Assembly (NCBI GenBank): GCA_030688365.1
Contig: JAUYIE010000021.1
Location: 9,866 to 73,865 of the forward strand
Source of the DNA: a bacterium
Lineage (GTDB): Bacteria; Patescibacteriota; Patescibacteriia; JACQRZ01
Direction of reading: 5' to 3'
Length of the DNA stretch: 64,000 nucleotides
Made by a program: the position numbers and the translations under genes. The notes beneath the pieces are model-generated. The model was not told the DNA's origin and did not search any database. It saw only the letters and a list, made by a program, of their open reading frames with translations. Below are positions 1-64,000 of the stretch, one piece after another. How positions within the stretch are numbered: position 1 is the first letter of the stretch; every line of letters begins with the position of its first letter.

Positions 1-402
1 ACACCGACTGTATCAATTGGATCCACAGACTTGCACTCCATGGCGCAGTTGTATCTGGCAAATCCTACTTCGCGGTTCACAACATTTGTTTCTATTGCCA
101 AGACAATAGACACACCACGATTGAATGGCAGTGAGTGGACGGCTTTAGTACCGGGATTACAAGGACAAACCCTCCATGGACTCATGAAGACTATTTATCA
201 AGGAGTCGTCAATACATATACTGCAAAAAAAATGCCATTTGTGCAGATTGACATGAAAGAATGTTCTGCATTTACACTGGGCGCGTTTATGCAGATGAAG
301 ATGTTGGAAGTGATGTATTGCGCGCATGTACTCGGGGTCAATGCATTTGATCAGCCCCATGTAGAGATCTACAAAAAAGAAGTGAGAAAGTTATTGAAAT
401 AA
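1..402 (+). CDS. pgi: Glucose-6-phosphate isomerase, C-terminal fragment. The frame is open to the window edge, so the gene is 5'-truncated.
   Basis: The C-terminal motif 'GVNAFDQPHVEIYKK' matches the conserved PGI C-terminus (GVNxFDQPGVE). The frame runs from nt 1 with no stop. Confidence 0.7.
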   Translation, partial: TPTVSIGSTDLHSMAQLYLANPTSRFTTFVSIAKTIDTPRLNGSEWTALVPGLQGQTLHGLMKTIYQGVVNTYTAKKMPFVQIDMKECSAFTLGAFMQMKMLEVMYCAHVLGVNAFDQPHVEIYKKEVRKLLK

Positions 403-441
403 AAAAGCGCCCCAGGATGCATTAGCGCTCCTGGGTAAAAA
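403..441 (-). terminator. Intrinsic terminator hairpin between the convergent pgi and the 442..789 gene. It functions mainly for the minus-strand gene.
   Basis: Stem CCCAGGA (411-417) pairs with TCCTGGG (429-435) around an 11-nt loop. The minus-strand transcript has a T-run (complement of the A-run at 403-406) right after the stem. Confidence 0.5.
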
Positions 442-789
442 CTAGCTTTTGTGTGGCTTTATATACAGCCACCAATGAAGACCCTTGTAATTTCGATCTC
501 CATATAAGTCAAATTTTTTCTCGACGCCTTTGTCGGGAGACAGACATACGATTCTCTCCAGTATGATAGGTTTATTACTTTCTTCTTCGAGAGTAATAAA
601 CAAAGGGCATTCCTTATGATTGTGGATTGCTTGTTCTATCTTTTTCAACGAATCTAAATGATCGTCGTAGGCGTTTGATAGATGAGCAATGACATTTTTA
701 TTTCTGGATGACATCCAAAATTCAAAAGATTCCTTTACTACGGGAGAGTGTGAAAAAAAAGCCACTAAATTTAAAAGCAACAACGGCAT
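442..789 (-). CDS. Hypothetical protein with an N-terminal signal-like hydrophobic segment.
   Basis: ORF of 115 aa. The N-terminus 'MPLLLLNLVAFFSHSPVV' is hydrophobic. Upstream there is AGGGAG 6 nt before the ATG and a TTGTAG-16-TATAAT promoter-like site at about 812-840 on the minus strand. Confidence 0.5.
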   Translation of the reverse strand: MPLLLLNLVAFFSHSPVVKESFEFWMSSRNKNVIAHLSNAYDDHLDSLKKIEQAIHNHKECPLFITLEEESNKPIILERIVCLSPDKGVEKKFDLYGDRNYKGLHWWLYIKPHKS

Positions 790-926
790 TTTTGTTCTCC
801 CTTTTTAAAATACACGACCATAATAATTATACACCTTCTTTGGTCTACTACAACATGATTTTTTGTCAATAAGTACAATAACAAAACCCCGCATGGTTAC
901 GAGGTTTTGTCTAAAACAGTGGATAA

Positions 927-1091
927 CTAGCAGGTGCAGTTGCTTTCAATTTCCTGACAATTTACGCACTTATTCTCGCACGTACCGCCACAATCGCAAT
1001 GTCGTTCTCCTCCGCAGTCCATGGCGCATTGAGCGCACTGGGTTCCATCTGCGGGACTGCCACATTGGGCACACTTCATTTCTCCTTCCAT
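927..1091 (-). CDS. Small cysteine-rich protein, metallothionein- or zinc-ribbon-like. It is 54 aa from the first ATG (1089-1091) or 50 aa from the internal ATG at 1077-1079.
   Basis: Hand translation of the minus strand gives MEGEMKCAQCGSPADGTQCAQCAMDCGGERHCDCGGTCENKCVNCQEIESNCTC. That is 12 Cys in 54 aa, including CxxC x3, CDC and CTC. The sequence GGAAGGAGAA, a GGAGG-like Shine-Dalgarno, lies immediately 5' of the second ATG. The ORF is under 60 aa and so is absent from the ORF track. Confidence 0.5.
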   Translation of the reverse strand: MEGEMKCAQCGSPADGTQCAQCAMDCGGERHCDCGGTCENKCVNCQEIESNCTC

Positions 1092-1095
1092 AGAA

Positions 1096-1992
1096 GTGAT
1101 GGATTATGTATTATACATCGTTAGTACAATATTGTTATATATGAGTGTGAATCGTACAAAAAAATCTGTCAAATTGTTACCCCGACGTATACGGCAATTT
1201 CAACAGATTATTTGGGATTATTATGAAAAAAATGGTAGACATGATCTTCCGTGGCGTCTTACCGATGATACATATACCATTTTTATTTCAGAAATAATGT
1301 TGCAACAAACGCAAGTACCGCGAGTGTTGATAAAATATCCCGAGTTTTTAGGAGAATTTCCTGATATAAACACACTCGCGCGAGCATCACTTGCAAACAT
1401 CCTCAACGTGTGGCAAGGGATGGGATACAACCGCAGAGCGATTTTTTTAAAAAAAGCGGCACGCGAAATCATTGAGAAGTACGACGGAAACATACCCAAC
1501 AATGTTATTGATCTAGAGAGCTTACCTGGTATCGGCATACACACTGCCGGTGCTATCATGGCTTTTGCGTTTAACGCCCCTGTTGTTTTTATTGAAACCA
1601 ACATACGTCGGACGTTTATTCATCATTTTTTTCAAGAAGATGCTGATGTATCTGATACAGAGATACTTCCGTTGGTGCGTGCGACACTGCCGGTGGATCG
1701 CCCGCGAGATTGGTACAATGCATTGATGGATTATGGCTCGTATGTGGCTAAAAATGTCGCCAATCCCAATCACAAGAGTCGGCATTATAAAAAACAGAGT
1801 TCGTTTGATACGTCCGTGCGTAAAGTGCGAGGTGTGATAATCAACACTCTTACCAGATCAAAGGATGGAATAATATTCAACAAAGAATTGGATGCACTAC
1901 CCTTTGAGCGTGAACGGATTAATATGGCGCTTGCAGGTTTGATGGCCGAAGATTTTTTGAAGAAAAAAAGGAATGGATATGGTATTTCATAA
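1096..1992 (+). CDS. HhH-GPD superfamily DNA glycosylase of the MutY / endonuclease III family. The C-terminal 4Fe-4S cysteine cluster is absent.
   Basis: Motifs 'GRHDLPWR', 'IFISEIMLQQTQV' and 'LPGIGIHTAGAIMAFAF' (HhH-GPD) are present. The C-terminal half has no Cys. The true start may be the ATG at 1141. Confidence 0.7.
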   Translation: MMDYVLYIVSTILLYMSVNRTKKSVKLLPRRIRQFQQIIWDYYEKNGRHDLPWRLTDDTYTIFISEIMLQQTQVPRVLIKYPEFLGEFPDINTLARASLANILNVWQGMGYNRRAIFLKKAAREIIEKYDGNIPNNVIDLESLPGIGIHTAGAIMAFAFNAPVVFIETNIRRTFIHHFFQEDADVSDTEILPLVRATLPVDRPRDWYNALMDYGSYVAKNVANPNHKSRHYKKQSSFDTSVRKVRGVIINTLTRSKDGIIFNKELDALPFERERINMALAGLMAEDFLKKKRNGYGIS

Positions 1993-2055
1993 CTATTTCA
2001 CGATTTTCTATCAATTTGGTATAATAACGATATAATTTTGTAGCAATTATTTTTT

Positions 2056-2631
2056 ATGTATACTCCCTACAGTCAAAAAGCATCAATCATGATTATATCT
2101 CTTGTCGGATGTATCGCATTATGGATTTTGGTAGTGGCCTTTGCAAATATGAACTATGAGATTGCTATGATAGAAAGAGATGTTGCGGAGTTAAAAGCAA
2201 ACAGATTGGCAATGGAAACAACGCAACAGTACACAAATATTTCCAATAAGTTTTCGTTTGAATATCCTTTGAAATGGTATATCAATGATAATATCAAGCA
2301 GGATGGCATGTTGTTATTGGATCCTGACGCGACGTTTGCAAATCGTGCACCTATTCAAATAAGTGTGCAATCAGCCACAAAGGCAAAAGCATTGATGGAG
2401 ACAATTGATGGAGACAAGGCCGTTGCAGACGAATCTGTTATGCTTGGCACTACACCGGCAATACAGGTCATGTATGACGAAAGTGGTGAAGAATCCGTAG
2501 GAACGGCATATTTTATTGATCTTGATGCGAAAAATACCGTCGTGATAGAGGTAGTCAGTGGTAATGGTCCTGCAGATCCTGCTCAAATGGCATTAGAAAC
2601 GATATTGAAAACATTTACCATCCAGCAATAA
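2056..2631 (+). CDS. Membrane-anchored hypothetical protein, possibly a PsbP-like periplasmic domain.
   Basis: There is an N-terminal TM helix. 'FSFEYPLKW' resembles the PsbP-like GxSFxYPxxW motif. Confidence 0.45.
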   Translation: MYTPYSQKASIMIISLVGCIALWILVVAFANMNYEIAMIERDVAELKANRLAMETTQQYTNISNKFSFEYPLKWYINDNIKQDGMLLLDPDATFANRAPIQISVQSATKAKALMETIDGDKAVADESVMLGTTPAIQVMYDESGEESVGTAYFIDLDAKNTVVIEVVSGNGPADPAQMALETILKTFTIQQ

Positions 2632-2632
2632 T

Positions 2633-2974
2633 ATGAAGGCAAAAAAGACAGCTTTGGTTGGTGATTCATCTGTACCACTCGCTCATGAAGAAGGAACACG
2701 CATTATCTTTGCAACCGTTCATGATATTGTTTTTAGTGCGACTGAAAGTCCTCAACCCGGCATTACCGTGGTGTTGGAGTCGCAAGATACTGACAATGAT
2801 CAATTATTGTGCGTGCGAACAAACGAAGCGGGTAAGCTTCCTATTTCTCACGACCTACCTGACGGCGCATATATGATGACCATGTTGTATACTGATCGCG
2901 TGGAACGTCAGCCAATCTTTATTGGACAACCAAAAGGAGGCAAACCCAAAGGGAGTGTGAGGAAATTGGCGTAG
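2633..2974 (+). CDS. Hypothetical protein
   Basis: ORF of 113 aa whose ATG overlaps the stop of the upstream gene (TAATATG). It appears translationally coupled. Confidence 0.4.
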   Translation: MKAKKTALVGDSSVPLAHEEGTRIIFATVHDIVFSATESPQPGITVVLESQDTDNDQLLCVRTNEAGKLPISHDLPDGAYMMTMLYTDRVERQPIFIGQPKGGKPKGSVRKLA

Positions 2975-3043
2975 GGAACTTTATAAAGTGCCGTTATTTT
3001 GCGTAACTTTATAAAATTTGGTATTGCGAAAAAATGATGTAAT

Positions 3044-4072
3044 ATGTCGGATATGGAACAACCAAACTCACAAATCGTCATATATAAAGATCAGGATGGA
3101 AACATTAAGATTGATGTTCGTTTTGATGGTGATACCGTGTGGTTGACGCAAAATGCCATGGCAGAGCTTTTTCAGACAACAAAGCAAAATGTCAGTCAGC
3201 ATATCAAAAATATCACAGAAGATGGAGAATTATCAGAAAATTCAACTGTAAAGAATTTCTTTACAGTTCAAAAAGAAGGCGAAAGAGAGGTTGGGCGGGA
3301 TGTGGAATTCTACAATCTAGACCTCATTATCGCTGTTGGGTACCGAGTAAAGTCATCACAAGGCACCGCATTTCGCAGGTGGGCAACGGAACGGCTTTCA
3401 GAGTACATCGTCAAAGGCTTTGTGATAGACAGTGAACGGTTAAAGAATCCTGATCTTCCTTTTGACTATTTTGAGGAGCTTGAACGGACTATCGCGGATA
3501 TTCGTACCAGCGAAAAGAGATTTTATCGCAAAATAACTGATATCTACGCGACGAGTGTAGATTATGACCCCACAAACGATCAAAGTATTCTGTTTTTTCA
3601 AACAGTGCAGAACAAAGTCCATTATGCTGTGACCGGTAGTACCGCAGCAGAAATTGTCGTGGGTAGGATAGACAGTGGTAAAAAGAATCTAGGACTGGAA
3701 TCTTTTAGAGGTACCAAGCCTACAAAAGAAGAAGCCATTATTGCAAAAAATTATTATAACAAGGAAGAGCTAGCACAACTCAATGCACTGGTTGAACAGT
3801 ATTTGATATTCGCAACAGAACAAGCTCGTCGCAGGGTGCCCATGACAATGAATGATTGGGTAGAAAAACTGCATGGATTTTTGACTATCAATGATAGGAA
3901 TATCTTGCATGATGCGGGCAAGATTTCTCACGAATTGATGGTAGAAATTGCTGGGGCGAAATTTGATGAGTATAAGCATATGGAAGCAAGGCAAGATGTT
4001 GATTTTGACGAGGTCGCACTAAAGGCGATTGAGAGTGCAAGAGGGAGAGATATTTCCAAAAAGATTATATGA
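3044..4072 (+). CDS. RhuM-family protein (virulence protein RhuM-like)
   Basis: The core 'NLDLIIAVGYRVKSSQGTAFRRWATERL' is characteristic of the RhuM family (PF13310-like). Confidence 0.65.
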   Translation: MSDMEQPNSQIVIYKDQDGNIKIDVRFDGDTVWLTQNAMAELFQTTKQNVSQHIKNITEDGELSENSTVKNFFTVQKEGEREVGRDVEFYNLDLIIAVGYRVKSSQGTAFRRWATERLSEYIVKGFVIDSERLKNPDLPFDYFEELERTIADIRTSEKRFYRKITDIYATSVDYDPTNDQSILFFQTVQNKVHYAVTGSTAAEIVVGRIDSGKKNLGLESFRGTKPTKEEAIIAKNYYNKEELAQLNALVEQYLIFATEQARRRVPMTMNDWVEKLHGFLTINDRNILHDAGKISHELMVEIAGAKFDEYKHMEARQDVDFDEVALKAIESARGRDISKKII

Positions 4073-4485
4073 AAAAAGGACTTATCGTACATGCGCTTCT
4101 CTACAACCAAAAACACGAGGTGCTTTTGATTCGCAGATCTTTGGTAGACGATGTCTTGCCCGGTATGTGGGATATCCCAGGAGGAACGCTTGAAGACGGA
4201 GAGGATTTACAAAATGGCGCTGTCCGAGAGGTAAAAGAGGAAACGGGCTTAGATATCAAAAATCTTAATTTGTTTCACTACACTTCAAACGTTGACCAGA
4301 CAAAGGATATTGAGTTTATTCGGCTTATTTTTATCGGTCAGTGTGATGATACCGAGATAGTGTTAAATCCAGAGGATCATGATGAATATCGCTGGGTGTC
4401 GTTGGATAAACCACTTGAAGATATTGCGATGGTGGAGTATTTGCCTGATCTTATTCAAATGCTTCAAACAAGGGACATCAATTGA
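4069..4485 (+). CDS. NUDIX hydrolase
   Basis: Nudix box 'GGTLEDGEDLQNGAVREVKEETGL' (Gx5Ex7REVxEExGx). Its start overlaps the RhuM stop (ATGA). Confidence 0.75.
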   Translation: MKKGLIVHALLYNQKHEVLLIRRSLVDDVLPGMWDIPGGTLEDGEDLQNGAVREVKEETGLDIKNLNLFHYTSNVDQTKDIEFIRLIFIGQCDDTEIVLNPEDHDEYRWVSLDKPLEDIAMVEYLPDLIQMLQTRDIN

Positions 4486-4497
4486 TCAGGTATTATC

Positions 4498-5118
4498 CTA
4501 CAAAATAATCACCTCGCCATCTGCAAGCGTTTTAAATGGCATGTTATTTTTTGTCATATATTCAACGGTTTTTTGTGCGCTTTCGGATTCTATATGATCT
4601 GAATTGTAATGCGGGATTATGGAATACGGGAGAATATGTAGACCACCCCAAATAACTTCCAAGTTGTCCCCATAGGGTTTTGCTGTCGGATCATCCATGA
4701 GTTCCATGCCATGTAACGTTGGTGCCAATACACAGATGCCAGCGCTATATCCTCCATACAGCAGATCATCTCTGGTGGCTAATTTTTTTATAATCACATC
4801 AAAACCGCTCATCCTCATCGCTTGTCTCAAGACGAAAATGTTGCCTCCGCGCACCCAGATGACGCCAGATTCAGAAAGTTTTTTTTCTAATTCAGTCGGG
4901 TTATCAAAATAATCGCGTAGATCAACGAGCTCAACATCTAGGCCGAGCGTTGTAAGTTGATTCATATCAGATTGTTCACTGATTTTGCGTCTTTCTAGAC
5001 CATCTGAAAAATCAAGAGCGTTGGGGATATAAGCAGTTTTTTTGTTCACTGCAGACAGCAGTGTTTTCAGCTTTTCAATCTCGTTTCCCAGTTTGTATGA
5101 GGATAGGTAGAGTTTCAT
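4498..5118 (-). CDS. Peptidase family S51 (dipeptidase E / cyanophycinase-like)
   Basis: 'YGGYSAGICVLAPTL' carries a GxSAG nucleophile elbow. 'IWVRGGNIFVLRQAMRMSGF' is typical of S51. Confidence 0.6.
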   Translation of the reverse strand: MKLYLSSYKLGNEIEKLKTLLSAVNKKTAYIPNALDFSDGLERRKISEQSDMNQLTTLGLDVELVDLRDYFDNPTELEKKLSESGVIWVRGGNIFVLRQAMRMSGFDVIIKKLATRDDLLYGGYSAGICVLAPTLHGMELMDDPTAKPYGDNLEVIWGGLHILPYSIIPHYNSDHIESESAQKTVEYMTKNNMPFKTLADGEVIIL

Positions 5119-5122
5119 AGAA

Positions 5123-5872
5123 TTATTTTCTCAACAAATCAGAAAGTGGTAAGAATTTTTTCTCTTTTGCAATCAAAATGTGATGAAACGTTCCCTTTGC
5201 CCAAAAAACCTTATACGCATTTGCCATTTTCTTGGAAGAAATAATGCGGTACGTCTCATCAATGATTTCGATCGCGCAACAGTTATCAATCGCAACTGCT
5301 ATTCCCTCTGTCTTTTTCATCATTTTCTTCAGGTCAGATTTACGGTCTTTTTCAAAATCATAATGAGGACATAAAAGGGCAGAGACCAAGTTTAATCCTG
5401 AAACTTTTATCAATGGGGCGTTCGGGTTTTTCATTTTTCGAGAATCAGAGTTGCCGTACTTGAACCAGCAAATCGCGCCCGCGCTCAATCCAGAAAGCAC
5501 GATTCCTTTGTCGTATGCCTGCCTTAAGAGTACAACCACGCCGTATTTTTTCCACGCCTGCATCATTTTCAACGTATCTCCACCCCCAACGTAGATAATA
5601 TCAGCAGACAAAATTTTATTCTTTATTTCTTGTTGTGTGAGTGCGCCCTTCAGAAGATACAACACTTCTGTTCTACACCCCAGCTTTTTACCAAAATAGT
5701 TTTTGACTGTTTCAAAATAGGATTCACTGTCCCCGCTGGCGGTAGGAATAAAAAGCAGAACAGGATTTTTCTTGCCAGTCAGTTTGATAATTTCTTTATC
5801 AATTTTTGTTGTCTCAATGGGATAGCCTGGTCTGCCTATATCCCCACCACCGATGGCAATGATTTTCTTCAT
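5123..5872 (-). CDS. Peptidase family S51 (dipeptidase E / cyanophycinase-like), second tandem copy
   Basis: Motifs 'IIAIGGGD', 'IIYVGGGDTLKMMQAW' and 'LSGLSAGAICWF' are present. It is a paralog of the adjacent gene. Confidence 0.65.
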   Translation of the reverse strand: MKKIIAIGGGDIGRPGYPIETTKIDKEIIKLTGKKNPVLLFIPTASGDSESYFETVKNYFGKKLGCRTEVLYLLKGALTQQEIKNKILSADIIYVGGGDTLKMMQAWKKYGVVVLLRQAYDKGIVLSGLSAGAICWFKYGNSDSRKMKNPNAPLIKVSGLNLVSALLCPHYDFEKDRKSDLKKMMKKTEGIAVAIDNCCAIEIIDETYRIISSKKMANAYKVFWAKGTFHHILIAKEKKFLPLSDLLRK

Positions 5873-5950
5873 ATGGTGTACTTTTTAAAGCGTTTATTAT
5901 GATATAGTGTAGTAGTAATGACTTATTAATACAAATAGAAAGGAGGAGAA

Positions 5951-6871
5951 ATGCTAGACACCCATACAATAGACCAAATAATACACCAAATTGAAGGATT
6001 GCTTGGTATTACCATCGTTGAAAGGGAGCTGTCAGATTTGCAAGGTACTGATGGCCATGTATTTATCGTTACTGACAAGGATGGGACTGAATATGTTATA
6101 AAATACAGCCCCAATGCAATAAATGACGTGGTCGCTCTTAATCTGATCAAAGAAAAAAATCTTACCATCCCAGTGCCGAAGTTATTCGGATATTTTTCTT
6201 TCAAAGGAAAAACGGTTGTTGTTTTAGAAAAAATTACGTTTCCTTTATTGGATCAAACATCAAGGGAAAGATACCACCTGTATATCAAATCGATGATAGA
6301 CCATTTACAAAAAATACATACGGTCAAATCAAAGATTGCCGGGTTTGTCTCAAATCAAGAAAAACGGATGTCTTGGCAACAGTTTTTGTTAAATATGTAT
6401 ACAGAAAAGAGTCCATTTTTTGATTGGAGAGAGATAGTGTCTCGTGATGGTGTAGATACAAAACTCGTGCAAAAGGCACTTACCGCCGTAGTAAAAAAGA
6501 TTGAAAATCAAAAATTTCTTGACCCGACATATTCTCTATTACATACGGATTTTAATCAAAAAAATCTTTTTGTAGACCAAAAATTACATGCAATTTCCTC
6601 TATCACTGATTGGAGTGAAGCCATGTTCGGGGATCCGCTATATGATTTTGTGAGGATTAGGTTGTATATTTTTCATTTTAATTTGAAGCATGGTTCACGT
6701 AAAACATACTTTGACCTATTGCATCTCACCAAAGAAGAAAAAGAACGAGAGGAACTATATTTTGTCATCCAGATTTTAAACTACATAGGATGGTATTCGG
6801 AAGTAAAAAATGATTTTAATACCTCACGATTGGCGATGCATCAAGAGTTTTTGAAAAATTATCCGTGGTAG
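5951..6871 (+). CDS. Phosphotransferase enzyme family (APH-like small-molecule kinase)
   Basis: The Brenner-like motif 'LLHTDFNQKNLFVD' (HxDxxxxN) and the activation segment 'ITDWSEAMFGDPLYDF' (the DxG/DFG equivalent of APH kinases) are present. Confidence 0.65.
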   Translation: MLDTHTIDQIIHQIEGLLGITIVERELSDLQGTDGHVFIVTDKDGTEYVIKYSPNAINDVVALNLIKEKNLTIPVPKLFGYFSFKGKTVVVLEKITFPLLDQTSRERYHLYIKSMIDHLQKIHTVKSKIAGFVSNQEKRMSWQQFLLNMYTEKSPFFDWREIVSRDGVDTKLVQKALTAVVKKIENQKFLDPTYSLLHTDFNQKNLFVDQKLHAISSITDWSEAMFGDPLYDFVRIRLYIFHFNLKHGSRKTYFDLLHLTKEEKEREELYFVIQILNYIGWYSEVKNDFNTSRLAMHQEFLKNYPW

Positions 6872-6874
6872 TCT

Positions 6875-7213
6875 ATGACACATCATAAACTCAAAAACGA
6901 CAAGTACGTAAAAGCTCGCGATGGCAATTCGTATTTTTTAGATCTCTACTGCAGTCGGTGTGAGCAATTTCTTGTTCTCTATCAAAAGGACGGGCAAGGT
7001 GCATTGATACGGCTGTATCTTGATCGATTTTTTGCCCCGAAAGAATTAGCAGTATTACAGTACGATTGTAAAGAAAAGAAGGATATGCCTAATCTCAAAT
7101 GTTCAAAATGTGGCGTACTTATTGCCACACCAATGATGTATGAGTCTGAACAGAGACCGGCATTTCGTTTGATTCGCGGTGCATTCGTAAAGAAAATGAC
7201 CATTGACAAATAA
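6875..7213 (+). CDS. Zinc-ribbon hypothetical protein
   Basis: Two CxxC pairs (CSRCEQF ... CSKCGV). It starts 3 nt after the APH-like gene. Confidence 0.4.
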   Translation: MTHHKLKNDKYVKARDGNSYFLDLYCSRCEQFLVLYQKDGQGALIRLYLDRFFAPKELAVLQYDCKEKKDMPNLKCSKCGVLIATPMMYESEQRPAFRLIRGAFVKKMTIDK

Positions 7214-7258
7214 GATAGTGAATATTAGGCTTGTGTGTAGTTTAACTTTCTTGTATTT

Positions 7259-7846
7259 ATGATATTTAGAGGAGTAGTCAGTCAGGATGGAATACGATGT
7301 GATGTACACCATATGGATGTAGATCATTTTAATGATATCCCCGACAATTTAAAATTGAAGGCACATGCCGTATGCTTATATAATGGTAAAATATTGTTAG
7401 TCCATCATCCAGAATGGGGTATCTGGAGTATTCCTGGTGGCACTCGTGAGCGGGGGGAATCAATAGAAGAAACCTTAGTAAGGGAAATATTAGAGGAAGC
7501 GAATTGTAAGGTGATTGATTGTCAACCCATAGCTTTTCAAAAAGTTGTTAATCCTAGCGATGAAACACTGTATTATCGATTACAATATTTCTGTAATGTT
7601 ATACCTGTGGAAGATTTTAAGGAAGATCCTGCCGGAAATATAGATAAAATCGCATGGATACAACCACGTGATTTTGAATTATATATCGAAAATAAGGAGT
7701 TTAAAATAATAGTGATCAGACGTGCGCTTGAATTATTAAAAAATATGAAGATCAAAAAGCTCGATAAAAATATTATCAGAGTTATTGCTAACGAGAAAGA
7801 CTATATCCTTGCAGAACCGATGGATTTTAGAAAAGAGTTTAGTTAA
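7259..7846 (+). CDS. NUDIX hydrolase, second copy
   Basis: Nudix box 'GGTRERGESIEETLVREILEEANCKV'. Confidence 0.7.
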   Translation: MIFRGVVSQDGIRCDVHHMDVDHFNDIPDNLKLKAHAVCLYNGKILLVHHPEWGIWSIPGGTRERGESIEETLVREILEEANCKVIDCQPIAFQKVVNPSDETLYYRLQYFCNVIPVEDFKEDPAGNIDKIAWIQPRDFELYIENKEFKIIVIRRALELLKNMKIKKLDKNIIRVIANEKDYILAEPMDFRKEFS

Positions 7847-8561
7847 AATTTGCTATAGACCATTTTTTGGGAAGTGGTCTTGTTTTTGTGTAAATGTATT
7901 TTATTAAAGCCGATAAAATTTTTATTTTGTCTTGCCTATCGGTGGCAAGATAAAAATGATTAACGAGATTTCCAAATCTTTTATCAATATCATTAAGTCG
8001 TGCGTGTAATTCCTTTGGTTGTCTAAGAAAATCTCCATTTATTTTTAGAAATAGTTCCATAATATTATTTATCAAAAGTTGGCTGTCTACGCCAAACGCC
8101 ACAGAGTCTTGATTTTTTGCGTCTCGTCGTACTTCACCCAAGAAATCGTCTATAGAATATTTATGCATTAAGATTTCCTCTTTTGTATATTTTGTCTTGA
8201 GATTGAGATTTGACTTTGCAATTGCTTGTATTTTCGCAATAGAGGCGCTCCTTTGAAAAAGTATTGCACTATGTGCCAGCATGTGAGAAGTATTTCTCTT
8301 TAAGGCATTTTTATCTTCATTCAAATATTTGTTTGTTTCATTTATAGGTTCAATGATTATATCAATTGGAATGCCGTACTTTATCAGACCTATTCGAGCA
8401 AATTTCGCAAGTTTACGTACTATTATATAGAAATCAATATCAGAATATTCGTCGGAGGTATCTCGTGCCGCAGATCCAAATACCATAATACCCAAGACAT
8501 TTTTGTCTGGTTTGTATTGTGTGACTATCTCGTCGTAGATCTTTTGAACAATTTTTTGCAT
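7839..8561 (-). CDS. Nucleotidyltransferase of the Pol-beta superfamily (ANT/KNTase/Lnu-like, or a minimal NTase)
   Basis: The N-terminal 'GIMVFGSAARDTSDEYSDIDFYIIV' carries the GS...DxD motif of the NTase fold. The C-terminal ~140 aa is helical. Confidence 0.65.
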   Translation of the reverse strand: MQKIVQKIYDEIVTQYKPDKNVLGIMVFGSAARDTSDEYSDIDFYIIVRKLAKFARIGLIKYGIPIDIIIEPINETNKYLNEDKNALKRNTSHMLAHSAILFQRSASIAKIQAIAKSNLNLKTKYTKEEILMHKYSIDDFLGEVRRDAKNQDSVAFGVDSQLLINNIMELFLKINGDFLRQPKELHARLNDIDKRFGNLVNHFYLATDRQDKIKILSALIKYIYTKTRPLPKKWSIANFN

Positions 8562-8599
8562 AAAAAAAAGATTAAGGTTAGTTTAACACTGAACCTTAA
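8562..8599 (-). terminator. Intrinsic terminator downstream of the small-peptide ORF / rSAM operon on the minus strand
   Basis: Stem TTAAGGTT (8572-8579) pairs with AACCTTAA (8592-8599) around a 12-nt loop. On the minus transcript it is followed by a U-run of 8-9 (the A-run at 8562-8570). Confidence 0.55.
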
Positions 8600-8614
8600 T
8601 CCTGTTAAGCCATT

Positions 8615-8689
8615 TTACTTGCAGTTACTTGGTTTCTTGCAAGTTTTTCCTGGCTTTATCACTGGTAGTGATATAACAATTATTTCCAT
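8615..8689 (-). CDS. 24-aa small peptide, MEIIVISLPVIKPGKTCKKPSNCK. It is a candidate precursor or substrate peptide of the adjacent rSAM/SPASM enzyme.
   Basis: Hand translation of the minus strand. The Shine-Dalgarno AAAGGAGGTG ends 6 nt before the ATG (8687-8689). The ORF begins 12 nt after the rSAM stop codon (8702-8704) and an intrinsic terminator follows. It is under 60 aa and so is absent from the ORF track. Confidence 0.5.
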   Translation of the reverse strand: MEIIVISLPVIKPGKTCKKPSNCK

Positions 8690-8701
8690 TTTGCACCTCC
8701 T

Positions 8702-10123
8702 TTATATAGATTGAGGAAGCGTTACCTCGATAGACGCCTCCAATAATTGATCTTTTAATATTTCTTTAGTTATATCACGATAAAAATTGCACATTCGTTC
8801 AATTTTTGTCGTACCGGTAGCTTTTGCAAATTCATGAGTTATTTTGCAGCCTCCACCACAGTGACCTTCAATCATGCATCCCTTGCACATTTCCATAACT
8901 CCAGTGAGATGATCCTCAACCAACTTATAATATGGACTTCCGAACGAATAAAAAGACTGTATTGTAGCAATGTCTCCAATCTGATCCACACTATAGCCAC
9001 AGCTATAGATTTTCCCCGATGGAGCAACGCATATACTATTACCCTCGATCGCACCACAGAATGTCACACGTTTATCAAGCGGAGAGTCACTTAAGTTTTC
9101 TGCAGGACGAGACCAAAATCCAGGAACATCGACCCCTAATCGTTTTCCATATCTACGCATGTTCATTAATTTGGAAATGATCTCATATATAGGAATACTT
9201 ACCATACCTATGACATCTATGTCAATTCTTACATTGGTCATGCCGTGTGTAACTGCCCAATCAATTAGAGACTCATTCAGTTCATGAAAATTGTTTTCCG
9301 TAATCGTTACCGCAATGCCATTGAGTGGATATCCTACTCTTTTTAGGGTTTGAAACCCATCAGTGATCTCACCGTAGGTACCACGCCCTGACTTTGTCAT
9401 TCTGACGCTATCGTTCCCTTTTTGTAACCCATCAAGACTTGACGCAATATCAACATTATATTGCTTCAGGGTTTCGGCAATTTCTTTTGTCATCAGAGAT
9501 GCATTTGTATTTATGGAGAAGTGTATATCAAATGTGCCACTATACGCTTCATCGCAGTATTCAATAATTTGTTTTATTACCTGCCAGTTGAGAAGTGGTT
9601 CACCTCCTCCAAAGTTGATTTCCGCAACATGTTTGTTGTGTATTTTAAGGATATCTAAGTATTTATCCACAGTCTTTTTTGCCAAATGGAATGACATGAA
9701 TTTTTTAGGACTGTTGATTCGATCAGAGATTTCCAGGTTGTTGAAATGTATACAGTAGGTGCAACGAAAGTTGCAGGATTCGCACATAATCAGCTCAAGA
9801 TATTCTACCAGGGATCCATTAGTAATATCTATTTTTCTGCGTTGCATCGTTTCTACAAGTAGTTTTCTCTCATCAAGTGTTTTTGGTTTGAGAAAATAAC
9901 AACGAACCAATTCGTCAATTGCCTCCTGTCCCGCGTTTGTTTCATGTGTGTCATACCACGAAAGAAGTGTTTTTGGTTCCAAAAAATAGTTGAGAAATTC
10001 TAATGTTGCAGAGGAAACAATTTTTGGATATCCAAATAAAGAATGCCAAATTACGAAAACACCATCGTTCTCAATCTGTTGAATGAATGCCGATCTAACT
10101 AATACATTATCGTTGTCTACCAT
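8702..10123 (-). CDS. Radical SAM / SPASM-domain enzyme (peptide-modifying maturase-like, anSME family). It has a ~125-aa N-terminal extension that may be an RRE-like domain.
   Basis: 'CNFRCTYC' (CxxxCxxC) lies at about residue 126. The C-terminal SPASM is 'CGAIEGNSICV...GKIYSC' plus 'CKGCMIEGHCGGGC' (exact Cx2Cx5Cx3C), with a later Cys in 'ERMCNF'. The Shine-Dalgarno AAGGAAAAAA lies upstream of the ATG. Confidence 0.85.
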   Translation of the reverse strand: MVDNDNVLVRSAFIQQIENDGVFVIWHSLFGYPKIVSSATLEFLNYFLEPKTLLSWYDTHETNAGQEAIDELVRCYFLKPKTLDERKLLVETMQRRKIDITNGSLVEYLELIMCESCNFRCTYCIHFNNLEISDRINSPKKFMSFHLAKKTVDKYLDILKIHNKHVAEINFGGGEPLLNWQVIKQIIEYCDEAYSGTFDIHFSINTNASLMTKEIAETLKQYNVDIASSLDGLQKGNDSVRMTKSGRGTYGEITDGFQTLKRVGYPLNGIAVTITENNFHELNESLIDWAVTHGMTNVRIDIDVIGMVSIPIYEIISKLMNMRRYGKRLGVDVPGFWSRPAENLSDSPLDKRVTFCGAIEGNSICVAPSGKIYSCGYSVDQIGDIATIQSFYSFGSPYYKLVEDHLTGVMEMCKGCMIEGHCGGGCKITHEFAKATGTTKIERMCNFYRDITKEILKDQLLEASIEVTLPQSI

Positions 10124-10176
10124 TGTATTTTTTCCTTTCTTTGTTTTTTGTCAATGTCCGATAAGTTGGTATTTAC

Positions 10177-10194
10177 CATATTCTTTGGTATATT
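10177..10194. promoter_or_regulatory. Perfect palindrome CCGTGTA-aata-TACACGG upstream of the rSAM gene. It is a candidate operator.
   Basis: 7-bp inverted repeat with a 4-nt spacer. It sits just upstream of a TTGCAA-17-TAAATA minus-strand promoter-like site. Confidence 0.4.
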
Positions 10195-10404
10195 GCAACC
10201 CGTGTAAATATACACGGTCTGTTGGATACAATTGTAATCGAGGCATAAAAATATAAATATACTGTCTAGTTTGTGGTAGTCAAAAATAGGTCAGGCTTGA
10301 TAATATAATATTATCTCCATATTTTTGGGCGAAAAAAGATGTAAAGTGTGTGGATAACAAATGACCTAATAAGGCGTTTTTCGGTGAAAAACCTTTGTTT
10401 TACA

Positions 10405-10480
10405 AAAATTGACATGGCATTGACAAACCCATGTTCTTGTGATACGAGAAGGTGTAGGATTATATATAAGGTATATAAAG
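10405..10480 (+). promoter_or_regulatory. AT-rich promoter-like region for the methyltransferase gene
   Basis: Two TTGACA hexamers (10409-10414 and 10420-10425) and TATATA/TATAAA boxes (10461-10479). The exact -35/-10 pairing is ambiguous. Confidence 0.3.
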
Positions 10481-10518
10481 GGTTAGACCTTTTAAAATTA
10501 AAAAAGGAGCATTGGCTA

Positions 10519-11646
10519 ATGTCAAATTTAGAAAAAAAATTAGATACAAAACAAAACATCGAAAGCACTGCACGGATAAATTCCATTGCATTGTATGTGC
10601 CTGAAAAAAGCACAAGCGAATTATTGGATGGCGTAGAAGTTACTGTATATGGTAAAAATGGATTTGAGTATAAAAATCCACTATTCTGGTTCGTTTATGA
10701 CCGCATCGTAGGAAAATGTCTTGAAAATGTGGTTGAACGCAAAACAAGGAACATTCTTGGTAAATATCTCAGTGCTGATGAAAAGAAGACATTAGTTCAC
10801 TTGGATACTAGAACTACAACATTGGGACCATATCGTAGAAATTTTGGATTGAAGCAAGACTGGGCAGAGATATTTTTGCTCGAAACTACTTTGTTTAATA
10901 GAGGTTCACCGGTTATGAAACACCTCTGTGAGAATGTGGCGAATGCGCCCGGTCTTGATGATGTGTATAATAACAATGGTGGTTTTGCATGGAATGGACT
11001 TAAAATATTTCCATTGTCCGGCGAGCCAGACCTATTGTCAAATATATACATGGACAAGCCTGAGGCGCAGGGTACCAGAAATCGTTATTACATGCTTTTA
11101 AGATTATATGACCAGTTTGGGGGTGGTAAAACACTATCAATCGCTTGCGGGTCTGCACAGCCATTAATTCATGCTGTGAATAGATTTGTAAGTGAAAAAC
11201 ACTATAATTTAGATAACACAACATTAGTTTTGACTGACCAAGATGCTCGTAGTTTAGATTTGGCTAGATTAAGGGCCAAACAGGCAAATATTGAAGATAG
11301 GGTTCAATTCGTCCAATCTTCGTATCTGGAACTAGGCGATGCATTAGGAAATGAAAAATTTGATATTGTTGAGGCATGTGGTATAGCCGACTATCTGCCG
11401 GACAAATATTTCAAATCTTTAGTGGAAAAGGCAATGAGTTATTTGAACGTTGGTGGAAAGTTACTCATTTCTAATATGATGCCCGGGGTGTGGTCTTCTT
11501 TTATCAGAAGAACTTACAACTGGGAGATGATTTATAGAACAACACATCAGGTTGCAGAATTATTGAAAGAATCCGGGCAGAAAGATATACGCATTTATGT
11601 TGAACCGTGGAAGGTTCACATGATTGCGGTCGTTACAAAACATTAA
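10519..11646 (+). CDS. Class I SAM-dependent methyltransferase, O-methyltransferase-like
   Basis: Motif I-like 'LSIACGSAQPLIHAV', 'LVLTDQDARSLDLARL', 'FDIVEACGIADYLPD' and 'LNVGGKLLISNM'. The start is chosen at the ATG preceded by AAAAAGGAG. The ORF track extends it to 10348. Confidence 0.65.
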   Translation: MSNLEKKLDTKQNIESTARINSIALYVPEKSTSELLDGVEVTVYGKNGFEYKNPLFWFVYDRIVGKCLENVVERKTRNILGKYLSADEKKTLVHLDTRTTTLGPYRRNFGLKQDWAEIFLLETTLFNRGSPVMKHLCENVANAPGLDDVYNNNGGFAWNGLKIFPLSGEPDLLSNIYMDKPEAQGTRNRYYMLLRLYDQFGGGKTLSIACGSAQPLIHAVNRFVSEKHYNLDNTTLVLTDQDARSLDLARLRAKQANIEDRVQFVQSSYLELGDALGNEKFDIVEACGIADYLPDKYFKSLVEKAMSYLNVGGKLLISNMMPGVWSSFIRRTYNWEMIYRTTHQVAELLKESGQKDIRIYVEPWKVHMIAVVTKH

Positions 11647-11721
11647 TAGGAATCATACAAAATCATGGAGACAGAGATAAAAAATCTGTCTTTTTATTTT
11701 TGTAGATGATAATATGTATAC

Positions 11722-13884
11722 ATGACATACTATTCCATTACCTCACTAATAAATTTTCTAGTCAGTTTTGGACTCGGTTTTTTTATTTTGACAAGGAGAG
11801 AAAAGACTCGATTACACAAATTAGTTGCATTTTTTTGTTTTGCTATATTTTTTTGGAGTTTCTTTTATTTTTTATGGCAAATTACTGAAACAAAAGAATA
11901 TGCACTTTGGTTTACACGTTTATTAATGGTGGGTGCTATTCTTGCCCCCGTTGCATATTGTAAGGTTGTTCTTGCATTTCTGGATTTAGAACAAGTACAT
12001 GCACGTTTGGTGAGAGTGTCATATATTTTAACTGGATTTTTTCTCATTTTACTACCAACAAAATTAATGGTACTTAAAATAGAGGCCGTACCAGGGTTTG
12101 AATTTTGGCCAAAACCAGGCTTATTTTTTATTCCTTTTTTAGTATTTTTTTTCTCATTAACATTTTTTAGTATTTATTTGACAGCCAAATCAGTATTGAA
12201 CGAAAAATCATCATACAAAAGTCGCCAAGCTAGATTAATGTTACTAGGAATAGCATTGACATTTATTGGGGGATCCACAAATTATTTTCTTTGGTTTGAT
12301 ATTAACATACCACCTTATGGTAACATTTTGGCTTGTAGTTATGTTATATTGACAACATATGCAATTTTGCGCCATCAGCTTATGGATATCAAGGTTGTTT
12401 TACGTAAGTATTCTGTATATTTCGTTTCCCTTTTTTCCGTCATCGCGCTTGCGGGATTGTTTCAATATGGATATAAAACGATCTTGGGTATCAGCAATTT
12501 TTATATCGATATCATCATCACCGGTCTTGCGGTGAGCATCTTTCCGGTGTTACGGTCGTATTATTATCGTTTTGCCAATACCTATCTTTTCACTTCGCTG
12601 TATGACACGAAGCAGGTTATTTCCAAACTAAGCGAAAAACTTCGCTCTACGCTGGAGACCGAGGAAATCTATCGCACGCTTTCCGACACTATCCAAAACG
12701 CGCTTCATATACGCAGTATTGGTCTTTTGACATACGACCATGACAAAGAAGAATACAGCATAGCCCAATGTGAAAGAGAAGAGACATGCAATCCGGTGGT
12801 GCAAAAATTAAATAAAAAATTTGTGGATTATTTGGTGACGCATGATCGGCCGATCCTCACTGCTGAAATAGATGATCGGTTTGCGGTGTTGAAGCGATTA
12901 TTGGCGCCCAGTACCGAAGTTCTTGTTCCTCTCAACCTCAAAGGCAAGCACATCGGGCTCATGCTGATAGGCCAAAAAGAGGCGAGTGATTCGTTTGATG
13001 ATGAAGATGTGAGTCTTCTTAAGATTGTGGGGTCGCAGACCGCTATTGCGCTGGAAAACGCGTTGTTGTATGGAGAAGCGCAACATTTCAATGAAGTGCT
13101 TAAGCAAAGGATCGCGCGTGCGACAAAGCAGTTGCGTTCGCAGAATGAAAAACTCAAAGAGCTGGACGAGATGAAAACCGAGTTCATCTCCATCGCATCG
13201 CACCAGCTTCGTACGCCGTTGACCGCGACAAAGTGGGCGTTGGATTTTTTGCTCAAGGGCGCGGATGGCAAGATAAATCCAAAACAGCGCGAGTCGCTGT
13301 CGGAACTTTCGGTCATGAATGTCCGCCTTATCACCTTGGTCAATGAGCTTCTCAATATTTCTCGTATTGACGAGGGACGCGTGAAGGTTGAGCCAAAGCC
13401 GACAAGTATCACAAAGGTGGTCAAAGAGATTTTGGCGGAGTTCATGCCTATCATTCGCAAAAAAGGTATTATTTTGCAAGAGCATTATGATACGGTGCCA
13501 CTCATCAAGCTGGATGCGGGTGTCATCGGCAAGGCGCTTTCCAATGTGTTGTCAAACGGCATAAAGTACAATACCGACGGCAAACATTTGTGGGTGGAGG
13601 TAGCCAAACACAAAGACGACGTCGCGATCATCGTGAAAGATGAAGGGATCGGCATCCCAACCAAAGAGCAGGATCATCTGTTCCAGAAGTTTTATCGCGC
13701 GTCAAACGCCATGACGTCAAACACGGAAGGGACGGGCTTTGGGCTGTATATCGCCAAATCCGCCATCGAGCTGTCAGGCGGAAGCATTTCTTTTGAATCA
13801 AAAGAGGGGGTGGGTACGACATTTACTGTCTTCGTGCCTCTCAAAGGCTCCCGCGCACGCAAAGGGGAGAAGAGTTTGGCATGA
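11722..13884 (+). CDS. Sensor histidine kinase with an N-terminal multi-TM domain, a GAF-like domain, HisKA and HATPase_c
   Basis: About 7 N-terminal TM helices. H-box 'FISIASHQLRTPLTA'. N/G boxes 'SNGIKYN' and 'GTGFGLYIAKS'. Confidence 0.85.
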   Translation: MTYYSITSLINFLVSFGLGFFILTRREKTRLHKLVAFFCFAIFFWSFFYFLWQITETKEYALWFTRLLMVGAILAPVAYCKVVLAFLDLEQVHARLVRVSYILTGFFLILLPTKLMVLKIEAVPGFEFWPKPGLFFIPFLVFFFSLTFFSIYLTAKSVLNEKSSYKSRQARLMLLGIALTFIGGSTNYFLWFDINIPPYGNILACSYVILTTYAILRHQLMDIKVVLRKYSVYFVSLFSVIALAGLFQYGYKTILGISNFYIDIIITGLAVSIFPVLRSYYYRFANTYLFTSLYDTKQVISKLSEKLRSTLETEEIYRTLSDTIQNALHIRSIGLLTYDHDKEEYSIAQCEREETCNPVVQKLNKKFVDYLVTHDRPILTAEIDDRFAVLKRLLAPSTEVLVPLNLKGKHIGLMLIGQKEASDSFDDEDVSLLKIVGSQTAIALENALLYGEAQHFNEVLKQRIARATKQLRSQNEKLKELDEMKTEFISIASHQLRTPLTATKWALDFLLKGADGKINPKQRESLSELSVMNVRLITLVNELLNISRIDEGRVKVEPKPTSITKVVKEILAEFMPIIRKKGIILQEHYDTVPLIKLDAGVIGKALSNVLSNGIKYNTDGKHLWVEVAKHKDDVAIIVKDEGIGIPTKEQDHLFQKFYRASNAMTSNTEGTGFGLYIAKSAIELSGGSISFESKEGVGTTFTVFVPLKGSRARKGEKSLA

Positions 13885-13995
13885 GACATAGATCATTACT
13901 GGTCTAGAAAAAGAGTCAATTATTCACAAAAGCTCTATTTATGGGCTTTTTTAGTACATAACCCTTTAAATATACTGATTTTCCTACCATAACCA

Positions 13996-14024
13996 TTGAC
14001 TTTTTTACTGAAATATAGTATAAT
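13996..14024 (+). promoter_or_regulatory. Sigma70-like promoter TTGACT-17-TATAAT for the 14076 gene
   Basis: TTGACT is at 13996-14001, followed by a 17-nt spacer and TATAAT at 14019-14024. Confidence 0.5.
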
Positions 14025-14075
14025 GATGCTCAACGATCTAATTATCACTAAAAGATCAATTTAAGCTTTATTTAT

Positions 14076-15596
14076 ATGTATTTCGCTAGAAATATGAAAC
14101 GGACAATCAGTTTTATGGGAGTTCTCATGCTCGGCGTGATTTTTGTCGGTTTGACGACTTCACAAGCACAAGCGTATGAATATCCATACGGTTATGGGTA
14201 TCAATATCCTGCGCCAAAAACACCTAATGCGGGTAAAATCCTGTTACAGGTGCAAGATAGAGGTCAGGCATGGTATGTAAATCCTGCCGATCAACGACGT
14301 TACTATTTGGGACGCCCGTCTGACGCTTTTGAAGTTATGAAGAAGCTTGGTATCGGTATTACCAATGCAAACCTTCGAAAGTTTCCTGTAGCAGCATTTA
14401 ATTATTATGGTCTTCCTGATACTGATCGAGATGGTTTGTATGACGATTTTGAAAAAGTATATGGCACTGATTGGACCAACCCAGATACCGACTATGATGG
14501 GTATACTGACTTAGCGGAATTGCGTAATGGATACAATCCATTTGGTGCAGGATTTGCCGGTTATGATATGGCTTTTGCCAAAGCAAACAAAGGAAAGATT
14601 TTTCTTCAAGTAGAAAACGGTGGAGCTGCGTGGTACATCAACCCTGCTGATTCAAAAGCGTATTACTTGGGACGACCGGGCGATGCATTTAACGTAATGC
14701 GGTTCTTGGGAGTTGGTGCGACCAACGATACAATCAATCGTATTCCACGAGGTGATCAGTATCAAGCATATCCGGTATGTGGTGCATACGGACAAGCGGC
14801 ATGTTATAATCCGACACAGCCAACGTATTATCCAACACAACCAGCGCCAAGCTATCCATCACAAACATCCAATCGTTATTACGTGCGTTTGTTCAATGTG
14901 GATAACGTCGCATATGCCATCATCAATGGAAACAAGACATATACAGCTTCCTATGGTGCGGACAATTTGATTGACGTGACTGACTATATCCATTCTGGCA
15001 ACAACACCATACAGTTTAAACTGTACAATGATACAGCTGGCTACACATGGGGTTTTCAGATCAAACGCAATGATCAAGTGTTGTTTTCTGAAATCGCCGG
15101 ATTGGTAGGCGTAACGGGTGCAAATGGCAATGATGCCAAACATACCTTTCAAGATGTGTATAACAAGACAGTTATACTCAACGAATCAGGTGTTTCTAGC
15201 ATCAACGGCTTTCAACAACCAGTTCCTGTGGCACCAACACCAAGTCACTGGTACCTTCGCGTATTTAACGCTGATGATCGTGGTTTGGCTGTCATCAACA
15301 ACAAATATAGTTTGAACACCAGTTTTGACCAAGATACCGGTTTTGTAGACATCAGTAATTACTTATTGACTTCCGGTAACAACACGATTGATCTACGATC
15401 ATACAATGATGGTGGGGCATATGCGTGGGGTTTCCAGCTTAAGAAAGATAGTACAATGATTTTTGATGATGTTGCAGGCGACTCCGGTACATACGGTGCA
15501 CACGGTAATGAATATTCACGCGAGTATCAGTATTCTTACAACAAAACATTGACGATTAATACCAACGGTGTAGTGAGTGTCCGTGATAATAGATAA
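14076..15596 (+). CDS. Secreted repeat protein with thrombospondin-type-3-like Ca-binding motifs and two pairs of internally duplicated domains
   Basis: Signal peptide present. 'DTDRDGLYDD...NPDTDYDGYTD' resembles TSP3 repeats. Paired domains: 'GKILLQVQDRGQAWYVNPAD..' with 'GKIFLQVENGGAAWYINPAD..', and 'RYYVRLFNVDN..' with 'HWYLRVFNADD..'. Confidence 0.6.
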   Translation: MYFARNMKRTISFMGVLMLGVIFVGLTTSQAQAYEYPYGYGYQYPAPKTPNAGKILLQVQDRGQAWYVNPADQRRYYLGRPSDAFEVMKKLGIGITNANLRKFPVAAFNYYGLPDTDRDGLYDDFEKVYGTDWTNPDTDYDGYTDLAELRNGYNPFGAGFAGYDMAFAKANKGKIFLQVENGGAAWYINPADSKAYYLGRPGDAFNVMRFLGVGATNDTINRIPRGDQYQAYPVCGAYGQAACYNPTQPTYYPTQPAPSYPSQTSNRYYVRLFNVDNVAYAIINGNKTYTASYGADNLIDVTDYIHSGNNTIQFKLYNDTAGYTWGFQIKRNDQVLFSEIAGLVGVTGANGNDAKHTFQDVYNKTVILNESGVSSINGFQQPVPVAPTPSHWYLRVFNADDRGLAVINNKYSLNTSFDQDTGFVDISNYLLTSGNNTIDLRSYNDGGAYAWGFQLKKDSTMIFDDVAGDSGTYGAHGNEYSREYQYSYNKTLTINTNGVVSVRDNR

Positions 15597-15638
15597 GATT
15601 TCTCTTTTCCAAATCATTCAGGATTTTGGAAGTAAAAA

Positions 15639-15675
15639 GGCCGTCGTCGCTTCAAGCGAAATGACGGCTTTTTTA
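15639..15675 (+). terminator. Intrinsic terminator after the 14076 gene
   Basis: GCCGTC (15640-45) pairs with GACGGC (15663-68), followed by TTTTTT. Confidence 0.55.
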
Positions 15676-15683
15676 ATACACAC

Positions 15684-16091
15684 ATGTCATGGTATACTAT
15701 ATATATGGCTCCATCCAAATATACTATCGCAATCATTGAAGACGAAAAGATGTTATTGAAATATATGGCATCAAGCTTGTCGTCTGCGTCTGATTTTAGA
15801 GTCGTTACGGCGATGGACGGTGAAGAAGGAGAACAGTTGGTGATAAAAGAAAAACCAGATCTTGTTTTTCTTGATCTTATCATGCCAAAGAAAAATGGCT
15901 TTGAGGTGCTGGAATCTCTGACAAAAAGTCCCGAAACAAAAAAAATCCCGATTGTAATTCTTTCCAATTTAGGACAAGAAAAAGATATTGCACAAGCAAA
16001 ACAGCTCGGTGCGCGTGATTATCTCATAAAAGTCAACCTTGAAATCAATGATTTGGTGCGCACCGCTCGTTCATATTTAGATACACCTTGA
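15684..16091 (+). CDS. Stand-alone response regulator receiver (CheY-like) domain
   Basis: 'IAIIEDE', 'LVFLDLIMPKKNGFEVL' and 'IVILSNLGQEKDIAQAKQLGARDYLIK' are present. The stop overlaps the pilB start (ATGA). Confidence 0.8.
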   Translation: MSWYTIYMAPSKYTIAIIEDEKMLLKYMASSLSSASDFRVVTAMDGEEGEQLVIKEKPDLVFLDLIMPKKNGFEVLESLTKSPETKKIPIVILSNLGQEKDIAQAKQLGARDYLIKVNLEINDLVRTARSYLDTP

Positions 16092-17779
16092 TGTTTCTTC
16101 CCGATGAACAATTAAAAAAGATTTTGCTGTCAAGCAAAATGATAGACCAAGCGACATGGGATGATGCGTATGCGAATGCCCTTCGTCTTAATGTTCCTGT
16201 TGAGGATATACTCAAAGAACGCGATATTATTGCCGGTCATATTTTGTATGAATTGGTGGCAAAAGCGATCAAAATGCCGTATATAAATTTAAAGACGCAT
16301 GATATTCCGCCGAGAGTGATGGATTTGCTTGATTATCGGACCGCGAGTGTTCTCCATGCCGTCCCGTTTGAAGCGCAGAAAGGTAAACCGGTCAAAGTAG
16401 CATGTTTGGATCCCCTGAATAAAAGGACATTAAAACTTATCAAGTCAAAGTTGAAACGTCCGCTTGAAATTTTTTTGACCGGTAAAGAGGGATTTGCATT
16501 TGCTACGCGTCATTACCAGAAAAATGTTGCAGAAAAAATTAAAAAAGAGGTACAGCGCTTGGCTACAAGTAAAGGAAAAAATACTGAACGAATCAGTACT
16601 TTGTTGGTAGAATATCTATATTATACACATCCGTCAGATATTCACCTTGAACATCTGGATGATGGTGGAGTGATCAAATTTCGCATAGATGGATTTTTAT
16701 ACGATGAGTTTTTTGTTCCTGATAAGGTACTTGATGAGTTGATACGACTTTTGTGTGTCAATGCGCATATTTCTCATGATGCAAAAAATAGTGCCGATGG
16801 ACGGCTTGCTGCCCATGTATTTGGGGAGTTTATTGCGTTTCGTGTATCTTTGGTGCCTGCATATCATGGTAGGACTCTCGTGCTTCGTGTCATCAATGAA
16901 TCATCGCAAAAAATGAGTTTGCGCGATCATGGACTGGAAGAGACGTCAATAGAACTCGTGAAAAAAGAAATAAAAAAGCCGTACGGGCTGATATTGGTGT
17001 CAGGTCCGACCGGTTCGGGGAAATCATCTACTTTGTATAGTTTAGTAAAAATGCTCAATCTCCAAGGTGTGAGTATTGCGACCATTGAAGACCCTATTGA
17101 GTACAGCATCCGTCATGTCAATCAGACTCAAGTGGATCTGGAGTCCGGATATACGTTTGTGCAAGGGTTGCGACACCTGCTCCGTCAGGATCCCAACGTC
17201 ATCATGGTAGGGGAAATACGCGACAACGAGACAGCGGGCATTACGGCAGAGGCCGCGTTGACGGGGCATATTGTGCTTTCTACAATCCATGCAAATACCG
17301 CTGTGGGCACTATCACGCGTCTGCGTAATATGGAAGTCAAACCGTATCTGATCGGCCCTACACTCAACCTTGCCATCTCGCAACGTCTTGTGAAGCGTAT
17401 ATGTCCGTATTGTCGTGAGGGGTATGAGGTTATGAAGTCTCTGCTGGATAGTATGGATGGTGATACACATGTGTATACATCGTTTGAAAAGTTGCGCACG
17501 GTTGGTTTGCTCTCAACCAATGATTATAGTGCATTGCGTTTTTACAGAGGTAAAGGATGTCTCAAGTGCGCGGGCAGTGGCTATCGCGGACGTGTGGGCT
17601 TGTATGAGATTTTGAAAGTGGATGATGAGATACAAAAAATGATTTTGGAGGAAAAAGACGAACAGACCATTCAAAAAGAAGCCGAGAAAAAAGGTATGTT
17701 GACGCTGTTTGAAGACGGTTTGATAAAAGTAATTTCCGGGGAAACGACCATTGAGGAAGTGATGAGGGTGATTAACTAG
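16088..17779 (+). CDS. pilB: Type IV pilus assembly ATPase PilB / GspE family
   Basis: T2SSE_N-like N-terminus. Walker A 'VSGPTGSGKSSTLYS'. Tetracysteine 'CPYC...CLKC'. Confidence 0.85.
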   Translation: MMFLPDEQLKKILLSSKMIDQATWDDAYANALRLNVPVEDILKERDIIAGHILYELVAKAIKMPYINLKTHDIPPRVMDLLDYRTASVLHAVPFEAQKGKPVKVACLDPLNKRTLKLIKSKLKRPLEIFLTGKEGFAFATRHYQKNVAEKIKKEVQRLATSKGKNTERISTLLVEYLYYTHPSDIHLEHLDDGGVIKFRIDGFLYDEFFVPDKVLDELIRLLCVNAHISHDAKNSADGRLAAHVFGEFIAFRVSLVPAYHGRTLVLRVINESSQKMSLRDHGLEETSIELVKKEIKKPYGLILVSGPTGSGKSSTLYSLVKMLNLQGVSIATIEDPIEYSIRHVNQTQVDLESGYTFVQGLRHLLRQDPNVIMVGEIRDNETAGITAEAALTGHIVLSTIHANTAVGTITRLRNMEVKPYLIGPTLNLAISQRLVKRICPYCREGYEVMKSLLDSMDGDTHVYTSFEKLRTVGLLSTNDYSALRFYRGKGCLKCAGSGYRGRVGLYEILKVDDEIQKMILEEKDEQTIQKEAEKKGMLTLFEDGLIKVISGETTIEEVMRVIN

Positions 17780-17813
17780 AGCGCGATGGCATGATAGTCG
17801 TCAGTGCGGTTTA

Positions 17814-18914
17814 TTATGCGCGGATTTCTCGCATCAGATCAAGATAAAAGGCAAGGTTATGTAGCGTCGCGAGGCGCATGGCGAGTCCTTCGTTTATGGT
17901 AAAAAGGTGACGAAGATAGGATCGGGAATGATACGCGCAGGTATAACAGGTACATTTTGCGTCAAGCGGTTTTTTGTCGTACTTATATTTTTCATTGCCG
18001 ATTTTGATCGTTCCATAAAACGATTTTTTTGTTATGGGACCGGTGCGAACATAGAGTTGGCCATGGCGCGCTTCGCGGGTAGGGATGACACAATCAAACA
18101 TATCCACGCCATGTTGTGTGGCAAATACGATTTCCTCGGGTTTGCCGAGTCCCATGAGATAGCGTGGTTTGTCAGCAGGGAGGAGGGGCGCGATCGCTTT
18201 GATGATTTTTTGCTTGTCTGATGAGCTTTCACCGACAGCGACACCGCCGATGGCGTATCCGTCAAAGTTTAGTTTTGTAAGTTCTTCCACGCAATGTTTG
18301 CGTAGATCTAGAAATGTCGATCCTTGTACAATACCAAAAAGAAGAGGACGTTTGGCGGGCGGGATTCGTTTTTGTTTCATGCGCTTTTCAAAATACTCTT
18401 TACTGCGCGTTGCCCACGTGATCGTACGCTGTACGGCATTCTCCGCTGTTTCATGGTTGCACGTCCCGGAAGGGCACTCATCCAAAACCATAATGATATC
18501 AGAGCCGATAGCGAGTTGTATATCAATCACGATTTCTGGTGTGAGAAAGATTTCATGACCGTCTATTTCCGATTGGAAACGTACTCCTCCGTCAGTGATT
18601 TTTCGCATCTTTGAAAGTGAAAAGACTTGGTAACCACCACTGTCGGTGAGGATCGGGCGATTCCATCCCATGAATGTGTGTAGTCCCTTGAATTTTTTTA
18701 AAATCTCAAGTCCGGGGCGCTGGAAAAGATGATAGGTATTGGACAGGATGATTTCGGCGCCAAGAGTTTTTATTTCCTCAACCGTGATTTGTTTCACCGC
18801 ACCGCGCGTCGCGATCGGCATGAAAAACGGCGTCTGTAAGAGTCCGTGCGGAGTTTTCAATGTGCCCAGTCGTTTCAGGTCTTTTTTGTTGATTTTATAG
18901 GAGAAATGAGACAT
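17814..18914 (-). CDS. tgt: Queuine tRNA-ribosyltransferase
   Basis: 'LKTPHGLLQTPFFMPIAT', 'TDSGGYQVFSL' and the zinc site 'CTCYTCAYHSRSYLRHL'. Confidence 0.85.
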   Translation of the reverse strand: MSHFSYKINKKDLKRLGTLKTPHGLLQTPFFMPIATRGAVKQITVEEIKTLGAEIILSNTYHLFQRPGLEILKKFKGLHTFMGWNRPILTDSGGYQVFSLSKMRKITDGGVRFQSEIDGHEIFLTPEIVIDIQLAIGSDIIMVLDECPSGTCNHETAENAVQRTITWATRSKEYFEKRMKQKRIPPAKRPLLFGIVQGSTFLDLRKHCVEELTKLNFDGYAIGGVAVGESSSDKQKIIKAIAPLLPADKPRYLMGLGKPEEIVFATQHGVDMFDCVIPTREARHGQLYVRTGPITKKSFYGTIKIGNEKYKYDKKPLDAKCTCYTCAYHSRSYLRHLFTINEGLAMRLATLHNLAFYLDLMREIRA

Positions 18915-19241
18915 GGCGAATAGAGATAATTATGAAACCAGACTACCATAAGGACTTGATATGATCAATAGAATAGAGTATGATGGATGTCAGAATATTT
19001 TTTAACTAAGGGGGAAGGGAAGTGAAAGATCAAAAAAATAAAGAGGTGCCTAGTATTGTTCCAAAAGTATTTGTGTTTGGGATGATATTGCTTATCCTTT
19101 TGCTATTGAAAGTGATCTCTAATGCCATCCAGCACAATGGATGGATACATTAAACTAATAAGAACGCATCGAGGACAACCTTGGTGCTATTTTTTATCTA
19201 ATTTTCTGGAATAACCACCCCGCTATGATACACTGGACATA

Positions 19242-21086
19242 TTGACAGATTTTTATTATACAATTTTCATGCCAGACATTATACATCACATCCTCAAAAC
19301 ATATTTTGGGTATGATAGCTTTCGTCCGCAACAGGAGGAGATCATCCGCAATGTCTTGGCGGGAAATGATACAGTCGTGTTGATGCCGACCGGTGGAGGA
19401 AAGTCTCTTTGTTTTCAGATTCCCGCCATGGCGCTGGAAGGTATCACATTGGTAGTCTCGCCACTCATCGCTTTGATGAAAGATCAGGTTGATGCGATGA
19501 TCGCAAACGGTATCCCTGCGGTGTTTATCAACAGCAGTCTGTCCGCTCGGGAGATATTTGAGATTCAAGAGGAGCTACAGCGGGGGAAAATAAAACTTCT
19601 TTATATCGCGCCGGAGCGTCTGGCACTTCTTGATTTTCAGGTATTTCTTAAGAGTCTGCCTATCTCACTCATCGCTGTAGATGAAGCGCACTGTATTTCA
19701 GAGTGGGGTCATGAATTTCGTCCTGATTATCGCAACTTACAGCGTTGCAAGCAGGTCTTGTTTCCCCATGTACCCATCATCGCATTGACTGCTACTGCTA
19801 CACTAAAAGTAAAGGAGGATATCATCACACAGCTCCACCTACAGACGCCAAAAGTGTTTCTTGCAAGTTTTGACAGGCCAAATCTGTTTATCCGCGTGAA
19901 GCCAAAACAGCAGGCGTTTAAAGAAATCCTCCTTTTGCTCAAAAAATATACTGATGAAGCGGTCATTATCTACTGTCTTTCGCGAAAAGAGACAGAGACG
20001 CTTGCTGTTGCTCTTAACAAAGAAGGACACAAAGCAACTGCTTACCATGCCGGGATGAGCAGTGATGAACGAAAAAAAGCGCAAGATCGTTTTAAAAAAG
20101 ATCAGGTATCCATCATCGTGGCCACGATCGCCTTTGGGATGGGGATAGATAAACCTGACGTGAGATTGGTGATTCATTACAGTCTACCAAAAAGCATTGA
20201 GGGGTATTATCAGGAGATCGGACGTGCCGGTAGAGACGGTCTTGCAAGTGAATGCGTTCTTTTTTATACCTATGGAGATACGAGGACTCTTGAATATTTC
20301 ATCGGTGCTATGGAAGATGCTGATGAACAAAGGCGAGCACGAGTGAAATTGCAGGAGATAGTTGATTATTGCGAGGCACAGGGGTGTCGAAGGAATATAC
20401 TGTTGCGTTATTTTGGAGAAGTGGGTGAAATGCAAAATTGCGCGAGTTGTGATACCTGTACGACGACAAAAGAGACTTTTGACGGGACAGTCATTGCTCA
20501 AAAGATTCTTTCTGCGGTGATAAAAACAGGGCAAAAGTTTGGCGCGCAACACGTGATTTCCGTACTGCGCGGATCCAAAAATCAAGGCGTGCTTTCGCGC
20601 GGGCATGATAGCCTCTCGGTATATGGCATTGTAAAGGACTATGACGACTCGGCATTACGTCTTTTTATCAAAGAGCTGGCATCAAAGGGCTATTTGTTAA
20701 AAGATGAGATTGATCATAATATTTTTATATTCAAAGTATCGGCAAAAGGCATGGACGCATTGAAACAACGAGCAAGCATTGAGCTTACGAAACCTCCTGT
20801 TGCGATGGCGAAAGGAAAATCGTCATCCTCTGGCAAGGGATCAAGTACACATAGTGATAACGAGCTGTTTCAGGAACTGCGCGCGTTGAGAAGGAAAATT
20901 GCAGAGCAAAGAAATGTACCTCCTTTTGTGATATTCAGTGATAAGTCTCTTTTGGAGATGACAGAGTATTTACCACAAGAGAGGGAACAATTTTCAAAAA
21001 TATTTGGCGTGGGCGCGCAAAAACTTGAGGATTTTGGGCACAAGTTTATGGAAGTGATACGACAGTATGCGGGGAAGAAACTATAG
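19242..21086 (+). CDS. recQ: ATP-dependent DNA helicase RecQ. The start may be the ATG at 19269.
   Basis: 'GYDSFRPQQEEII', Walker A 'MPTGGGKS', DEAH 'IAVDEAHCISEWGHEFRPDY', a zinc-binding Cys cluster, and an HRDC-like C-terminus. Confidence 0.9.
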   Translation: MTDFYYTIFMPDIIHHILKTYFGYDSFRPQQEEIIRNVLAGNDTVVLMPTGGGKSLCFQIPAMALEGITLVVSPLIALMKDQVDAMIANGIPAVFINSSLSAREIFEIQEELQRGKIKLLYIAPERLALLDFQVFLKSLPISLIAVDEAHCISEWGHEFRPDYRNLQRCKQVLFPHVPIIALTATATLKVKEDIITQLHLQTPKVFLASFDRPNLFIRVKPKQQAFKEILLLLKKYTDEAVIIYCLSRKETETLAVALNKEGHKATAYHAGMSSDERKKAQDRFKKDQVSIIVATIAFGMGIDKPDVRLVIHYSLPKSIEGYYQEIGRAGRDGLASECVLFYTYGDTRTLEYFIGAMEDADEQRRARVKLQEIVDYCEAQGCRRNILLRYFGEVGEMQNCASCDTCTTTKETFDGTVIAQKILSAVIKTGQKFGAQHVISVLRGSKNQGVLSRGHDSLSVYGIVKDYDDSALRLFIKELASKGYLLKDEIDHNIFIFKVSAKGMDALKQRASIELTKPPVAMAKGKSSSSGKGSSTHSDNELFQELRALRRKIAEQRNVPPFVIFSDKSLLEMTEYLPQEREQFSKIFGVGAQKLEDFGHKFMEVIRQYAGKKL

Positions 21087-22124
21087 GATAATCATCGCGT
21101 CGCCGAAGGAGTAGAATTGATACTTTTTGGCAATCGCTTCGGCGTAGGCAGTCAGGACATAATCTGTGCCGTCTTTTTTAATATTTTGTGCAAACGCGCA
21201 GACGAGCAACATAAGCGTTGATTGGGGAAGGTGAAAGTTGGTGATGAGTCCGTCAACGATACGAAATGTATATCCGGGATACATAAAAATATCCACTTCT
21301 TTGAAGCCGGCTTTAATGCGACCGGGAGAATCCGCGAAACTTTCTAACGTGCGGGTGGATGTTGTGCCGACGGTGATGACTCGTCGTTTCTCTTTTTTAG
21401 CGGTGTTGATGATGTGTGCCGTTTCATCAGATATGGTCGCAAACTCCGGGTGCATTTTGTGGTCGGTGATTTTTTCGGTGCGGATCGGGGCAAACGTGCC
21501 AGGGCCGACATGGAGCGTGAGCTCGGTGATGATGATACCTTTCTTTGTGAGGGCGTTCATCAGTTGTTTTGTAAAATGAAACCCCGCAGTCGGCGCGGCG
21601 ACCGATCCTTCTTGGGAGGCAAAGACGGTCTGATATTCTTTTTCTTTTGCGATGCGAGATATATAGGGCGGTGTCGGTGGAACGCCATGTTTGTGGATGA
21701 GCGCACGCAGCGTCGATCCATGCGCATCAAAAGAAATCCGCCACAACATGTCATCTATTTTTTCTTCTGCTATCGCATGCCAGTTTTTTGTGAGAGTGAG
21801 TTGTTTACCTGCTTCACGGCCGGTCAGATTTTTTATCATTGCCGTCCATACGCCGTCTGATAATTCGCGCACAAGTAGGATCTCCACCGCTCCACCGGTG
21901 GGTTTGGTAGCGGATAGTCGCGCGGGAATCACTTTTGAGTTATTGAGTACCAAAACGTCGCCCTTGTGAAGGAAGTCAAGGATATCATAAAAGTGTTTGT
22001 GGGCGGGCGGGGCGCCATCAGCGAGTACTATAAGTCGGCAATGGTCGCGGGGCGAGCAAGGTTTTTGAGCGATTAATTCTTTTGGTAACGTAAAGTCAAA
22101 ATCGGATAGTTTCATATGGGGCAA
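21081..22124 (-). CDS. queA: S-adenosylmethionine:tRNA ribosyltransferase-isomerase
   Basis: The N-terminus 'MKLSDFDFTLPKELIAQKP' and the overall length are typical of QueA. Confidence 0.8.
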   Translation of the reverse strand: MPHMKLSDFDFTLPKELIAQKPCSPRDHCRLIVLADGAPPAHKHFYDILDFLHKGDVLVLNNSKVIPARLSATKPTGGAVEILLVRELSDGVWTAMIKNLTGREAGKQLTLTKNWHAIAEEKIDDMLWRISFDAHGSTLRALIHKHGVPPTPPYISRIAKEKEYQTVFASQEGSVAAPTAGFHFTKQLMNALTKKGIIITELTLHVGPGTFAPIRTEKITDHKMHPEFATISDETAHIINTAKKEKRRVITVGTTSTRTLESFADSPGRIKAGFKEVDIFMYPGYTFRIVDGLITNFHLPQSTLMLLVCAFAQNIKKDGTDYVLTAYAEAIAKKYQFYSFGDAMIIL

Positions 22125-22313
22125 ATGGTAGCAGTTTTTGTGGGAAATATAAAGATCACGACTACAGTTGCTTTATTCTCAAAACACTGTATACTCCCTA
22201 TATCATTATTGAACTACTCTATGGCAAAAGGAAAAAAGAGATCAACGGGTGTCAAAAATCCGCATCTCAAGCGCAATGAGCGCAAACAACACGTTGAGAA
22301 AAAGTACAACTAA
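22116..22313 (+). CDS. Small hypothetical protein. An alternative start at 22221 gives the 30-aa highly basic peptide MAKGKKRSTGVKNPHLKRNERKQHVEKKYN.
   Basis: A TTGCTT-16-TATACT promoter-like site at 22168-22195 precedes the ORF and a strong intrinsic terminator follows. No clear Shine-Dalgarno site. Confidence 0.3.
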   Translation: MGQMVAVFVGNIKITTTVALFSKHCILPISLLNYSMAKGKKRSTGVKNPHLKRNERKQHVEKKYN

Positions 22314-22318
22314 AAATT

Positions 22319-22342
22319 CATCCCCAGTCGGGGATGTTTTTT
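22319..22342 (+). terminator. Intrinsic terminator
   Basis: CATCCCC-agtc-GGGGATG followed by TTTTTT. Confidence 0.6.
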
Positions 22343-22390
22343 GTAATGACGTGATATGGTACAATATATGTATCAAATCATTACGTCCCT

Positions 22391-23749
22391 ATGCCAAGAA
22401 AAAAAAGGATTCACAAAGCCTGGGTTTTAACTGTGGATATGGGGTATGGCCACCAACGGCCTGCCCATGTTCTGCAAGACATCGCCTATAATGGCATTAT
22501 TACGGTAAATGATTTTCCCGGTATACCTGCCCATGAAAAAGCGACATGGACAGATAATCGTAAAGGATACGAATGGATTTCCCGCATGAAGTCCGCGCCG
22601 GTGATTGGTAACGCGTTGTTTGAAATTTTTGATAAAATACAAGAGATTCCCAGTTTTTACCCTCGTCGCGATCTTTCAAAAAGTAACTTACAACTTTTGC
22701 ATACCTATCGTCTGATTGAAAAGGAACAAGTGTGTCGATATTTGTTTAATCATGTACTCAGCGAACAACCCGACCTACCTCTTGTATGTACTTTTTTTCT
22801 TCCCGCCTTTGCTGCAGAAGTATACGGATATCAAGGAGATATCTATCTTCAAGTATGTGATGCCGACATGAGTAGAACATGGGTGGCGCGTGATCCAAAA
22901 AAAAGTCGGATCAAGTATTTAGCGCCAAATAAGCGCGTCGTGGAGCGGTTAAAGTTGTATGGCGTGCCGGAAAAAAATATCTTTTTCACTGGTTTCCCTC
23001 TGCCTAAAGAAAACATTGGTGGTCTGGACGCAAAGATTTTGAAAAAAGATCTTGGTGCGCGTATATACAATCTGGATCCGCATTCGCATACACGACATAA
23101 ATTTGGGCATATTATTAATTATCATTTATCAGGAAAAAATATCCCCAAACGAGCGACACATCCGCTGACCTTGATGTTCGCGGTGGGTGGCGCTGGTGGT
23201 CAGAGGGAATTGGGGGGGCAGATTTTAAAAAGTTTGAAAACTAAGATTCTTAAAGGCGCGATTGATTTTATATTGGTAGCGGGGGTAAAACAAGATGTGG
23301 CGGATTATTTTAAGTCAGAGATCAAAGCATTGGGATTAAATAAGGAATTAGGGGAAAGCGTAAAGATTATCATAGAGAAAACAAAAAAAGATTATTTTGA
23401 CGTATTTAATAAAGCATTACGTATGACTGATATTTTGTGGACTAAGCCATCAGAACTTTCATTTTATACTGCATTGGGCTTACCGATCATCATGGCACCC
23501 TCTATTGGCTCACAAGAAGATTTTAATAGGATGTGGCTAAAGACGATTGCGGCGGGTATTAGTCAAGATGATCCGCGATACACTGATGAATGGCTCTTTG
23601 ATTGGCTCAATAGCGGTTGGTTGGCACGTGCGGCACTCAATGGTTTCGTTGAAGCACCTGTCATGGGAACATACAACGTTGAAAAATTGATTCTCGGAAA
23701 AGTAAAAAATTCAAAAGACATTACCCCTCATGTCATTTCTAATATATAA
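22391..23749 (+). CDS. Putative GT-B glycosyltransferase, MurG / MGDG-synthase (GT28)-like
   Basis: The N-terminal 'VLTVDMGYGHQ' and C-terminal G-loop 'LMFAVGGAGGQ' plus 'DILWTKPSELSFYTALGLPIIMAPSIGSQEDFN' resemble GT28 family motifs. Confidence 0.45.
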   Translation: MPRKKRIHKAWVLTVDMGYGHQRPAHVLQDIAYNGIITVNDFPGIPAHEKATWTDNRKGYEWISRMKSAPVIGNALFEIFDKIQEIPSFYPRRDLSKSNLQLLHTYRLIEKEQVCRYLFNHVLSEQPDLPLVCTFFLPAFAAEVYGYQGDIYLQVCDADMSRTWVARDPKKSRIKYLAPNKRVVERLKLYGVPEKNIFFTGFPLPKENIGGLDAKILKKDLGARIYNLDPHSHTRHKFGHIINYHLSGKNIPKRATHPLTLMFAVGGAGGQRELGGQILKSLKTKILKGAIDFILVAGVKQDVADYFKSEIKALGLNKELGESVKIIIEKTKKDYFDVFNKALRMTDILWTKPSELSFYTALGLPIIMAPSIGSQEDFNRMWLKTIAAGISQDDPRYTDEWLFDWLNSGWLARAALNGFVEAPVMGTYNVEKLILGKVKNSKDITPHVISNI

Positions 23750-23775
23750 TATGTTTATATCTAATACGTACTACC

Positions 23776-24027
23776 ATGTTTAAACACATAGAAGGCAAGA
23801 TAAATAATAGTATTTTGACTTTTTTTACGCTAGGGATGATCTTTTTGTTACTCGGAGTAATGGTGATCATGTATGAGACATTACTAAGAGTCATTGTGGG
23901 TGTGTTATTTTTTCTTTTAGCATATATGGCCTTTCATTTGGCACATAAGATACAAGCAATTAAACACAGCATACAAGATAAACTGGGAGGTGTGGGGTTT
24001 GGTGACAAAAAGGGCGGGAAAAAATGA
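23776..24027 (+). CDS. Small membrane protein
   Basis: Two predicted TM helices in an 83-aa ORF. Confidence 0.4.
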   Translation: MFKHIEGKINNSILTFFTLGMIFLLLGVMVIMYETLLRVIVGVLFFLLAYMAFHLAHKIQAIKHSIQDKLGGVGFGDKKGGKK

Positions 24028-24050
24028 TTATTTTTGAGGGATGAATTGAT

Positions 24051-25091
24051 ATGTTTACCAAGCCGCCCACATTCCAACATCGGCTGCGGCGAAATGTTTT
24101 GTGGCTCTTTTTTGGTCTCATGGTTGTATTGTCCGTATTTTTTTTGTTTTTAAATTATCCGACACGACCAACAACAAAAGAGACAATGTTTGGTGTAACA
24201 TTTAGTCCGTATTACATGCAGGAGTTTGGTGTAGATTGGAAAAAAGCGTATACGGCGATATTGGATGATTTGGGAGTGCGCGATTTGCGTTTATCTGCAT
24301 ATTGGAATCACACAGAACCATCTTCGGGGTCGTTTGATTTTAGTGATTTGGATTATCAATTGGATCAAGCGGCACTTCGTAATGCTCATGTTATCTTGGC
24401 GGTCGGGCGCAAGTTACCACGTTGGCCGGAATGTCATGATCCGGAGTGGATCACCGGGTCATCTCGTAGTGAAATAGAAGCACAGCTTTTGACATATGTA
24501 GATACGGTGGTACAAAAGTACAAAGACCATCCAGCTGTAACACGCTGGCAGATAGAAAACGAGCCATTTTTTTGGTTCGGGGTATGTGATAAGACGCTTG
24601 GGTTATCAACATTAAAAAAAGAGATCGCGATCGTGCGCAAATATAGTCCTAAGCCGATTGTTGTGACTGACAGTGGTGAATGGAGTTTCTGGTTGCCTGC
24701 AGCGTGGGAAGGTGATGTATTGGGTATCAGTATGTATCGAGAGAGTTGGAATGCGCTACTGGGTCGTATTCCATTTCCAATAAGTCCGGGGTTTTATCAA
24801 AAAAAAGCTGACATTATTTCACCCGTTCAAAAAAATATAATTGTTACAGAGCTTCAAGCGGAACCATGGGGGGAAAAACCGATTGCGCAGATGACTCGTG
24901 AAGAAATGACAGATTCTATGGATATTGCAAAATTTGAGAGCAATGTGAGTTTTTCGCAACAAACGGGATTTGGTGAGGTTTATTTATGGGGCGTAGAATG
25001 GTGGTATTGGATGAAAACAGTACAGGGAGATTCCTCTTTTTGGGATACTGGAAGGGAGATCTTTAATGTTTCACATCAAGCGACCCAATAA
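24051..25091 (+). CDS. Membrane-anchored glycoside hydrolase, clan GH-A (GH5-like)
   Basis: N-terminal TM helix. 'WQIENEPF' is the acid/base NEP motif. 'VTELQAEPWG' is the candidate nucleophile glutamate. Confidence 0.55.
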   Translation: MFTKPPTFQHRLRRNVLWLFFGLMVVLSVFFLFLNYPTRPTTKETMFGVTFSPYYMQEFGVDWKKAYTAILDDLGVRDLRLSAYWNHTEPSSGSFDFSDLDYQLDQAALRNAHVILAVGRKLPRWPECHDPEWITGSSRSEIEAQLLTYVDTVVQKYKDHPAVTRWQIENEPFFWFGVCDKTLGLSTLKKEIAIVRKYSPKPIVVTDSGEWSFWLPAAWEGDVLGISMYRESWNALLGRIPFPISPGFYQKKADIISPVQKNIIVTELQAEPWGEKPIAQMTREEMTDSMDIAKFESNVSFSQQTGFGEVYLWGVEWWYWMKTVQGDSSFWDTGREIFNVSHQATQ

Positions 25092-26245
25092 TATGAAACA
25101 AACATTATTGAAAATAATGCAAGTGCGAAGGTACACAAGATGACAAGTGCGGAAAAAACAAGGGGATGACGTGACAGACGTGCATATACTAAAAATAGCG
25201 GAAAGGCAGAAAGTGCATATCGTGGCATACTCTGTAGACGTCCGCTCAATAGAGGGATAATCAGTAATAATGTTGCAAACAGCGCATAAGGTTTGGGAAG
25301 CACAAACCATGCAATGATGACGCTTACGATAAACAAAATTGTGAACATAACATCAATATAACGTGTCGTCAGTGGTGTAGAATCAGTGACGTCTTTTACT
25401 GTTTCAAACTCTTTTACATATGTATCAAATGCTTTTTCTACCCCTGTTTTGGATAATTCAAAGTTTCGTTGCCAATTTTCCTGTGCTTCTAAAAAAAGTA
25501 GTGGATTACCAAATGATCCCTGAAGATATCCCATGAACAACAATAAACCACAAGGAATGATTATAATAGAAAGAATTTTTGGTGCAATGAGCACGCGCCA
25601 ATGATATGTATGTTGTCGTAGGTATTCCCATATCAGTGGAATAACGATCGCAATACCAGCAAAGCGTGTTGCGGTCAAAAATATACCTGCTAGCCCTGCG
25701 AGCCACCAATGTTGTTTGCGCGCAAGGTAAAATGTCAACAGAGATAAGAAGACAAATAGGGATTCGGTATAGAGGGAAATAAGAAAAAATGAGGTTGGAA
25801 ATACCAACAAAAAGACAATGCTGCGCCATGCTGTCGCTTCATCAAACTCAAAAAGCGCCAAACGATATAGTAGTAGACATGATAAAAAGGCGAATAACAA
25901 CGAAAGAGCAATCCCAGCTAGCGCTGTGTTGCCGTGAGTTAGTGGTGAAAGCAGTGACATTAACATCGGGTACAATGGAAAGAACACCACCGAGGATTGG
26001 ATGTCTTTCTGGTAAAAATAACCATGATTTGCAATACTTAAATACCAGTAGGAGTCAAAGCGTTGCCAGTTGCGAATGAGAGAATACTGACTGTCTGTGG
26101 CATCTATACGCGGGTTCATATCTTGATAGGCAGTATCAGGCGCAAGATGGAGGCGGTTGGTACCCAGGTATGCTAAAAGTTGTAAAGACGTAATCCATAC
26201 AATAAGAAAAACAAATATCACAAGCACTGTTTTTATCCAACGCAT
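25076..26245 (-). CDS. Polytopic membrane protein, possible GT-C fold glycosyl/mannosyltransferase
   Basis: About 10 TM helices and a loop 'RIDATDSQYSLIRNWQRFDSYWY' after TM1. No specific family could be assigned. Confidence 0.35.
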   Translation of the reverse strand: MRWIKTVLVIFVFLIVWITSLQLLAYLGTNRLHLAPDTAYQDMNPRIDATDSQYSLIRNWQRFDSYWYLSIANHGYFYQKDIQSSVVFFPLYPMLMSLLSPLTHGNTALAGIALSLLFAFLSCLLLYRLALFEFDEATAWRSIVFLLVFPTSFFLISLYTESLFVFLSLLTFYLARKQHWWLAGLAGIFLTATRFAGIAIVIPLIWEYLRQHTYHWRVLIAPKILSIIIIPCGLLLFMGYLQGSFGNPLLFLEAQENWQRNFELSKTGVEKAFDTYVKEFETVKDVTDSTPLTTRYIDVMFTILFIVSVIIAWFVLPKPYALFATLLLIIPLLSGRLQSMPRYALSAFPLFLVYARLSRHPLVFSALVILCTFALALFSIMFVSYYWVA

Positions 26246-26269
26246 AATAATAAGTATACCACTGATCGT

Positions 26270-27544
26270 ATGGAATTTGTATCAGAAAACGGACGCGAAG
26301 TTCCCGTCTTCTCTGTGCACGATTTTATTGAGTACACCAATCTTTTGATTGGCAGAAAACAAGTGGTGGTGGAAGGAGAGATCGGATCATACAATGTTAG
26401 TCAAAACAGATGGGTATTTTTTGATTTGAAAGAAGGTGACGCGCGCATGAGCTGTTTTGGGGTGTTGTATCAGTTGCCACGTGGCCTTGTTGATGGTATG
26501 ACCGTTCGTGTGACGGGTACACCGCGGGTACATCAGAAAAGCGGAAAGTTTAGCATCACTGTGGACACTGTCGAGATGATGGGAGAAGGTGCATTAAAAA
26601 AAGCATTTGAGTTGACAAAGAAAAAATTACAAGCTGAAGGGCTTTTTGATAGCGCGCGAAAACGCGTATTGCCACGTTTTCCGCAAACTATTGGTATCAT
26701 TGCCTCGCGAGAGTCAGCGGCCTATACCGATTTTATGCGAATACTTAATCAACGATGGGGAGGGCTGGATATAGAATTGTTTCATGTAAAAGTCCAAGGA
26801 GAAGGGGCGGTAGAGGACATCGTGAACGCGTTTGCATATTTTAATTCTGGTCAATCGGAAGCAGAAGTGATAGTACTGACACGTGGAGGGGGCAGTATGG
26901 AAGATCTTCATGCGTTCAATGATGAAGCAGTTGCTCGCGCTGTGTTTGGATCACGCATTCCCGTGATATGCGGGGTAGGTCATGAACGAGATGAGTCGCT
27001 TGCGGATTATGTTGCGGATATGCGGGTAGCGACACCGACACACGCAGGGACACTCGTCGTACCTGATCGAGATGAACTTAATCGGCAGATCACACACAGT
27101 GTTCAATCTATGAGTCAATATATTGAAGGAAGTATTGAGTGGAATCGTAATGCGATACAGCGATATATGACAACACTGGAACGGAGCGCCACACATACAC
27201 TTCACGATTTTGCTCAACTTGAAAAACGTTTTATATTTCGCATAGAAAGTTTTTCTCAAGAAGCACTTCATACGCACACACGCATTCAGAGTCTGACAGA
27301 GCACGTAATACAGGCGATGGAGCGGTCATTTGAACAAACACGACAGTCACTTGATGGATATACCAAAAGTTTATTACATTTAGGACCGGAGGAAGTATTA
27401 AAACGTGGATATAGTATTGTGCGTCGTCGTGGTAGTCCTATCACAAGCGCAGAAGCTTTAAAAGGGGGAGATACGATTGATATCACATTCAAAGATGGTA
27501 CGCGACAAGCAAAAGCACTTGATAATCAACAATCATTATTATAA
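26270..27544 (+). CDS. xseA: Exodeoxyribonuclease VII large subunit
   Basis: N-terminal OB-fold region (FIEYTNLLIG...VVVEGEIG) plus the catalytic core 'ASRESAAYTDFMRIL' and 'VLTRGGGSMEDLHAFNDE'. Confidence 0.85.
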   Translation: MEFVSENGREVPVFSVHDFIEYTNLLIGRKQVVVEGEIGSYNVSQNRWVFFDLKEGDARMSCFGVLYQLPRGLVDGMTVRVTGTPRVHQKSGKFSITVDTVEMMGEGALKKAFELTKKKLQAEGLFDSARKRVLPRFPQTIGIIASRESAAYTDFMRILNQRWGGLDIELFHVKVQGEGAVEDIVNAFAYFNSGQSEAEVIVLTRGGGSMEDLHAFNDEAVARAVFGSRIPVICGVGHERDESLADYVADMRVATPTHAGTLVVPDRDELNRQITHSVQSMSQYIEGSIEWNRNAIQRYMTTLERSATHTLHDFAQLEKRFIFRIESFSQEALHTHTRIQSLTEHVIQAMERSFEQTRQSLDGYTKSLLHLGPEEVLKRGYSIVRRRGSPITSAEALKGGDTIDITFKDGTRQAKALDNQQSLL

Positions 27545-27553
27545 CAAAGCAAT

Positions 27554-27769
27554 ATGGCAACAAAAAAAGATACATTCAAAGACGCGATGGAGGAGCTGGA
27601 GGGTATTGTAAAACAATTTGAGTCTGGCAATCTTGATCTGGATGAAAGTCTCAAAAAGTTTGAACGGGGACTGGAACTGGCAGAACAATGCAAGAAGCAA
27701 CTTGCTGTGGTAGAAAATAAGATCAAGGAGATCAAGGGAAAGTTTAGTGAGACGGGGCAGAAGGAGTAA
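27554..27769 (+). CDS. xseB: Exodeoxyribonuclease VII small subunit
   Basis: 'FKDAMEELEGIVKQFESGNLDLDESLKKFERGLELAEQCKKQL'. Confidence 0.85.
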   Translation: MATKKDTFKDAMEELEGIVKQFESGNLDLDESLKKFERGLELAEQCKKQLAVVENKIKEIKGKFSETGQKE

Positions 27770-28035
27770 GCAGGGCAAAGTTTTACTTTCAATGAATTTT
27801 TGGAAGTGTTATACTTAAAAGGTTAGCTGTGTGATGTTTCTTTGGAGAACTATAAACCAATGTAGGTGTTCTCCAAGGATCCTTGTTCTGAATTTTATGT
27901 TCTTTAATATATTTTATTAGCAAAGTACGTTTGCCTTGGTCATGGATGGCCAAAGTATCGCCACTACAATAGTAATGATATTTTTGTAACCTGTAATGGC
28001 GGCCATGCTAATAAATTTATCGGCTCGTTTCCTAA

Positions 28036-28067
28036 TAAAAAAGATCTGCTTAATCACAGATCTTTTT
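28036..28067. terminator. Bidirectional intrinsic terminator-like hairpin
   Basis: An A-run, then AGATCTG (28042-48), an 8-nt loop, CAGATCT (28056-62), then TTTTT. Confidence 0.5.
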
Positions 28068-28147
28068 CAATATAAAATGCAAGGTCTTTCTTTATTTTCC
28101 AAAAAATACTCGCTCGGATCATCAAATCACGATACAATAAAAGTATT

Positions 28148-28324
28148 ATGAAACGCGCCATTATAAAAACAGAACGCCGTGAGATATTACGACAAAAAAA
28201 GAACCGTGTGGCAGGTGGTGGTTTTAGTGCGCAGGCAAAACGCGAACAGGTAAACAAAGGATACATCGGCCTTGCAAAAGGGGTCAAAAAGAGCATACTG
28301 TCCCGTACGAATGTCCGGGTCTAA
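28148..28324 (+). CDS. Possible small basic protein of 58 aa
   Basis: The frame from ATG 28148 to TAA 28322-28324 translates to MKRAIIKTERREILRQKKNRVAGGGFSAQAKREQVNKGYIGLAKGVKKSILSRTNVRV. It is below the ORF-track threshold and has no clear Shine-Dalgarno site. Confidence 0.25.
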   Translation: MKRAIIKTERREILRQKKNRVAGGGFSAQAKREQVNKGYIGLAKGVKKSILSRTNVRV

Positions 28325-28355
28325 TATTTATATCCTGTGCGTCCCTATTTTGCCT

Positions 28356-30359
28356 ATGAAATTTGAATTGGTTTCTGATTACAAGCCAGCCGGGGATCAG
28401 GGGGAGGCGATTGAAAGAATCGTGAAGGGGTTTGCAAAACATAAAATGCAGACTCTTTTGGGTGTTACCGGATCGGGAAAGACATTTACGATTGCCAATG
28501 CTATCCAAAAATTGCAGGTACCGACCTTGGTGTTGGCGCACAACAAAACACTCGCGGCACAGCTATATAATGAATTCAAAGAATTTTTTCCAAATAACAA
28601 AGTTTGCTATTTTGTTTCTTACTATGATTACTATCAGCCGGAGAGCTATATGCCTCAAACTGATACCTATATTTCCAAAGAAACGCAAGTCAACGAAAAG
28701 ATTGATCAACTCCGCATAGAGGCGACCGCATCGCTCATGTCTCGGCCTGATGTGATTGTCGTGTCGTCTGTGTCGTGTATATATAGTTTGGGTAACCCGA
28801 TTGAGTTCAAGTCGCATATTGCGACGGTGCACAAAGGGCAGACGATCAAACGCAAGGATTTTTTGCAACAAATGACTGATTTGCTGTATCAGCGCAATGA
28901 TATGGATTTAGGGTCGGGGAAGTTTCGTGCGCGCGGTGATACTGTTGATTTTATCCAAGGATTTGGCGGTGATATGTATCGCGTGCAGTTTTTTGGTAAT
29001 GAGATTGAGAAACTTGAAATCATTGAGCCGATTACATTTACGGTGCGTAGTACGCCGGACACGATCAATATCTTTCCCGCGCGCCCGTTTATGGTGCCGG
29101 ATGAAGTGAAAAAAGGGGCGATACAGGGTATTCGCGATGAGCTGACACAAGAAGCGCCACGGCTTGACATTGTAGAACGTCAGCGTCTGGAACAGCGAAC
29201 GAGTTATGATTTGGAAATGATTGAGCAGTTGGGCTTTTGTAAGGGGATTGAAAACTATTCTCGTCATTTTGATAAGCGAAAAGAAGGGGAACCGCCGTTT
29301 ACCCTGTTGGACTTTTTTTCAATGAATCCGTTTTCAAAAGATTTTTTGCTGTGCATTGATGAAAGTCATGTGAGCTTGCCACAAGTGCGCGGTATGTACC
29401 AGGGCGACCGTACACGCAAGCAGACGTTGGTGGATTATGGGTTTCGTTTGCCGTCGGCATTGGACAATCGCCCACTGAAATTTGCAGAATTTGAAAAATA
29501 TATGGGGCATACGGTGTGCGTGAGCGCGACACCCGGGCCGTATGAACTGGGAAAATCAACACAAGTGGTTGAACAGATTGTCCGTCCGACCGGTCTGACT
29601 GATCCGCCTGTGTTTGTACGACCGATAAAAAACCAGATGGCGGATTTGGCTAAAGAGATCAATAAAACGATCAAGATGGGAAATCGTATTTTGATTACGA
29701 CGTTGACTAAGCGGAGTGCGGAAGATCTTACGGAATACTTGATTGAACATGACTTGAAAGCACGATATCTCCATAGTGAGATTGATACCTTGGAACGTAC
29801 AAAGATTTTGAAAGAACTGCGTCTCGGTGTTTTTGATATTTTGGTGGGTATAAACCTGCTTCGTGAAGGTCTGGACTTGCCAGAAGTCGCGTTGGTTGCG
29901 ATATTGGACGCCGACAAAGAAGGTTTCCTCCGTAATGCGACGAGTCTTGTGCAGACTATTGGTCGTGCTGCTCGTAATATTGATGCAAAAGTGATTTTGT
30001 ATGCCGATCGCATGACTGATTCTATGAAGCAGGCCATGGATGAGACGGCGCGTCGTCGTGAGATACAGATTGCGTATAACAAAAAGCACCACATCACACC
30101 CAAGACGATCATCAAGGAAATCAAGGAAGACTTGGTGATAGATGAGATGAAGGTATATATCAAAGCCGAAGATATCGGAAAATACATCGCCCAGCTTGAG
30201 CAGGAACTACAAGAAGCGGTGGAATTACTTAATTTTGAAAAAGCGATTGAACTGCGCGATATGCTTCACAAAATTCGCAAAGAACAGGGCATTCCCAACC
30301 AAGCGGACTACAGTTTGGATGGGATCAAAAAGCGAGGAAAGATGAAGAAAAAGGGGTAG
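28356..30359 (+). CDS. uvrB: Excinuclease ABC subunit B
   Basis: 'KFELVSDYKPAGDQ', Walker A 'GVTGSGKTFT', a helicase C-terminal domain, and a C-terminal UVR domain 'FEKAIELRDMLHKI'. The start is chosen at MKFEL. Confidence 0.9.
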   Translation: MKFELVSDYKPAGDQGEAIERIVKGFAKHKMQTLLGVTGSGKTFTIANAIQKLQVPTLVLAHNKTLAAQLYNEFKEFFPNNKVCYFVSYYDYYQPESYMPQTDTYISKETQVNEKIDQLRIEATASLMSRPDVIVVSSVSCIYSLGNPIEFKSHIATVHKGQTIKRKDFLQQMTDLLYQRNDMDLGSGKFRARGDTVDFIQGFGGDMYRVQFFGNEIEKLEIIEPITFTVRSTPDTINIFPARPFMVPDEVKKGAIQGIRDELTQEAPRLDIVERQRLEQRTSYDLEMIEQLGFCKGIENYSRHFDKRKEGEPPFTLLDFFSMNPFSKDFLLCIDESHVSLPQVRGMYQGDRTRKQTLVDYGFRLPSALDNRPLKFAEFEKYMGHTVCVSATPGPYELGKSTQVVEQIVRPTGLTDPPVFVRPIKNQMADLAKEINKTIKMGNRILITTLTKRSAEDLTEYLIEHDLKARYLHSEIDTLERTKILKELRLGVFDILVGINLLREGLDLPEVALVAILDADKEGFLRNATSLVQTIGRAARNIDAKVILYADRMTDSMKQAMDETARRREIQIAYNKKHHITPKTIIKEIKEDLVIDEMKVYIKAEDIGKYIAQLEQELQEAVELLNFEKAIELRDMLHKIRKEQGIPNQADYSLDGIKKRGKMKKKG

Positions 30360-30393
30360 TGTGATATACTTATTAATATAAATCTATTTTTTT

Positions 30394-31455
30394 ATGACCC
30401 CAGAAAAAACAAAGAAGATCGTTATTACATTGAGTTTGTTTGCAGTAGTCGTTGGAATAGTAGGTGTGTTGTGTGTTTCTTATCAGGTAATTCGTTGGCA
30501 ACAAAATGTTTTATTGTCTGTCGCTACAAAAACGGACTCACAAATAACGAAGGATGCACCCCCTGTTTCAGAAAATGCAATAGTAGTGGACGGAGATAAA
30601 TGGAAAACGTATACAAGTAAGACCAGTGGCTATGCAATAAAATATCCAGAATCCTTTCAAGTCAAAGAAGAAACGTCTGCAGATACACTATTTTCAACAA
30701 CAGATGGGTACTTTCGCATTAGTACTAAAAACAATGATATAAGCACCGATCCGATTGCCATCAAAGATTCTTATTATAGAAATGATCAATACGGATATCA
30801 ATATCAGGATAGTTTTCCAATTATCGCAGGGGTGAAGTCATACAAACAAGGACGATATGACGGGGGTGTTATGGAACGGTATTTTGTACCCTATAGTGGC
30901 AAGATTTATACCATTGAGTTTGAATTCAGTTTTTATCCTCCCGATCAGGCATTGAGCGATACAAAAATAGCTTTCATCCAGAATGTTATTTCCACTATGT
31001 CGTTTACAAATGATACGACTTCCGACATGACAAAATGGAAGACGTATGCAAATGAAACGTATGGAATTGAGTTTAGATACCCCTCAGATTGGAAAATGCA
31101 CGATCTTATCCCGACTAACGGTAATCTTTTTACTGTTGGTATGGGAGCTCCTGGGCTTGGTGATGACACGGTATGGGTGAATATTTCTTCTCAAAGCGAT
31201 CTGCGCACGGCGATCAATACACATGTCAAAACATATATCACCGGTACAAAAATAGAAAAAGAACAGACATCCGTACTTGGCGGTGCGGGGGGCATCCTTG
31301 TCTATTTAAATGTTGGCGGTAATAGTTCGCGTCTGGACCGGTGGGTATTTGCCGAACATGACACAAAAGTATATAGCATGGGTATTACTAATGATGTCGC
31401 GCCGTATGACAAGGAGTTTTATCAAATACTCTCAACGTTTAAGTTTACAAAATAA
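30394..31455 (+). CDS. Membrane-anchored hypothetical protein with PsbP-like motifs
   Basis: N-terminal TM 'KIVITLSLFAVVVGIVGVL'. Repeated motifs 'YAIKYPESF' and 'YGIEFRYPSDW'. Confidence 0.45.
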   Translation: MTPEKTKKIVITLSLFAVVVGIVGVLCVSYQVIRWQQNVLLSVATKTDSQITKDAPPVSENAIVVDGDKWKTYTSKTSGYAIKYPESFQVKEETSADTLFSTTDGYFRISTKNNDISTDPIAIKDSYYRNDQYGYQYQDSFPIIAGVKSYKQGRYDGGVMERYFVPYSGKIYTIEFEFSFYPPDQALSDTKIAFIQNVISTMSFTNDTTSDMTKWKTYANETYGIEFRYPSDWKMHDLIPTNGNLFTVGMGAPGLGDDTVWVNISSQSDLRTAINTHVKTYITGTKIEKEQTSVLGGAGGILVYLNVGGNSSRLDRWVFAEHDTKVYSMGITNDVAPYDKEFYQILSTFKFTK

Positions 31456-31474
31456 TTTTTTTTGCGTATTTCTT

Positions 31475-32779
31475 ATGACCCCCGACAAAACAACTAAGAT
31501 CGTTATCGCCCTTGGTCTTGTCGCGCTTCTTGTTGCCGCTGGCGGAGTAGGGTATACGTTATATAAAAGTTATCAAGAAAGAGTTATGGAACGTTCTATG
31601 CTTGGATTTCCACCAACATATAATTATGATATAGAAAAGCTAATAGAAAAGACCGACAAACAAACCTATACAAACTCTGATCTTGGTTTTAGTATGCAGT
31701 ATCCCTCTGCGTGGCCAGTTGCGAGGGATATGGAAAAGATTGGCGGTAATCTCCGTACCTACATCCATGACGGTAAGTATATGGAAGGATGTTGTTCTGG
31801 TGTGCGTCTGGAAGTAATAGATATCGCTGAAAAGACATTGTATGAAAAATACTCTGACAAAGAGAACCTCGACATCAAACAATCTTTTACGACGATAAGT
31901 CTCGGAAGTATGACAGTAAACGAATATGTACGGATTACCCACTATGGCGATGACGAACGAGTAACATTTGTGCCATTAGGAAATAAAACATTAGAAATAG
32001 GCCGAGGAGAGAATGATGAGGCGGCGGAACAGATTGTTAAAAGTTTTGCATTTTTGGCAGTTGGCGCACCGAATCAGTTATTGGGCAAGCCGAAACTTAT
32101 AGCCAGCGTGAACGATACCGCGCACTCGCAGAAAGCGCTCTTTACAGAAAGAGCATATGGTACACAAGGCAAATTTGGCATGCTTAACACCTATACCATT
32201 ACTAAATTAACATTGGCAAAAACAGATTCCACGGGCTTGGAGCCGGAGATAGAACTGTTGTCTCTGGATAGTAGAACAGCCGATTACAATCCGGACGATG
32301 AAGAGTTTGGGGAGTACGCGTTTATAATCGGTAATACCTATTTTTCAAAGAGCGGGACATATTTGGTTACCAGCACCGAAGGTTTTATGAACACACGGAC
32401 GGATTATCTGATTGATCTTTCCAGGGCGACAAGCATGCAAAAAGGCCACCTTGCTCTTTCTTTTGATGAAAAAGATGTCTTGTTTATATCCGGCGATGGT
32501 ATACGGATGATACCGATCAATAATTTCATGCAGGGCAAACGTTCAGGCAAGACAGTATTTCAAAGCGAGCTGAATATCACTTATGTCCGGTCGATGGATG
32601 CGGATCACATAGCGTTTTTTACCTATTGCAACGGGAGCAACCCGCCTGAAGATGATGAGTTTACTTACAAAGGAAAAATATATCAGAAGGGGTATTATTC
32701 CCTTGATATAAATACGGGACTTCTCATCAAAAAAACTATCCCCGATGGGGTAGATCTGCATTCAGGGCTGTGCCAATGA
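31475..32779 (+). CDS. Membrane-anchored hypothetical protein, paralog of the preceding gene
   Basis: The N-terminus 'MTPDKTTKIVIALGLVALLV' matches 'MTPEKTKKIVITLSLFAVVV' of the neighbour. 'GFSMQYPSAWP' is also present. The start is taken at 31475; the track ORF runs from 31310. Confidence 0.45.
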   Translation: MTPDKTTKIVIALGLVALLVAAGGVGYTLYKSYQERVMERSMLGFPPTYNYDIEKLIEKTDKQTYTNSDLGFSMQYPSAWPVARDMEKIGGNLRTYIHDGKYMEGCCSGVRLEVIDIAEKTLYEKYSDKENLDIKQSFTTISLGSMTVNEYVRITHYGDDERVTFVPLGNKTLEIGRGENDEAAEQIVKSFAFLAVGAPNQLLGKPKLIASVNDTAHSQKALFTERAYGTQGKFGMLNTYTITKLTLAKTDSTGLEPEIELLSLDSRTADYNPDDEEFGEYAFIIGNTYFSKSGTYLVTSTEGFMNTRTDYLIDLSRATSMQKGHLALSFDEKDVLFISGDGIRMIPINNFMQGKRSGKTVFQSELNITYVRSMDADHIAFFTYCNGSNPPEDDEFTYKGKIYQKGYYSLDINTGLLIKKTIPDGVDLHSGLCQ

Positions 32780-32873
32780 TAAGCATATTATGAATGTTCA
32801 AGATCACATTGTACTTTCTCGTGCAGGGTGTATAAAATAACATCAACAGATATTAATTTGTAAATACTTTGTT

Positions 32874-35069
32874 ATGAAAATAGGTCGTATCATGCTTGCG
32901 AGCGTTTTATTGCTTGGAAGTTTTATGTATGCCGGCAGTTTGTTTGCCGCGACGCAATTTCAAGTTGAAAAAGTGGAGTTGGAAAAAGTCGATGCGATAG
33001 GACAGGATGCTGAAGATGTAAGAACATTTCGTATTTATATCACTGATCCCATAGAGAAAATGACCATTTCGATTTGGGAATATCCGCATACCTCGATTAC
33101 TGATTCCCCATATATGACAACGACAATAAGCGGTTCGTCAGGACTTACTATGTACTATGTCAGCCCCGGATGGTTTACAAAGAAACTGAAGCCAAATACT
33201 TCCTATACCTACCGTATCACAGCGTACAAACACGATGCGACGTCAGATATGAATAACACCTATGAAGGGACATTTACTACGACAAGTTTTAGCCCATTAC
33301 CTGATTTGACGGTGACGAATGTACAGTACTCTTCACCTAGCAACACTACAGGTGAGTCAGGGACTTTGTCTGTGACTATAAAGAATCTTGGTGGTGATTT
33401 GACTAGCGGACAGGGCTTGTATAACTGGTACATGAATTTTAACGCTCAAGATTTTATTTATGATTTAAGCGCATTTAAGAGCAGTCGAAGCATGCCGACC
33501 GTTGCTGATCCTTTGAGTGTGAATGAATCAGTCACTTTTTCGTGGGAAGGGACATTTCGTACCGCAGGTAACTTGTATTTACATTTTACTGTGGATAATG
33601 CCAATGAATTACGGGAGTTTAATGAAAATAACAATACGCTATCAACGACAGTAACAATTAAAAATAAGACCTCTGTCACACGTCCCGAGATTAGCACATT
33701 TAATGTAGGCGACGGGCATGACTATTTGATACAGGGTAATACTATGAATATACAATGGTCATCAAAGAATGCAGTATATTGTATAGCAACCGGGGATTGG
33801 AGTGGAAGAAAGAATGTAAACGGAGTGGAACGTGTGACGGTGCAGTCGTATGGATACAGGAATTATGGACTGCAATGCTATGACAATGACGGGAATATCA
33901 GTATTCCCATAGCGTCAACACTGTTTGCGGGCTCAACATTGAACGCGCCAAGACAGGATGGTGACTTACGTGTTTTAGCTACTCCGGTCACAATCACGTC
34001 GTCTGGCTCGGTTGAAATTAACACGACCTTTAATCAGCAACCCGGCGTCGCAATGATTATATTTACAGAAAGCAGTGCCACTCCTTCTCATCAAGTCGTT
34101 GTATTCCTTGGACCTGACAAGATAAATGGTTCCACGGTAAAGTTTGTGCCACCTCTTCAGGTGAACACTTCATATTTTTATGTTATTACCGCTCAAAGTG
34201 GTAATGTGGCCAAAGATGTGGTCGTACACAACGGCTCGTTGACGACGGCATCTACAGGACAGTTTGAAAATCCTTCCCTAGACAAAAAACCAACAGTATC
34301 CATACCCGAAACTAAAAAAGCAATGGATGCCCGACAAATCGTTGATATTGAGAAAAAAGCAAGCCAATTGCAAAATAATCAAACGGATCAGCTTCTTGCG
34401 GAGTTAAAAGAATTGCGTGATATCGTCAGAGAACAGCAATCAGAGATTAAGTATCTCAAAAAAGTCTCAACCGACTTGCAAAATCTGAACGAACAAATGA
34501 AGCAGGCAGTGACGACATTTGTTACGTATGGCATTGATGATAATACAAAAAGACTGGGTGCGGGAGAGCGCGCCGCGGTGATCAATTCATATAAGACAGC
34601 ATTCAATAAATTACCCGAAACAGATGAAGAGTTACAAGACTTGTTTCGGATTGCAAATGGTCGTTTCCCTTCCCTGACAAACAAAGATGCGGAAAAAAGA
34701 GCAAAAAATGAATTCAGGATGATCTATAAGCGGGTCGCGAATATGGAAAATGCCAATGATCGCGCGGCAATCACCGTGATGGCATACGGCTTGCGCCAGT
34801 CTGCGCAAAACCGGAATCTGAACAGCGAAAGCGCGGCTATTTCCGTGTTTCAAAGAATATATGGCCATGTACCTCAAAAAACAGAAGAGTGGAACACCAT
34901 GCAGGCGATCGCGTATTCAGGCGCATCTCGAAATGCTGACAGGGATAAAGACGGACTTTCTGATGAAGACGAGGCATCCATCGGCACTGATGCGGACAAT
35001 CCTGATACCGATAGTGATGGACACCCTGACGGGACAGAAGTAGATAATGGTTTCAGTCCATTAAAATAA
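32874..35069 (+). CDS. Secreted or surface protein with a signal peptide, beta-rich domains, a coiled-coil segment and a C-terminal TSP3-like Ca-binding Asp-rich repeat
   Basis: Signal 'MKIGRIMLASVLLLGSFMYAGSLFAA'. C-terminal 'DRDKDGLSDEDEASIGTDADNPDTDSDGHPDGTEVDNG'. Confidence 0.6.
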   Translation: MKIGRIMLASVLLLGSFMYAGSLFAATQFQVEKVELEKVDAIGQDAEDVRTFRIYITDPIEKMTISIWEYPHTSITDSPYMTTTISGSSGLTMYYVSPGWFTKKLKPNTSYTYRITAYKHDATSDMNNTYEGTFTTTSFSPLPDLTVTNVQYSSPSNTTGESGTLSVTIKNLGGDLTSGQGLYNWYMNFNAQDFIYDLSAFKSSRSMPTVADPLSVNESVTFSWEGTFRTAGNLYLHFTVDNANELREFNENNNTLSTTVTIKNKTSVTRPEISTFNVGDGHDYLIQGNTMNIQWSSKNAVYCIATGDWSGRKNVNGVERVTVQSYGYRNYGLQCYDNDGNISIPIASTLFAGSTLNAPRQDGDLRVLATPVTITSSGSVEINTTFNQQPGVAMIIFTESSATPSHQVVVFLGPDKINGSTVKFVPPLQVNTSYFYVITAQSGNVAKDVVVHNGSLTTASTGQFENPSLDKKPTVSIPETKKAMDARQIVDIEKKASQLQNNQTDQLLAELKELRDIVREQQSEIKYLKKVSTDLQNLNEQMKQAVTTFVTYGIDDNTKRLGAGERAAVINSYKTAFNKLPETDEELQDLFRIANGRFPSLTNKDAEKRAKNEFRMIYKRVANMENANDRAAITVMAYGLRQSAQNRNLNSESAAISVFQRIYGHVPQKTEEWNTMQAIAYSGASRNADRDKDGLSDEDEASIGTDADNPDTDSDGHPDGTEVDNGFSPLK

Positions 35070-35090
35070 GTATTCTTGCAAAGCGATTAC

Positions 35091-35146
35091 AAAAAGACCC
35101 CCTGCAATCCGCCAGCCGGCGAAGGCGGATCGGGTCTTTTTCTTTT
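35091..35146 (+). terminator. Intrinsic terminator with nested GC-rich stems
   Basis: GACCC pairs with GGGTC and ATCCGCC pairs with GGCGGAT, followed by TTTTtcTTTTT. Confidence 0.6.
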
Positions 35147-35172
35147 TGGGGAAATGAGGTATACTCTTTGCT

Positions 35173-35676
35173 ATGAAAGAAAATCGCAACAATTATGCGT
35201 TTATTGACAGTCAGAATTTGAATTTGAGTATTCGGCAGATGGGGTGGAGGCTGAATTTTGCTAAATTTCGTCAATACTTAAGCGATAAATATGGGATTAC
35301 TCATGCATTTTTGTTTATTGGATTTGTACGGGGGAACGAGGCTATGTATACTCGTTTGCAGAGAGACGGGTTTATCTGTGTATTTAAACCAACTCTCGAA
35401 CTGCCTGATGGGAGTGTAAAAGGCAATGTTGATGCGGAATTGGTACTCCATACGATGATTCAATACCCCCATTTTGAGAAAGCGGTGATTGTCACGGGGG
35501 ATGGTGATTTTTATTGTTTGGTGGAATATTTACGCGATCAAGAAAAACTCTTGAAGTTGCTTATTCCCGATAGACATTCATATTCTGGTCTTTTTAAGAG
35601 ATTGAGTACGCCGGAATACAACATTTTTGATTTTATAGATGCCTTGCGTGGAAAGCTTGAATTTATCAAAAAATAA
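35173..35676 (+). CDS. NYN-domain (LabA-like, PIN-like) protein
   Basis: The N-terminal 'YAFIDSQNLNLS' and 'AVIVTGDGDFYCLVEYL' follow the acidic-residue pattern of the NYN/LabA fold. Confidence 0.55.
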   Translation: MKENRNNYAFIDSQNLNLSIRQMGWRLNFAKFRQYLSDKYGITHAFLFIGFVRGNEAMYTRLQRDGFICVFKPTLELPDGSVKGNVDAELVLHTMIQYPHFEKAVIVTGDGDFYCLVEYLRDQEKLLKLLIPDRHSYSGLFKRLSTPEYNIFDFIDALRGKLEFIKK

Positions 35677-35765
35677 ATAAAAAAGGCTCTTGTCGGGACG
35701 GAACCCTTCGAGAACCTCTTTCGTCGTGATGTATACAATATACCATACTTACTGAAAATGTCAAT

Positions 35766-38591
35766 ATGTCCAAAGATCAGGAGTTCATACAAATACGCGG
35801 TGCGCGTCAGCATAACCTCAAAAATATTGACGTTGATATCCCTATCAATTCTTTTACGGTGATTACTGGTTTGTCGGGAAGTGGGAAATCGTCTTTGGCG
35901 TTTGATACGCTCTATGCCGAAGGTCAGCGTCGCTATGTGGAAAGTTTGTCGGCGTACGCACGGCAGTTTTTGGGTATTATGAATAAGCCGGACGTGGATT
36001 CTATCAAAGGTCTTTCACCGGCGATTGCCATAGAACAAAAGAAACTGTCTGCCAATCCGCGATCTACCGTCGGGACAGTCACGGAGATATATGACTACTT
36101 GCGTTTGCTTTATGCGCGTATCGGTATTCCACACTGTTATTCGTGTGGAAAACTGATTCGTAAGCAAGATGCACAAAGTATTTCCAAGTCTATCATCTCG
36201 GATTACAATGGCGCGCAGATCACTATCTTAGCGCCACTCGTGCGGGCGCGTAAAGGAACGTACGAATATCTTTTTGATGATCTCAAACGACAAGGGTTCC
36301 GCCGTGTACGCGTTGATGGGGTGTTTTACAATCTCGGGACGGAAAGTATTATTTTGAAACGTTATGTCGCGCATACTATTGAGGTGGCACTGGATCGACT
36401 GGGTGCAGATAGCGATGAAAAATCGCGCATGCAAGAAGCGGTAGAAAGTGCGTTGAAACTGGGAAATGGATTTATGATTGTGTTGGTAGAGCGTGCAGAG
36501 GCAAAGCACAATGTCGGCGGGAAAAAATATGAGGAAAAAATGTACAGTCAACACTTGGCGTGCATTGATTGCGGACTCAATTTTGAAGAAATGCAACCGC
36601 GCATGTTTTCTTTCAACGCACCCCAAGGAGCATGTCCCGAGTGTCATGGTATCGGTATTATTGAAGAGTTTGAGGAGGAGCTTATCATGCCATTGCCGTC
36701 CCGATCTATCATGGAAGGCGGTATCGCGCCGTGGAGTAAGATCGTGCCCGTACACTGGGACAAGATTGAACGCATGGCAGAATATTACAAGTTTGATCCG
36801 TGGACGCCTCTCAAACAATATTCCCGTGATATCATCAATCTTTTGTTGTGGGGGGATACAGACACAGAAACGGATCGGCATTATGGACATTTTGAGGGTG
36901 TCATTCCGCAACTGAAGCGTATTTACCGTCAGACAGATTCGGAAGCCATGCGTACGGCTATTCGCAAGTACATGCGCGAGACACAGTGCCCTAGTTGTCA
37001 GGGCAACCGTCTGAAAAAAGAAAGCCTCTTTGTATATATTGGTGGAAAAAATATTGTGCAATATACTGAACTGTCTATACGCGAGTGTTTTGACTTTATA
37101 GATACGCTAAAGCTGACGGCTACAGAGAAAAAGATCGCAGAGACAGTAGTAAAAGAAATCAAAGCGCGGTTGTCGTTTCTCAACAATGTCGGTCTTGATT
37201 ATTTGTCGCTTGCGCGTACCACAAAAACGCTTTCCGGTGGAGAATGGCAACGCATTCATCTTGCAACACAGATCGGTTCGGAGTTGCGAGGGGTGATGTA
37301 TATTTTGGATGAACCGTCCATCGGTCTACACCAGCGTGATAACGGCAAACTGATTGATACGCTGAAAGGTCTGCGGGATCTGGGTAATAGTGTGATTGTC
37401 GTGGAACATGATGAAGATACGATGGCTTCGGCCGATCATATCATTGATATTGGTCTAGGTGCGGGCGTACATGGGGGATCGGTGATTGCACAAGGGACAT
37501 TTGAACAAATAAAAAAGAGTAAAAATTCTCTTACAGGGCAATACCTTTCCGGTAAAAAGAAAATAGCGATTCCTGATCATCGCCGACCGGCACGGGGATT
37601 TTTAACGATAAAAAACGCGCATGGACACAATCTAAAAAATATTGATGTCAAGATTCCTCTTAGTGTGTTTTGCTGTATTACGGGCGTCTCGGGAAGCGGG
37701 AAAAGTACTCTTATCAACGAAACACTCTATCCCGCGCTTTCAAAATATTTTGGGGAGACGGTGGATGCTCCCGCCAAGCACGATCGTATAGAAGGGCTTG
37801 ATCAGCTTGATAAGGTCATCACGATTGATCAGTCGCCAATCGGACGTACTCCGCGTTCCAATCCCGCCACCTACACCGGCGTCTTTACCTATATCCGCGA
37901 ACTGTTTGCCGCCACCAAAGAAGCACGCGTGCGAGGGTATCGTGATGGACGTTTTAGTTTTAATGTCTCTGACGGTCGATGTGGCAACTGTGAAGGAGAT
38001 GGAGTTATTAAGATAGAAATGCATTTTTTGCCTGATGTATACATTCCCTGCGAGGTTTGTGGAGGGAAGCGTTACAATGATGAAACTTTGTCGGTGAAAT
38101 ACAAAGACAAAACGATCGCAGATGTGTTGGACATGACGGTGGAAGAAGCGCTGGATTTTTTCCGACCAGTGCCGAGGATAAAAAACAAAATGCAGACACT
38201 CTATGATGTCGGTTTGAGCTATATCAAGCTGGGACAGTCATCAACCACCCTTTCCGGTGGTGAAGCACAACGAGTGAAACTTGCTACCGAACTCGCAAAA
38301 CGTGATACAGGCAGGACGATGTATCATCTGGACGAACCGACGACCGGTCTTCATTTTGACGATATTCAAAAACTTCTTACCGTACTCAATCGTCTGGTGG
38401 AGAAAGGAAACTCCGTCATTGTCATTGAACACAACCTTGATGTCATAAAAACCGCTGATTATATCATTGATCTTGGTCCCGAAGGCGGACAAGCAGGGGG
38501 GAATATTATCGCTGTCGGCAAACCCGAAGAAGTGGTTAAAATAAAGGAGAGTTATACAGGGCATTTTTTGAAAAAGGTACTGAAGAAGTAA
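35766..38591 (+). CDS. uvrA: Excinuclease ABC subunit A
   Basis: Two ABC modules (Walker A '[14 protein letters not shown]' and '[14 protein letters not shown]', signature 'LSGGEWQR' and 'LSGGEAQR') and zinc fingers CxxC. It is 941 aa. Confidence 0.92.
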
Positions 38592-38657
38592 ATAGGAACC
38601 GTATATCTAGCATTTCTTTTGTTATAAGGACAAAACTCGTTCATGGAAGGCCAATTC

Positions 38658-38686
38658 TTGACGTTATCCACAGGGCGTGCTATACT
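38658..38686 (+). promoter_or_regulatory. Sigma70-like promoter TTGACG-17-TATACT driving the RRM gene through a ~100-nt leader
   Basis: TTGACG at 38658-63, a 17-nt spacer, and TATACT at 38681-86. Confidence 0.45.
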
Positions 38687-38792
38687 AAGTGTTAAATACA
38701 TTAGTTCGCAAGGTGCAAATCTTTAAGTTTGTACCCTCCGCGAAGCAACAGTCGACTCAATGTAGGTGAAGAATTTAGTTTTAGTTTATACT

Positions 38793-39134
38793 ATGGCAAA
38801 AAAATTATACGTTGGAGGTATCAACTTCTCAACGACAGACGAAGCACTTCGTGAAGCTTTTTCACAAGCCGGTACCGTAGAGTCCGCAACGATCATCATG
38901 GATCGTGATAGCGGTCGCTCAAAAGGTTTCGGTTTCGTAGAAATGGCAAGCGATGAGCAAGCTACCGCAGCTATTGAAATGTTCAATGGCAAGGAGCTCG
39001 ACGGCCGACGCCTTACTGTAAGCGAAGCACGCCCAATGGGTGAACGCCCAGCTCGCAGTGGAGGCAACAGTTTTGGCGGTGGTCGCAATAGCGGTGGTCG
39101 TGGTAACGATTACGGCTCACGCAACCAGTGGTAA
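38793..39134 (+). CDS. RRM-type RNA-binding protein with a Gly-rich C-terminal tail
   Basis: RNP-2 'LYVGGI' and RNP-1 'KGFGFVEM'. The tail 'GGNSFGGGRNSGGRGNDYG' is Gly-rich. The start is taken at MAKKLY (38793). Confidence 0.8.
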   Translation: MAKKLYVGGINFSTTDEALREAFSQAGTVESATIIMDRDSGRSKGFGFVEMASDEQATAAIEMFNGKELDGRRLTVSEARPMGERPARSGGNSFGGGRNSGGRGNDYGSRNQW

Positions 39135-39239
39135 TTCGTTGATTTCGACAGAGGCACCCTGTCCGCCAGTAGGCGGAGGGGGTGTTTTTGTATACGTTGG
39201 CGCGCTATACTGATTTTATCCCAAAGGGATACCCTAGAT

Positions 39240-40799
39240 ATGAAACCATTTTTAAAACAACCCATTCCCACACAGCCCGGTTGTTATTTAATGAAAGATA
39301 AAGACAGTACAGTGTTATATGTGGGAAAAGCGAAAAACCTGCAAAAGCGGGTAGCTTCATATTGGCGCGCGACTGACGAAAAGACCGTCGCGTTGGTATC
39401 CGAAATATCTGACATTGAGTTTATTATCACTGGCAATGAGGTGGAGGCGTTGATTTTGGAAGCGCAACTTATAAAAAAATATCATCCGCATTATAATATT
39501 GACCTCAAGGACGGTCAGCGATATGCGTTTTTGAAACTCACAAAAGAAGAATATCCTCGTCTGCAAGTCGCTCGCGCGGTGAAAAATGATGGCAAATATT
39601 TTGGCCCGTTTCCTTCAGGAGGTGCTCGAACGGCGGCCATGAACGCGGCGAACAAGATTTTTGGCCTCTGTAAATACCGTGGGCTCAAAAAGCCGTGCTT
39701 GCGGTATCATCTCGGATATTGTCGTGGTGCATGTGCGGGCCTGATTTCAAAAGAAGAATACGGCGAGATCATCAAAGATGTTGAACGCTTTTTTAATGGC
39801 GAATATGCAATATTGATCAAGAAAATACACGAGCAAATGGCAGATGCATCAAAAGCAGAGCAGTTTGAAAAAGCAAAAATGTATCGAGATCAACTTCTTA
39901 ATCTTGAAAAGCTTCAAGATCAGAGTGTTTCACGACCAAAGTCGTATGATCAAGATGTGGTAAATTATGTTGTGATGGGTGCAAGTATGATTGTGCAGTT
40001 GTTTCACTTCGATAAAGGGATTATTTCTGGACGCAAAGAATATACTTTTGATTTGGATACGTTGATAGTGCAAACACCTCAAGACGCACTGGGTAGTTTT
40101 TTACGACAGTATTATGCGAGTCACAATGTACCGCAAGAGATTGTTGTACCTGATGTATTGCCTGAACAAAAAATCATTGAAGCATTTTTGGTTCATATCG
40201 CCGGACGCAAAGTCGTATTGACGGTACCGACACGAGGTTTGAAGAAAAAACTACTTGCAATGGTGAAAGAAAATTTGACAGTTGGTTTGGGGCAAGGCGG
40301 TGGGCAATTGTATGAACTCAAAACCGCGTTGAAACTGGATATACTACCAAAGACCATCAATTGTGTTGATATTTCACATTTGGGCGGAACAGAGATGGTC
40401 GGTTCGTTGGTACAGTTTCATAATGGCGCGTCAGCGAAGGGGCAATATAGGAAATTTATTATAAAGCATGGCAAAGGGAATAATGACTTTGCGTCTATGG
40501 AGGAAGTGTTGACGCGTTACTTGGAACGCATGAAAGAAAAGAAAGAAACACTGCCAGATCTATTTGTCGTGGATGGGGGACGAGGACAACTTAATATTGC
40601 TATACGCGTATTCGGTGTGCACGGGATAGATATCCCATTGATCGGTCTTGCGAAACGACTTGAAGAAATATATGTCTCATGGGCGAAATTGCCATTGCGT
40701 TTACCGCCAAAAAGCCCTGCACTTCAGTTACTCCGCGCTCTCCGTGACGAAGCGCACCGATTCGCGATTACATTTCAGAGGAAGAGGAGGAGAGCTTAG
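39240..40799 (+). CDS. uvrC: Excinuclease ABC subunit C, short form of 519 aa
   Basis: GIY-YIG 'GCYLMKDKDSTVLYVGKAKNLQKRVASY', a UVR domain 'FEKAKMYRDQLLNLEKL', and a RNase H-like endonuclease domain. Confidence 0.85.
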   Translation: MKPFLKQPIPTQPGCYLMKDKDSTVLYVGKAKNLQKRVASYWRATDEKTVALVSEISDIEFIITGNEVEALILEAQLIKKYHPHYNIDLKDGQRYAFLKLTKEEYPRLQVARAVKNDGKYFGPFPSGGARTAAMNAANKIFGLCKYRGLKKPCLRYHLGYCRGACAGLISKEEYGEIIKDVERFFNGEYAILIKKIHEQMADASKAEQFEKAKMYRDQLLNLEKLQDQSVSRPKSYDQDVVNYVVMGASMIVQLFHFDKGIISGRKEYTFDLDTLIVQTPQDALGSFLRQYYASHNVPQEIVVPDVLPEQKIIEAFLVHIAGRKVVLTVPTRGLKKKLLAMVKENLTVGLGQGGGQLYELKTALKLDILPKTINCVDISHLGGTEMVGSLVQFHNGASAKGQYRKFIIKHGKGNNDFASMEEVLTRYLERMKEKKETLPDLFVVDGGRGQLNIAIRVFGVHGIDIPLIGLAKRLEEIYVSWAKLPLRLPPKSPALQLLRALRDEAHRFAITFQRKRRRA

Positions 40800-40811
40800 T
40801 ATTTGTAGGAT

Positions 40812-41210
40812 TTATTTACCAGCTTTTTCCAAAATGCTCTGGAGTTCATTTTTACTAAAATCATGATTCATATAATGTTCTTTGCCAGAAAAGATATCTG
40901 CCACAAACATCCTCGGATCTGCACCATGCGTTTTAATAATTGCTTTCGCGGCTTTGTTTTTTGATATGTAAGAGTGAAAATCACTAGGTGACAGGCCTTC
41001 TCTATGTGCTTGATCCTGGTCAAATCCGCTTTTTGTATAGCCTATTTTTTGCATTTCGTCTTCTGTGAGACGTAGTGCTTCCGGAGACGATACTTCGTCA
41101 TAGCCTAGTTTTGTGGTTATATCTTTTAGCCATTCTAATGATTCTTCTTTATCCTTTAGTCTTTCTTCATCCATTTGATGCACTTTTTCAGGTGACCATG
41201 TACCTTCCAT
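40812..41210 (-). CDS. Hypothetical protein
   Basis: ORF of 132 aa with no recognisable motif. Confidence 0.4.
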   Translation of the reverse strand: MEGTWSPEKVHQMDEERLKDKEESLEWLKDITTKLGYDEVSSPEALRLTEDEMQKIGYTKSGFDQDQAHREGLSPSDFHSYISKNKAAKAIIKTHGADPRMFVADIFSGKEHYMNHDFSKNELQSILEKAGK

Positions 41211-41453
41211 ATCTACTTTGGTTATTAGTTATAGGGATATCAATATTTTACTACTCATATAATCCAACGCTTCATCTTTGGTAAATCTCTTCTCTCTTTC
41301 TCTCCTCTGTTTTTCCCATGGTGAATTTCTTGAAAAAGCAATATTTTCAACTATAAACACCAGAATAGCTTCCTGATCTTTGAAATAGAGTTTTTACCGT
41401 CTCTGATAGCACATAGCATATAGTGATGGGTATGTGTAAACCGTAACTTTTTC

Positions 41454-41786
41454 TTAAAACGCAATGCCATGTTCTCGCACAGCCGATGGTATGGTCATGT
41501 ATTTGTTGGCAATATCCTTTTTTGCAACGAGATGGGTCTCAAAACGAGGGTCTACTCCATGAGCTAATATATACACTTTGCGCATCAACGTATCATAATT
41601 TTTCTTAGTAAGTGTAGGTACTACCACCGCGACATCAATATCGCTTTCTGGAAAAGCGTTGCCTTTTGCTCGACTGCCAAAGAGATAATAATCAGATACG
41701 ATAATACTTTCCTGTTTCATGCGTTTTTTCATCGCAAGAAGCTGTTTCTTTATTTCAGGATCTATTTGCTTCCTTTTTGTAGCCAT
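41454..41786 (-). CDS. Minimal nucleotidyltransferase (MNT), the antitoxin-like partner of the HEPN protein
   Basis: 'LFGSRAKGNAFPESDIDVAVVV' carries the GS...DxD motif. It overlaps the HEPN gene by 25 nt. Confidence 0.75.
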   Translation of the reverse strand: MATKRKQIDPEIKKQLLAMKKRMKQESIIVSDYYLFGSRAKGNAFPESDIDVAVVVPTLTKKNYDTLMRKVYILAHGVDPRFETHLVAKKDIANKYMTIPSAVREHGIAF

Positions 41787-42151
41787 ACAAAGTATTCATT
41801 TATTCGCTTCCACCAGTACTCTGCTATTTCTGGTGTAGTTGTTTTACGTAACAGAGCTTTTTCTTCCGGATAACGACCCTCAATATTAAAAAGGTTAATT
41901 TGGAGCAGGCCTTCCTCTTGTTCTTTGCGCAATTCAATATGGGCTTTGTGGGCAAGTTGGGCTAGGTCATGAGTATAAGGCGCGTTTGCTTCGCCATATT
42001 CTATGACAAGACTTTTGAGGAGTTTTTCCAACGCAAGGTGTCCAAAAAAGAGTGCATGATCAAAACGCTTTGTTTTCATGAGATAACCGGCGGTCTCCAG
42101 CGCATCTTTTGCGCCTTCTCGCCAGTGTTTGATAAGCTCTTTTTGTGACAT
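41762..42151 (-). CDS. HEPN-domain protein, toxin-like partner of a HEPN/MNT module
   Basis: All-helical ~129 aa with 'FDHALFFGHLALEKLLKS' and a C-terminal 'EGRYPEE' region. Gene order and overlap match HEPN-MNT pairs. Confidence 0.65.
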   Translation of the reverse strand: MSQKELIKHWREGAKDALETAGYLMKTKRFDHALFFGHLALEKLLKSLVIEYGEANAPYTHDLAQLAHKAHIELRKEQEEGLLQINLFNIEGRYPEEKALLRKTTTPEIAEYWWKRINEYFVWLQKGSK

Positions 42152-42306
42152 AGATACTGTTTCTCATTACCATAATCATATCGTGTTTCGATGATACTGT
42201 AAATGATCTGTAGTAAATGTCTAAACTCCGAATAGAAATCTCACACGAAAGGTCACCTTGCCCAAACCCTCCTTATACGCTATTCTTATACGTATAGTAT
42301 TCGCTT

Positions 42307-42993
42307 ATGTCTACTCTCTACGTTGTCGCGACGCCTATCGGAAACCTTGAAGATATCACTGTACGTGCAGTGCGTATTTTGAAAGAGGTAGACCTTATCT
42401 TATGCGAGGATACGCGCCATACAAAACAGTTGCTTACTCGGTATGAGATAAAAACACCTACTCAAAGCTATCATCAGCATTCCAGTGGCGGGAAAGTAAA
42501 AACGATTGTTGAGATGCTGGAATCAGGAAAAAATCTTGCCATGGTGTCAGATGCAGGGACGCCCGGTATCAACGATCCCGGAGTTTTGTTAGTGAAGGAA
42601 CTTGTCACGCAGATGGATGGGAATATCAATATCGTCCCTATCCCCGGAGCATCGGCGGTGATCACGGCGCTCTGTGTGTCCGGTTTTCCTTCGCATGAGT
42701 TTTCATATCTTGGTTTTGTACCTCATAAAAAAGGACGACAGACAATTTTTCAAACTATTGCTCAAAGTGAAACGACCACTGTTTTCTATGAATCATCTCA
42801 TCGCATCATGAAGACGTTGGATGCATTGGGATCAGTGTTAGAACCGACACGTCAGCTCATCGTATGTCGAGAATTGACCAAACTACATGAAACTATGTAT
42901 CGCGGTACTTGTGCCACGGTTATTGAATCTCTTAAAAAAACTTCTACAAAAGGAGAATTTGTTATTATCATAGCACCCCGTTCGTGGGGCTAA
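42307..42993 (+). CDS. rsmI: 16S rRNA (cytidine1402-2'-O)-methyltransferase
   Basis: 'LYVVATPIGNLEDITVRAVRILKEVDLILCEDTRHTKQLL'. Confidence 0.85.
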   Translation: MSTLYVVATPIGNLEDITVRAVRILKEVDLILCEDTRHTKQLLTRYEIKTPTQSYHQHSSGGKVKTIVEMLESGKNLAMVSDAGTPGINDPGVLLVKELVTQMDGNINIVPIPGASAVITALCVSGFPSHEFSYLGFVPHKKGRQTIFQTIAQSETTTVFYESSHRIMKTLDALGSVLEPTRQLIVCRELTKLHETMYRGTCATVIESLKKTSTKGEFVIIIAPRSWG

Positions 42994-43002
42994 TCATATA
43001 CT

Positions 43003-44364
43003 ATGGATTATTTTCCACATATACCACTTATCCCACGTATCAAAGCAGTGGCGGTGCGTACTAATAAAACTGCTCTTGGACTGATTATACTACTTGGTTT
43101 AGTTGCTATCGGAGCAATTTTTGTCATCAATGGCAAACAACCTGTCTCTATGAACGACACGATGACCATTCAACCTTCATTAAAGACATTATTAAAGAAT
43201 GCAAATACCATCGCAAATCCTCCTATTTATTATGCGTTACTTTCAGGACAGGATGGTGGGGATGTGCCAAAAGACAAAACATCTATTTATTTGCTCAACA
43301 CTGCGCTGGATAAACCCGATACTCTTGTGGTGGAGCACAATGGTTGGTTACATTTTTATGATACAAACAAAATAGAACACACGTGGCTTGCATCGGTTAC
43401 AAATAGTCTCTATATAATCAAGCCGGATGAAAAGAAGATAGACACAGTGATTACTGCACCCGATGGTTTTGTGATTGATAGTGCTAAATTTTCTCATGAT
43501 ACAAAAAAAATTGCCTACACGATCACTAATGAACGTATGCAAGACGACATGGTGACAGACTTCGTGAAGGCAGGTGAACTTTATATCTATGATATAAATT
43601 CAAAGGAAGCAACTAAAATCATGAGTCGTACTGATTTGGGTGTATACGAACCGGATACCCAGTCAAGTCGCACGGAGTTACTGGTAGATGCCTGGACGGC
43701 TGATGATACCAAAATAATCGGGTCAATGCAGACAAGCGGACTTTCAGGTGTTATTGACGGTGAACGTTTTTATGTTGAGCTTACTGATAATAATATCGTA
43801 AAAAAAATTGACATCACGCCCGTGGGTCATCGATTGGCTTCACTCTATAATGGAATAGTCAGTAATGATGGGCGATATATTGCATATCATTTTTGTCCCT
43901 CATTTGACTACGGACATGATCCATATATTGATTTGGTGTGTCCAAAAGGAGAGGAGATCATGCTTGCTGATACAATGACAGGTCAAGCAAAAAGTGTGTA
44001 CCAAAACTCCGATTTTGCTGATATTCTCGATAGTCATATATTACGCAATATCTACTCAATATATTGGATTGACGACGCCACTCTTGCATTTAGTACCACA
44101 AGTGGTATTTTCCAGACAGGGATATCACGAGAAAAAGCCACATTGTTGTATCCTTTTGAGTGGAAATACGATCCTACAAAAAGTCTTATTGACAGGCCGA
44201 GTATCAGTGCGATATTTGGTGAGAATGTAATCATAACCACGCCAGAGACAGCAGTGACGGCCTTACAAGGGCACGCACTAATCAATCTCACAACAAAAAA
44301 GTTATTTGCGTTGCCGCCAACAGTGGCATCTGATTCATTGCTATTGCAATTTCTTTCCTACTAA
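43003..44364 (+). CDS. Membrane-anchored hypothetical protein with a beta-rich extracytoplasmic domain
   Basis: N-terminal TM 'ALGLIILLGLVAIGAIFVI'. No catalytic motif was recognised. Confidence 0.45.
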   Translation: MDYFPHIPLIPRIKAVAVRTNKTALGLIILLGLVAIGAIFVINGKQPVSMNDTMTIQPSLKTLLKNANTIANPPIYYALLSGQDGGDVPKDKTSIYLLNTALDKPDTLVVEHNGWLHFYDTNKIEHTWLASVTNSLYIIKPDEKKIDTVITAPDGFVIDSAKFSHDTKKIAYTITNERMQDDMVTDFVKAGELYIYDINSKEATKIMSRTDLGVYEPDTQSSRTELLVDAWTADDTKIIGSMQTSGLSGVIDGERFYVELTDNNIVKKIDITPVGHRLASLYNGIVSNDGRYIAYHFCPSFDYGHDPYIDLVCPKGEEIMLADTMTGQAKSVYQNSDFADILDSHILRNIYSIYWIDDATLAFSTTSGIFQTGISREKATLLYPFEWKYDPTKSLIDRPSISAIFGENVIITTPETAVTALQGHALINLTTKKLFALPPTVASDSLLLQFLSY

Positions 44365-44373
44365 TTTTCTGTT

Positions 44374-45912
44374 ATGTCTGATAAAAAAACATTTTATATA
44401 ACCACGCCGATTTATTACGTCAATGATAAACCGCATATTGGTCATGCCTATACGTCTATCACTGGGGATGTGCTTGCGCGGTATCATCGCATGAAAGGCG
44501 ATCAGGTTTTCTTTTTGATGGGGGTGGATGAAAATAGTCAAAAAAATGTTGAAGCGTTTGAAAAATCAGGGTGCGAGACATTGGAACAATATTTGGGTAT
44601 ACAAGCGGCCATTTGGCAACAGGCGTGGGATAGTATCAATATCACTAATGATGGGTTTATTCGTACCACCGAAGAACGCCACAAAATCGGCGTATACAAG
44701 TTTTTTGATTTGGTCAATAAAAAAGGGGATATCTATAAAGGGCTATATAAAGGATACTACTGCAATGGCTGTGAAGAGTTTATTAAACAGTCAGACCTTC
44801 TTGATGGTGAAATATGTGCTATGCATAAAAAGAAAGTGGAGACGATTGAAGAAGAAAATTATTTTTTCTCTGCGTCAAAGTATAAAGATGCATTGCTGGC
44901 ACATATAGAAAAGAATCCTGATTTTATCCAACCAATCAGTCGTCGCAATGAAGTGGTAAATTATATAAAGGATCATTTTGGGGATGTAAGTATTTCTCGT
45001 CATTTTCAAGTTGCAAAATGTGGTATTCCTTTGCCGATAGATCCGGATCATGCCATCTATGTATGGTTTGATGCGCTGATAAACTACCTTACCGGGATTG
45101 GCTATGGTACTGACGACGAGGCATTTGATGTATTGTGGCCTGCGAGTATGCATATCGTCGGTAAAGATATTCTCAAATTCCACTGTGCGTTATGGCCGGC
45201 AATGTTGATGTCTGCGGGGTTGCCACTTCCAGAAAAAGTATTTGCGCACGGATTTTTTACCATTGATGGAGATAGGATCGGCAAGTCATTGGGTAATGCC
45301 ATTGACCCCGTAGAGTTATCTCGTACCTATGGTGTGGATACGGTACGATATTTCCTCATGCGTGAAATACCGTTTGGCGAAGATGGTGATTTTTCCTTTG
45401 AGCGTTTGAAAGAACGATACGAAAGTGACTTAGCAAAAGGGTTAGGAAATTTTGCAAGTCGTGTACTCACACTGGCGGAAAAAGTAGATGAAAAAAGTCT
45501 TGATGATATCACCGGTCTGGATGACGAAGAAGCGCAACAGATGATTGTAAATGCATGGGAACAGTATGCAATAGGGATAGAAAAAGTGGCTCTTGATGAC
45601 GTACTCAAAACAGTCTGGGAGTGTTTGCGTTGGGGGGATAAATATATAGAACAAAACAAACCATGGGCGTTGGCGAAAGAAGACCCTGAACATTTTGCTC
45701 AAACAATGGTATTATTATTGGAGGTGCTTCGTCATATCAGCGCGATGGTGTATCCGTTTCTACCCGAGACCGCAGAAAAGTTGTGGAAATTGTTGGATAT
45801 AGAGAGTCTGGAACGATCGCATTCATCCGCACAGCTCATCAAATGGATCCCGGGGGCGGTCACCAAGCCCACAAAAGGCGTGCCGTTGTTTCCACCTATT
45901 GAACAACCATAA
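44374..45912 (+). CDS. metG: Methionyl-tRNA synthetase
   Basis: 'PIYYVNDKPHIGHAYTS' is the HIGH motif. A zinc knuckle 'CNGCEEF...C' is present, and KMSKS appears as 'RIGKSLGN'. Confidence 0.88.
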   Translation: MSDKKTFYITTPIYYVNDKPHIGHAYTSITGDVLARYHRMKGDQVFFLMGVDENSQKNVEAFEKSGCETLEQYLGIQAAIWQQAWDSINITNDGFIRTTEERHKIGVYKFFDLVNKKGDIYKGLYKGYYCNGCEEFIKQSDLLDGEICAMHKKKVETIEEENYFFSASKYKDALLAHIEKNPDFIQPISRRNEVVNYIKDHFGDVSISRHFQVAKCGIPLPIDPDHAIYVWFDALINYLTGIGYGTDDEAFDVLWPASMHIVGKDILKFHCALWPAMLMSAGLPLPEKVFAHGFFTIDGDRIGKSLGNAIDPVELSRTYGVDTVRYFLMREIPFGEDGDFSFERLKERYESDLAKGLGNFASRVLTLAEKVDEKSLDDITGLDDEEAQQMIVNAWEQYAIGIEKVALDDVLKTVWECLRWGDKYIEQNKPWALAKEDPEHFAQTMVLLLEVLRHISAMVYPFLPETAEKLWKLLDIESLERSHSSAQLIKWIPGAVTKPTKGVPLFPPIEQP

Positions 45913-45939
45913 TCAATAATCGTTTATATTGCTTGTCCT

Positions 45940-46524
45940 ATGAATACCATTGATCTCACGATCCTTATCGTTCTCGCTGTCTTTGCTTTACTCGGTCTTA
46001 TAAAAGGATTTATTAGACAAGTGGGATCATTGATTGGACTGTTCGTGGGGTTGTTTCTTGCAGGTAAGTTTGTATGGCCTGTTGCACAATATATTCGCGG
46101 TGGTTTTGCGCAATATCCGGCTATTGCAGATCCGTTGTCATATTTGGTTGCTTTTTTTCTGATATTTTTTGTCGTGACAATTATTATCGGCATTTTAGTC
46201 AAGGCGGTTGATAAAGTGTTTAATTTGTTTGCTGTTTTACCATTTTTAAAAACTATCAATCGACTTGGTGGTGCGGTACTTGGATTGTTGGAAGGGGCAT
46301 TTTTTGTCGCAGCAGTGGTGTATATATTGATTTCACTTCCCATCAATGTCGGTTTGACAGAAAAAATAAATACTACAACAACGGGTCGTTTTTTTTCCAC
46401 ATTTGCTTTAACAGTCAAACCCTTTTTGCCTGATCTATCTAAAATTGATTTGAGTAAGTTGTTGCCCCCCATGCAATTTACCGTTCCTGTTGGGGGTGAT
46501 ATACCAAAAGTGTTAGAAAAGTAA
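45940..46524 (+). CDS. cvpA: CvpA family membrane protein
   Basis: The N-terminus 'MNTIDLTILIVLAVFALLGLIKGFIRQ' and four TM helices are typical of CvpA. Confidence 0.65.
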   Translation: MNTIDLTILIVLAVFALLGLIKGFIRQVGSLIGLFVGLFLAGKFVWPVAQYIRGGFAQYPAIADPLSYLVAFFLIFFVVTIIIGILVKAVDKVFNLFAVLPFLKTINRLGGAVLGLLEGAFFVAAVVYILISLPINVGLTEKINTTTTGRFFSTFALTVKPFLPDLSKIDLSKLLPPMQFTVPVGGDIPKVLEK

Positions 46525-46536
46525 ACAGAACATTGT

Positions 46537-47343
46537 ATGGAAACTCCATGGATGATTGATACACATTGCCATCTGAATCTGGGACAATATAATGAGGACT
46601 ATCAAACTATCATCGACGATGCCTTAGAGCACAAGACTGCGATTATTATTCCCGGCTGTGATTTGGCGAGCAGTAAAAAGGGTGTAGAAATTACTACTGC
46701 GTATACAGGTAAACCAATCTGGGCGGCAGTGGGTCAACATCCGACAGAAACAGGCGAAGAATGGGATGAAAAAGTGTATAGTGATCTTGCTCGGTCAGAT
46801 TTCGTCGTTGCGATAGGGGAGATTGGTTTGGATTATTTTCATTTGCCACAAGATGCACTGGAGCGCGAACACGCGGTCATTGCGCAAAAAAAACTTTTGC
46901 AACAACAACTGGATTTGGCACATGAAGTCAAAAAGCCGGTGATTTTACATTGTCGGGACGCTCATGATGATTTGATAGAGATGCTGATAAAACAATATGG
47001 CGTTTGGACAAGTGATCGCGAGCGGGGTGTGATACACTGTTTCACTGCAGGCATACGTGAAGCGCAAAGCTATCTTGATCTTGGTTTTTTGATTTCCTTT
47101 ACCGGGATTGTGACGTTTACCAACGAATACGATGATGTTTTGAAAGATATACCTTTTGAAAAACTGATGTTGGATTCTGATGCGCCATTTTTATCACCTG
47201 TACCTCATCGAGGGAAAAGGAATCATCCTCGCTACGTAGAGTTTATTGCAAAAAAGATTGCAGAAGTGAAAGGTGTTACATTTGAAGCAGTTGTCATGCA
47301 AACAAGTAAAAATGCACGACGATTATTTGAGATATCTTTTTGA
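46537..47343 (+). CDS. tatD: TatD-family metal-dependent hydrolase (DNase)
   Basis: 'IDTHCHLN', 'AIGEIGLDY', 'ILHCRDAHDD' and 'GVIHCFTAG'. Confidence 0.8.
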   Translation: METPWMIDTHCHLNLGQYNEDYQTIIDDALEHKTAIIIPGCDLASSKKGVEITTAYTGKPIWAAVGQHPTETGEEWDEKVYSDLARSDFVVAIGEIGLDYFHLPQDALEREHAVIAQKKLLQQQLDLAHEVKKPVILHCRDAHDDLIEMLIKQYGVWTSDRERGVIHCFTAGIREAQSYLDLGFLISFTGIVTFTNEYDDVLKDIPFEKLMLDSDAPFLSPVPHRGKRNHPRYVEFIAKKIAEVKGVTFEAVVMQTSKNARRLFEISF

Positions 47344-47390
47344 TATCCACTTTTAAATAATTGTGGGGGGGTAAAAGAGTGGTATACTAA

Positions 47391-50300
47391 ATGCGTACTT
47401 CCTATACTGTGGACAAGATGAAAAATAATGATGACAGACATTTTTCTGCATTCAAAGCGGACATACGACACTTGTATGTTTTGTTTGTTTTTATGATTCT
47501 TACTTTGGGTGTCGGAGTTTTTTTGTTGACACAGAGTAGGAGTGGAGATAGTTTGGCAGCTAGTACAATTGTAGATTCAGGAATTCAGGCTGGTCAGTAT
47601 ACATCAATAGCTATGGCTGCTGATGGCTACGCTCGAATTAGTTATTATCAGCAGAATGGTGGTGATCTTAAATTTGCTCAATGTACGAATGCAGATTGTA
47701 GCACAAACAATCTTACGGTTGTTGATTCTACTGGCGATGTTGGTGAATATACGTCTCTCGCTATGGCCGATGACGGATTTGCGCGTATTAGTTACTATGA
47801 TGAGACAAATACTGATATTAAATTCGTACAATGTACAAATGACGCATGTTCGACAAGTGTTATTACAACAATTGATTCTATGGGTGATGTCGGGAAAGAT
47901 ACAGCAATAACAATGGCCGATGACGGATTTGCGCGTATTAGTTACTATGATGAGACAAATACTGATATTAAATTCGTACAATGTACAAATGACGCATGTT
48001 CGACAAACGTTATTACTACGGTGGCTACGAACTCCCTTGGCTATGGTACCGATATCGCTATGGCCTCTGATGGGTATGCTAGGATCACCCACTATGCAAC
48101 TTCAATATATTCATATTTGCAGTTTATTCAATGTACAAATGCGGATTGTTCGACGAAAAATAGCACAAATATCTATCCCGCAGCTCCGGGGAGTGGGGGA
48201 ATTGGTAGTTCTGTTGCGATGGCAGACGACGGATACGCCCGTATTACATATCACGATGATTCAGCGGGTGGATCCGTAAAATTTGTTCAATGCACTAATG
48301 ACGCATGTTCAACAAACGTTCTTACTGATGTGGAAGCTCAATCCTATTCACCCTCTGCTCAAACATCACTTGCGATGGCAGACGACGGATACGCTCGGAT
48401 TGCTTATCTTGATACTGATAATGTTGATGTCAAATTTGTGCAATGCACGAATGATGCATGTTCCACAAATACTATATCCACTGTTGATAGTACTGGATCT
48501 GTAGGATGGTGGCCGTCTCTTGCTTTGGGTAGCGATGGATTTGCGAGGATTAGTTATTATGACTCGTCAAATACTGATCTCAAATTTTTCCAATGTGTTG
48601 ATGCTGCCTGTTCAAATGCTGCGCCAACAGCTTCTTCTGTCACTATCACTGGTACTGCTGAGGTTGATCAGCTACTCACAGGTAATTATACTTATGCTGA
48701 CACTGATGGTGACAGTGAAGGTACATCCACATTTCGGTGGCTTCGCGATGATGTGGCGATTGATGGTGCAACATCTTCTACATATACAACAGTAGAAGCT
48801 GATGGAGGTACGACTATAAAATTTGAAGTCACTCCTGTCGCCGCTACAGGTACATCTCCCGGCATTGCCGTTGAAAGCGTTGGAACCGCGATTACTGCGA
48901 ATAGCGCTCCCACCGCCCCCACCACACTGTATTCAAATACTGCTATCACCACGGCTCAAGCAGGTAGCGCCAATCCTACGACACTTGTAAATAATGATAT
49001 TGTGGTATCAGCCATTAACAATGACCCAGACGCTGATGCCGCTGATAAGTATGAAGTACAGGTTGCTACCGATAATGTATTTGCGAGCATTGTATATGAT
49101 TCCGGTAGTTCAGGTACTAGTATGACATCCACGGCGGACGGCGCTCGTTCACCTGATATTGGTATTCCTGTATCAATCACCGCTGGTACGACTTATTATT
49201 GGCGAATCAAATTTTGGGATACAAACTCTGCAGAGGGGGCATGGTCTCCATCAGCAGAAAGTGCTGCAACATTTCAAACAAATGCATCTCTCGCAACAGC
49301 TTTGACTACAATAGATAGCACAGGGACAGTAGGGCAATATACTTCCACAGTTGTTGCTTCTGATGGTTTTTCGCGTATTGCGTACTACGATACAACCAAT
49401 ACCGACCTCAAGTTTGCTCAATGTATTGATTCCACGTGTACCTCACCTGTTATAACGTCAGTAGATAGCACTGGTTCAGTCGGTCAATACACCTCTATTG
49501 CTATGGCATCTGATGGATTTGCGAGAATTAGTTATTATGACCAAACTAATGCTTCTCTCAAATTTGCTCAATGTACTAATGCTGCATGTTCCACAAGCGT
49601 TATTACTACAGTAGATAATACTGCTACTTCTGCAGGTACTTTTACATCGATTGTCATGGCATCTGATGGATTTCCTCGTATAGGGTACTATAGTTATATT
49701 GCTGGTGGTAAATTTGACCCGTCGTATTATCAGCTCAAGTTTGCTAAATGCGAGAACGCATCATGTTCGTCAAAAACTCTTTCGGTTGTAGATTCTTCTG
49801 GATCCCTCCAGGTTGGTCAATATGCTTCTCTCTCAATGTCTGCATCTGATGGATTTCCGCGTTTTTCCTATTATGATACGACTAACACCAGTCTCAAATT
49901 TGCTCAATGTACGGATGCCACATGCACTGCACCAGTACTAACTACGGTAGACAGTACTGACACTGTTGGATTATATACATCACTTACCATGGCTTCTGAC
50001 GGCTTTGCACGGATCAGTTATTATGATGCAACAAATAGGGATTTGAAGTTTGCACAATGTACGGATGCCGCCTGTACAAGTCCCGTACTAACAACCGTAG
50101 ACAGTACAGGCATTGTTGGTACATATACATCTTTAAAAATGGCATCCGATGGCTTTGCACGTATTGCGTATTATGATACAACTAACACTAATTTGAAGTT
50201 TGTAAAATGTACTGATGCTCCGTGTACTTCGGGAAGTGCGACGTTTACTTCTGTCGCGAGTGATGGGTCTGTGGGCACCTATGCATCTCTTGCGTTGACT

Positions 50301-51236
50301 TCAAGTGGTTACCCAACGATTTCTTACTATGACGCAACAAATCTCGATCTCAAACTCGCTTCCTGTACGAACTCTGTTTGTACTGATGCGGTGGAAAATG
50401 TCATCCCCACAGCTTCCTCCGTCTCCATCTCCGGTCTTGCTATAGAAGATGGAACCCTCACTGGTAGTTATACCTACACTGACGCTGATGGAGACGTCGA
50501 AGGTACTTCTACTTTCCGATGGCTTCGTGATGATGTCGCTATTGATGATGCTACCTCATCAACTTATGTCCTTGCCACCGATGATGTTGGTACTGCCATA
50601 AAGTTTGAAGTCACTCCTGTTGCAGACACTGGTCTCACCCCCGGTACGGCAGTAGCAAGTAGTGTTACTTCCACTGTTATACCTGCTCCTACCATGTCCT
50701 TTGACATAGACACTGCTACTACAGACACGGAAAGTGCTACACCCTACAGCGTTAGTCTTGGTACACTTTCTGCTTCAACACTCACCACCTCAAACAGTAG
50801 TATCAACAGTATATTCCTTGACCTGACCAGTAATGCAGGAAATGGTTCTACTATCACGGTCATGGGAAGTAACGGAGGACTCTATTCCACAACAGCAGAT
50901 AATACGATCACCCTAGCCACCAGCGAAGAAACTGTCATTGCAGGACAAGAGAAGTTTGGCATGTGTGTCGCAAGTGCCACACAGGTATCAGGAACAGGTA
51001 CATTCACTGCAAGTTCCACCTACGACGCGAACGGCGCGTCAAACTGCACCATATTAAACGGTGGAACACCCACCATCGGTAAGATCAACACCACTGCCAC
51101 ATCCATCCTTTCCACAGACGGCACTATTACCACAGGCAGAGCACAAATACTTCTCAAAGCAAGTATCACCGGCCTTACCCCGGCTGCCTCTGACTACACC
51201 GAAACCCTTACCTTCATTGCTACGGGGGAGTTTTAG
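47391..51236 (+). CDS. Giant secreted repeat protein of 1281 aa. It has at least 16 copies of a ~42-aa repeat, likely beta-propeller blades, plus two Ig-like 'RWLRDDVAIDGATSSTY' modules.
   Basis: N-terminal TM anchor. The repeat consensus is 'YTSIAMAxDGFARISYYDxTNTDLKFAQCTxAxCSTxVxTTVDSTGxVG'. Confidence 0.75.
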   Translation: MRTSYTVDKMKNNDDRHFSAFKADIRHLYVLFVFMILTLGVGVFLLTQSRSGDSLAASTIVDSGIQAGQYTSIAMAADGYARISYYQQNGGDLKFAQCTNADCSTNNLTVVDSTGDVGEYTSLAMADDGFARISYYDETNTDIKFVQCTNDACSTSVITTIDSMGDVGKDTAITMADDGFARISYYDETNTDIKFVQCTNDACSTNVITTVATNSLGYGTDIAMASDGYARITHYATSIYSYLQFIQCTNADCSTKNSTNIYPAAPGSGGIGSSVAMADDGYARITYHDDSAGGSVKFVQCTNDACSTNVLTDVEAQSYSPSAQTSLAMADDGYARIAYLDTDNVDVKFVQCTNDACSTNTISTVDSTGSVGWWPSLALGSDGFARISYYDSSNTDLKFFQCVDAACSNAAPTASSVTITGTAEVDQLLTGNYTYADTDGDSEGTSTFRWLRDDVAIDGATSSTYTTVEADGGTTIKFEVTPVAATGTSPGIAVESVGTAITANSAPTAPTTLYSNTAITTAQAGSANPTTLVNNDIVVSAINNDPDADAADKYEVQVATDNVFASIVYDSGSSGTSMTSTADGARSPDIGIPVSITAGTTYYWRIKFWDTNSAEGAWSPSAESAATFQTNASLATALTTIDSTGTVGQYTSTVVASDGFSRIAYYDTTNTDLKFAQCIDSTCTSPVITSVDSTGSVGQYTSIAMASDGFARISYYDQTNASLKFAQCTNAACSTSVITTVDNTATSAGTFTSIVMASDGFPRIGYYSYIAGGKFDPSYYQLKFAKCENASCSSKTLSVVDSSGSLQVGQYASLSMSASDGFPRFSYYDTTNTSLKFAQCTDATCTAPVLTTVDSTDTVGLYTSLTMASDGFARISYYDATNRDLKFAQCTDAACTSPVLTTVDSTGIVGTYTSLKMASDGFARIAYYDTTNTNLKFVKCTDAPCTSGSATFTSVASDGSVGTYASLALTSSGYPTISYYDATNLDLKLASCTNSVCTDAVENVIPTASSVSISGLAIEDGTLTGSYTYTDADGDVEGTSTFRWLRDDVAIDDATSSTYVLATDDVGTAIKFEVTPVADTGLTPGTAVASSVTSTVIPAPTMSFDIDTATTDTESATPYSVSLGTLSASTLTTSNSSINSIFLDLTSNAGNGSTITVMGSNGGLYSTTADNTITLATSEETVIAGQEKFGMCVASATQVSGTGTFTASSTYDANGASNCTILNGGTPTIGKINTTATSILSTDGTITTGRAQILLKASITGLTPAASDYTETLTFIATGEF
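47763..48006. repeat. Direct tandem duplication with a 150-bp period. 94 bp is perfectly identical and about 104/106 is near-identical, all inside the repeat-protein gene.
   Basis: 47763-47856 is identical to 47913-48006 ('atggccgatgacggatttgcgcgtattagttactatgatgagacaaatactgatattaaattcgtacaatgtacaaatgacgcatgttcgacaa'). Confidence 0.85.
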
Positions 51237-51260
51237 AGGAAAAGTCGGAAAATTAATGTA

Positions 51261-51566
51261 TTGACCGCCTCAATATATCTTGATATAATGGGCATATTGT
51301 CATTTTTTATGCCTACACAGTCAAAAGATACAGCTCGCTTAGTAGGACTCGCGCTCAACATCGGATGGCAGATTGCCATCCCGTTGGTAGTATGTGCGCT
51401 TGCGGGTCGTATGATAGACAGAGTATGGCACACCACCCCGTTATTTTTTTTAATGGGAGTTATCATTTCTTTGTTGCTGTCTTCATGGCTGGTCGTGCGT
51501 ATAGTGAGTCGCGTTATCACCGCCACCGCAGATACACACACTGATATCAAAACAGACAAACAGTAA
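51261..51566 (+). CDS. ATP synthase protein I-like (AtpI/AtpZ) small membrane protein
   Basis: Two TM helices. It sits immediately upstream of atpB. The start is possibly at 51309. Confidence 0.5.
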   Translation: MTASIYLDIMGILSFFMPTQSKDTARLVGLALNIGWQIAIPLVVCALAGRMIDRVWHTTPLFFLMGVIISLLLSSWLVVRIVSRVITATADTHTDIKTDKQ

Positions 51567-51568
51567 GT

Positions 51569-52309
51569 ATGCATATATCTATAAAAGCAGAACCGTTATT
51601 CCATATTTTTGGACTTCCTATCACAAACAGCCTCTTGGTAACATGGGTTGTTGTTGTTGCTTTGGTTCTTGCATCATATTTTGTCACGAGACGATTGACC
51701 CGCATACCAGGAAAAGCACAAAATATCATTGAAACTTTTTTTGAGTTACTTTTGGGGTTATTTGACGGCGTGACTGGTGACCGTGCGCTCACAAAAAAGA
51801 TATTTCCTCTTGTCGCGACGATTTTTATTTCCGTGCTGGCCGTAAACTGGACGGGACTTTTCCCCGGTGTTGGCACGATTGGTATCAATGAAATAGGACA
51901 TGAAGGTACCAAGCTTGTTCCATTTTTACGCGCGCCTTCTGCTGATCTCAACTTTACCCTCGGGCTTTCACTTATTAGCGTCATCATGATTCAAATCTGG
52001 GGTATTGGCGCTTTGGGAATAGGAAAATACAGCAAAAAGTTTATTTCTTTCAAAAATCCTTTATCCTTTTTTATTGGTATTTTGGAGCTTGTTTCGGAGT
52101 TTTCTAAGGTAATTTCCTTTTCATTTCGTCTTTTTGGCAATATTTTTGCGGGAGAAGTACTCTTGACGGTTATCCTATCCCTGACATACTATATTGTGCC
52201 GGTTCCATTTTTGATGTTGGAACTATTTGTCGGATTGATACAAGCACTGGTATTTTCACTTTTGACGGCCGTGTTTGTCACATTGGCGCGCCAAGAGGCA
52301 CATGAATAA
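51569..52309 (+). CDS. atpB: F0F1 ATP synthase subunit a
   Basis: 'FRLFGNIFAGEVLL', the conserved Arg-containing helix. Confidence 0.9.
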   Translation: MHISIKAEPLFHIFGLPITNSLLVTWVVVVALVLASYFVTRRLTRIPGKAQNIIETFFELLLGLFDGVTGDRALTKKIFPLVATIFISVLAVNWTGLFPGVGTIGINEIGHEGTKLVPFLRAPSADLNFTLGLSLISVIMIQIWGIGALGIGKYSKKFISFKNPLSFFIGILELVSEFSKVISFSFRLFGNIFAGEVLLTVILSLTYYIVPVPFLMLELFVGLIQALVFSLLTAVFVTLARQEAHE

Positions 52310-52362
52310 ATACAGACGCAAGCGGGCTTTTCGCCCTTTTACGCTTTTATTTATAACAGTAA

Positions 52363-52626
<264 letters not shown>

Positions 52627-52644
52627 GAATAGCATACTTGCATT

Positions 52645-53151
52645 ATGGAAGTATTTTCACAGCTGGGAATTGATTGGAAACTACTCATCGCGCAGATGGT
52701 CAATATTGTGATACTTTTGGCGCTTTTGTATAAGTTTTTGTATAAACCAGTACTTAAAGCATTGGATGATAGACAAAAGATGGTAACGGACAGTGTTCAT
52801 AAGGCCGATGAGATTGCAACACGTCTAAAGGTTACGGAAAAAGAACAACATGATTTGTTGGCAAAAGCGCGAGAGCAAGCACAAGAAATCGTTGCTCAAG
52901 CCCGTGATGTGGCTAAAGCGCAGACAGAAGAAGCGGTGACTCGGACACGAGCTGAAGTAGAAAATGTCGTACGACAGGCAAAAGTGCATATTGAAGCCGA
53001 AAAACAAAAAATGCTTGCAGATGCATCTTCTCAACTTGCTGATGTGGTAGTAGTTGCGACAAAAAAGATCATGGGAGAAGTGGCTGATGAAAAAATGGAA
53101 CGACTACTTGCACAAAAGGCAGTTGACGCATTAAAGGATGTCAACGTATGA
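52645..53151 (+). CDS. atpF: F0F1 ATP synthase subunit b
   Basis: N-terminal TM followed by a long charged helix. Confidence 0.8.
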   Translation: MEVFSQLGIDWKLLIAQMVNIVILLALLYKFLYKPVLKALDDRQKMVTDSVHKADEIATRLKVTEKEQHDLLAKAREQAQEIVAQARDVAKAQTEEAVTRTRAEVENVVRQAKVHIEAEKQKMLADASSQLADVVVVATKKIMGEVADEKMERLLAQKAVDALKDVNV

Positions 53152-53549
53152 ACTATACTGCCAAACAATATAGTCAGGCGTTGTTAGAGTGTTGCAAAAA
53201 AGCAAAACAGGAAGATATTGATGCTATGGTAGCTCGTCTTGAAACACTTTTAAAAAAACAAGGAAAGCGATCATTGCTGGCACCAATCATCAAACAAGTC
53301 AGAGATGCTGATGATAAGGCAAATGGCGTGACACATGTGAAGGTCACGACTGGCGCTGATACGTCGGTCAATGACACTGATATCTCAAAGATCGTACGTG
53401 ATTTAGGGAAAGAAGAGCCACAGATTACCATAGAGCATGATGATACAATCATCGCCGGAGTACGTGTCCTTGTTGACTCACAGTGGTACATAGATACGAC
53501 CACCAATCAATCCATCAAAAAATTATCCGACCAATTACACACACTATAG
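53148..53549 (+). CDS. atpH: F0F1 ATP synthase subunit delta, short at 133 aa
   Basis: Its position between atpF and atpA, and its OSCP-like helical composition. Confidence 0.65.
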
Positions 53550-53551
53550 AT

Positions 53552-55063
53552 ATGAGTACAAATTATTTAATACAAGAACTTGAAAAACGACTAAAGGGCT
53601 ACTCTCAAGAAGAGGAAGTCGCAGAGGTCGGCGTTGTTATTTCAGCGGGAGACGGCATCGCACGTATTGGCGGTCTTTCAAATGTACAGTCTGCTGAAAT
53701 GATTGAGATACAAACAGAAAAAGAAGTCATCATGGCAGTCGTGCTCAATCTTGAAGAAGACTCGGTGGGTGTGATGATTTTGGGTGATGCGGAAATGGTC
53801 AGAGAGGGGGACATGGCAAAGCGTACAAAACGTATTTTGCAGGTGCCTGTTGGTGAAGGACTGATTGGTCGTGTGGTAGGCCCACTTGGTGATACAAAAG
53901 ATGGTAAGGGCGTCATCAATGCCAATGGTTTTTATCCTGTAGAAAAAATCGCGCCCGGTGTGATCACTCGTCAATCAGTAAACAGACCGCTTCAGACAGG
54001 AATCAAAGCGATTGACTCCATGATTCCCATTGGACGAGGGCAACGCGAGCTCATCATCGGTGATCGTCAAACAGGAAAGACCGCGATTGCGATAGACACG
54101 ATTATCAATCAAAAAGGACAAGATGTGATCTGTATCTATGTCGCGATTGGTCAAAAGGATTCTAAAGTTGCCAAAATCAAAGCGCGTTTGGAAAGTATGG
54201 GCGCGATGGAATACACGACTATCGTAGTCGCAGGAGCATCTGAAGCTGCCGCACTTTCATATATCGCCCCTTATGCTGGTTGTGCGATCGGTGAATATTT
54301 TATGGACAAAGGCAAGGATGTGTTGATCGTATATGATGATCTTTCTCGTCATGCTGTATCGTATCGTGAGATCTCACTTCTTTTGCGTCGTCCGCCAGGA
54401 CGTGAGGCATACCCTGGAGATGTGTTCTATTTACATTCCCGTTTGCTGGAACGTTCTGCAAACTTGAGTAAGGAGTTTGGCGGTGGTTCTTTGACTGCAC
54501 TTCCTATCATTGAGACACAAGCAGGTGATGTGTCAGCATACATTCCAACCAATGTGATTTCCATTACTGATGGACAGATTTATTTGGAAGCGGATCTTTT
54601 TTATCAAGGTATTCGTCCCGCACTCAATGTTGGTTTGTCGGTGTCTCGTGTAGGGTCTGCAGCTCAAACAAAAGCAATGAAAAAAGTTGCGGGTACACTC
54701 CGTCTTGACTTGGCTCAATACAGAGAGCTTGCAGCATTTGCGCAGTTTGGTTCTGATTTGGATGAAGAAACCAAACACCGTCTTGAAAGAGGAAAACGTG
54801 TAACAGAAGGATTGAAACAAGGACAGTATGTGCCGATGTCCGTCGCGCAACAAGTTATCATCTTGTATGCAATCGTGAATGGATATGCCGATGAGATAGA
54901 GGTTGCGCGTATTGCGGATTATGAAAAAGGACTGTTGGAGTATTTCATGACCGTGAAAAAAGAACTGTTTGAAACCATCAGTGAAAAGAATGAATTTACT
55001 CCAGAGATAGAGAGCTCGCTCAAAGAAGCTTTGGAAGAATATAAGGGAATGTTTAGCTCATAA
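53552..55063 (+). CDS. atpA: F0F1 ATP synthase subunit alpha
   Basis: Walker A '[14 protein letters not shown]'. The start is at [12 protein letters not shown] (53552). Confidence 0.92.
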
Positions 55064-55065
55064 AT

Positions 55066-57331
<2,266 letters not shown>

Positions 57332-57515
57332 CGAGTCCGATGGTTGGGGATTATATCCTTCGGGTCGTCAAAATCCCCTGCGAGGATTTTGACTTAGTAC
57401 CCAAAGGGCATCTACGATCCTCGCTCGCTCTTGCCCTTTGGGCAAACCATGCCCGCTCTCTGCGGAATCCCGAAGAATACAATCCCCAACCCTCTCAACA
57501 AGATATTACCTTTTT

Positions 57516-57926
57516 ATGCCATTACACATTTCAATTGTCAGCCCAGAACGTGAATTGTTTGCCGGGGAGGCAGACCAGATCACCATGCCTACGCAAGAGG
57601 GTGAGATCACGGTACTTCCCGGACACGTTTCACTTGTTTCTCTGCTCAAAGCAGGGGAGGTTTTGATAAAACAAAATGGCGATGTGATTCCGATGGTCGT
57701 GTCAGGTGGATTTGCTCACATAGAAGCGAGGCGTGTGATTGTTTTGGCTGACACAGCGGAACGAGTTGAAGAGCTCATGTTGGAACGCGCGCAGGAAGCA
57801 TACGAACGTGCGCAGGAGGAGCTTTCAAAGACGCACATGGATGCTCGCGAATATGCCGCGATGGCGGCAAATCTTGAACGAGAACTTGCTCGTTTGAAAG
57901 TGGCGAGGAAGTATAGGAATAGGTAG
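57516..57926 (+). CDS. atpC: F0F1 ATP synthase subunit epsilon
   Basis: 'ISIVSPERELFAGEADQITMPTQEGEITVLPGH'. The start is at MPLHISI (57516). Confidence 0.85.
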   Translation: MPLHISIVSPERELFAGEADQITMPTQEGEITVLPGHVSLVSLLKAGEVLIKQNGDVIPMVVSGGFAHIEARRVIVLADTAERVEELMLERAQEAYERAQEELSKTHMDAREYAAMAANLERELARLKVARKYRNR

Positions 57927-57959
57927 TATTTTGGTATTCCATTTCTTTGCGGTATACTT

Positions 57960-58340
57960 GTGTCATACAAGTATATATACATTACTATTATGCTGAACGT
58001 GCAACGAGAAGGACAGCAACTTCATTTTGACGACGAGAAAGAACTTCTTGTGTTTATCGCTGAAAAAATGGCGTTCAAAGAGGATGTTGATAATTTGGAA
58101 AAGCGCGTAACAGTGATCGAGAACACCATGGCCACCAAGGATGATCTCAGGGGTATGGCTACAAAGGAAGATTTGAATGGCATGGCCACAAAAGAAGACC
58201 TGAAAAAAATGGAGGCTAGTTTGAAAGATTATACTGATAAAAAAGTGGAGGAAGTCAAACACCATACTTCCGTATTGCTCAAAAATAAAGAAGTTATCAA
58301 CAAAGACGAGGCCCTGCAATATATGCGAGCAAGCAGGTAA
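57960..58340 (+). CDS. Hypothetical coiled-coil protein with three tandem 9-10-aa repeats of MATKEDLxG
   Basis: 'MATKDDLRGMATKEDLNGMATKEDLKKM' is encoded by three imperfect 27-bp DNA repeats. Confidence 0.45.
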   Translation: MSYKYIYITIMLNVQREGQQLHFDDEKELLVFIAEKMAFKEDVDNLEKRVTVIENTMATKDDLRGMATKEDLNGMATKEDLKKMEASLKDYTDKKVEEVKHHTSVLLKNKEVINKDEALQYMRASR

Positions 58341-58346
58341 TGGTAT

Positions 58347-58946
58347 ATGCCAAATATCATCATCGTCTGCGGACTCCCCGGAAGCGGAAAAACAACTCTG
58401 GCGACAGCGCTTTCTAAAAGGCTTGGTTGGGTGTGCTTTCATAAAGACACAATCAAGGAAAGTCTGTATGACTCCATGGGATTTTCTACTCTTGAGGATA
58501 GTAAATACCTTGGTGCTATTTCCATGCGATTATTGTTTGATCTTGCACAAGAACAACTCGCGCGCAATATAGACCTCATCGTTGAAGCACCATTTAATTT
58601 TGAGTCGGATTATCCAACAATACGTCAATGGGAGAGAGATTACGGATGCGCTATCTATACGGTGATTTGTTCTGTTGATGACCAGGCGCGAACGCAACGC
58701 GTCGCAGATCGTCCACGTCATGCATCTCATCATGACGCTGATCGGTCTTTTAATCTCGGTGATGAAAAAGTATATGAACGCATTCCGGGAAAACATATTA
58801 ATATAGTAACAAGCCAGTCTGTTGAGGTACTGGTGGAGAAGGTAATAGATGATTTGTTAATATCTGACATAGAAAAAGCTAGATTGCAAGTTAAAAAAGG
58901 TGAAGTTGTTTCTCAAGAACAAGTGCTTAAACAATTTGGAGTATGA
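58347..58946 (+). CDS. P-loop NTPase, a small-molecule or nucleotide kinase-like protein (AAA_33-like)
   Basis: Walker A 'VCGLPGSGKTTLA' at the N-terminus. Confidence 0.55.
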   Translation: MPNIIIVCGLPGSGKTTLATALSKRLGWVCFHKDTIKESLYDSMGFSTLEDSKYLGAISMRLLFDLAQEQLARNIDLIVEAPFNFESDYPTIRQWERDYGCAIYTVICSVDDQARTQRVADRPRHASHHDADRSFNLGDEKVYERIPGKHINIVTSQSVEVLVEKVIDDLLISDIEKARLQVKKGEVVSQEQVLKQFGV

Positions 58947-58969
58947 CCATAATAATTTAACCTAACCAT

Positions 58970-59407
58970 ATGTCACAAGATACACAACAGGTCAAAACAG
59001 TAGTGCTCGTAAAATGCGTTGATTGGCGCTTACATGAAACCGCAGAGGAATATATCAAACAACAGCTTCAATCGCAGTATCCCGATCATCTAATCAAAAT
59101 ATATGTATTGAGAGTCGCCGGTGCATGCAAGGATTTGGATGATGCAAGTAAACACGCCAGCGATATCATGGGTATCGCTCATGATGTGGAATATATGTAC
59201 TTGTGCAATCACCTCAACTGCGGGGCATATGCGAGTCGTGTTGCCAGTGAAGGGCTTGACGCACAAGGCGAAGAAGAAATGCATCGTAATGAAGTTGCGC
59301 GTCTCAAGGATATCATGCAAGAAAAATTTCCAGAATTAAACATCATTTCTCTCATTGAGCGCTTGGTCAATGACGCGGGCGCGGGCATGATTGAGCTCGA
59401 TATATAA
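58970..59407 (+). CDS. Hypothetical protein with 'CVDWR' and 'NHLNCG' motifs. These resemble a beta-carbonic-anhydrase-like Cys/His/Cys zinc site.
   Basis: C16-x-D-x-R and H81-x-x-C84 are present. Confidence 0.35.
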   Translation: MSQDTQQVKTVVLVKCVDWRLHETAEEYIKQQLQSQYPDHLIKIYVLRVAGACKDLDDASKHASDIMGIAHDVEYMYLCNHLNCGAYASRVASEGLDAQGEEEMHRNEVARLKDIMQEKFPELNIISLIERLVNDAGAGMIELDI

Positions 59408-59506
59408 GGATATTTGGTACAAAGTGGATAACTTTGTCAGAAGCGGGGTTGACAAACCTCGTTTTTGGTTATATGGTTATTAGATATTAGATATTGGTAG
59501 CAAAAA

Positions 59507-60013
59507 ATGGGAGACAAGCTGATGATTTTTAGTCGCACATTAAAAACAAAAAAAGTAACAAAAAAGTACGTGATTCGGTATCAATGTTTTGACGATAGAC
59601 TGTGTGAGATCACAGAGGATTTCGTGGTTAGACATGAAGGTGTTGAATCTTGCAAAGAACTTCCCTGCGCTGGGGGTGTGAAAGAGATTGCAGTACCGAC
59701 ACATCAAAGTGTTCAGGATTTTATTTTGTGTCATTTTAGAATCGTAATAAATGGCATAAGAAAGAAAGACCCAGATGCGGAGATCATCGTCTATCTATTT
59801 AATCATACGGATTGTCATTATTATAGGAATCACCCAAATTATGCTGTGTTTGAAACCTATGAAGAAGAGATAGAGACACATATACAGCATCTGTTCATAG
59901 CAGCCGAGATAGTCACTCTGACATTTAATGTCAGGGTTGTGCCAGTCTTGGTAAGACTTGAAGACAGTGTTGAATTTGAAGTTATTGCAATACCTGAGTT
60001 TGCGTACGTGTAG
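59507..60013 (+). CDS. Hypothetical protein, a possible distant paralog of the preceding gene with 'CFDDR' and 'NHTDCH' motifs
   Basis: C27-x-D-D-R and H100-x-x-C103 are present. Confidence 0.35.
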   Translation: MGDKLMIFSRTLKTKKVTKKYVIRYQCFDDRLCEITEDFVVRHEGVESCKELPCAGGVKEIAVPTHQSVQDFILCHFRIVINGIRKKDPDAEIIVYLFNHTDCHYYRNHPNYAVFETYEEEIETHIQHLFIAAEIVTLTFNVRVVPVLVRLEDSVEFEVIAIPEFAYV

Positions 60014-60095
60014 CAAAAGTATTTTTCGAGTCACCATCATGAAAAAACCTAGGTGGGCTCTTTTTTTTTACCCGCGTGAGTGCTACAGTATCGCT

Positions 60096-63059
60096 ATGAA
60101 TACCCCTGATTTACTCTCTGATCTCAATGAAGCCCAAAAGTCGGCCGTAACTGCCGGTGAGGGTCCTTTTTTGATTATTGCCGGTGCGGGGACTGGCAAG
60201 ACGACCGTGATCACGCGTCGTATTGCGTGGCTTATTTTAGAGAAAAATATCAAGCCGGAAGATATATTGGCGCTTACCTTTACCGAAAAGGCGGCGGGCG
60301 AGATGGAGGAGCGGTTGGATCGCCTGTTGCCGTATGGATATGTTCAGCTGTGGATATCTACGTTTCATGCATTTTGCGAGCGGATTATTCGTCAACATGC
60401 TCTTGATATTGGACTCCCTGGAGATGTTCGACTGTTAGATCAGACAGCGTTGTGGTTACTGATGCGACGAAACTTGCATCGTTTTAATCTTGAGTATTAT
60501 CGACCGCTAGGCAATCCGACAAAGTTTTTACATTCATTGATCCAGCATTTTTCTCGCGCTAAAGATGAGGCGGTAAGTCCGGTGGAATATCTCGCTTTGG
60601 CGGAAAACTTGATTTTAAATAAAGATACGGGCGCGACAGAAGATGGCGACATTGGACTTGATGCTGTGCGTATCAAAGAAGTCGCTGATGCATATCATGT
60701 ATATGAACAATTGCTTTTAGAAAACAACGCGATGGATTTTGGGGGAGTGATTACCAATACATTGAAACTTTTTCGTGAGCGTCCGGCTATCTTGGAAAAA
60801 TATCGCCAGCAGTTTAAATACATCCTTGTCGATGAGTTTCAAGATACCAACTGGGCGCAGTATGAGCTGGTGAAGATGTTAGCAACGCCACGTGATAATC
60901 TTATGGTCGTGGGAGATGATGATCAGGCTGTATATGCGTGGAGAAACGCGTCTGTTGCATATATATTTCAATTCAAAAAAGATTTCCCCGCAAGCAAGGA
61001 AGTGGTACTGACCAACAATTATCGTTCGGCGCAAGAGATCCTTGACTGCGCGTATCGCTTCATCCAACTCAACAATCCTCATCGTCTGGAATACACACTT
61101 TCGCAAGAAGGTTCCGGACTTTCAAAACAACTCACTTCATACACAAAAGAAACCGGCATTGTGGAACATATCCATTGCGGGACACTGGAAGAAGAAATTG
61201 ATCGTGTCATCACGACGATTTTACAGAAAAAAGAAAAAGAAACGCTCGCATGGTCGGACTTTGCGATCCTTGTACGTTCAAACGATGCGGCTCTGCCGTT
61301 CATTGAGCGTTTGCAAGAGATGGATTTGCCGTATCATTTCATCGCACACAAAGGGTTGTACACCAAAGCCGTGATTATGGATGTACTTTCATATATGCGC
61401 GTACTCATCCATCCAAACGATGGTGTGTCTATGTATCGCGTGCTCAACATGCCCCCGATCAACCTATCTACGAGTAGTTATCTCGCGTTGGGAGGTTTTG
61501 CACATAAAAAAGGATACTCACTATGGCAGGCAATGGAACATCATCTTGAAATCACAGATATTCCCGAAGAAGAACACGCAGTCATCGCGGGTGTGGTAGC
61601 GATGATAAACCGCCATTCAGGCGAGGCACGCATAAAAAAAGCCGCTGAATTATTTTTACATATCGTCAAAGACATCGGATATCTGGTGTACTTAAAAAAA
61701 GAGGAGACAAAAGAAACGCACGAGGCGTTTAGTTATTTCAATCAATTTTACAAAAAAATCCGCACACTTCAACAAGAAGATCCGAGTCTGAAACTTGCTG
61801 ATGTGCTGGAAATCATAGGATATGAACAGCAAGCCGGCGATGAGGGGTCTCTGCCGTCCGATGGTGGGGGAGATTATGATGCGATCAAGATCATGACGAT
61901 CCACGCATCAAAAGGTCTGGAGTTTGCGTATGTGTTCCTTGCAAACATGGTTGACAAGCGGTTCCCGACGATTAGCCGCAATGAAGGTATTCCTCTCCCT
62001 GATCAGCTGGTAAAAGAAGAAGTGCCGGAAGGGGATATTCATATCGAAGAAGAGCGTAGGTTGTGTTATGTAGGTATAACGCGCGCAAAACGCGGTATTT
62101 ATTTTACCTCTGCGCAAAATTACGGCGGTGTGCGAGCAAAAAAGCCATCACGATTTTTGGAGGAGTTGGGATTTGTCATAGTCACTCCTGAAGGTACTTC
62201 AAAAGATACTTCATTACCCGAGCCGACAATGCATACGCCAAGCCCTGCAGTGATCATCCCTCTCCCGCATGTATTCAGTTTTTCACAGTTGGCCGCATTC
62301 GCATCATGTCCTTTGCAATACAAGTTTGCCTTTATATTGCGTATTCCCACTTTTGGCAAGGCATCGTTCAGTTTTGGAAAATCAATACACGCGACGCTTG
62401 AGGCGCTGTTTCGTCTTATCCTAGAAAATACCGGCAAACAGCAAGCAGGTCTTTTCCCGAACGTGGATACAGGTTATAATGAAAAAGGAACTATTCCTCC
62501 GTGGAAAACAGTGGAAGATCTCTATGAAAAATCGTGGATTGACGAATGGTACGCCGATCGTCGCACCCACGATCAGTATTTTGAAAAAGGTAAAGAGGGT
62601 TTGAAACAGCTTCATCAGGATTTGCTGGTAAACGGCGTGACGCCAAAAGCAGTGGAGCGCGATTTCACACTCAAGATGTCCATTGGATCGGATCAGTATT
62701 CTCTCAAAGGGCGTATTGATCGCGTGGATATGCACGGAGCGGACGGTGTGGCGATCATTGACTACAAAACAGGTACACCGAAGATTCTGAAAGATTTGCG
62801 TACGGAAGACAAGGAACAGTTGGTGTTGTATCAGATCGCGTGCGAAGATCTTTTTAAAGAAAAAGTGGAAGAGTTGACGTATTATTACATAGAGGACGGT
62901 TCCAGGGTGTCGTTTTTGGCAAATGAAAAGGAGAAAGAGAAACTCAAGGAACGGGTGCAGGAAAGGATAGAAGCGATACGCGGAAGCAATTTTGAGCCGA
63001 CGCCCGGTTTTCAATGTAAGTTTTGCGATTTTTGGGACATTTGTGATTATAGGCAATAA
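60096..63059 (+). CDS. UvrD/PcrA-family SF1 helicase fused to a C-terminal PD-(D/E)xK, Cas4/AddB-like nuclease with a 4Fe-4S cysteine set
   Basis: 'AGAGTGKTTVITRR' is Walker A. 'VDEFQDTNWAQY', 'TIHASKGLEF' and 'VGITRAK' are helicase motifs. The C-terminal 'CPLQYKF', 'IIDYKTGT' and 'CKFCDFWDICD' mark the nuclease and Fe-S cluster. The start is at 60096. Confidence 0.8.
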   Translation: MNTPDLLSDLNEAQKSAVTAGEGPFLIIAGAGTGKTTVITRRIAWLILEKNIKPEDILALTFTEKAAGEMEERLDRLLPYGYVQLWISTFHAFCERIIRQHALDIGLPGDVRLLDQTALWLLMRRNLHRFNLEYYRPLGNPTKFLHSLIQHFSRAKDEAVSPVEYLALAENLILNKDTGATEDGDIGLDAVRIKEVADAYHVYEQLLLENNAMDFGGVITNTLKLFRERPAILEKYRQQFKYILVDEFQDTNWAQYELVKMLATPRDNLMVVGDDDQAVYAWRNASVAYIFQFKKDFPASKEVVLTNNYRSAQEILDCAYRFIQLNNPHRLEYTLSQEGSGLSKQLTSYTKETGIVEHIHCGTLEEEIDRVITTILQKKEKETLAWSDFAILVRSNDAALPFIERLQEMDLPYHFIAHKGLYTKAVIMDVLSYMRVLIHPNDGVSMYRVLNMPPINLSTSSYLALGGFAHKKGYSLWQAMEHHLEITDIPEEEHAVIAGVVAMINRHSGEARIKKAAELFLHIVKDIGYLVYLKKEETKETHEAFSYFNQFYKKIRTLQQEDPSLKLADVLEIIGYEQQAGDEGSLPSDGGGDYDAIKIMTIHASKGLEFAYVFLANMVDKRFPTISRNEGIPLPDQLVKEEVPEGDIHIEEERRLCYVGITRAKRGIYFTSAQNYGGVRAKKPSRFLEELGFVIVTPEGTSKDTSLPEPTMHTPSPAVIIPLPHVFSFSQLAAFASCPLQYKFAFILRIPTFGKASFSFGKSIHATLEALFRLILENTGKQQAGLFPNVDTGYNEKGTIPPWKTVEDLYEKSWIDEWYADRRTHDQYFEKGKEGLKQLHQDLLVNGVTPKAVERDFTLKMSIGSDQYSLKGRIDRVDMHGADGVAIIDYKTGTPKILKDLRTEDKEQLVLYQIACEDLFKEKVEELTYYYIEDGSRVSFLANEKEKEKLKERVQERIEAIRGSNFEPTPGFQCKFCDFWDICDYRQ

Positions 63060-63061
63060 CT

Positions 63062-63358
63062 ATGGGATTTGAACCGCTTACAAAATTACTTCCGCACACC
63101 GCGAAAATCACTGGCATGAGCGAGCAGATCATTATCGCGCAAGCATTGTCTCGCGCGCATAGGGTTATTGTGAAACATCTCGGTGAGAGCGCAGGTACAA
63201 AACTTCAGCCCGCATATATCCAACACAAGACACTGTATATCGCCACACTGGAACATCCTCTCGCGTGGCAAGTGGGGTTGCATCAGGAGCAGATCATCGC
63301 GGGGGTCAACGCGGAGAGCCCTTATCCACTAATTCAACGCATTCGCGTCATCAGCTAA
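63062..63358 (+). CDS. Hypothetical protein, possibly DUF721/DciA-like
   Basis: 98 aa with a weak resemblance only. Confidence 0.3.
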   Translation: MGFEPLTKLLPHTAKITGMSEQIIIAQALSRAHRVIVKHLGESAGTKLQPAYIQHKTLYIATLEHPLAWQVGLHQEQIIAGVNAESPYPLIQRIRVIS

Positions 63359-63359
63359 C

Positions 63360-63869
63360 ATGCAAAAAGGATTTACCAAAAATGAAATACTCATCACCAT
63401 CGCTTCGTTTATCGTTGCGGTTGGTTTGGCGAGCTGGGGAATATGGTATGAATATGCTCGTATTGATGATACGGAGAAATACTCCGAAGCGCTCCAATGG
63501 CATAGTGCTTTGGCGTGGTATTTTCATGTTCATGCGGTATACCCTTCTGTTCCTCAAGACGGTACCTCGTTTTCGGGTCTGTGTTTGGTAGATAAGGGGT
63601 TGGTGAGTGTTACCGATTCGGCATGCAGTACCTCGTCTCGGATTTATTATGTGTCCGTCTCATCAGTTGTGAATTATTATCCGCGTAATGCTGACAATAC
63701 ATTTTGTAAAGATCCACAAGGATGTAGTCGATATTATCTGACCGTTCCACAAAAAACGCGGGCTATCTCAGGACAGCCAATTGATATCTTCCGACAAGCC
63801 CCCCGCGGCCTTCATGTATTTGGCCCTGATGGCCTGCTTATCAATCAAAAACAAATTCCCGGTATATGA
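63360..63869 (+). CDS. Type IV pilin / pseudopilin with an N-terminal prepilin cleavage and methylation motif
   Basis: 'KGFTKNEILITIASFIVAVGLA' carries Gly-Phe at -1/+1, Glu at +5 and a hydrophobic helix. Confidence 0.7.
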   Translation: MQKGFTKNEILITIASFIVAVGLASWGIWYEYARIDDTEKYSEALQWHSALAWYFHVHAVYPSVPQDGTSFSGLCLVDKGLVSVTDSACSTSSRIYYVSVSSVVNYYPRNADNTFCKDPQGCSRYYLTVPQKTRAISGQPIDIFRQAPRGLHVFGPDGLLINQKQIPGI

Positions 63870-64000
63870 CCTTACAAAAATATTTAAGCATGATGGCGTT
63901 TGCGACTCTCATCTGCTGGGGTGCATGGGTTGCAGTGATAAATATGGTTGATGTCCAACACACGGGCTTGCTGGGCTATGTACTTTTTTACGTCAGCTTA
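63866..64000 (+). CDS. Hypothetical membrane protein, 3'-truncated at the window edge
   Basis: Its ATG overlaps the pilin stop (ATGA). The hydrophobic 'MMAFATLICWGAWVAVINMV' is present. Confidence 0.35.
   Translation, partial: MTLQKYLSMMAFATLICWGAWVAVINMVDVQHTGLLGYVLFYVSL

Follow-up and report, generated by a model that had tools for sequence, protein, structure and literature searches.

Does the cysteine-rich frame on the minus strand at 927..1091 of this stretch of DNA (64,000 nucleotides, referred to below as the window) represent a gene and, if so, what kind of protein does it encode? The frame runs from an ATG at 1091..1089 to a TAG at 927..929, and its product, MEGEMKCAQCGSPADGTQCAQCAMDCGGERHCDCGGTCENKCVNCQEIESNCTC, comprises 54 aa with 12 Cys (22%) at spacings of [2,8,2,3,5,1,3,3,2,6,1]. 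Translation confirmed the frame proposed in the initial annotation, and the computed spacings match the cysteine pattern given there exactly. The gene is also unannotated, as had been stated: both the 54-aa product and the 50-aa product are absent from a collection of 15 billion proteins in which the same-contig neighbour MDP2656641.1 is present, and gene calls on the Logan copy of the contig left the gap holding 927..1091 empty. At 41.8% GC the window is only moderately AT-rich, and the description of the genome as AT-rich was overstated to that extent.

The argument that so many cysteines would hardly arise by chance holds in part. When the window was simulated 100 times with a first-order Markov model, no ORF of 45-70 aa contained 12 Cys, the maximum being 11, reached once. 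However, the real window harbours a second 12-Cys ORF, 49251..49421(-), which lies antisense within the gene for a 1281-aa Ig-domain protein, and Cys density alone is therefore suggestive rather than proof. The decisive evidence for the gene is conservation.

Because direct homology searches gave nothing, we searched for orthologues via the neighbouring, divergently oriented glycosylase gene and fetched the contigs of its relatives P0002-P0004 (60-63% identity). A collinear ORF of 49-56 aa with 10-12 Cys was found at the same divergent position next to each of these three closest relatives: 1792..1941(-) in L003 (MEDEKKCVECKCSAEDATCTNKGEQCCKDEEMSEKKCEDCNEKDDGCKC), 4825..4986(-) in L004 (MEEEMKCAGCNTTEGGKCAGCNGDCGDEKQCGPDNVGENKCENCKEGESTCKC), and 3682..3852(-) in L005/L006 (MEEQMKCENCQCGTEGPKCGNCKGDCADTKQCNEDGMGDEMDGKDRTDEGNSCKCC). 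Composition-adjusted BLASTP aligned the window peptide over its full length with those of L004 (E 8e-13) and L003 (E 8e-5).

Six-frame translation of the orthologous segment in the four loci showed that the Cys frame is the only one conserved, with a summed pairwise BLOSUM62 score of 631 compared with 211-396 for the other five. The overlapping plus-strand ORF 863..1093, raised in the initial annotation as the frame that might be translated instead, scored lowest of the six (211) and was ruled out; it is free of stops in all four genomes only because the peptide uses none of the Leu and Ser codons whose antisense would read as a stop. Codon alignment of the orthologues gave pN values of 0.29-0.44 and pS values of 0.61-0.92 (saturated), invariant Cys and Lys codons wobble between TGT and TGC and between AAG and AAA, and several non-Cys residues are conserved (M1, E2, K6, and E47). 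The peptide gene is under purifying selection in the Cys frame. With a conserved frame, a synonymous excess, and expression signals of its own, 927..1091(-) is, with high confidence, a real protein-coding gene.

These expression signals flank the frame. A promoter scan identified a sigma-70-like promoter, ATAACA-17-TATAAT, at 1138..1110(-), and the extended -10 element noted initially is present as TGTATAAT at 1117..1110(-). The 13-mer TATAATACATAAT at 1103..1115(-), which includes the -10 box TATAAT (1115..1110) and ends 11 nt before the start codon, is identical in L003 and L004 and has one mismatch in L005, at the same distance to the ATG. Between it and the start codon lies a pyrimidine-rich leader without a Shine-Dalgarno sequence (ccatcacttct, 1092..1102(-)); an 11-nt pyrimidine-rich stretch precedes the ATG in all four orthologous loci. 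On the other side, 15 nt past the stop codon, a terminator scan detected an intrinsic terminator at 880..911(-), composed of a 14-bp hairpin (RNA fold of -19.0 kcal/mol) and a U-tract. The three orthologues are likewise followed by equivalent AAAACCCCG...CGGGGUUUUG hairpins; the form AAAACC(C)CG-loop-CGGGGUUUUG is found no more than about 25 nt from the stop in 4/4 loci. Since the promoter (1138..1110(-)) and the terminator (911..880(-)) flank the ORF, the peptide ORF fills the interval between them.

Translation starts at the first ATG (1091) after a short leader without a Shine-Dalgarno sequence, as is usual for this genome. The internal ATG preceded by a GGAGG motif, which had been favoured at first, was ruled out as the start: the N-terminus is conserved from the first ATG onwards as M-E-[EGD]-[EQ]-[MK]-K-C, Met5, the residue encoded by the internal ATG, is Lys in L003, and the 'GGAGG' is made up of the Glu/Gly codons GAA-GGA-GAA, at the place of which the relatives have GAAGAAGAA, GAAGAACAA, and GAAGATGAG. 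GGAG or GAGG motifs are also rare in the window, occurring upstream of 3 of its 49 candidate gene starts. Many gene starts in the window lie a few bases past a TATAAT- or TATACT-like hexamer.

As far as can be seen, the family is confined to one small clade of Patescibacteria. An HMM built from the four peptides and run against all stop-to-stop segments of the fetched loci and the window (432 kb) recovered only the four orthologues and no paralogue. No peptide ORF was present in 80 JGI metagenome loci carrying the same glycosylase subfamily (46-58% identity) or in L087 and L088, two further glycosylase loci taken from Logan assemblies. A word-index search of 5.8 billion proteins with the peptide yielded no homologue, phmmer against 1.84 billion representatives gave 0 matches, a profile search of the 5.8-billion collection returned the L005 orthologue (P0121) alone, and a profile scan of JGI metagenomes and viral contigs found nothing. 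The sole match of a DNA-pattern scan across 185,579 species genomes, in Planomonospora, was off-frame in a high-GC gene and was dismissed as chance. The carriers are four related, metagenome-derived genomes of Patescibacteria, apparently of groundwater type, so the general importance of the family is modest and statistics on Cys positions are thin. Only the L005 orthologue is annotated (P0121/MEK7103672.1, 'hypothetical protein', in GCA_964357385.1, 'Patescibacteria group bacterium'); in the L004 genome two gene callers preferred a wrong 65-aa frame, and overall the gene was skipped or misframed by standard callers in three of the four genomes. Protein-database searches therefore cannot see this family.

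What the gene encodes has to be judged from the composition of the four peptides. They measure 49-56 aa (5.5-6.1 kDa), carry 10-12 Cys (18-22%), and are strongly acidic, with a pI of 4.25-4.43, 9-16 Asp and Glu against 3-9 Lys and Arg, and a net charge of -6 to -7. Phe, Trp, Tyr, and Leu are missing altogether, there are 2-4 aliphatic or Met residues, and His occurs once in the window peptide and in none of the others. All four lack a hydrophobic N-terminus and therefore a signal peptide, which places the peptide in the cytoplasm. The cysteines form CxxC, CxC, CxxxC, and CC motifs spread from residue 7 to the last residue. By ungapped inspection, Cys 7, 10, 19, and 26 and a C-terminal CxC are shared by 4/4 peptides, whereas a MAFFT alignment lists C7, C10, C19, C32, C52, and C54 as invariant. 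Other cysteines turn over: C22 is lost in L003 and C42xxC45 in L005, C12 is gained in both, and C34 and C38 are found in the window peptide only. The number of thiols (10-12) is thus more conserved than their positions. AlphaFold2 predicted neither secondary structure nor a fold (pLDDT 45), a result that, with an alignment of 2 sequences only, is uninformative but compatible with metal-dependent folding.

Searches of Pfam, NCBIfam, PHROGs, and PDB with the single sequences and the 4-sequence profile led to no family assignment at E<=10. In particular, the four peptides matched no metallothionein Pfam family (including PF02069 and the eukaryotic MT families) and no metallothionein PDB chain at this threshold. 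Nevertheless, all four peptides show the size, Cys content, and motifs by which metallothioneins are operationally recognized (<10 kDa, about 15-30% Cys, CxC/CxxC/CC), as well as the scarcity of aromatic residues. The 'metallothionein-like' label of the initial annotation is thereby borne out in size, in the 18-22% Cys, and in the lack of aromatics, but not by any metallothionein family match. Judged by sequence, the peptide appears to belong to no described family and to represent a previously undescribed sequence family of narrow distribution that counts as metallothionein in the operational sense. We give about even chances that it is a lineage-restricted, cytoplasmic, acidic, metallothionein-like metal-thiolate protein, a reading suggested by its composition.

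With its own -10 box, a leader of about 5-12 nt without a Shine-Dalgarno sequence, and an intrinsic terminator, 927..1091(-) is a stand-alone monocistronic gene, and its product is a cytoplasmic acidic protein of 5.6 kDa. Under the metallothionein-like reading, the 10-12 Cys thiolates would wrap around a small metal-thiolate cluster which, by analogy with metallothionein domains (M3Cys9, M4Cys11, Zn4 SmtA), might accommodate about 3-4 Zn(II)/Cd(II) or a larger number of Cu(I) ions, and the protein would be disordered without metal. Its likely role would be that of a metallothionein-like metal buffer or detoxifier and of a thiol sink for ROS. The drift of cysteines at constant number is typical of cluster-forming metallothioneins and unlike fixed four-ligand zinc fingers; together with the missing hydrophobic core, it points to a cluster protein rather than to a fixed Zn(Cys)4 finger. 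Against the metallothionein-like reading, the link to metal binding comes from composition, with no metallothionein homology at E<=10; metal sensor, efflux pump, and chaperone genes are absent as conserved neighbours; and the two N-terminal CxxC pairs, 7-8 residues apart, could just as well make up one structural Zn(Cys)4 knuckle pair.

The one conserved neighbour is the divergent gene 1141..1992(+), which encodes a cluster-less adenine DNA glycosylase of the MutYX type with 0 Cys (Pfam HhH-GPD; NCBIfam mutY at 177 bits, under the cutoff). Its product, P0001, is identical to MDP2656641.1. The best PDB match is 8uuc (E 2.5e-61), which we presume to be the MutYX structure reported in PMC12631127. 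The starts of the two genes are 49 nt apart in the window and 49-50 nt apart among the relatives (49/50/49/50), and this back-to-back arrangement with an 8-oxoG:A repair glycosylase may indicate that the two are deployed together under oxidative or metal stress and possibly co-regulated. All other neighbours differ among the four genomes. The downstream same-strand gene, 442..789, was ruled out as a conserved partner because its identity across them is only 16-18%, and no metal sensor, transporter/efflux pump, or chaperone gene was seen as a conserved neighbour in the window or the relatives' loci. The window is also rich in DNA-repair genes (NUDIX, RecQ, UvrA/B/C, and a UvrD-PDDEXK helicase-nuclease). 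We considered whether the peptide supplies Fe-S or Cys ligands to the glycosylase in trans and rejected this idea: the glycosylase homologues have 0-3 Cys (in the best 40 of 120 retrieved) and most of their loci are devoid of the peptide, so it is no general substitute for the lost Fe-S cluster. The 80 JGI loci, L087, and L088 indicate that the MutYX-like glycosylase does not depend on the peptide.

Among the alternatives to a metallothionein-like protein, a structural zinc micro-protein is unlikely but deserves the most weight. It would have one or two Zn(Cys)4 sites in a zinc-ribbon or cross-brace arrangement and, instead of storing metal, would work by contacting protein or DNA; for instance, it could assist or regulate the adjacent MutYX, or inhibit it as an acidic DNA mimic. 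C7xxC10 and C19xxC22 together with the C-terminal CxxC...CxC could provide two tetrahedral sites, the back-to-back arrangement with mutYX is strict (a 49-50 nt spacer in four genomes with differing other neighbours), and the strongly acidic surface (9-16 Asp and Glu) recalls DNA-mimic proteins, of which Ugi, acting on uracil-DNA glycosylase, is an example. Weak, non-significant PDB similarities also include a RING-type domain (E 0.11). However, the ligand sets vary, C22 being missing in L003 and C42xxC45 in L005, residues for a hydrophobic core are wholly absent, hundreds of loci have a MutYX-like glycosylase but no such peptide, and a PDB profile search gives nothing. The rubredoxin-like or zinc-ribbon assignment suggested at the outset finds no match in Pfam, NCBIfam, or PDB even at E<=10. 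Such folds call for two strictly conserved CxxC knuckles, whereas in this family C22 of the second knuckle is lost in L003 and the C-terminal CxxC in L005.

A related proposal, which we regard as quite unlikely, would make the acidic 10-12-thiol peptide a dedicated redox and metal partner of the oxidative-damage ('GO') repair module that shares with the cluster-less MutYX a bidirectional control region of 49-50 nt. As a sacrificial thiol and metal buffer it could curb Fenton chemistry at DNA; alternatively, it could modulate MutYX, either as a zinc switch sensitive to redox state or by mimicking DNA. This proposal presumes that these reduced Patescibacteria lack glutathione-type thiols. If true, a metallothionein-like peptide and base-excision repair would be paired in a way that has not previously been described.

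It is very unlikely that the peptide is a RiPP precursor, in which case it would be a candidate ranthipeptide whose Cys-to-Asp/Glu thioethers are installed by the radical SAM/SPASM enzyme encoded at 8702..10123(-). In NCBIfam this maturase-like gene, located 7.6 kb from the peptide gene, best matches the ranthipeptide maturase PapB (E 1.6e-39), the 'Cys-rich peptide' maturase CcpM, and the SCIFF maturase. In addition, both Cys and Asp/Glu abound in the peptide, and no other gene in the 64-kb window is a plausible small Cys-rich candidate. However, these NCBIfam scores are far under the family cutoffs (e.g. 136 vs 340), 11 unrelated genes of mixed orientation lie in the 7.6 kb between the two, and the maturase has its own co-directional 31-aa ORF directly upstream (10151..10246). 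In two relatives no radical SAM gene is found within about 10 kb of the peptide, and tblastn detected none in any fetched locus. Moreover, the first cysteine is already residue 7, too early for a leader or recognition sequence to precede it, neither a transporter nor a protease partner is present, and the NCBIfam precursor families, including SCIFF (TIGR03973), do not match at E<=10. The features expected of a ranthipeptide- or SCIFF-type precursor, i.e. maturase adjacency, a leader followed by a Cys-rich core, and a model match, were thus all lacking, and the original suggestion of a Cys-rich RiPP or bacteriocin precursor is weakened by the absence of a leader, a secretion signal, and a conserved maturase neighbour.

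It is highly improbable that the peptide is a small iron redox protein, either a rubredoxin- or desulforedoxin-like Fe(Cys)4 protein or a mini Fe-S cluster carrier. The CxxC pairs and high Cys content would suit such a protein, and sample and record names ('Hain_H41', 'Patescibacteria group bacterium') suggest that the organisms are groundwater Patescibacteria, which are assumed to be anaerobic and to commonly use small Fe proteins. However, rubredoxin, ferredoxin, and HiPIP families give no match at E<=10; rubredoxins typically carry aromatic residues and CPxCG knuckles, and the peptides have neither. The CxxCxxCxxxCP ferredoxin motif is also absent, and ligand positions drift among the orthologues.

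There is only a very slight probability that no functional protein is made and that the frame is a Cys-codon-rich attenuator leader ORF or arose by chance within a conserved non-coding RNA. The order of ORF, terminator (880..911), and same-strand gene (442..789) is that of an attenuator, but non-Cys residues are conserved as well (M1, E2, K6, and E47), the retention of the protein at saturated synonymous sites is incompatible with conservation at the RNA level, the downstream genes are non-orthologous (16-18% identity) and do not belong to cysteine metabolism, the downstream gene is preceded by a promoter-like site of its own at 847..820(-), and no Rfam family matches the peptide region.

If metal binding is confirmed, the Candidate Phyla Radiation would have its first described metallothionein-like protein, and the peptide would found a new bacterial metallothionein sequence family; in the library searched by full text, no paper contains the terms 'Candidate Phyla Radiation' and 'metallothionein' together. 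As this case illustrates, standard gene callers can miss, or read in the wrong frame, a conserved small gene with its own promoter and terminator. In addition, the fixed pairing with a cluster-less MutYX offers a testable hypothesis in which metal or thiol buffering would be tied to the repair of oxidative DNA damage.

Several known systems share individual features with the peptide. Precursors of the SCIFF/ranthipeptide type (TIGR03973; PapA/freyrasin) are likewise Cys-rich and about 45-50 aa long, PapA-type cores combine Cys with Asp, and a radical SAM gene resembling the PapB/SCIFF maturases lies in the window; in contrast to these systems, the peptide has no NCBIfam match (E<=10) and no leader, and the maturase-like gene is neither adjacent nor co-conserved. 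With the haloarchaeal CPxCG zinc-finger micro-proteins and with zinc ribbons, the peptide shares a length of 50-60 aa, CxxC pairs, and a possible Zn(Cys)4 site (C7xxC10...C19xxC22). Those families strictly keep their four ligands and have a small hydrophobic core, whereas in the present family ligand pairs are lost or moved in 2/4 orthologues and there is no core. Annotation likewise passed over the Mycobacterium tuberculosis copper metallothionein MymT, which is, like our peptide, a lineage-restricted bacterial Cys-rich peptide of roughly 50 aa. Its sequence motif is unlike those of other bacterial metallothioneins (PMC10612145); no similarity between it and the peptide was found in any search.

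The classical bacterial metallothioneins BmtA/SmtA (PF02069; Synechococcus SmtA, Pseudomonas PflQ2MT) have in common with the peptide a length of about 55 aa, a cytoplasmic location, a high Cys content, a single small gene with its own promoter and, presumably, several Zn/Cd ions in a thiolate cluster. The smtA gene is paired with the metal sensor gene smtB, whereas the divergent partner of the peptide gene encodes a DNA glycosylase. SmtA-type proteins fold as GATA-type zinc fingers and contain both hydrophobic residues and His ligands (PMC10612145). In contrast, our peptides have almost no His, no aromatics, and no predicted fold, and none of the four matches the PF02069 profile or any SmtA-type sequence at E<=10. 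Vertebrate MT1/2 and plant type 1-4 metallothioneins resemble the peptide in having about 20% Cys in CxC/CxxC/CC motifs, no aromatics, and few hydrophobic residues. The apo-form of such eukaryotic-type proteins is disordered, as we propose for the peptide, and the L005 orthologue, like plant metallothioneins, has two Cys-rich ends joined by a 20-residue Cys-free linker. The differences are the lack of detectable homology, the 10-12 Cys compared with 20 in vertebrate metallothioneins, the bacterial (Patescibacteria) origin, and a much more acidic character, the charge figures here being from the peptide side only. In composition, then, the peptide appears closer to the metallothioneins of animals and plants than to SmtA.

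Annotation of the short Cys-rich gene encoding the metallothionein-like candidate (927..1091, minus strand) was correct in only one of four genomes. No gene was called at this ORF in the window's contig or at the related locus L003, and for the relative's locus L004 and the equivalent ENA contig, two independent gene-calling runs picked a 65-aa non-conserved frame (L004 4737..4934, minus strand) over the orthologous Cys-rich gene. A second 12-Cys ORF of 56 aa (49251..49421, minus strand) is almost certainly an off-frame by-product, because it lies antisense within the plus-strand gene for a 1281-aa Ig-domain (AIR9/ZirU-like) protein (47391..51236). This case shows that Cys-dense ORFs are able to arise without being genes.

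Across the whole window, GGAG/GAGG Shine-Dalgarno-like motifs were found upstream of only 3 of the 49 candidate gene starts, and many ATGs are located 5-20 nt downstream of TATAAT/TATACT-like hexamers. Together, these sequence features suggest that mRNAs of this organism normally have a short leader or none at all.

The gap between the divergent Cys-rich and glycosylase genes carries a short inverted repeat whose sequence differs between genomes: ACAATATTGT in the window (1126..1135, between the start codons), AAGGTTT-atac-AAACCTT in L004 and AAAGGC-ttttacc-GCCTTT in the third related locus, L005. It lies immediately upstream of the glycosylase ATG, close to the -35 element of the peptide promoter, and is weak or absent in the L003 intergenic region. 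These repeats may represent an operator or a 5'-UTR hairpin.

The radical SAM/SPASM peptide-maturase-like gene (8702..10123, minus strand) gave its best NCBIfam matches to the PapB ranthipeptide, CcpM, HxsB and SCIFF maturases, every score being far under the cutoff. Ending 27 nt upstream, a co-directional 31-aa ORF, MPRLQLYPTDRVYLHGLQYTKEYGKYQLIGH (10151..10246, minus strand), contains no Cys and has YTK and YGK motifs; the two could form a small, as yet unclassified RiPP locus.

DNA repair and related functions are unusually dense in the window (3044..4485, 19242..21086, 28272..30359, 35766..40799 and 59958..63059), including RhuM-family, NUDIX, RecQ, UvrB, UvrA, UvrC and UvrD-PD-(D/E)XK helicase-nuclease genes. 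No metal-homeostasis genes were recognised among the window genes scanned.

The neighbouring "A/G-specific adenine glycosylase" (1141..1992, plus strand) contains no cysteine, and its homologues have 0-3 (best 40 of 120 retrieved). Its closest solved relative is PDB 8uuc (E = 2.5e-61), presumably the structure of a cluster-less MutYX reported in 2025 (PMC12631127).

Follow-up and report, generated by a model that had tools for sequence, protein, structure and literature searches.

A densely packed stretch of a Patescibacteria chromosome is probably a patchwork bordered by a RiPP-like cassette

We analysed positions 3044-8561 of a window, the whole 64,000-nucleotide stretch of DNA under study, from the chromosome of a reduced-genome CPR/Patescibacteria bacterium. 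The genes in this span probably form a patchwork of four independent units and not a single system, a reading to which we give a probability of roughly 0.7. An earlier note on this DNA had proposed a joint function in antibiotic inactivation or nucleotide-signal defence; this is not supported, and we found no evidence for either as a shared function of the genes. The nucleotidyltransferase (NTase) is the third and last gene of a RiPP-like cassette at 7839-10123 that consists of a radical SAM (rSAM)/SPASM enzyme, a peptide, a hairpin and the NTase.

Table 1. Features of the stretch and its flanks (positions in the window)
Feature	Position	Strand	Match or remark
MutY-like glycosylase	1096-1992	+	TIGR01084, E 6e-52; left backbone
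u191, function unassigned	2056-2631	+	Left backbone, ortholog in L254
u113, function unassigned	2633-2974	+	Left backbone, ortholog in L254
RhuM-family protein	3044-4072	+	PF13310, E 1e-101
NUDIX1 hydrolase	4069-4485	+	PF00293, E 9e-25; PDC-S07, E 1.5e-16 (PADLOC)
Peptidase_S51, 206 aa, PepE/Lmo0363-like	4498-5118	-	Pfam, E 5e-21; PDB sequence matches
Peptidase_S51, 249 aa, cyanophycinase-like	5123-5872	-	Pfam, E 1.5e-48; PDB sequence matches
APH-fold small-molecule kinase	5951-6871	+	PF01636, E 7e-12
Zn-ribbon (2 x CxxC) protein	6875-7213	+	No family above threshold
NUDIX2 hydrolase	7259-7846	+	PF00293, E 1e-12
Polbeta/NTP_transf_2 NTase, KNTase/ANT(4') fold	7839-8561	-	Pfam, E 4e-7
Terminator-like hairpin and U tract	8562-8603	-	Between peptide gene and NTase start codon
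24-aa peptide gene MEIIVISLPVIKPGKTCKKPSNCK, candidate RiPP precursor	8615-8689	-	Strong Shine-Dalgarno AAAGGAGG, 8696-8703
Radical SAM/SPASM peptide maturase	8702-10123	-	Pfam Radical_SAM, E 4e-20
7TM-GAF histidine kinase	11722-13884	+	Pfam; right backbone

Organization of the stretch and comparison with a related contig

All eight genes named in the earlier note are real open reading frames, with domains confirmed by Pfam, NCBIfam and PADLOC. They are densely packed, as the note had described: gaps span 3 to 78 nt, NUDIX1 overlaps the RhuM stop by 4 nt, and the convergent NUDIX2 and NTase genes overlap by 8 nt. The genes form four transcription units in opposing orientations. Their combination never recurs around homologs of the kinase, NTase, Zn-ribbon or RhuM, which argues against a single functional island: 33 kinase loci, about 49 NTase loci, 7 contexts of the Zn-ribbon gene and 80 RhuM loci on viral contigs all lack the full set. 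Base composition, suggested as a check, does not single out an island. Positions 3044-5872 match the remainder of the window in GC content and codon usage, the codon usage of 3044-6871 is indistinguishable from that of the remainder, and the somewhat lower GC3 of the genes in 5951-11646 (0.32 vs 0.40) is not significant when set against length-matched blocks of the window.

The one syntenic relative found, a fairly distant contig (L254), has the gene order MutY, u191-like, u113-like, Zn-ribbon and, further along, 7TM-GAF histidine kinase. Identities to the window orthologs are 62%, 55%, 58-66% and 64% for the first four and 41% over 625 aa (E 1.6e-147) for the histidine kinase. The u113 ortholog is followed directly by the Zn-ribbon gene in L254, whereas in the window positions ~2975-6874 lie between them. 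RhuM, the S51 genes, the APH-fold kinase, the rSAM enzyme and the NTase are all missing from the L254 region, and its two NUDIX genes share at most 30% identity with those of the window; the NUDIX genes of the region are variable among relatives. Because ~2975-6874 (3.9 kb) is missing between orthologous flanks in L254, we call it a variable block, comprising RhuM, NUDIX1, the two S51 peptidases and the kinase. No integrase, tRNA or flanking repeats mark the block. It is just as conceivable that the L254 lineage lost the segment, and several separate events may lie behind the difference. The accessory character proposed in the earlier note is thus retained for a part of the span and not for the whole.

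RhuM, kinase and Zn-ribbon genes and their neighbours

RhuM scores 340 bits against PF13310 (cut-off 33.7) and matches the PADLOC candidate PDC-S05 across its full length (E 1e-132). The family comprises 30,137 representative clusters, with more than 519 matches on viral contigs. In a published phage challenge, one PDC-S05 member was reported to protect E. coli against T7, T5 and T4, with plating efficiency reduced about 1000-fold. This match and the protective member uphold the earlier link to defence for RhuM only, which is here a candidate stand-alone defence gene of the phage- or MGE-associated type. As in the PDC-S05/RhuM family, the gene stands alone, matches the model over its full length and has frequent relatives on viral contigs. 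Unlike the 80 viral-contig relatives examined, none of which adjoins a NUDIX gene, it sits in a CPR genome and overlaps a NUDIX gene at its stop codon. NUDIX1, in which the canonical NUDIX box GGTLEDGEDLQNGAVREVKEETGL is intact, is co-transcribed with RhuM, and the overlap may mark a local functional pairing. The tandem S51 peptidases are divergent (23% mutual identity) and SAG and PHY motifs are seen in both; the pair is Asp-dipeptidase/cyanophycinase-like and probably serves peptide scavenging.

For the APH-fold kinase, 40 homologous clusters were found, in which K51, H198-x-D200-x4-N205 and D220 are invariant. Full-length relatives come from CPR-labelled MAGs, the only exceptions being three labelled Gammaproteobacteria; the family is patchy and its context differs from genome to genome. 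Among solved structures, a profile search places closest to it hygromycin-B 4-O-kinase APH(4)-Ia (E 5e-14), APH(2'')-Id (E 1e-7 over the full length) and macrolide phosphotransferases, and with antibiotic kinases as its closest solved relatives the kinase may have a drug-modifying role. It shares the fold, the catalytic Lys, the HxDxxxxN motif and the Mg-binding Asp with the ELK-fold antibiotic kinases APH(4)-Ia, APH(2'')-Id and Mph. It differs from them in belonging to a CPR-restricted family, in having NUDIX, Ham1, HD and SDR neighbours rather than resistance or mobile genes, and in its low family scores: 17-27 bits against the NCBIfam resistance models, whose cut-offs are 205-725. The kinship to resistance enzymes raised earlier therefore extends to the solved structures but not to any resistance family.

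Among the 118 neighbour genes in the 33 kinase loci, NUDIX (8) and SDR (7) genes are commonest, and Ham1/ITPase, HD 5'-nucleotidase (HD/YfbR-like) and 2H-phosphoesterase genes also occur. NUDIX2-like genes adjoin or sit near kinase homologs in three loci (L025, L031 and L035). The Zn-ribbon gene never adjoins the kinase in the 33 loci, and none of the other block genes recurs there, save for one weak S51 match beside the kinase in L012. Because kinase homologs recurrently adjoin NUDIX, Ham1/ITPase, HD 5'-nucleotidase and 2H-phosphoesterase genes, we infer that the kinase and its NUDIX partner would phosphorylate and pyrophosphohydrolyse a nucleoside-, nucleotide- or sugar-phosphate-like metabolite in salvage or sanitation, and would not confer drug resistance.

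NUDIX2 is the last gene of a kinase/Zn-ribbon/NUDIX transcription unit in which all three genes are co-transcribed, and a terminator-like hairpin lies at 7857-7880. The Zn-ribbon protein has no Pfam family but more than 210 homologous clusters (45-70% identity) in CPR, Woesearchaeota and Anaerolineae; the family is strongly conserved, and the gene belongs to the chromosomal backbone. Its AF2 model has a pLDDT of 91.5, and the fold search gave weak matches only, to eS27, cereblon CULT, YPEL5, Mis18 and MsrB. Beta-tent/Yippee-like domains (cereblon CULT, YPEL5, Mis18, MsrB and the RIG-I C-terminal domain) recur as fold matches, and the protein resembles them in being a small, mostly-beta domain with two CxxC pairs separated by about 47 residues. 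With E values of at least 0.014 and TM scores of 0.34-0.43 the matches are weak, and a beta-tent/Yippee-like fold is a possible assignment from the model.

The radical SAM, peptide and nucleotidyltransferase genes

We assign the NTase to a RiPP-like cassette because an rSAM ortholog lies upstream, a conserved peptide adjoins it and a covarying hairpin follows the peptide. The rSAM ortholog is found immediately upstream of the NTase in 18 of the 30 loci with enough upstream sequence, and the orthologs beside NTase homologs match at E 1e-170 to 1e-207. The other 12 loci lack it there, although in two of them an rSAM gene directly follows the NTase, so that an NTase-peptide pair need not have an rSAM gene beside it. 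The peptide motif C..P[ST]NC.*, searched in six frames, adjoins the NTase in 31 distinct loci; in the 1.98 Mb of DNA scanned, the sole occurrences outside these are those in the window and in L001, a copy of it. Cassette peptides are 24-38 aa long and end in TCxxPSNC[H/K], a motif matched by none of the NCBIfam models. The core residues are invariant, the codons vary synonymously (Ser AGC/AGT/TCT) and all three stop codons occur; the alignments indicate a peptide conserved under protein-level selection. Of 23 distinct peptide-NTase spacers, 20 fold into a hairpin, and in the 20 aligned sequences the consensus stem has 10 pairs, 7 of them with compensatory double changes.

The rSAM enzyme is homologous to the RiPP maturases TigE and CteB, RRE region included. 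It aligns to TigE (8VPO) over its full length with the TigE RRE region covered (E 2.7e-34), and its own N-terminal region is homologous to the RRE domain. Its best NCBIfam match, PapB, reaches 136 bits (cut-off 340). The cassette shares the RRE-rSAM-SPASM architecture with the TigE/TvgB cyclopropyl synthases and the PapB ranthipeptide and CteB SCIFF thioether maturases, and, like rSAM/SPASM RiPP systems in general, has a short adjacent precursor-like peptide with a conserved Cys-containing C-terminal core. It departs from these systems in that the rSAM enzyme falls outside every curated family, the essential tyrosine of the TigE GYW motif is replaced (GFW), an ANT(4')-fold NTase is present and no protease or exporter occurs among the neighbours, which is atypical for secreted RiPPs.

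The AF2 model of the NTase (pLDDT 90.2) superposes over its full length on ANT(4') in Foldseek (TM 0.65-0.68, E 6e-9). More than 209 clusters from many CPR classes make up the family; their members are 237-241 aa long and 52-60% identical, and G29, S30, D41 and D43 are invariant. A Pol-beta NTase domain, a helical domain and the G-S...D-x-D catalytic motif are shared with ANT(4')-Ia and Lnu/LinB, in contrast to an identity of only 12-14%, the tie to rSAM and short peptide, and the conservation across CPR classes. The earlier comparison with resistance enzymes thus holds for the fold, nearest to ANT(4'), but not for the families: NCBIfam resistance models give 15-24 bits (cut-offs 340-540), and the kinase and NTase scores lie 10- to 25-fold under the curated cut-off of every resistance family. 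Nor is the APH kinase a conserved partner of the NTase; such partners are instead the rSAM enzyme and the small peptide. Because it is tied to these and kept across CPR classes, an antibiotic is not its likely substrate.

Alternative explanations and proposed function

The two functions proposed in the earlier note fare poorly as joint explanations. We regard it as highly improbable that the APH kinase and the ANT-type NTase jointly inactivate antibiotics or xenobiotics, to the benefit of an episymbiont that encounters aminoglycosides, lincosamides or macrolides. The solved relatives of the kinase, the superposition of the NTase on ANT(4') and the catalytic residues kept in both agree with such a role, but both enzymes score below the resistance cut-offs, their genes never occur together in the 33 kinase or about 49 NTase loci, nucleotide-sanitising enzymes surround the kinase, and an NTase so uniform in length and identity and so tied to rSAM and peptide is unlike a sporadic resistance gene. 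Phage defence based on a nucleotide signal that the NTase synthesises and the NUDIX enzymes break down, with RhuM or other proteins as effectors, is very unlikely. The PADLOC matches of RhuM, NUDIX1 and, weakly, the NTase (PDC-S09, E 4e-7), the protective PDC-S05 member and a weak resemblance of the NTase fold to Hailong HalB speak for it. Against this, the HalB model gives 16 bits (cut-off 190), PADLOC detected no cyclase/effector-type signalling system and no CBASS, Pycsar, Thoeris or Hailong component, neither a NUDIX gene nor an NTase lies beside RhuM in 80 viral loci, the conserved NTase partners are rSAM and peptide, and the transcription units have opposing orientations.

It is also unlikely that nothing here is accessory and that the stretch in its entirety belongs to the ordinary core of this CPR clade, with genes lost in L254. 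The uniform codon usage of 3044-6871, the lack of integrase, tRNA and flanking repeat, and the wide occurrence of the Zn-ribbon and NTase families in CPR fit this explanation, but the kinase family is rare and differently placed in every genome, RhuM is a typical phage- or MGE-borne gene, the block is missing between the L254 flanks, and its genes other than the kinase do not recur in the kinase loci beyond the weak S51 match. For the cassette, the small ORF could be a cis-acting leader (arrest) peptide that, with the hairpin, attenuates expression of a drug-modifying gene of the ANT type, in the manner of erm/cat-type inducible resistance, which we consider improbable. In 30 of 31 loci, among them some without adjacent rSAM, the peptide gene immediately precedes the NTase and shares its orientation, a conserved hairpin and U tract separate the peptide stop from the NTase start codon, and the strictly conserved residues are at the extreme C-terminus, beside the stop codon. 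A leader is disfavoured, however, by L122, where the peptide gene follows the NTase and has the opposite orientation, by the order peptide-NTase-rSAM in L124 and L125, and by the peptide-modifying rSAM/SPASM enzyme with its RRE-homologous N-terminus, which is a neighbour in 20 of the 31 informative loci. Moreover, no alternative anti-terminator structure was identified, and two invariant Cys are a typical feature of rSAM/SPASM substrates.

We therefore return to the patchwork with its RiPP-like cassette. PQQ (PqqA/PqqE) and mycofactocin (MftA/MftC) likewise combine an rSAM/SPASM enzyme with a tiny peptide conserved at its extreme C-terminus. The absence of an exporter, the housekeeping surroundings and the broad conservation within a lineage are further points of this analogy. 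By sequence the cassette belongs to neither (mycofactocin rSAM model 61 bits, cut-off 265), and an NTase replaces the peptidase, flavoenzyme or glycosyltransferase. In the proposed mechanism, the rSAM enzyme would cross-link or otherwise modify the Cys-containing C-terminal core of the peptide, and the hairpin would let the peptide be expressed more strongly than the enzyme. The NTase would O-nucleotidylylate a hydroxyl of the (modified) peptide or of a small molecule derived from it.

Gene content and synteny of the region

An ORF map combined with Pfam, NCBIfam and PADLOC scans bears out all eight genes that the earlier note had read as one island for resistance or nucleotide-signal defence. 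The gene content stands but the unity does not, as the genes are split among unrelated units: a variable block (RhuM, a NUDIX hydrolase, two peptidases and a CPR-specific kinase), a backbone Zn-ribbon gene with a NUDIX gene, and the 3' gene of a cassette. The genes on both sides are ordinary chromosomal genes, with the 3' end of Pgi, a MutY-like glycosylase and two unknown genes on the left, and an rSAM/SPASM gene, a methyltransferase, a 7TM-GAF histidine kinase, a response regulator, PilB, TGT and RecQ on the right. The Pgi ORF is cut by the start of the window, which opens mid-gene. Elsewhere in the window, the unusually high second-position GC of a 1281-aa ORF hints at a protein of biased composition, perhaps a surface or repeat protein. 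Nearly all homologs of the kinase, the Zn-ribbon protein and the NTase are from CPR/Patescibacteria MAGs, which makes the premise of a reduced-genome organism reasonable.

Positions of the features discussed, in window coordinates
Feature	Position	Strand	Match or remark
Glucose-6-phosphate isomerase (Pgi), C-terminal part	1-402		NF010697, E 2e-15
u113, left-backbone gene	2633-2974	+	
RhuM	3044-4072	+	PF13310, E 1e-101
NUDIX1	4069-4485	+	4-nt overlap with RhuM
S51 peptidases (two)	4498-5118 and 5123-5872	-	23% identical to each other
APH-fold kinase	5951-6871	+	PF01636, E 7e-12
Zn-ribbon protein, 112 aa	6875-7213	+	two CxxC; no family
NUDIX2	7259-7846	+	PF00293, E 1e-12
Pol-beta-type NTase	7839-8561	-	E 4e-7
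Hairpin loop	8581-8590		sequence-conserved
Peptide ORF, 24 codons	8689 to 8615	-	unannotated
rSAM/SPASM gene	8702-10123	-	GFW (residues about 344-346) at 9100-9110
Methyltransferase	10348-11646		
Histidine kinase and response regulator	11722-16091		
1281-aa ORF	47391-51236		second-position GC 0.535 vs about 0.35 elsewhere

Composition gives no support for an island. The genes at 3044-5872 have a GC content of 0.40-0.41, typical of the window, and set no boundary; those at 5951-11646 have a lower GC3 (0.32 vs 0.40), which is not significant, and the codon usage of neither block lies outside the spread of length-matched window blocks. The scan of the window for island marks found no tRNA and no Rfam element, no convincing flanking or att-like repeats surround the stretch, and an integrase domain is absent from every gene scanned. 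A mobile genomic island is thus rejected.

Synteny gives a different answer for part of the stretch. On L254, a contig reached via a Zn-ribbon homolog, the order is MutY (62% identity to that of the window), a relative of the gene at 2056-2631, a relative of u113 (58-66% identity, with the same C-terminus) and, directly after it, the Zn-ribbon gene (64% identity); a 7TM-GAF kinase (41% over 625 aa) lies further along. In the window 3.9 kb separates u113 from the Zn-ribbon gene, holding RhuM, NUDIX1, both S51 peptidases and the APH-fold kinase. The stretch at about 2975-6874 is therefore variable between related genomes, an accessory region as judged against one rather distant relative, and the Zn-ribbon gene is backbone. 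NUDIX content also varies, since the two NUDIX genes of L254 are at most 30% identical to those of the window.

The variable block and the Zn-ribbon gene

The RhuM protein matches PF13310 over its full length (339.9 bits, cut-off 33.7) and the PADLOC model PDC-S05 over residues 4-330 (E 1e-132). Another member, a PDC-S05 representative, is reported to cut the plating of T7 and T5 about 1000-fold (bioRxiv 10.1101/2024.09.26.614923). The family is large (30,137 representative clusters) and is matched more than 519 times on viral contigs; the window protein is a plausible stand-alone phage-defence candidate. A two-gene system with NUDIX1 is rejected: no NUDIX or other gene of the supposed island lies within 3 kb of RhuM in any of the 80 best viral loci (of more than 519), and an earlier scan with the single protein found nothing. 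Both NUDIX proteins exceed the Pfam cut-off of 21.1 bits (87.6 for NUDIX1, 48.7 for NUDIX2); judged against the NUDIX box GX5EX7REUXEEXGU, NUDIX1 is canonical and NUDIX2 reads REILEEANC, with N replacing the final G. The S51 peptidases also exceed their Pfam cut-off, with SAG and PHY motifs spotted by eye, and score 36-47 bits against the equivalog models for PepE and cyanophycinase (cut-offs 127-156), so that membership holds at the family level only. Their low mutual identity means that they are not a recent duplication.

The kinase (46 bits against PF01636, cut-off 23.2) belongs, on sequence, to the APH/ELK kinase superfamily: the ATP-binding Lys, the HxDxxxxN loop and the Mg-binding Asp are all present, and K51, H198, D200, N205 and D220 are invariant among 37 sequences. 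Its family comprises 40 clusters in 5.8 billion proteins; apart from three labelled Gammaproteobacteria, all full-length relatives come from CPR-labelled MAGs. A profile search places it closest, among solved structures, to antibiotic kinases and not to choline or homoserine kinases, so the housekeeping grouping that the earlier note had named as its own refutation was not found. Membership in the APH or Mph resistance families is nevertheless rejected, because all scores fall far under the NCBIfam cut-offs (17-27 bits, cut-offs 205-725); the best are 27.3, 27.2, 20 and 19.6 bits for APH(3'), APH(2''), APH(4) and Mph, with cut-offs of 725, 205, 600 and 500.

The context of the kinase differs everywhere among the 33 loci with a homolog, and the Zn-ribbon gene lies beside it in none, so a conserved operon of kinase, Zn-ribbon and NUDIX genes is rejected; only the kinase–NUDIX link recurs, loosely. 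The commonest of the 118 genes within two positions of the kinase are NUDIX (8) and SDR (7), and HD, CYTH and His_Phos genes also occur. One locus (L031) reads kinase–Ham1–NUDIX, another (L035) HD/YfbR-like–NUDIX–kinase–NDT-like–NUDIX. These recurrent neighbours suggest a role of the kinase in nucleoside or nucleotide salvage or sanitation. An S51 peptidase stands two genes upstream of the kinase homolog, on the same strand, in L012 (1017-3248), the one locus among the 33 with this co-occurrence besides the window. In L005 (3260-9197) and L016 (9195-16723), kinase homologs, the closest among them (60% identity), stand beside the same cluster of a class I/II aminotransferase, a Cys/Met-type PLP enzyme, an AMP-binding ligase, a ~220-225-aa unknown protein and an SDR; it resembles a small-molecule pathway and has no counterpart in the window. 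Proximity of the kinase to MutY (L002) or to a histidine kinase and an rSAM gene (L016) was set aside as evidence of ancestral synteny, as one such coincidence is expected by chance across about 31 loci with 20-kb windows; the L016 rSAM is not an ortholog of the window rSAM (E 8e-16).

The Zn-ribbon family has more than 210 clusters (45-70% identity) from CPR, a Woesearchaeote and an Anaerolineae MAG. Among seven contexts, a NUDIX gene follows immediately downstream in three, GTP cyclohydrolase II, OMP decarboxylase and guanylate kinase genes lie downstream in two, and an AIRS-domain gene occurs in one. In L088 (5001-7609) and L255 (4001-6607) the Zn-ribbon gene heads the GTP cyclohydrolase II run on the same strand, directly in L088 and with one unknown gene between in L255; Maf lies near the run in the former and thymidylate synthase in the latter. 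These runs point to a link with nucleotide metabolism. The AF2 model (pLDDT 91.5) gives weak fold matches to eS27 and to beta-tent domains (cereblon CULT, YPEL5, Mis18, MsrB).

The rSAM–peptide–NTase cassette

The NTase belongs to an rSAM–peptide–hairpin–NTase cassette that runs beyond the supposed island to 10123, and this cassette is the object of greatest interest here. Metagenomes supplied 30 NTase loci with adequate flank. In 18 of them the gene directly upstream, on the same strand, is an ortholog of the window rSAM (E 1e-170 to 1e-207), and in two more the ortholog is directly downstream. In the window the two genes are 140 nt apart, and the space between them contains a 24-codon ORF, MEIIVISLPVIKPGKTCKKPSNCK, with the strong Shine-Dalgarno sequence AAAGGAGG ahead of it, overlapping the stop codon of the rSAM. 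The consensus in other loci is M(Q)KAQ.KQRP.LKVK.LPKLKVL.TCQRPSNCH. A six-frame search for C..P[ST]NC.-stop finds 31 distinct NTase loci, always with the NTase adjacent, and nothing elsewhere in 1.98 Mb of fetched DNA besides the window and its copy L001. The peptide core never changes at the residue level, yet it is encoded by synonymous codons (TGT/TGC, CCC/CCA/CCG, AGC/AGT/TCT, AAC/AAT), and all three stop codons are used, which indicates selection on a translated peptide.

The spacer from the peptide stop codon to the NTase ATG contains a hairpin with a U tract (8562-8603 in the window), which folds in 20 of the 23 distinct spacers; 7 of the 10 pairs of its consensus stem show compensatory double changes (20 sequences aligned). 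Its conserved loop, GTGTTATACT (GTGTTAAACT in the window), resembles an extended -10 element (TGnTAnAnT) and lies about 25-30 nt ahead of the NTase start; the terminator loop may contain a promoter or bind a protein. The NTase gene has no obvious Shine-Dalgarno sequence. The main rival to the chemistry proposed below for the cassette is leader-peptide attenuation of an ANT-like gene, with the short ORF and hairpin just upstream of it; this explanation is weakened by three of the fetched loci (L122, L124 and L125) and by the rSAM association.

A maturase with an RRE-homologous region and an adjacent conserved peptide in 31 loci make this, by its sequence features, a putative rSAM/SPASM RiPP cluster. 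The rSAM aligns over its full length, including the RRE domain, with the RiPP maturase TigE (8VPO), its closest solved relative. The Tyr of the TigE GYW ligates auxiliary cluster I and is essential, and Y339F abolishes activity (PMC10878394). The window rSAM has GFW in its place, so its chemistry probably differs from that of TigE and an assignment as cyclopropyl synthase (TigE/TvgB) is rejected. The rSAM stays under the threshold of every curated rSAM family; PapB (NF047865) is the best at 136 bits, 143 for an ortholog, and the equivalog cut-off of 340 rejects a PapB ranthipeptide maturase. The peptides match no NCBIfam model.

The 107 genes neighbouring the cassette are mostly housekeeping genes, with no enrichment of a protease or a transporter/exporter family. 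The window methyltransferase is rejected as a member: no NTase locus has a homolog, and the methyltransferases among the neighbours (4 of 107) are unrelated. A 7TM-type histidine kinase and/or a single-domain response regulator lies near the NTase or the cassette in L096, L116, L118, L122 and L132, about 5 of 19 long loci, with the NTase of L118 between the two; the window has the same neighbours. This proximity may reflect regulatory linkage, or chance, since these histidine kinases are multi-copy. In the Azambacteria loci L092/L093 (1-9037) the cassette lies amid four radical SAM genes, a methyltransferase and small ORFs, and may be part of a larger peptide-modification locus.

More than 209 clusters make up the NTase family; nearly all are 237-241 aa long, and at 52-60% identity they are spread over Parcu-, Ryan-, Portnoy-, Azam-, Brenner-, Wolfe-, Magasanik- and Peregrinibacteria. 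G29, S30, D41 and D43 of the GS...DxD motif are invariant. The model (pLDDT 90.2) superposes over its full length on ANT(4')/kanamycin nucleotidyltransferase (6un8/1kny; TM 0.65-0.68, E 6.5e-9, 12-14% identity), giving a predicted KNTase-like two-domain fold, and the fold call of the earlier note was right. Its functional readings are not supported. Against the NCBIfam ANT(4')/Lnu/ANT(9) models the NTase scores 23.9, 24.1, 17.5 and 15.2 bits (cut-offs 350, 540, 525 and 340), so it is no member of these resistance families; with the kinase equally far under its cut-offs, and an rSAM and a peptide as the partners of the NTase, antibiotic inactivation is not upheld. Signalling of the MNT-HEPN, Hailong HalB or CBASS type is rejected as well: the MntA and HalB scores are under cut-off (23.4/60 and 16.3/190 bits), Pfam and PADLOC find no HEPN or effector in the window genes at 3044-11646, none occurs among the 25 most frequent Pfam families of cassette neighbours elsewhere, and PADLOC reports only single-gene PDC-type candidates in the region and no signalling system.

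A proposed product and its meaning

We give a tentative probability of about 0.3 to the reading that a CPR-wide pathway, not described before, is made up of the rSAM, the TCxxPSNC[H/K] peptide and the NTase. The rSAM would modify the Cys-containing peptide core, and the ANT(4')-fold NTase would then O-nucleotidylylate it, yielding a cross-linked, O-nucleotidylylated peptide that could either define a new RiPP class or serve as a nucleotide-tagged cofactor or signal derived from a peptide. The latter option, in the manner of PQQ and mycofactocin, is raised by a distribution like that of housekeeping genes and by neighbours that include neither exporter nor protease. Searches of the literature yielded no description of a KNTase-fold enzyme as a peptide-tailoring enzyme, and nothing matching on CPR rSAM RiPPs or NTase-tailored RiPPs.

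Reading the APH and ANT folds as a resistance pair, or the NUDIX hydrolases and a minimal NTase as signalling defence, would mis-annotate this CPR genome. The region instead offers three things to test: RhuM as a defence candidate in a genome of episymbiont type, a kinase family confined to CPR, and a putative three-gene peptide-modification cassette conserved across many CPR classes. The kinase family, with its nucleotide-sanitising neighbours, bears on how salvaged nucleotides are handled without de novo synthesis. Should the NTase prove to tailor the peptide, RiPP chemistry would gain nucleotidylylation by a KNTase-fold enzyme, and a conserved peptide product would be known from a lineage hardly explored for natural products.

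Follow-up and report, generated by a model that had tools for sequence, protein, structure and literature searches.

Known relatives of the maturase

The closest solved relative of the maturase described here is the cyclopropyl synthase TigE of the TigE/TvgB systems (PDB 8VPO; PMC10878394), with which its RRE, partial TIM barrel and SPASM domain align end to end. Like our locus, these RiPP systems rely on one maturase and a small precursor that escapes annotation; their substrates repeat a TVGG or TIGSVS unit in which a Val or Ile is conserved. In TigE, the Tyr of a GYW motif is an indispensable ligand of auxiliary cluster I, the Y339F variant being inactive, and crystallography placed the RRE at residues 3-85 (PMC10878394). 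PapB (NF047865) and CteB of the SCIFF systems (TIGR03974, PDB 5WGG) are further RRE-rSAM-SPASM enzymes acting on Cys-containing peptides, and the SCIFF systems, too, make do with a peptide and its maturase and have no exporter. The third gene of our cassette resembles the ANT(4') and Lnu lincosamide nucleotidyltransferases (NTases), with which it shares a two-domain fold and a G-S...D-x-D motif. In some lineages it is replaced by a GNAT, for which there is an analog in the microcin C system, where a RimI/J/L-type GNAT (MccE/RimL) detoxifies a peptide-derived antibiotic inside its own gene cluster. The likeness to this immunity acetyltransferase is at the level of the GNAT superfamily, and microcin C is matured by an E1-like adenylyltransferase and not by an rSAM enzyme.

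We analyzed a stretch of 64,000 nucleotides (hereafter, the window) from a patescibacterial contig. It holds a cassette of ~2.3 kb in which the rSAM gene, a small peptide ORF, a terminator and an NTase gene lie on one strand (minus). All features listed in a preliminary description of this DNA (the rSAM gene and its motifs, a 24-aa ORF, its Shine-Dalgarno site, the terminator and a divergent methyltransferase) were found in the sequence. Our results support the view that the 24-codon ORF genuinely encodes a conserved precursor for the adjacent rSAM enzyme, in a previously undescribed three-gene cassette that is widespread among Patescibacteria; the literature that we searched held no description of the family. 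We consider that the cassette is a RiPP system made of a precursor, an RRE-rSAM-SPASM maturase and a third enzyme, with a probability of roughly 80%.

An RRE-bearing rSAM/SPASM maturase

The maturase gene (8702..10123, minus strand) encodes 473 aa and is named merely "radical SAM protein" by NCBI (MDP2656652.1). Pfam Radical_SAM matches the protein at 4e-20. The two cysteine motifs reported earlier are both present, i.e., CX3CX2C of the radical SAM cluster (C117-x3-C121-x2-C124, sequence CNFRCTYC; 9752..9775, minus strand) and the exact SPASM motif CX2CX5CX3C (C413-x2-C416-x5-C422-x3-C426, sequence CKGCMIEGHCGGGC; 8846..8887, minus strand). In our alignment of homologs (A1), C117, C121 and C124 are invariant, as are eight SPASM cysteines (C356, C365, C375, C413, C416, C422, C426 and C445), where at least seven are expected for two auxiliary clusters; the SPASM motif occurs in 120/120 homologs. 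The extra invariant C365 aligns with a Ser in TigE, and the eight cysteines together may point to a full set of ligands for auxiliary cluster I, unlike in CteB-type thioether synthases.

The best match in the PDB is TigE (8VPO, E 2.3e-46), over residues 9-458 and including the RRE. The AF2 model of the maturase is of moderate quality (pLDDT 66.8); Foldseek ranks 8VPO first and CteB next, and the alignments to 8VPO and 5WGG span the full length. The N-terminal extension of ~105-115 aa ahead of the rSAM core, which according to the preliminary description sits where related maturases carry their RRE, is indeed homologous to the RRE seen in the TigE crystal structure (residues 9-100 align with this RRE, and the domain aligns with TigE 7-108). 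The model gives this RRE-like domain (residues ~1-105; 9809..10123, minus strand) three or four strands and then three helices (beta3-alpha3, pLDDT ~80), and the domain is strongly conserved, including an invariant IWHSLF in A1. When the domain was scanned by itself against Pfam, no RRE (PqqD) match was returned. Its assignment as an RRE, a winged helix-turn-helix, is made because of the homology to TigE and stands despite this result.

Sequence also sets the maturase apart from its relatives. Opposite G338-Y339-W340 of TigE it has G335-F336-W337 (9113..9121, minus strand); GFW is invariant in A1, and 111 of the 120 homologs have GFWSRP. With F336 in place of the strictly conserved Tyr, and with a single, non-repeated C-terminal core T-C-x-x-P-S-N-C, invariant at its Thr, Cys, Pro, Ser, Asn and Cys, the system falls outside the cyclopropyl synthases. 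The maturase neighbors these enzymes, but since it lacks their essential Tyr, its chemistry is probably different. Its highest NCBIfam matches are models of RiPP maturases (PapB, CcpM, HxsB, QhpD, SCIFF and others), and it lies under the cut-off of every curated NCBIfam model, so that its type of reaction cannot be read off from that of a known one. PapB, the best of these matches, reaches 136 bits where 340 are required, and the peptide core has no Asp or Glu; the SCIFF maturase model, whose precursors have six Cys in forty-five residues, scores 91 against 425. In contrast to the six Cys of SCIFF, the peptide has two invariant Cys, and unlike PapB substrates it lacks CX3D/E motifs. Unlike in the PapB and CteB/SCIFF systems, the precursor is encoded downstream of the maturase and an NTase or GNAT partner is conserved.

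A conserved precursor ORF next to the maturase

The peptide ORF (8615..8689, minus strand) begins 12 nt past the rSAM stop and encodes the 24-aa peptide MEIIVISLPVIKPGKTCKKPSNCK. Its Shine-Dalgarno site AAGGAGGTG (8695..8703, minus strand) overlaps the rSAM stop codon. The ORF, the site and the spacing are thus as first reported, and the same arrangement (GAAAGGAGGTGA...ATG) is seen in most related loci. A homologous small ORF was identified in 47/47 genome loci that retain the 3' end of the rSAM gene, directly 3' of it in 46 of them; in locus L026, it has moved to the opposite strand, past the NTase. The homologs end in T-C-x-x-P-S-N-C-[H/K/G/R], with no variation at C(-8), S(-4), N(-3) or C(-2) and almost none at T(-9) and P(-5). 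Codons of the invariant residues (Cys, Pro, Ser, Asn) turn over synonymously, with all synonymous codons in use. When the last 22 codons are considered, pN/pS is 0.385; it falls to 0.16 for the final 9, whereas the other frames give ~1. In other words, the ORF is under purifying selection at the protein level, and its recurrence in every such locus, together with the synonymous turnover at invariant residues, is far beyond chance.

The preliminary description had read the arrangement as a precursor-plus-maturase pair, and had held that the absence of a conserved adjacent ORF or of purifying selection would speak against it. A conserved adjacent ORF and purifying selection are both observed, and the enzyme at the ORF's side bears an RRE. 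The claim that no annotated RiPP family resembles the peptide also stands, as no curated model covers it: the peptide matches no Pfam or NCBIfam model. Exact look-ups retrieved two of nine peptide queries from the protein collection, both nameless, and the precursor gene is almost never annotated. We propose that IIVISLP is the leader and TCKKPSNCK (8618..8644, minus strand), i.e., the conserved extreme C-terminus, the core. The window peptide lacks the basic stretch of ~10 residues that is common at the N-terminus of its homologs, which counts against a RiPP.

The ORF is followed by a Rho-independent terminator (8562..8602, minus strand), a stem-loop with a U-run, as had been noted. The stem of 10-11 bp (arms GGATTAAGGTT/AACCTTAATC) closes a 12-nt loop and is followed by T8; it folds with a dG of -15.5 kcal/mol (z -4.2), and 0/200 shuffled sequences fold equally well. 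A generic terminator scan overlooked this hairpin because of its 12-nt loop. Almost every related locus has a hairpin and a T-run after the peptide ORF, with stems of unrelated sequence. An Rfam scan of 7000-12000 returned nothing relevant, and the promoter scan matched shuffled sequence in score; we claim no promoter.

The third gene encodes an NTase or a GNAT

The preliminary description gave the pair a third partner, a divergent methyltransferase. The conserved third gene is instead an NTase (7839..8561, minus strand; 240 aa) that lies within the span it covered but went unmentioned. The next same-strand gene is an NTase in 26/49 loci and a GNAT in 18; when present, either is always on the same strand and directly after the terminator. 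Three loci have a methyltransferase as the next gene (L001, L005 and L020) and one an opposite-strand gene (L034). Reverse look-ups starting from NTase homologs found the rSAM gene and the peptide ORF ahead of the NTase for two of three. Whether the gene encodes an NTase or a GNAT has no evident relation to the peptide sequence, near-identical peptides occurring with either, and the GNATs that other lineages carry with the same peptide are AAC/RimI-like.

The NTase matches Pfam Polbeta and NTP_transf_2. Its AF2 model (pLDDT 90.5) has the two-domain fold of kanamycin NTases, and Foldseek aligns it with the ANT(4') structures 6NMK, 4EBJ and 1KNY at a TM of 0.63-0.68 and an identity of 11-14%. 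G29, S30, D41 and D43 of the catalytic motif G-S...D-x-D are invariant, and the family has an invariant C-terminal motif of its own (LMHKYSIDDF-GE--RD). At 23.9 bits against a cut-off of 350 for NF033061 (ANT_4p_I), the NTase is outside that family; it also differs from the ANT(4')/Lnu enzymes in being partnered by an rSAM-peptide pair and not by a resistance island. A PADLOC search gave matches at superfamily level (pVip to the rSAM core, PDC-S09 to the NTase motif), which indicate no known defense system.

The divergent class I SAM methyltransferase is present (375 aa, starting at ATG 10519 in agreement with the NCBI record), and its place in the module did not hold up: no homolog of it was found in any of the 49 rSAM loci. 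In three independent contigs its homologs are immediately followed by a HisKA_7TM histidine kinase, just as in the window. We thus reject it as a component, since it pairs with the downstream 7TM histidine kinase and never co-occurs with the rSAM gene. A small methyltransferase (c7) inserted in three cassettes is unrelated to it.

Distribution of the cassette

We found more than 400 homologs of the maturase at ~60% identity, mostly in Patescibacteria. The cassette is present in Parcubacteria-type groups, in Peregrinibacteria and in Saccharibacteria of gut and mouth, among them a Nanosynbacter MAG. Its distribution is patchy, and the genes upstream of the rSAM gene are never conserved. The cassette itself comes without a protease or an exporter, which counts against the RiPP reading.

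Proposed pathway and alternative explanations

In the pathway that we propose, the rSAM gene would be transcribed first and the peptide ORF second, the latter being translationally coupled through the Shine-Dalgarno site that overlaps the rSAM stop. The N-terminal part of the peptide, with its alternating hydrophobic residues ending in L-P, would dock as a strand on the RRE of the maturase, which would then modify the invariant core T-C-x-x-P-S-N-C-x through a radical reaction. An intramolecular cross-link through one or both invariant cysteines is the likeliest, at slightly less than even odds, and other rSAM reactions may also be considered. The strong terminator would keep peptide transcripts plentiful, with only read-through reaching the third gene. 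We infer that the product of this gene, NTase or GNAT, acts on the peptide or on what is made from it. Because NTase and GNAT are interchangeable, we hold self-protection by adenylylation or acetylation, still at less than even odds, to be somewhat likelier than a tailoring role, itself rather doubtful. Locus L055, without an rSAM gene, still carries the terminator, the NTase and a shortened remnant of the core (MLCTCQRPSNCH), which fits the retention of a protective gene. The basis of the immunity idea is analogy and this one orphan locus.

The lack of an exporter and of a protease would suit a product other than a secreted bioactive peptide, namely one derived from the peptide that stays inside the cell as a cofactor, a metal ligand or a redox compound, comparable to mycofactocin, PQQ or SCIFF-like peptides, and that the NTase or GNAT would tailor or activate. 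The hosts have minimal genomes, the core is at the extreme C-terminus, and both this core and the maturase, ~60% identical across CPR classes, are unusually conserved. However, two chemically different third enzymes accompanying near-identical peptides are hard to reconcile with one defined cofactor, the unconserved flanks and patchy distribution resemble those of an accessory or mobile cassette, and the rSAM gene can be lost while the NTase stays. We regard such a product as distinctly unlikely. Even weaker is the case for an enzyme that acts on a protein or small molecule, like an anSME or a cofactor maturase, next to an incidental ORF. The matches to anSME and viperin models are weak and at superfamily level, the anSME model (TIGR03942) reaching 95 bits against a cut-off of 349, in agreement with the earlier opinion that an anSME role was unlikely. 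The presence of an RRE, the purifying selection on an ORF found in all 47 loci and the absence of a conserved sulfatase or other candidate substrate gene nearby make this explanation strongly disfavored, with hardly any probability left to it.

The position of the terminator raises another question, i.e., whether the ORF is chiefly a cis-regulatory leader peptide. As in the attenuators of erm and cat, a ribosome at the conserved C-terminus and stop codon would then control termination, and hence expression of the NTase or GNAT. The terminator comes right after the ORF and its T-run abuts the ATG of the downstream gene, which lacks a Shine-Dalgarno site; this gene has the fold of a resistance enzyme, and in about half of the loci a hairpin of 5-9 bp, with compensatory changes, sequesters the peptide stop codon. 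This hairpin is weak in the window, however, and no alternative anti-terminator pairing was found. Moreover, the ORF tracks the rSAM gene, to whose stop it is coupled by its Shine-Dalgarno site in nearly all loci, and not the downstream gene: it is kept where a methyltransferase or an opposite-strand gene comes next, and in L026 it sits after the NTase. The rSAM enzyme, in turn, bears a peptide-binding RRE. Attenuation is therefore largely rejected and very improbable, as the ORF follows the rSAM gene and persists without an NTase or GNAT next to it. A three-gene RiPP system thus remains our preferred explanation.

Significance for Patescibacteria

Patescibacteria (CPR) make up a large part of bacterial diversity and live as episymbionts with minimal genomes. 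To our knowledge, they are usually seen as almost devoid of natural-product pathways. Surveys of BGCs frequently recover few clusters from them or none (e.g., PMC11613949). For annotation, our results support a new peptide model (…LP-x-x-K-x-x-x-T-C-x-x-P-S-N-C-H) and a maturase model in family databases. What also sets the cassette apart is that a probable RiPP is coupled with either of two interchangeable enzymes of antibiotic-modifying type. A more speculative and, as a whole, unlikely scenario is that CPR share a dedicated RiPP whose maturase, a GFW/Cys365 offshoot of the cyclopropyl lineage, performs a new radical reaction on T-C-x-x-P-S-N-C, and that the peptide so made is bioactive enough for its producers to need self-protection by an inactivating enzyme, either an ANT-like adenylyltransferase or a GNAT. 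If this were true, the peptide would be a candidate effector in interactions of episymbionts with their hosts or competitors. The cassette gives the biology of CPR a concrete, testable molecule.

Organization of the cassette in the window

The minus strand of the window carries four consecutive elements in head-to-tail order: a gene for a radical SAM (rSAM) protein of 473 aa (10123-8702), a 24-codon peptide ORF encoding MEIIVISLPVIKPGKTCKKPSNCK (8689-8615), a terminator (8602-8562), and a gene for a nucleotidyltransferase (NTase) of 240 aa (8561-7839). The gap between the rSAM stop codon and the peptide ORF is 12 nt, and the Shine-Dalgarno of the latter (AAGGAGGTG) overlaps that stop codon. 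The terminator, already noticed after the small ORF in the preliminary description, consists of a hairpin (GGATTAAGGTT, a 12-nt loop, and AACCTTAATC) followed by T8, and has a folding energy of -15.5 kcal/mol (z -4.2).

The window is a piece of a bacterial chromosome and encodes UvrABC, RecQ, and PilB. The genes of UvrA, UvrB, UvrC, and RecQ are all found within these 64 kb, together with a PcrA/UvrD-type helicase carrying a C-terminal Cas4/RecB-like nuclease domain (AddA-like fusion, 59958-63059, plus strand). Downstream of the cassette (4498-7846), the minus strand has two tandem Peptidase_S51 genes. The plus strand encodes an APH-type phosphotransferase, a Cys-rich zinc-ribbon-like protein of 112 aa, and a Nudix hydrolase; the 3' ends of the Nudix and NTase genes overlap by 8 nt. 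None of these genes is kept beside the cassette in other loci.

The peptide ORF is conserved and under purifying selection

A genome scan yielded 49 loci. An unbiased listing of the small ORFs downstream of the rSAM gene revealed the same peptide in locus after locus, preceded by a strong Shine-Dalgarno, usually in overlap with the stop codon of the rSAM gene. The consensus is M-QKAQQKQPRPALKVKALPKLKVLCTCQRPSNCH, with the C-terminal motif T-C-x-x-P-S-N-C-[H/K/G/R]. Scanning for this motif gave exactly one copy in 46 of the 46 related loci that keep the 3' end of the rSAM gene, in addition to the window; the three loci devoid of it are the only ones cut off inside this gene. The linkage of a small ORF to the maturase, first suggested from the window alone, holds across these loci. 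A single locus (L026) departs from the order of rSAM gene and then peptide: its peptide is encoded on the other strand, past the NTase (~8200-8310, minus strand), and a terminator-like hairpin is still found between rSAM and NTase.

The preliminary description had made its proposal depend on purifying selection on the 24-codon frame, and we found it: the pooled pN/pS amounts to 0.385 for the last 22 codons and to 0.16 for the last 9. The two other frames, most of them interrupted by stops, give ~1. All synonymous codons are used at the invariant residues, e.g., TGT 23 times and TGC 22 times for Cys(-8), counted from the C-terminus, and four codons for Pro. The small ORF is thus real and selected at the protein level.

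The window encodes a short variant of the peptide. It lacks about 10 basic N-terminal residues and keeps the core and the hydrophobic-alternating stretch ending in LP. No model of Pfam or NCBIfam matches any of these peptides, and an exact look-up in a collection of 15 billion proteins retrieved two out of nine, both without a name.

In several loci (L002, L005, L012, L016, L018, L024, L034, L037, and L044), the last two peptide codons and the stop codon pair with the bases just downstream in a hairpin of 6-9 bp (stop +/- 15 nt), distinct from the terminator and weak in the window (8600-8626). Its stems show compensatory changes between loci (TGCCAC/GTGGCA, TGTCACTA/TAGTGACA, TGCCATTAA/TTAATGGC).

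The maturase resembles TigE and lacks its GYW motif

The rSAM protein of the window has the cluster motif C117-x3-C121-x2-C124 and the SPASM motif C413-x2-C416-x5-C422-x3-C426. It reaches no curated cut-off of NCBIfam; its top matches are models of RiPP maturases, with PapB ahead (136 bits versus a cut-off of 340), then CcpM, HxsB, QhpD, anSME, and SCIFF (91 versus 425). The anaerobic sulfatase maturase model (anSME) scores only 95 bits against a cut-off of 349, in line with the earlier view that such a role is unlikely. A database search identified 423 clusters of homologs (E <= 1e-10). The best 120 show 56-64% identity, and those with a named source are almost all Patescibacteria (CPR), with labels including Magasanik-, Brenner-, Uhr-, Peregrini-, Sacchari-, and Parcubacteria. 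Conservation is very high over the full length of the alignment, including the N-terminal domain (mean column identity of 76%). The search gave no self-match, probably because the collection places the window protein (MDP2656652.1) in the wrong company: the representative of its cluster, like the other members listed, is an unrelated hypothetical protein of 54 aa.

A profile search of the PDB ranked TigE first (8VPO, E 2.3e-46, residues 9-458), followed by CteB (5WGG, 4e-24), anSME, and ChlB, and Foldseek with the AF2 model gave the same ranking. TigE is a methyl-cyclopropylglycine synthase whose structure has an N-terminal RiPP recognition element (RRE) at residues 3-85 and whose GYW motif provides Tyr339, an essential ligand of auxiliary cluster I (PMC10878394). 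The alignment runs through this RRE, and the N-terminal domain of the model shows a beta3-alpha3 pattern (pLDDT ~80, versus 66.8 overall), which supports the RRE anticipated in the N-terminal extension. Where TigE has GYW, the family carries an invariant GFW(SRP) (111 of 120 homologs), and an extra invariant cysteine, Cys365, takes the place of a Ser of TigE. Hence, judging from homology, the protein is an RRE-rSAM-SPASM peptide maturase that neighbours the cyclopropyl synthases without having their defining feature.

Some Azambacteria-type genomes carry several extra rSAM/SPASM paralogs around the cassette (L033, L057/L058, L012, L026, L028), with four copies in 13 kb in L033. They often co-occur with a protein of 235-260 aa having an HExxH-like motif (AHELLHF) and a weak match to the DUF3267 zincin. 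In L028, L029, and L033, the gene after the NTase is P-loop kinase-like (200 aa). These groups may be further RiPP systems.

The third gene and the divergent methyltransferase

We clustered all flanking ORFs across loci. No conserved gene was found upstream of the rSAM gene. Among the 49 loci, the gene after the peptide encodes an NTase in 26 and a 160-aa GNAT in 18, always on the same strand, and either partner occurs with near-identical peptides and maturases. The GNAT matches Acetyltransf_3 and Acetyltransf_1, with RimI and AAC(6') as top NCBIfam matches. The structure model of the NTase (pLDDT 90.5) is closest to the ANT(4') kanamycin nucleotidyltransferases (TM 0.63-0.68), then to 3C18, HalB, and LinB. 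It shares the fold of the ANT(4') enzymes, but its score for their sequence family is far below the cut-off (24 bits versus 350). Three loci have a small SAM methyltransferase (212 aa) inserted after the peptide.

A strong hairpin with a T-run follows the peptide in almost every locus, with unrelated stem sequences, i.e., the conservation is of structure rather than sequence. TATACT/TATAAT-like hexamers are often found within its loop. The NTase or GNAT start codon comes right after the T-run, without Shine-Dalgarno, in the window (8559-8570) and at the equivalent site of most related loci, unlike the rSAM and peptide genes, which have near-perfect sites.

We also made the reverse look-up from three NTase homologs. 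Two are behind an rSAM gene and an uncalled peptide. Upstream of the third (L055), just 12 codons of the peptide core and a terminator are left, next to an apparent tRNA gene. The region 3880-4720 of L055 (and L056) is thus a decayed cassette: MLCTCQRPSNCH is what is left of the peptide, the terminator is still there, the NTase is intact, and the rSAM gene is gone. The sequence of this NTase is present on six contigs.

The preliminary description had also included in the module the class I SAM methyltransferase of 375 aa transcribed on the plus strand (ATG at 10519, Shine-Dalgarno AAGGAG; the size agrees with the NCBI record). This part did not hold: none of the 49 loci has a homolog, and on three independent CPR contigs (L050, L052, L054) a HisKA_7TM histidine kinase comes next after its homologs, the order also seen in the window (7TM-GAF kinase, 11722-13884, plus strand). 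The methyltransferase, whose N-terminal ~190 aa have no assigned function, forms a conserved pair with the kinase and is part of its operon, and the presumed shared regulatory region (395 nt) simply separates two divergent operons that are unrelated. It is also unrelated to the 212-aa methyltransferase inserted in some cassettes.

Possible function of the cassette

RiPPs modified by rSAM enzymes are well known. In the present family, the leader part of the peptide would dock on the RRE, and the rSAM/SPASM enzyme would modify the invariant core. Given the affinities to PapB and CteB, the most likely reaction would be a cross-link involving the invariant cysteines; the GFW/Cys365 signature and the eight SPASM cysteines may also be compatible with other radical chemistry. 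The terminator probably sets a high ratio of peptide to downstream gene product. One could instead read the peptide ORF as a leader-peptide attenuator of the downstream gene, which we disfavour because it goes with the rSAM gene rather than with that gene.

Both forms of the third gene have folds of small-molecule-modifying "resistance" enzymes. Since two such folds are interchangeable and one locus has an orphan NTase, we favour, by analogy, self-protection over tailoring. The main rival reading is an intracellular, cofactor-like role of the modified peptide, with which the lack of an exporter or protease in the cassette is consistent.

We found this family, with its core motif, GFW maturase, ANT-like/GNAT partner, and Patescibacterial distribution, neither in Pfam, NCBIfam, PADLOC, and Rfam nor in the literature we searched. 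Its interest lies mainly in the biology of CPR bacteria and in rSAM enzymology.

Follow-up and report, generated by a model that had tools for sequence, protein, structure and literature searches.

Systems in which a radical SAM (rSAM)/SPASM enzyme is encoded together with a short precursor peptide are already well known. The closest of them to the locus described here are TvgA/TvgB and TigB/TigE, in which, as here, a small precursor peptide is encoded beside an enzyme that combines an RRE domain, an rSAM domain and a SPASM domain and that carries a G-x-W motif next to the Aux I cluster. The crystal structure of TigE places the RRE at residues 3-85, and the chemistry of this enzyme consists of C-C bonds formed on Val/Ile, not of thioethers (PMC10878394). 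The cyclopropane (CP) synthases are defined by a strict GYW motif, the Tyr of which ligates Aux I and is essential in TigE (PMC10878394). Very short precursor peptides, comparable in size to the one considered here, are found in PqqA/PqqE and MftA/MftC (23-30 aa), where an rSAM-SPASM enzyme modifies the peptide near its C-terminus.

The window analysed here (the whole stretch of 64,000 nucleotides) contains, on the minus strand, a 24-codon ORF. Its position directly downstream of an rSAM gene was given in the first-pass annotation and is confirmed by coordinates and translation. This ORF is very probably a real, translated gene for the precursor (substrate) peptide of the adjacent upstream rSAM/SPASM enzyme. 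The proposal was made in the first-pass annotation, and it is supported by the conservation of the locus, by the persistence of the peptide beside distant enzymes and by the RRE, rSAM and SPASM architecture of the enzyme. The features concerned are the following:

8615..8689, minus strand: proposed precursor peptide gene, 24 sense codons and a TAA stop, product MEIIVISLPVIKPGKTCKKPSNCK
8694..8703, minus strand: Shine-Dalgarno (SD) sequence AAAGGAGGTG, with its GGAGG core at 8700..8696, 6 nt before the ATG
8689..~8645, minus strand: proposed leader, residues 1-14/15 (putative leader/core split)
8621..8644, minus strand: conserved core T16-C-K-K-P-S-N-C23 (motif T-C-x-x-P-S-N-C), proposed site of modification
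8702..10123, minus strand: gene for a radical SAM/SPASM enzyme of 473 aa, of peptide maturase type (translation; Pfam Radical_SAM and Fer4_12)

The ORF starts with an ATG at 8689..8687 and ends with a TAA at 8617..8615 (minus strand), and it is the only copy of a core-motif ORF in the window. The SD overlaps the stop codon of the rSAM gene (TAA, 8704..8702), and the ATG lies 12 nt after this stop. The spacing of 6 nt first reported for the SD is right for the GGAGG core but not for the 10-mer AAAGGAGGTG, which ends 4 nt before the ATG. Homologous ORFs are preceded by the same (G)AAAGGAGGTGA. Sites of the form GGAGG-N4-9-ATG number 5 in the window versus 9.3 in shuffles; of the five, three stand before ORFs of 100 aa or more and one before the peptide ORF. 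The SD on its own is no proof of a gene, and conservation is the decisive evidence. Translational read-through from the rSAM gene was also considered and was rejected, as the two genes share a frame in the window, whereas in the homologues they do not.

The conservation of the peptide was examined in 18 genome loci, 80 metagenome loci and six more loci reached via individual proteins. The rSAM relatives form 423 clusters at E <= 1e-10, the best 120 sharing 56-64% identity with the window enzyme. About a hundred genomes, mostly of the ultra-small CPR/Patescibacteria, carry the same small gene beside the same enzyme; many of these loci are close relatives and are therefore not independent samples. 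One small core-motif ORF per locus was found in 96 of 99 related loci, yielding 75 distinct peptides of 24-39 aa, and in these 96 loci the ORF ends with the T-C-x-x-P-S-N-C core plus one or two residues. Among the 18 genome loci, the ORF is directly downstream of the rSAM gene in all 16 with a complete downstream region. When L001-L099 are pooled without L082, the downstream region is complete in 98 loci, and in 89 of them a small ORF ending in C-x-x-P-[ST]-N-C-x-stop directly follows the rSAM gene. The nine exceptions comprise three loci with a two-residue tail after the last Cys (L019, L092, L096), four in which the peptide is encoded elsewhere in the cassette (L016/70, L085/86), one contig end (L039) and one gene fragment (L018). 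The ATG, the SD and the frame, whose conservation in orthologous loci had been named beforehand as the check to make, are kept in all informative loci.

A sequence logo was built from 74 of the 75 distinct peptides. All 74 have Cys(-6), Asn(-1) and Cys(0), while Pro and Ser are each found in 73 and Thr in 69. The family consensus reads x-[LI]-K-V-K-x-L-P-K-[LR]-K-V-L-[C/N]-T-C-[Q/R]-x-P-S-N-C-[H>G,K,R,T], and the residues after the last Cys vary (H, G, K, R, T, SR, KH, KT). Third codon positions vary in 22 of 23 codons, versus 15 at position 1 and 14 at position 2, and pN/pS is 0.39 in frame and 0.18 over the last nine codons, versus 1.42 and 1.35 in the other two frames. The peptide frame is under purifying selection and the gene is real.

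The last 23 residues of the window peptide align with the family without a gap, but the family's basic stretch of 10 N-terminal residues is absent from it. It is the shortest full-length member (24 aa versus typically 31-36 aa), and its leader, IIVISLPVIKPG, is hydrophobic and not basic as in the rest of the family. Its last residue, K24, falls at the variable position, occupied by H in most relatives. The window peptide may have degenerated, even though the rSAM and nucleotidyltransferase (NTase) genes beside it are intact. The ORF had been described as unannotated, and indeed only 25 such peptides are called among 5.8 billion proteins, all of them unnamed or 'hypothetical', versus more than 400 clusters of the enzyme. 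Scans of the window peptide and of five homologous peptides against NCBIfam and Pfam assigned them to no family.

The peptide is strictly linked to the enzyme. Indeed, three gene orders keep it: rSAM-peptide-NTase, peptide-NTase-rSAM (L085/86), and rSAM-NTase and then the peptide, encoded on the other strand (L016/70). It is also retained beside more distant enzymes, namely (i) in L100, where the enzyme is 48% identical to that of the window and the peptide ends in ...NTCQWPSNCKT, (ii) in L102, where the enzyme is 45% identical and the peptide ends in ...NTCQSASNCH, and (iii) in L103, where the enzyme is 38% identical and the peptide ends in ...CTCRAPSNCG. A sister enzyme (L104), 36% identical and carrying GTW instead of GFW, is accompanied by a different Cys-rich peptide, ...WLCKGKDASCRSC. 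DNA homology between loci is limited to about 2.4 kb, which is exactly the extent of the rSAM gene, the peptide gene and the next gene (NTase).

The enzyme is composed of an RRE-like winged-helix domain (residues ~1-95), an rSAM domain (Pfam Radical_SAM, E 4e-20) and a SPASM domain, so that its being built like a peptide maturase is well supported. The rSAM cluster motif C117-x3-C121-x2-C124 is invariant in 25 aligned relatives. The SPASM cysteines are residues 356, 365, 375, 413, 416, 422, 426 and 445, among which C413-x2-C416-x5-C422-x3-C426 is invariant in the same 25 relatives, and this C-terminal set aligns with the SPASM domains of TigE and CteB. Neither the SPASM nor the PqqD model of Pfam matched the enzyme at E <= 1. 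Residues 5 to ~90 of the enzyme align with residues 4 to ~90 of TigE. In an AF2 model of the enzyme built from 25 sequences, with a mean pLDDT of 66 and poor confidence around the cluster sites, the N-terminal domain (pLDDT ~75-90) is predicted to fold as beta-beta-beta-alpha-alpha-alpha (strands 7-10, 14-19 and 22-27; helices 38-46, 53-59 and 66-74), and a Foldseek search with this model gave TigE as the best match (TM 0.69-0.73), then CteB, then anSME and SuiB. By phmmer, the closest solved relative is TigE (8VPO), a methyl-cyclopropylglycine synthase (E 2.7e-34, enzyme residues 5 to 454). The top NCBIfam matches are all peptide maturases (PapB, CcpM, HxsB, QhpD, anSME, CefB and SCIFF). Each of them falls far below its cutoff, as in the case of PapB (NF047865), the best match, with 136.1 bits versus a cutoff of 340, of the anaerobic sulfatase maturase (TIGR03942) with 95.1 versus 349 and of the SCIFF maturase (TIGR03974) with 91.3 versus 425; the enzyme thus belongs to no curated family. 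An exact match to the window rSAM protein was sought and none is on record.

All 25 close relatives in the alignment share the motif G335-F336-W337 (GFW). Among 50%-identity representatives, GFW is present in nearly all of the close clade (~37-52% identity to the window enzyme), whereas GYW appears only at ~26-37% identity; further G-x-W variants are numerous. Cys365 is missing in TigE and CteB and lies within 2 residues of the Aux I ligand region of anSME. To judge from the alignment, it might complete an anSME-like all-Cys Aux I, which would argue against binding of a substrate thiolate as in CteB. It is common in the clade; as a defining fourth ligand of Aux I it was rejected, since it is Val in P0122/L100 and enzymes with Val365 keep the peptide.

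The host of the window is a Patescibacteria bacterium, as assigned from its sequence: the UvrB protein encoded in the window shares 100% identity with a Logan contig and 89% with a protein of a 'Patescibacteria group bacterium', and further matches at ~64-67% come from Uhrbacteria and other Patescibacteria. The named relatives of the rSAM enzyme are found in Saccharibacteria, Magasanikbacteria, Uhrbacteria, Brennerbacteria, Ryanbacteria and Peregrinibacteria, and in a few MAGs labelled Omnitrophica, Gammaproteobacteria or Pseudonocardiaceae, labels which depend on binning. A scan of viral contigs found no relatives of the rSAM enzyme and thus gives no sign of a phage origin. Several cassettes adjoin tRNA genes. 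The cassette of L002 is flanked by a 210-nt inverted repeat, 97% complementary, and the 60-nt palindromic core of this repeat brackets cassettes in other loci. Scans of the window for tRNAs and Rfam families found nothing.

The remainder of the cassette consists of a third gene and of transcription signals, to which a promoter candidate upstream of the rSAM gene is added:

7839..8561, minus strand: Polbeta-type nucleotidyltransferase gene, 240 aa (Pfam Polbeta and NTP_transf_2), third cassette gene
8562..8603, minus strand: intrinsic-terminator-like hairpin followed by U8 (stem 8603..8568, U8 8569..8562; RNA fold)
8580..8608, minus strand: promoter-like element TTAACA, 17-nt spacer, TG-n-TAAACT (TGTTAAACT), nested in the terminator (consensus scan)
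10256..10283, minus strand: sigma-70-like promoter match TTGACT, 16-nt spacer, TATATT, the best upstream of the rSAM gene (consensus match only)

The NTase has an N-terminal NTase domain with invariant G29-S30...D41-x-D43 followed by a C-terminal helical domain, an architecture resembling that of ANT(4')/Lnu. Its profile matches in the PDB are weak (HalB, kanamycin NTase, LinB), and its single-sequence AF2 model (pLDDT 38) is unusable. An NTase or a GNAT is the third gene in 85 of the 92 loci with room downstream: the NTase alone in 45, a 160-aa GNAT (Pfam) in its place in 33, and a GNAT followed by an NTase C-terminal remnant, or a similar arrangement, in 7; the other 7 have neither. SAM methyltransferases of 212 aa and 267 aa are added in some loci. 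The type of partner, NTase or GNAT, showed no correlation with features of the peptide. Across loci, the cassette has neither a conserved leader protease nor a conserved exporter, and a secreted natural product is therefore not assured. Neighbouring genes for APH, NUDIX, Peptidase_S51, RhuM and a 432-aa methyltransferase-like protein were rejected as parts of the system, not being conserved with the cassette. PADLOC gave only generic matches for the cassette proteins, of the rSAM enzyme to viperin models and of the NTase N-terminus to the candidate PDC-S09.

The terminator-like hairpin (-17.6 kcal/mol, z -2.9) abuts the NTase start codon, and the peptide ORF stops 12-25 nt before it. Of 71 distinct tails of related loci, 67 likewise have a hairpin and a T-run, the stem sequences being different, and the motif TGnTAnAnT lies in the hairpin loop of 39 of the 71. 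This promoter-like element suggests, as a reading of the consensus, a separate transcription of the third gene.

From these features we infer a leader/core split, a chemistry and a role for the NTase or GNAT as follows. The rSAM and peptide genes would be co-transcribed and translated from adjacent sites, since the SD of the peptide overlaps the stop codon of the enzyme, and the terminator would close the unit after the peptide. [quoted passage not shown] The enzyme would then cleave SAM reductively and abstract a hydrogen atom in the invariant core T-C-x-x-P-S-N-C, where Cys sulfur could become bonded to an Asn and/or Thr carbon or to an alpha-carbon, giving a stapled hairpin around the Pro-Ser turn. 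One such connectivity would consist of two nested rings around Pro-Ser, closed by the links Cys17-Asn22 and Cys23-Thr16. The NTase, or the GNAT in ~40% of loci, sometimes with SAM methyltransferases, would act on the product afterwards. The third gene might tailor the product or inactivate it for self-protection, and the data favour neither.

If the peptide is the substrate, the formation of one or two intramolecular thioether bridges in the core is a tentative proposal, held at somewhat less than an even chance. The two invariant Cys adjoin the invariant Asn and the near-invariant Thr. Thr is the thioether acceptor in thermocellin, the product of CteB, and Asn is the acceptor in the NxxC peptides made by NxxcB. 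The preference for thioethers is drawn by analogy from the invariant residues, from these acceptor residues of CteB and NxxcB and from the Cys-rich peptide of the sister clade; it is set no higher because the closest characterised enzyme makes C-C bonds. A wider proposal, speculative and rather unlikely in its entirety, is that of a compact three-gene cassette, horizontally mobile among Patescibacteria, that makes a structurally new rSAM-modified peptide from an 8-residue core, with a chemistry of the GFW enzymes unlike that of their GYW sisters and of the thioether formers, with a product that would be bioactive in the episymbiont-host relationship (as toxin, signal or cofactor), and with the NTase or GNAT serving for dedicated self-resistance or activation.

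Quite improbable, in our estimate, is a pathway modelled on those of PQQ, mycofactocin or pearlin, in which the peptide would be a scaffold from whose C-terminal residues the rSAM enzyme would make an intracellular small molecule or redox cofactor, finished by the NTase, the GNAT or the methyltransferases. Such a precursor would be in keeping with a minimal cassette devoid of exporter and dedicated protease, with conservation lying entirely in the last 8-9 residues while the tail past the last Cys is variable, with the spread of the cassette through genome-reduced CPR bacteria and with the varying partner group-transfer enzymes. However, the analogy with PqqA drawn in the first-pass annotation holds for size and fails for signature and for enzyme: no signature of PqqA, MftA or SCIFF is found in the peptide, and the enzyme is distinct from PqqE. 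Indeed, the Glu-x3-Tyr of PqqA is lacking in the window peptide, which has no Tyr and whose sole Glu is residue 2, and in place of the C-terminal Gly-Val-Tyr of MftA the peptide ends in ...PSNC[H/K/G]. PqqD and MftB are separate proteins, whereas the RRE is here fused to the enzyme. No PqqB/C/F or MftB/C/D/E/F neighbours were found at the loci examined, and neither PqqE nor MftC families are among the best 25 NCBIfam matches listed. Peptidase, oxidase and glycosyltransferase partners, which the PQQ and mycofactocin pathways possess, are likewise absent, and the patchy, mobile-looking distribution is more like that of an accessory trait than that of a core cofactor.

It is very improbable that the ORF encodes an unmodified small protein conserved together with the enzyme, be it a Cys/His metal or Fe-S partner, a chaperone or a regulator of the rSAM protein. 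Two invariant Cys and a frequent terminal His might bind a metal, and translational coupling would suit a stoichiometric partner; yet the terminal residue varies (H, G, K, R, T), which argues against a fixed metal site, and the enzyme has a peptide-binding RRE domain of its own and a complete set of cluster ligands. Furthermore, every close relative that has been characterised modifies a small peptide encoded next to it (PMC10878394).

Slightly less probable still is a regulatory leader peptide, the translation of which would control read-through of the terminator into the NTase or GNAT gene by an attenuation like that of erm/cat. The short distance from the ORF stop to the hairpin, whose T-run abuts the start of an ANT/Lnu-like NTase, and the resemblance of the downstream genes to those of drug-modifying enzymes would agree with it. 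The peptide nevertheless tracks the rSAM gene rather than the NTase: it remains in loci whose next gene is a GNAT, a methyltransferase or neither of the two, it is convergent to the NTase in L016/70 and it persists with distant rSAM relatives. The strict amino-acid conservation over 8 residues, including two Cys, and the promoter-like element within the hairpin, suggestive of independent NTase transcription, also speak against attenuation. Finally, a chance ORF with a fortuitous SD, for which its very short length and the fact that SD-like sites in the window are no commoner than in shuffles might be invoked, is refuted by the conservation of ORF, frame, SD and core motif in ~100 loci, down to 38% enzyme identity, and by the coding-type substitution pattern.

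As the gene of a substrate peptide of the rSAM/SPASM enzyme, the ORF is of interest beyond the window. CPR/Patescibacteria are usually described as almost without biosynthetic capacity, and a peptide-modifying cassette is here common in them and moves between lineages. This cassette has been overlooked because its key gene, at 24-39 codons, is hardly ever called. Three elements appear to be undescribed, namely the family of peptides, the clade of GFW enzymes and the NTase/GNAT as a constant partner without protease or exporter: no description of the family was found in the literature on rSAM RiPPs/SPASM and on Patescibacteria, the Latham-lab mapping papers on rSAM-SPASM enzymes included, in a search covering few subscription journals. 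If a dedicated self-resistance or activating role of the NTase/GNAT is true, such a pairing has not been described for rSAM RiPPs, and the question is raised of how an NTase or an acetyltransferase acts on, or against, a ribosomal peptide product. As a clade next to the cyclopropane synthases, the GFW enzymes could reveal new radical SAM chemistry. For annotation, the rule C-x-x-P-S-N-C-x-stop after a GFW-type rSAM gene recovers the peptide gene.

In comparison with known systems, the enzyme differs by its GFW motif from TvgB and TigE, for which the strict GYW is defining, and the sequence identity is only ~20-28%. The TvgA and TigB precursors, of ~60 aa, carry repeats (TVGG, TIGSVS), whereas the peptide here has a single, non-repeated core with two Cys. 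A Cys-containing C-terminal core is shared with the ranthipeptides and sactipeptides (SCIFF/CteA-CteB, the freyrasin system PapA-PapB, NxxcA-NxxcB), which serve as the model for the proposed chemistry, PapB being the best NCBIfam match and CteB the second-best structure. SCIFF has six Cys in ~45 residues, versus 2-3 Cys in 24-39 aa in the present family, and CxxxD/E repeats are not found in the peptide. anSME has, as here, a SPASM domain with two auxiliary clusters, and it acts on a Cys close to a Pro; it lacks an RRE, and the protein that it modifies is a sulfatase carrying the motif C/S-x-P-x-R, versus C-x-x-P-S-N-C in the core here. For the third gene, the ANT(4')/Lnu NTases share the layout of a Polbeta NTase domain followed by a helical domain, with sequence similarity only in the catalytic N-terminal ~60 residues (E ~1e-3 to 1e-4). 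Resistance GNATs include MccE, the acetyltransferase of microcin C immunity, and the exchange of NTase for GNAT in the cassette mirrors the alternative inactivation of one compound.

The intergenic segment between the stop codon of the proposed precursor peptide and the next gene of the cassette (radical SAM/SPASM gene, peptide ORF, nucleotidyltransferase (NTase) gene) carries a terminator-like hairpin with a T-run. An extended -10-like motif, TGnTAnAnT, lies within this hairpin in 39 of the 71 distinct loci (loops of L002, L007, L010 and L043, for example; L numbers designate related loci carrying homologues of the radical SAM gene). The ATG of the next gene is located directly 3' of the T-run and has no Shine-Dalgarno site. 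Judged from the sequence, the combination of hairpin and -10-like motif resembles a promoter embedded within a terminator. The site in the window is:

8580-8608, minus strand: promoter-like site, TGTTAAACT, with TTAACA 17 nt upstream

This Patescibacteria window holds few start codons preceded by a strong Shine-Dalgarno site: only five GGAGG-N4-9-ATG sites occur in the 64 kb (both strands), versus 9.3 in shuffled sequence. Neither tRNA genes nor Rfam matches were found in these 64 kb. The cassette belongs to a cluster of accessory, drug-modification-like genes (window 3044-7846), namely:

3044-4072: RhuM
4069-4485 and 7259-7846: two NUDIX genes
4498-5872, minus strand: two Peptidase_S51 genes
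5951-6871: APH-family phosphotransferase

These RhuM, NUDIX, Peptidase_S51 and APH genes are not conserved with the cassette in the other loci, with the exception of a RhuM relative in L004. A divergent gene is encoded upstream of the cassette in the window:

11722-13884, plus strand: sensor histidine kinase (7TM-GAF-HisKA-HATPase)

A gene of the histidine kinase type occupies the same relative position upstream of the radical SAM gene in seven loci (L010, L036/38/98, L080, L089/90), the similarity being confined to the conserved kinase core. The kinase might be a sensor of the peptide, or its position might be a coincidence.

Other genes accompany the cassettes of related loci. Accessory class-I SAM methyltransferase genes are inserted 3' of the peptide in L026, L030/31, L042, L046, L056/57, L073, L077, L094 and L004; the inserted methyltransferases are a 212-aa type (13 loci) and a convergent 267-aa type (nine loci), to both of which the 432-aa methyltransferase-like ORF of the window (10348-11646, plus strand) is unrelated. 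In L004, L009, L012, L020, L024 and L044, the peptide is followed by a 160-aa GNAT acetyltransferase gene and then by a remnant comprising only the C-terminal half of the NTase. Apparently, the catalytic domain of the NTase has given way to the GNAT, a functional swap caught midway. Furthermore, in L100, whose enzyme is 48% identical, another radical SAM gene (L100:4329-5371), which gives a weak match to PqqD (RRE), follows the radical SAM-peptide-GNAT cassette.

In L002, the radical SAM-peptide-NTase cassette lies between the arms of a 210-nt inverted repeat, 97% complementary:

L002:3721-3930 and L002:6358-6567: inverted-repeat arms

The palindromic core of this repeat (~60 nt, GGCTCGCGGGCAAAAAAT...ATTTTTTGCCCGCTCGCC) is found on both sides of the cassette in L022, L044 and L046, and on one side in L003/L028, L008, L012, L023 and L024; the L002-type inverted repeat is absent from the window. 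This flanking element could represent a mobile-cassette boundary or a bidirectional terminator.

A sister enzyme with 36% identity is encoded in L104 (L104:384-2000), with GTW instead of the GFW motif of window-type enzymes. The small ORF that follows it, MKGKKVEVKNIKIEKPQTLDKPSDTNNRQKKWLCKGKDASCRSC, has the same strong Shine-Dalgarno site, differs from the PSNC-type peptide and precedes a methyltransferase gene; it is probably another undescribed precursor family. Regarding taxonomic reach, a complete cassette (radical SAM gene, peptide MDAKVTPRKRPLIQVKPFPQVKVLATCQRPSNCH and NTase) is present in L014 (contig DATATE010000211.1, 128 kb, flanks of 61-62% GC). Because this high-GC contig is binned as Pseudonocardiaceae, the cassette family may extend beyond CPR, provided that the binning is correct.
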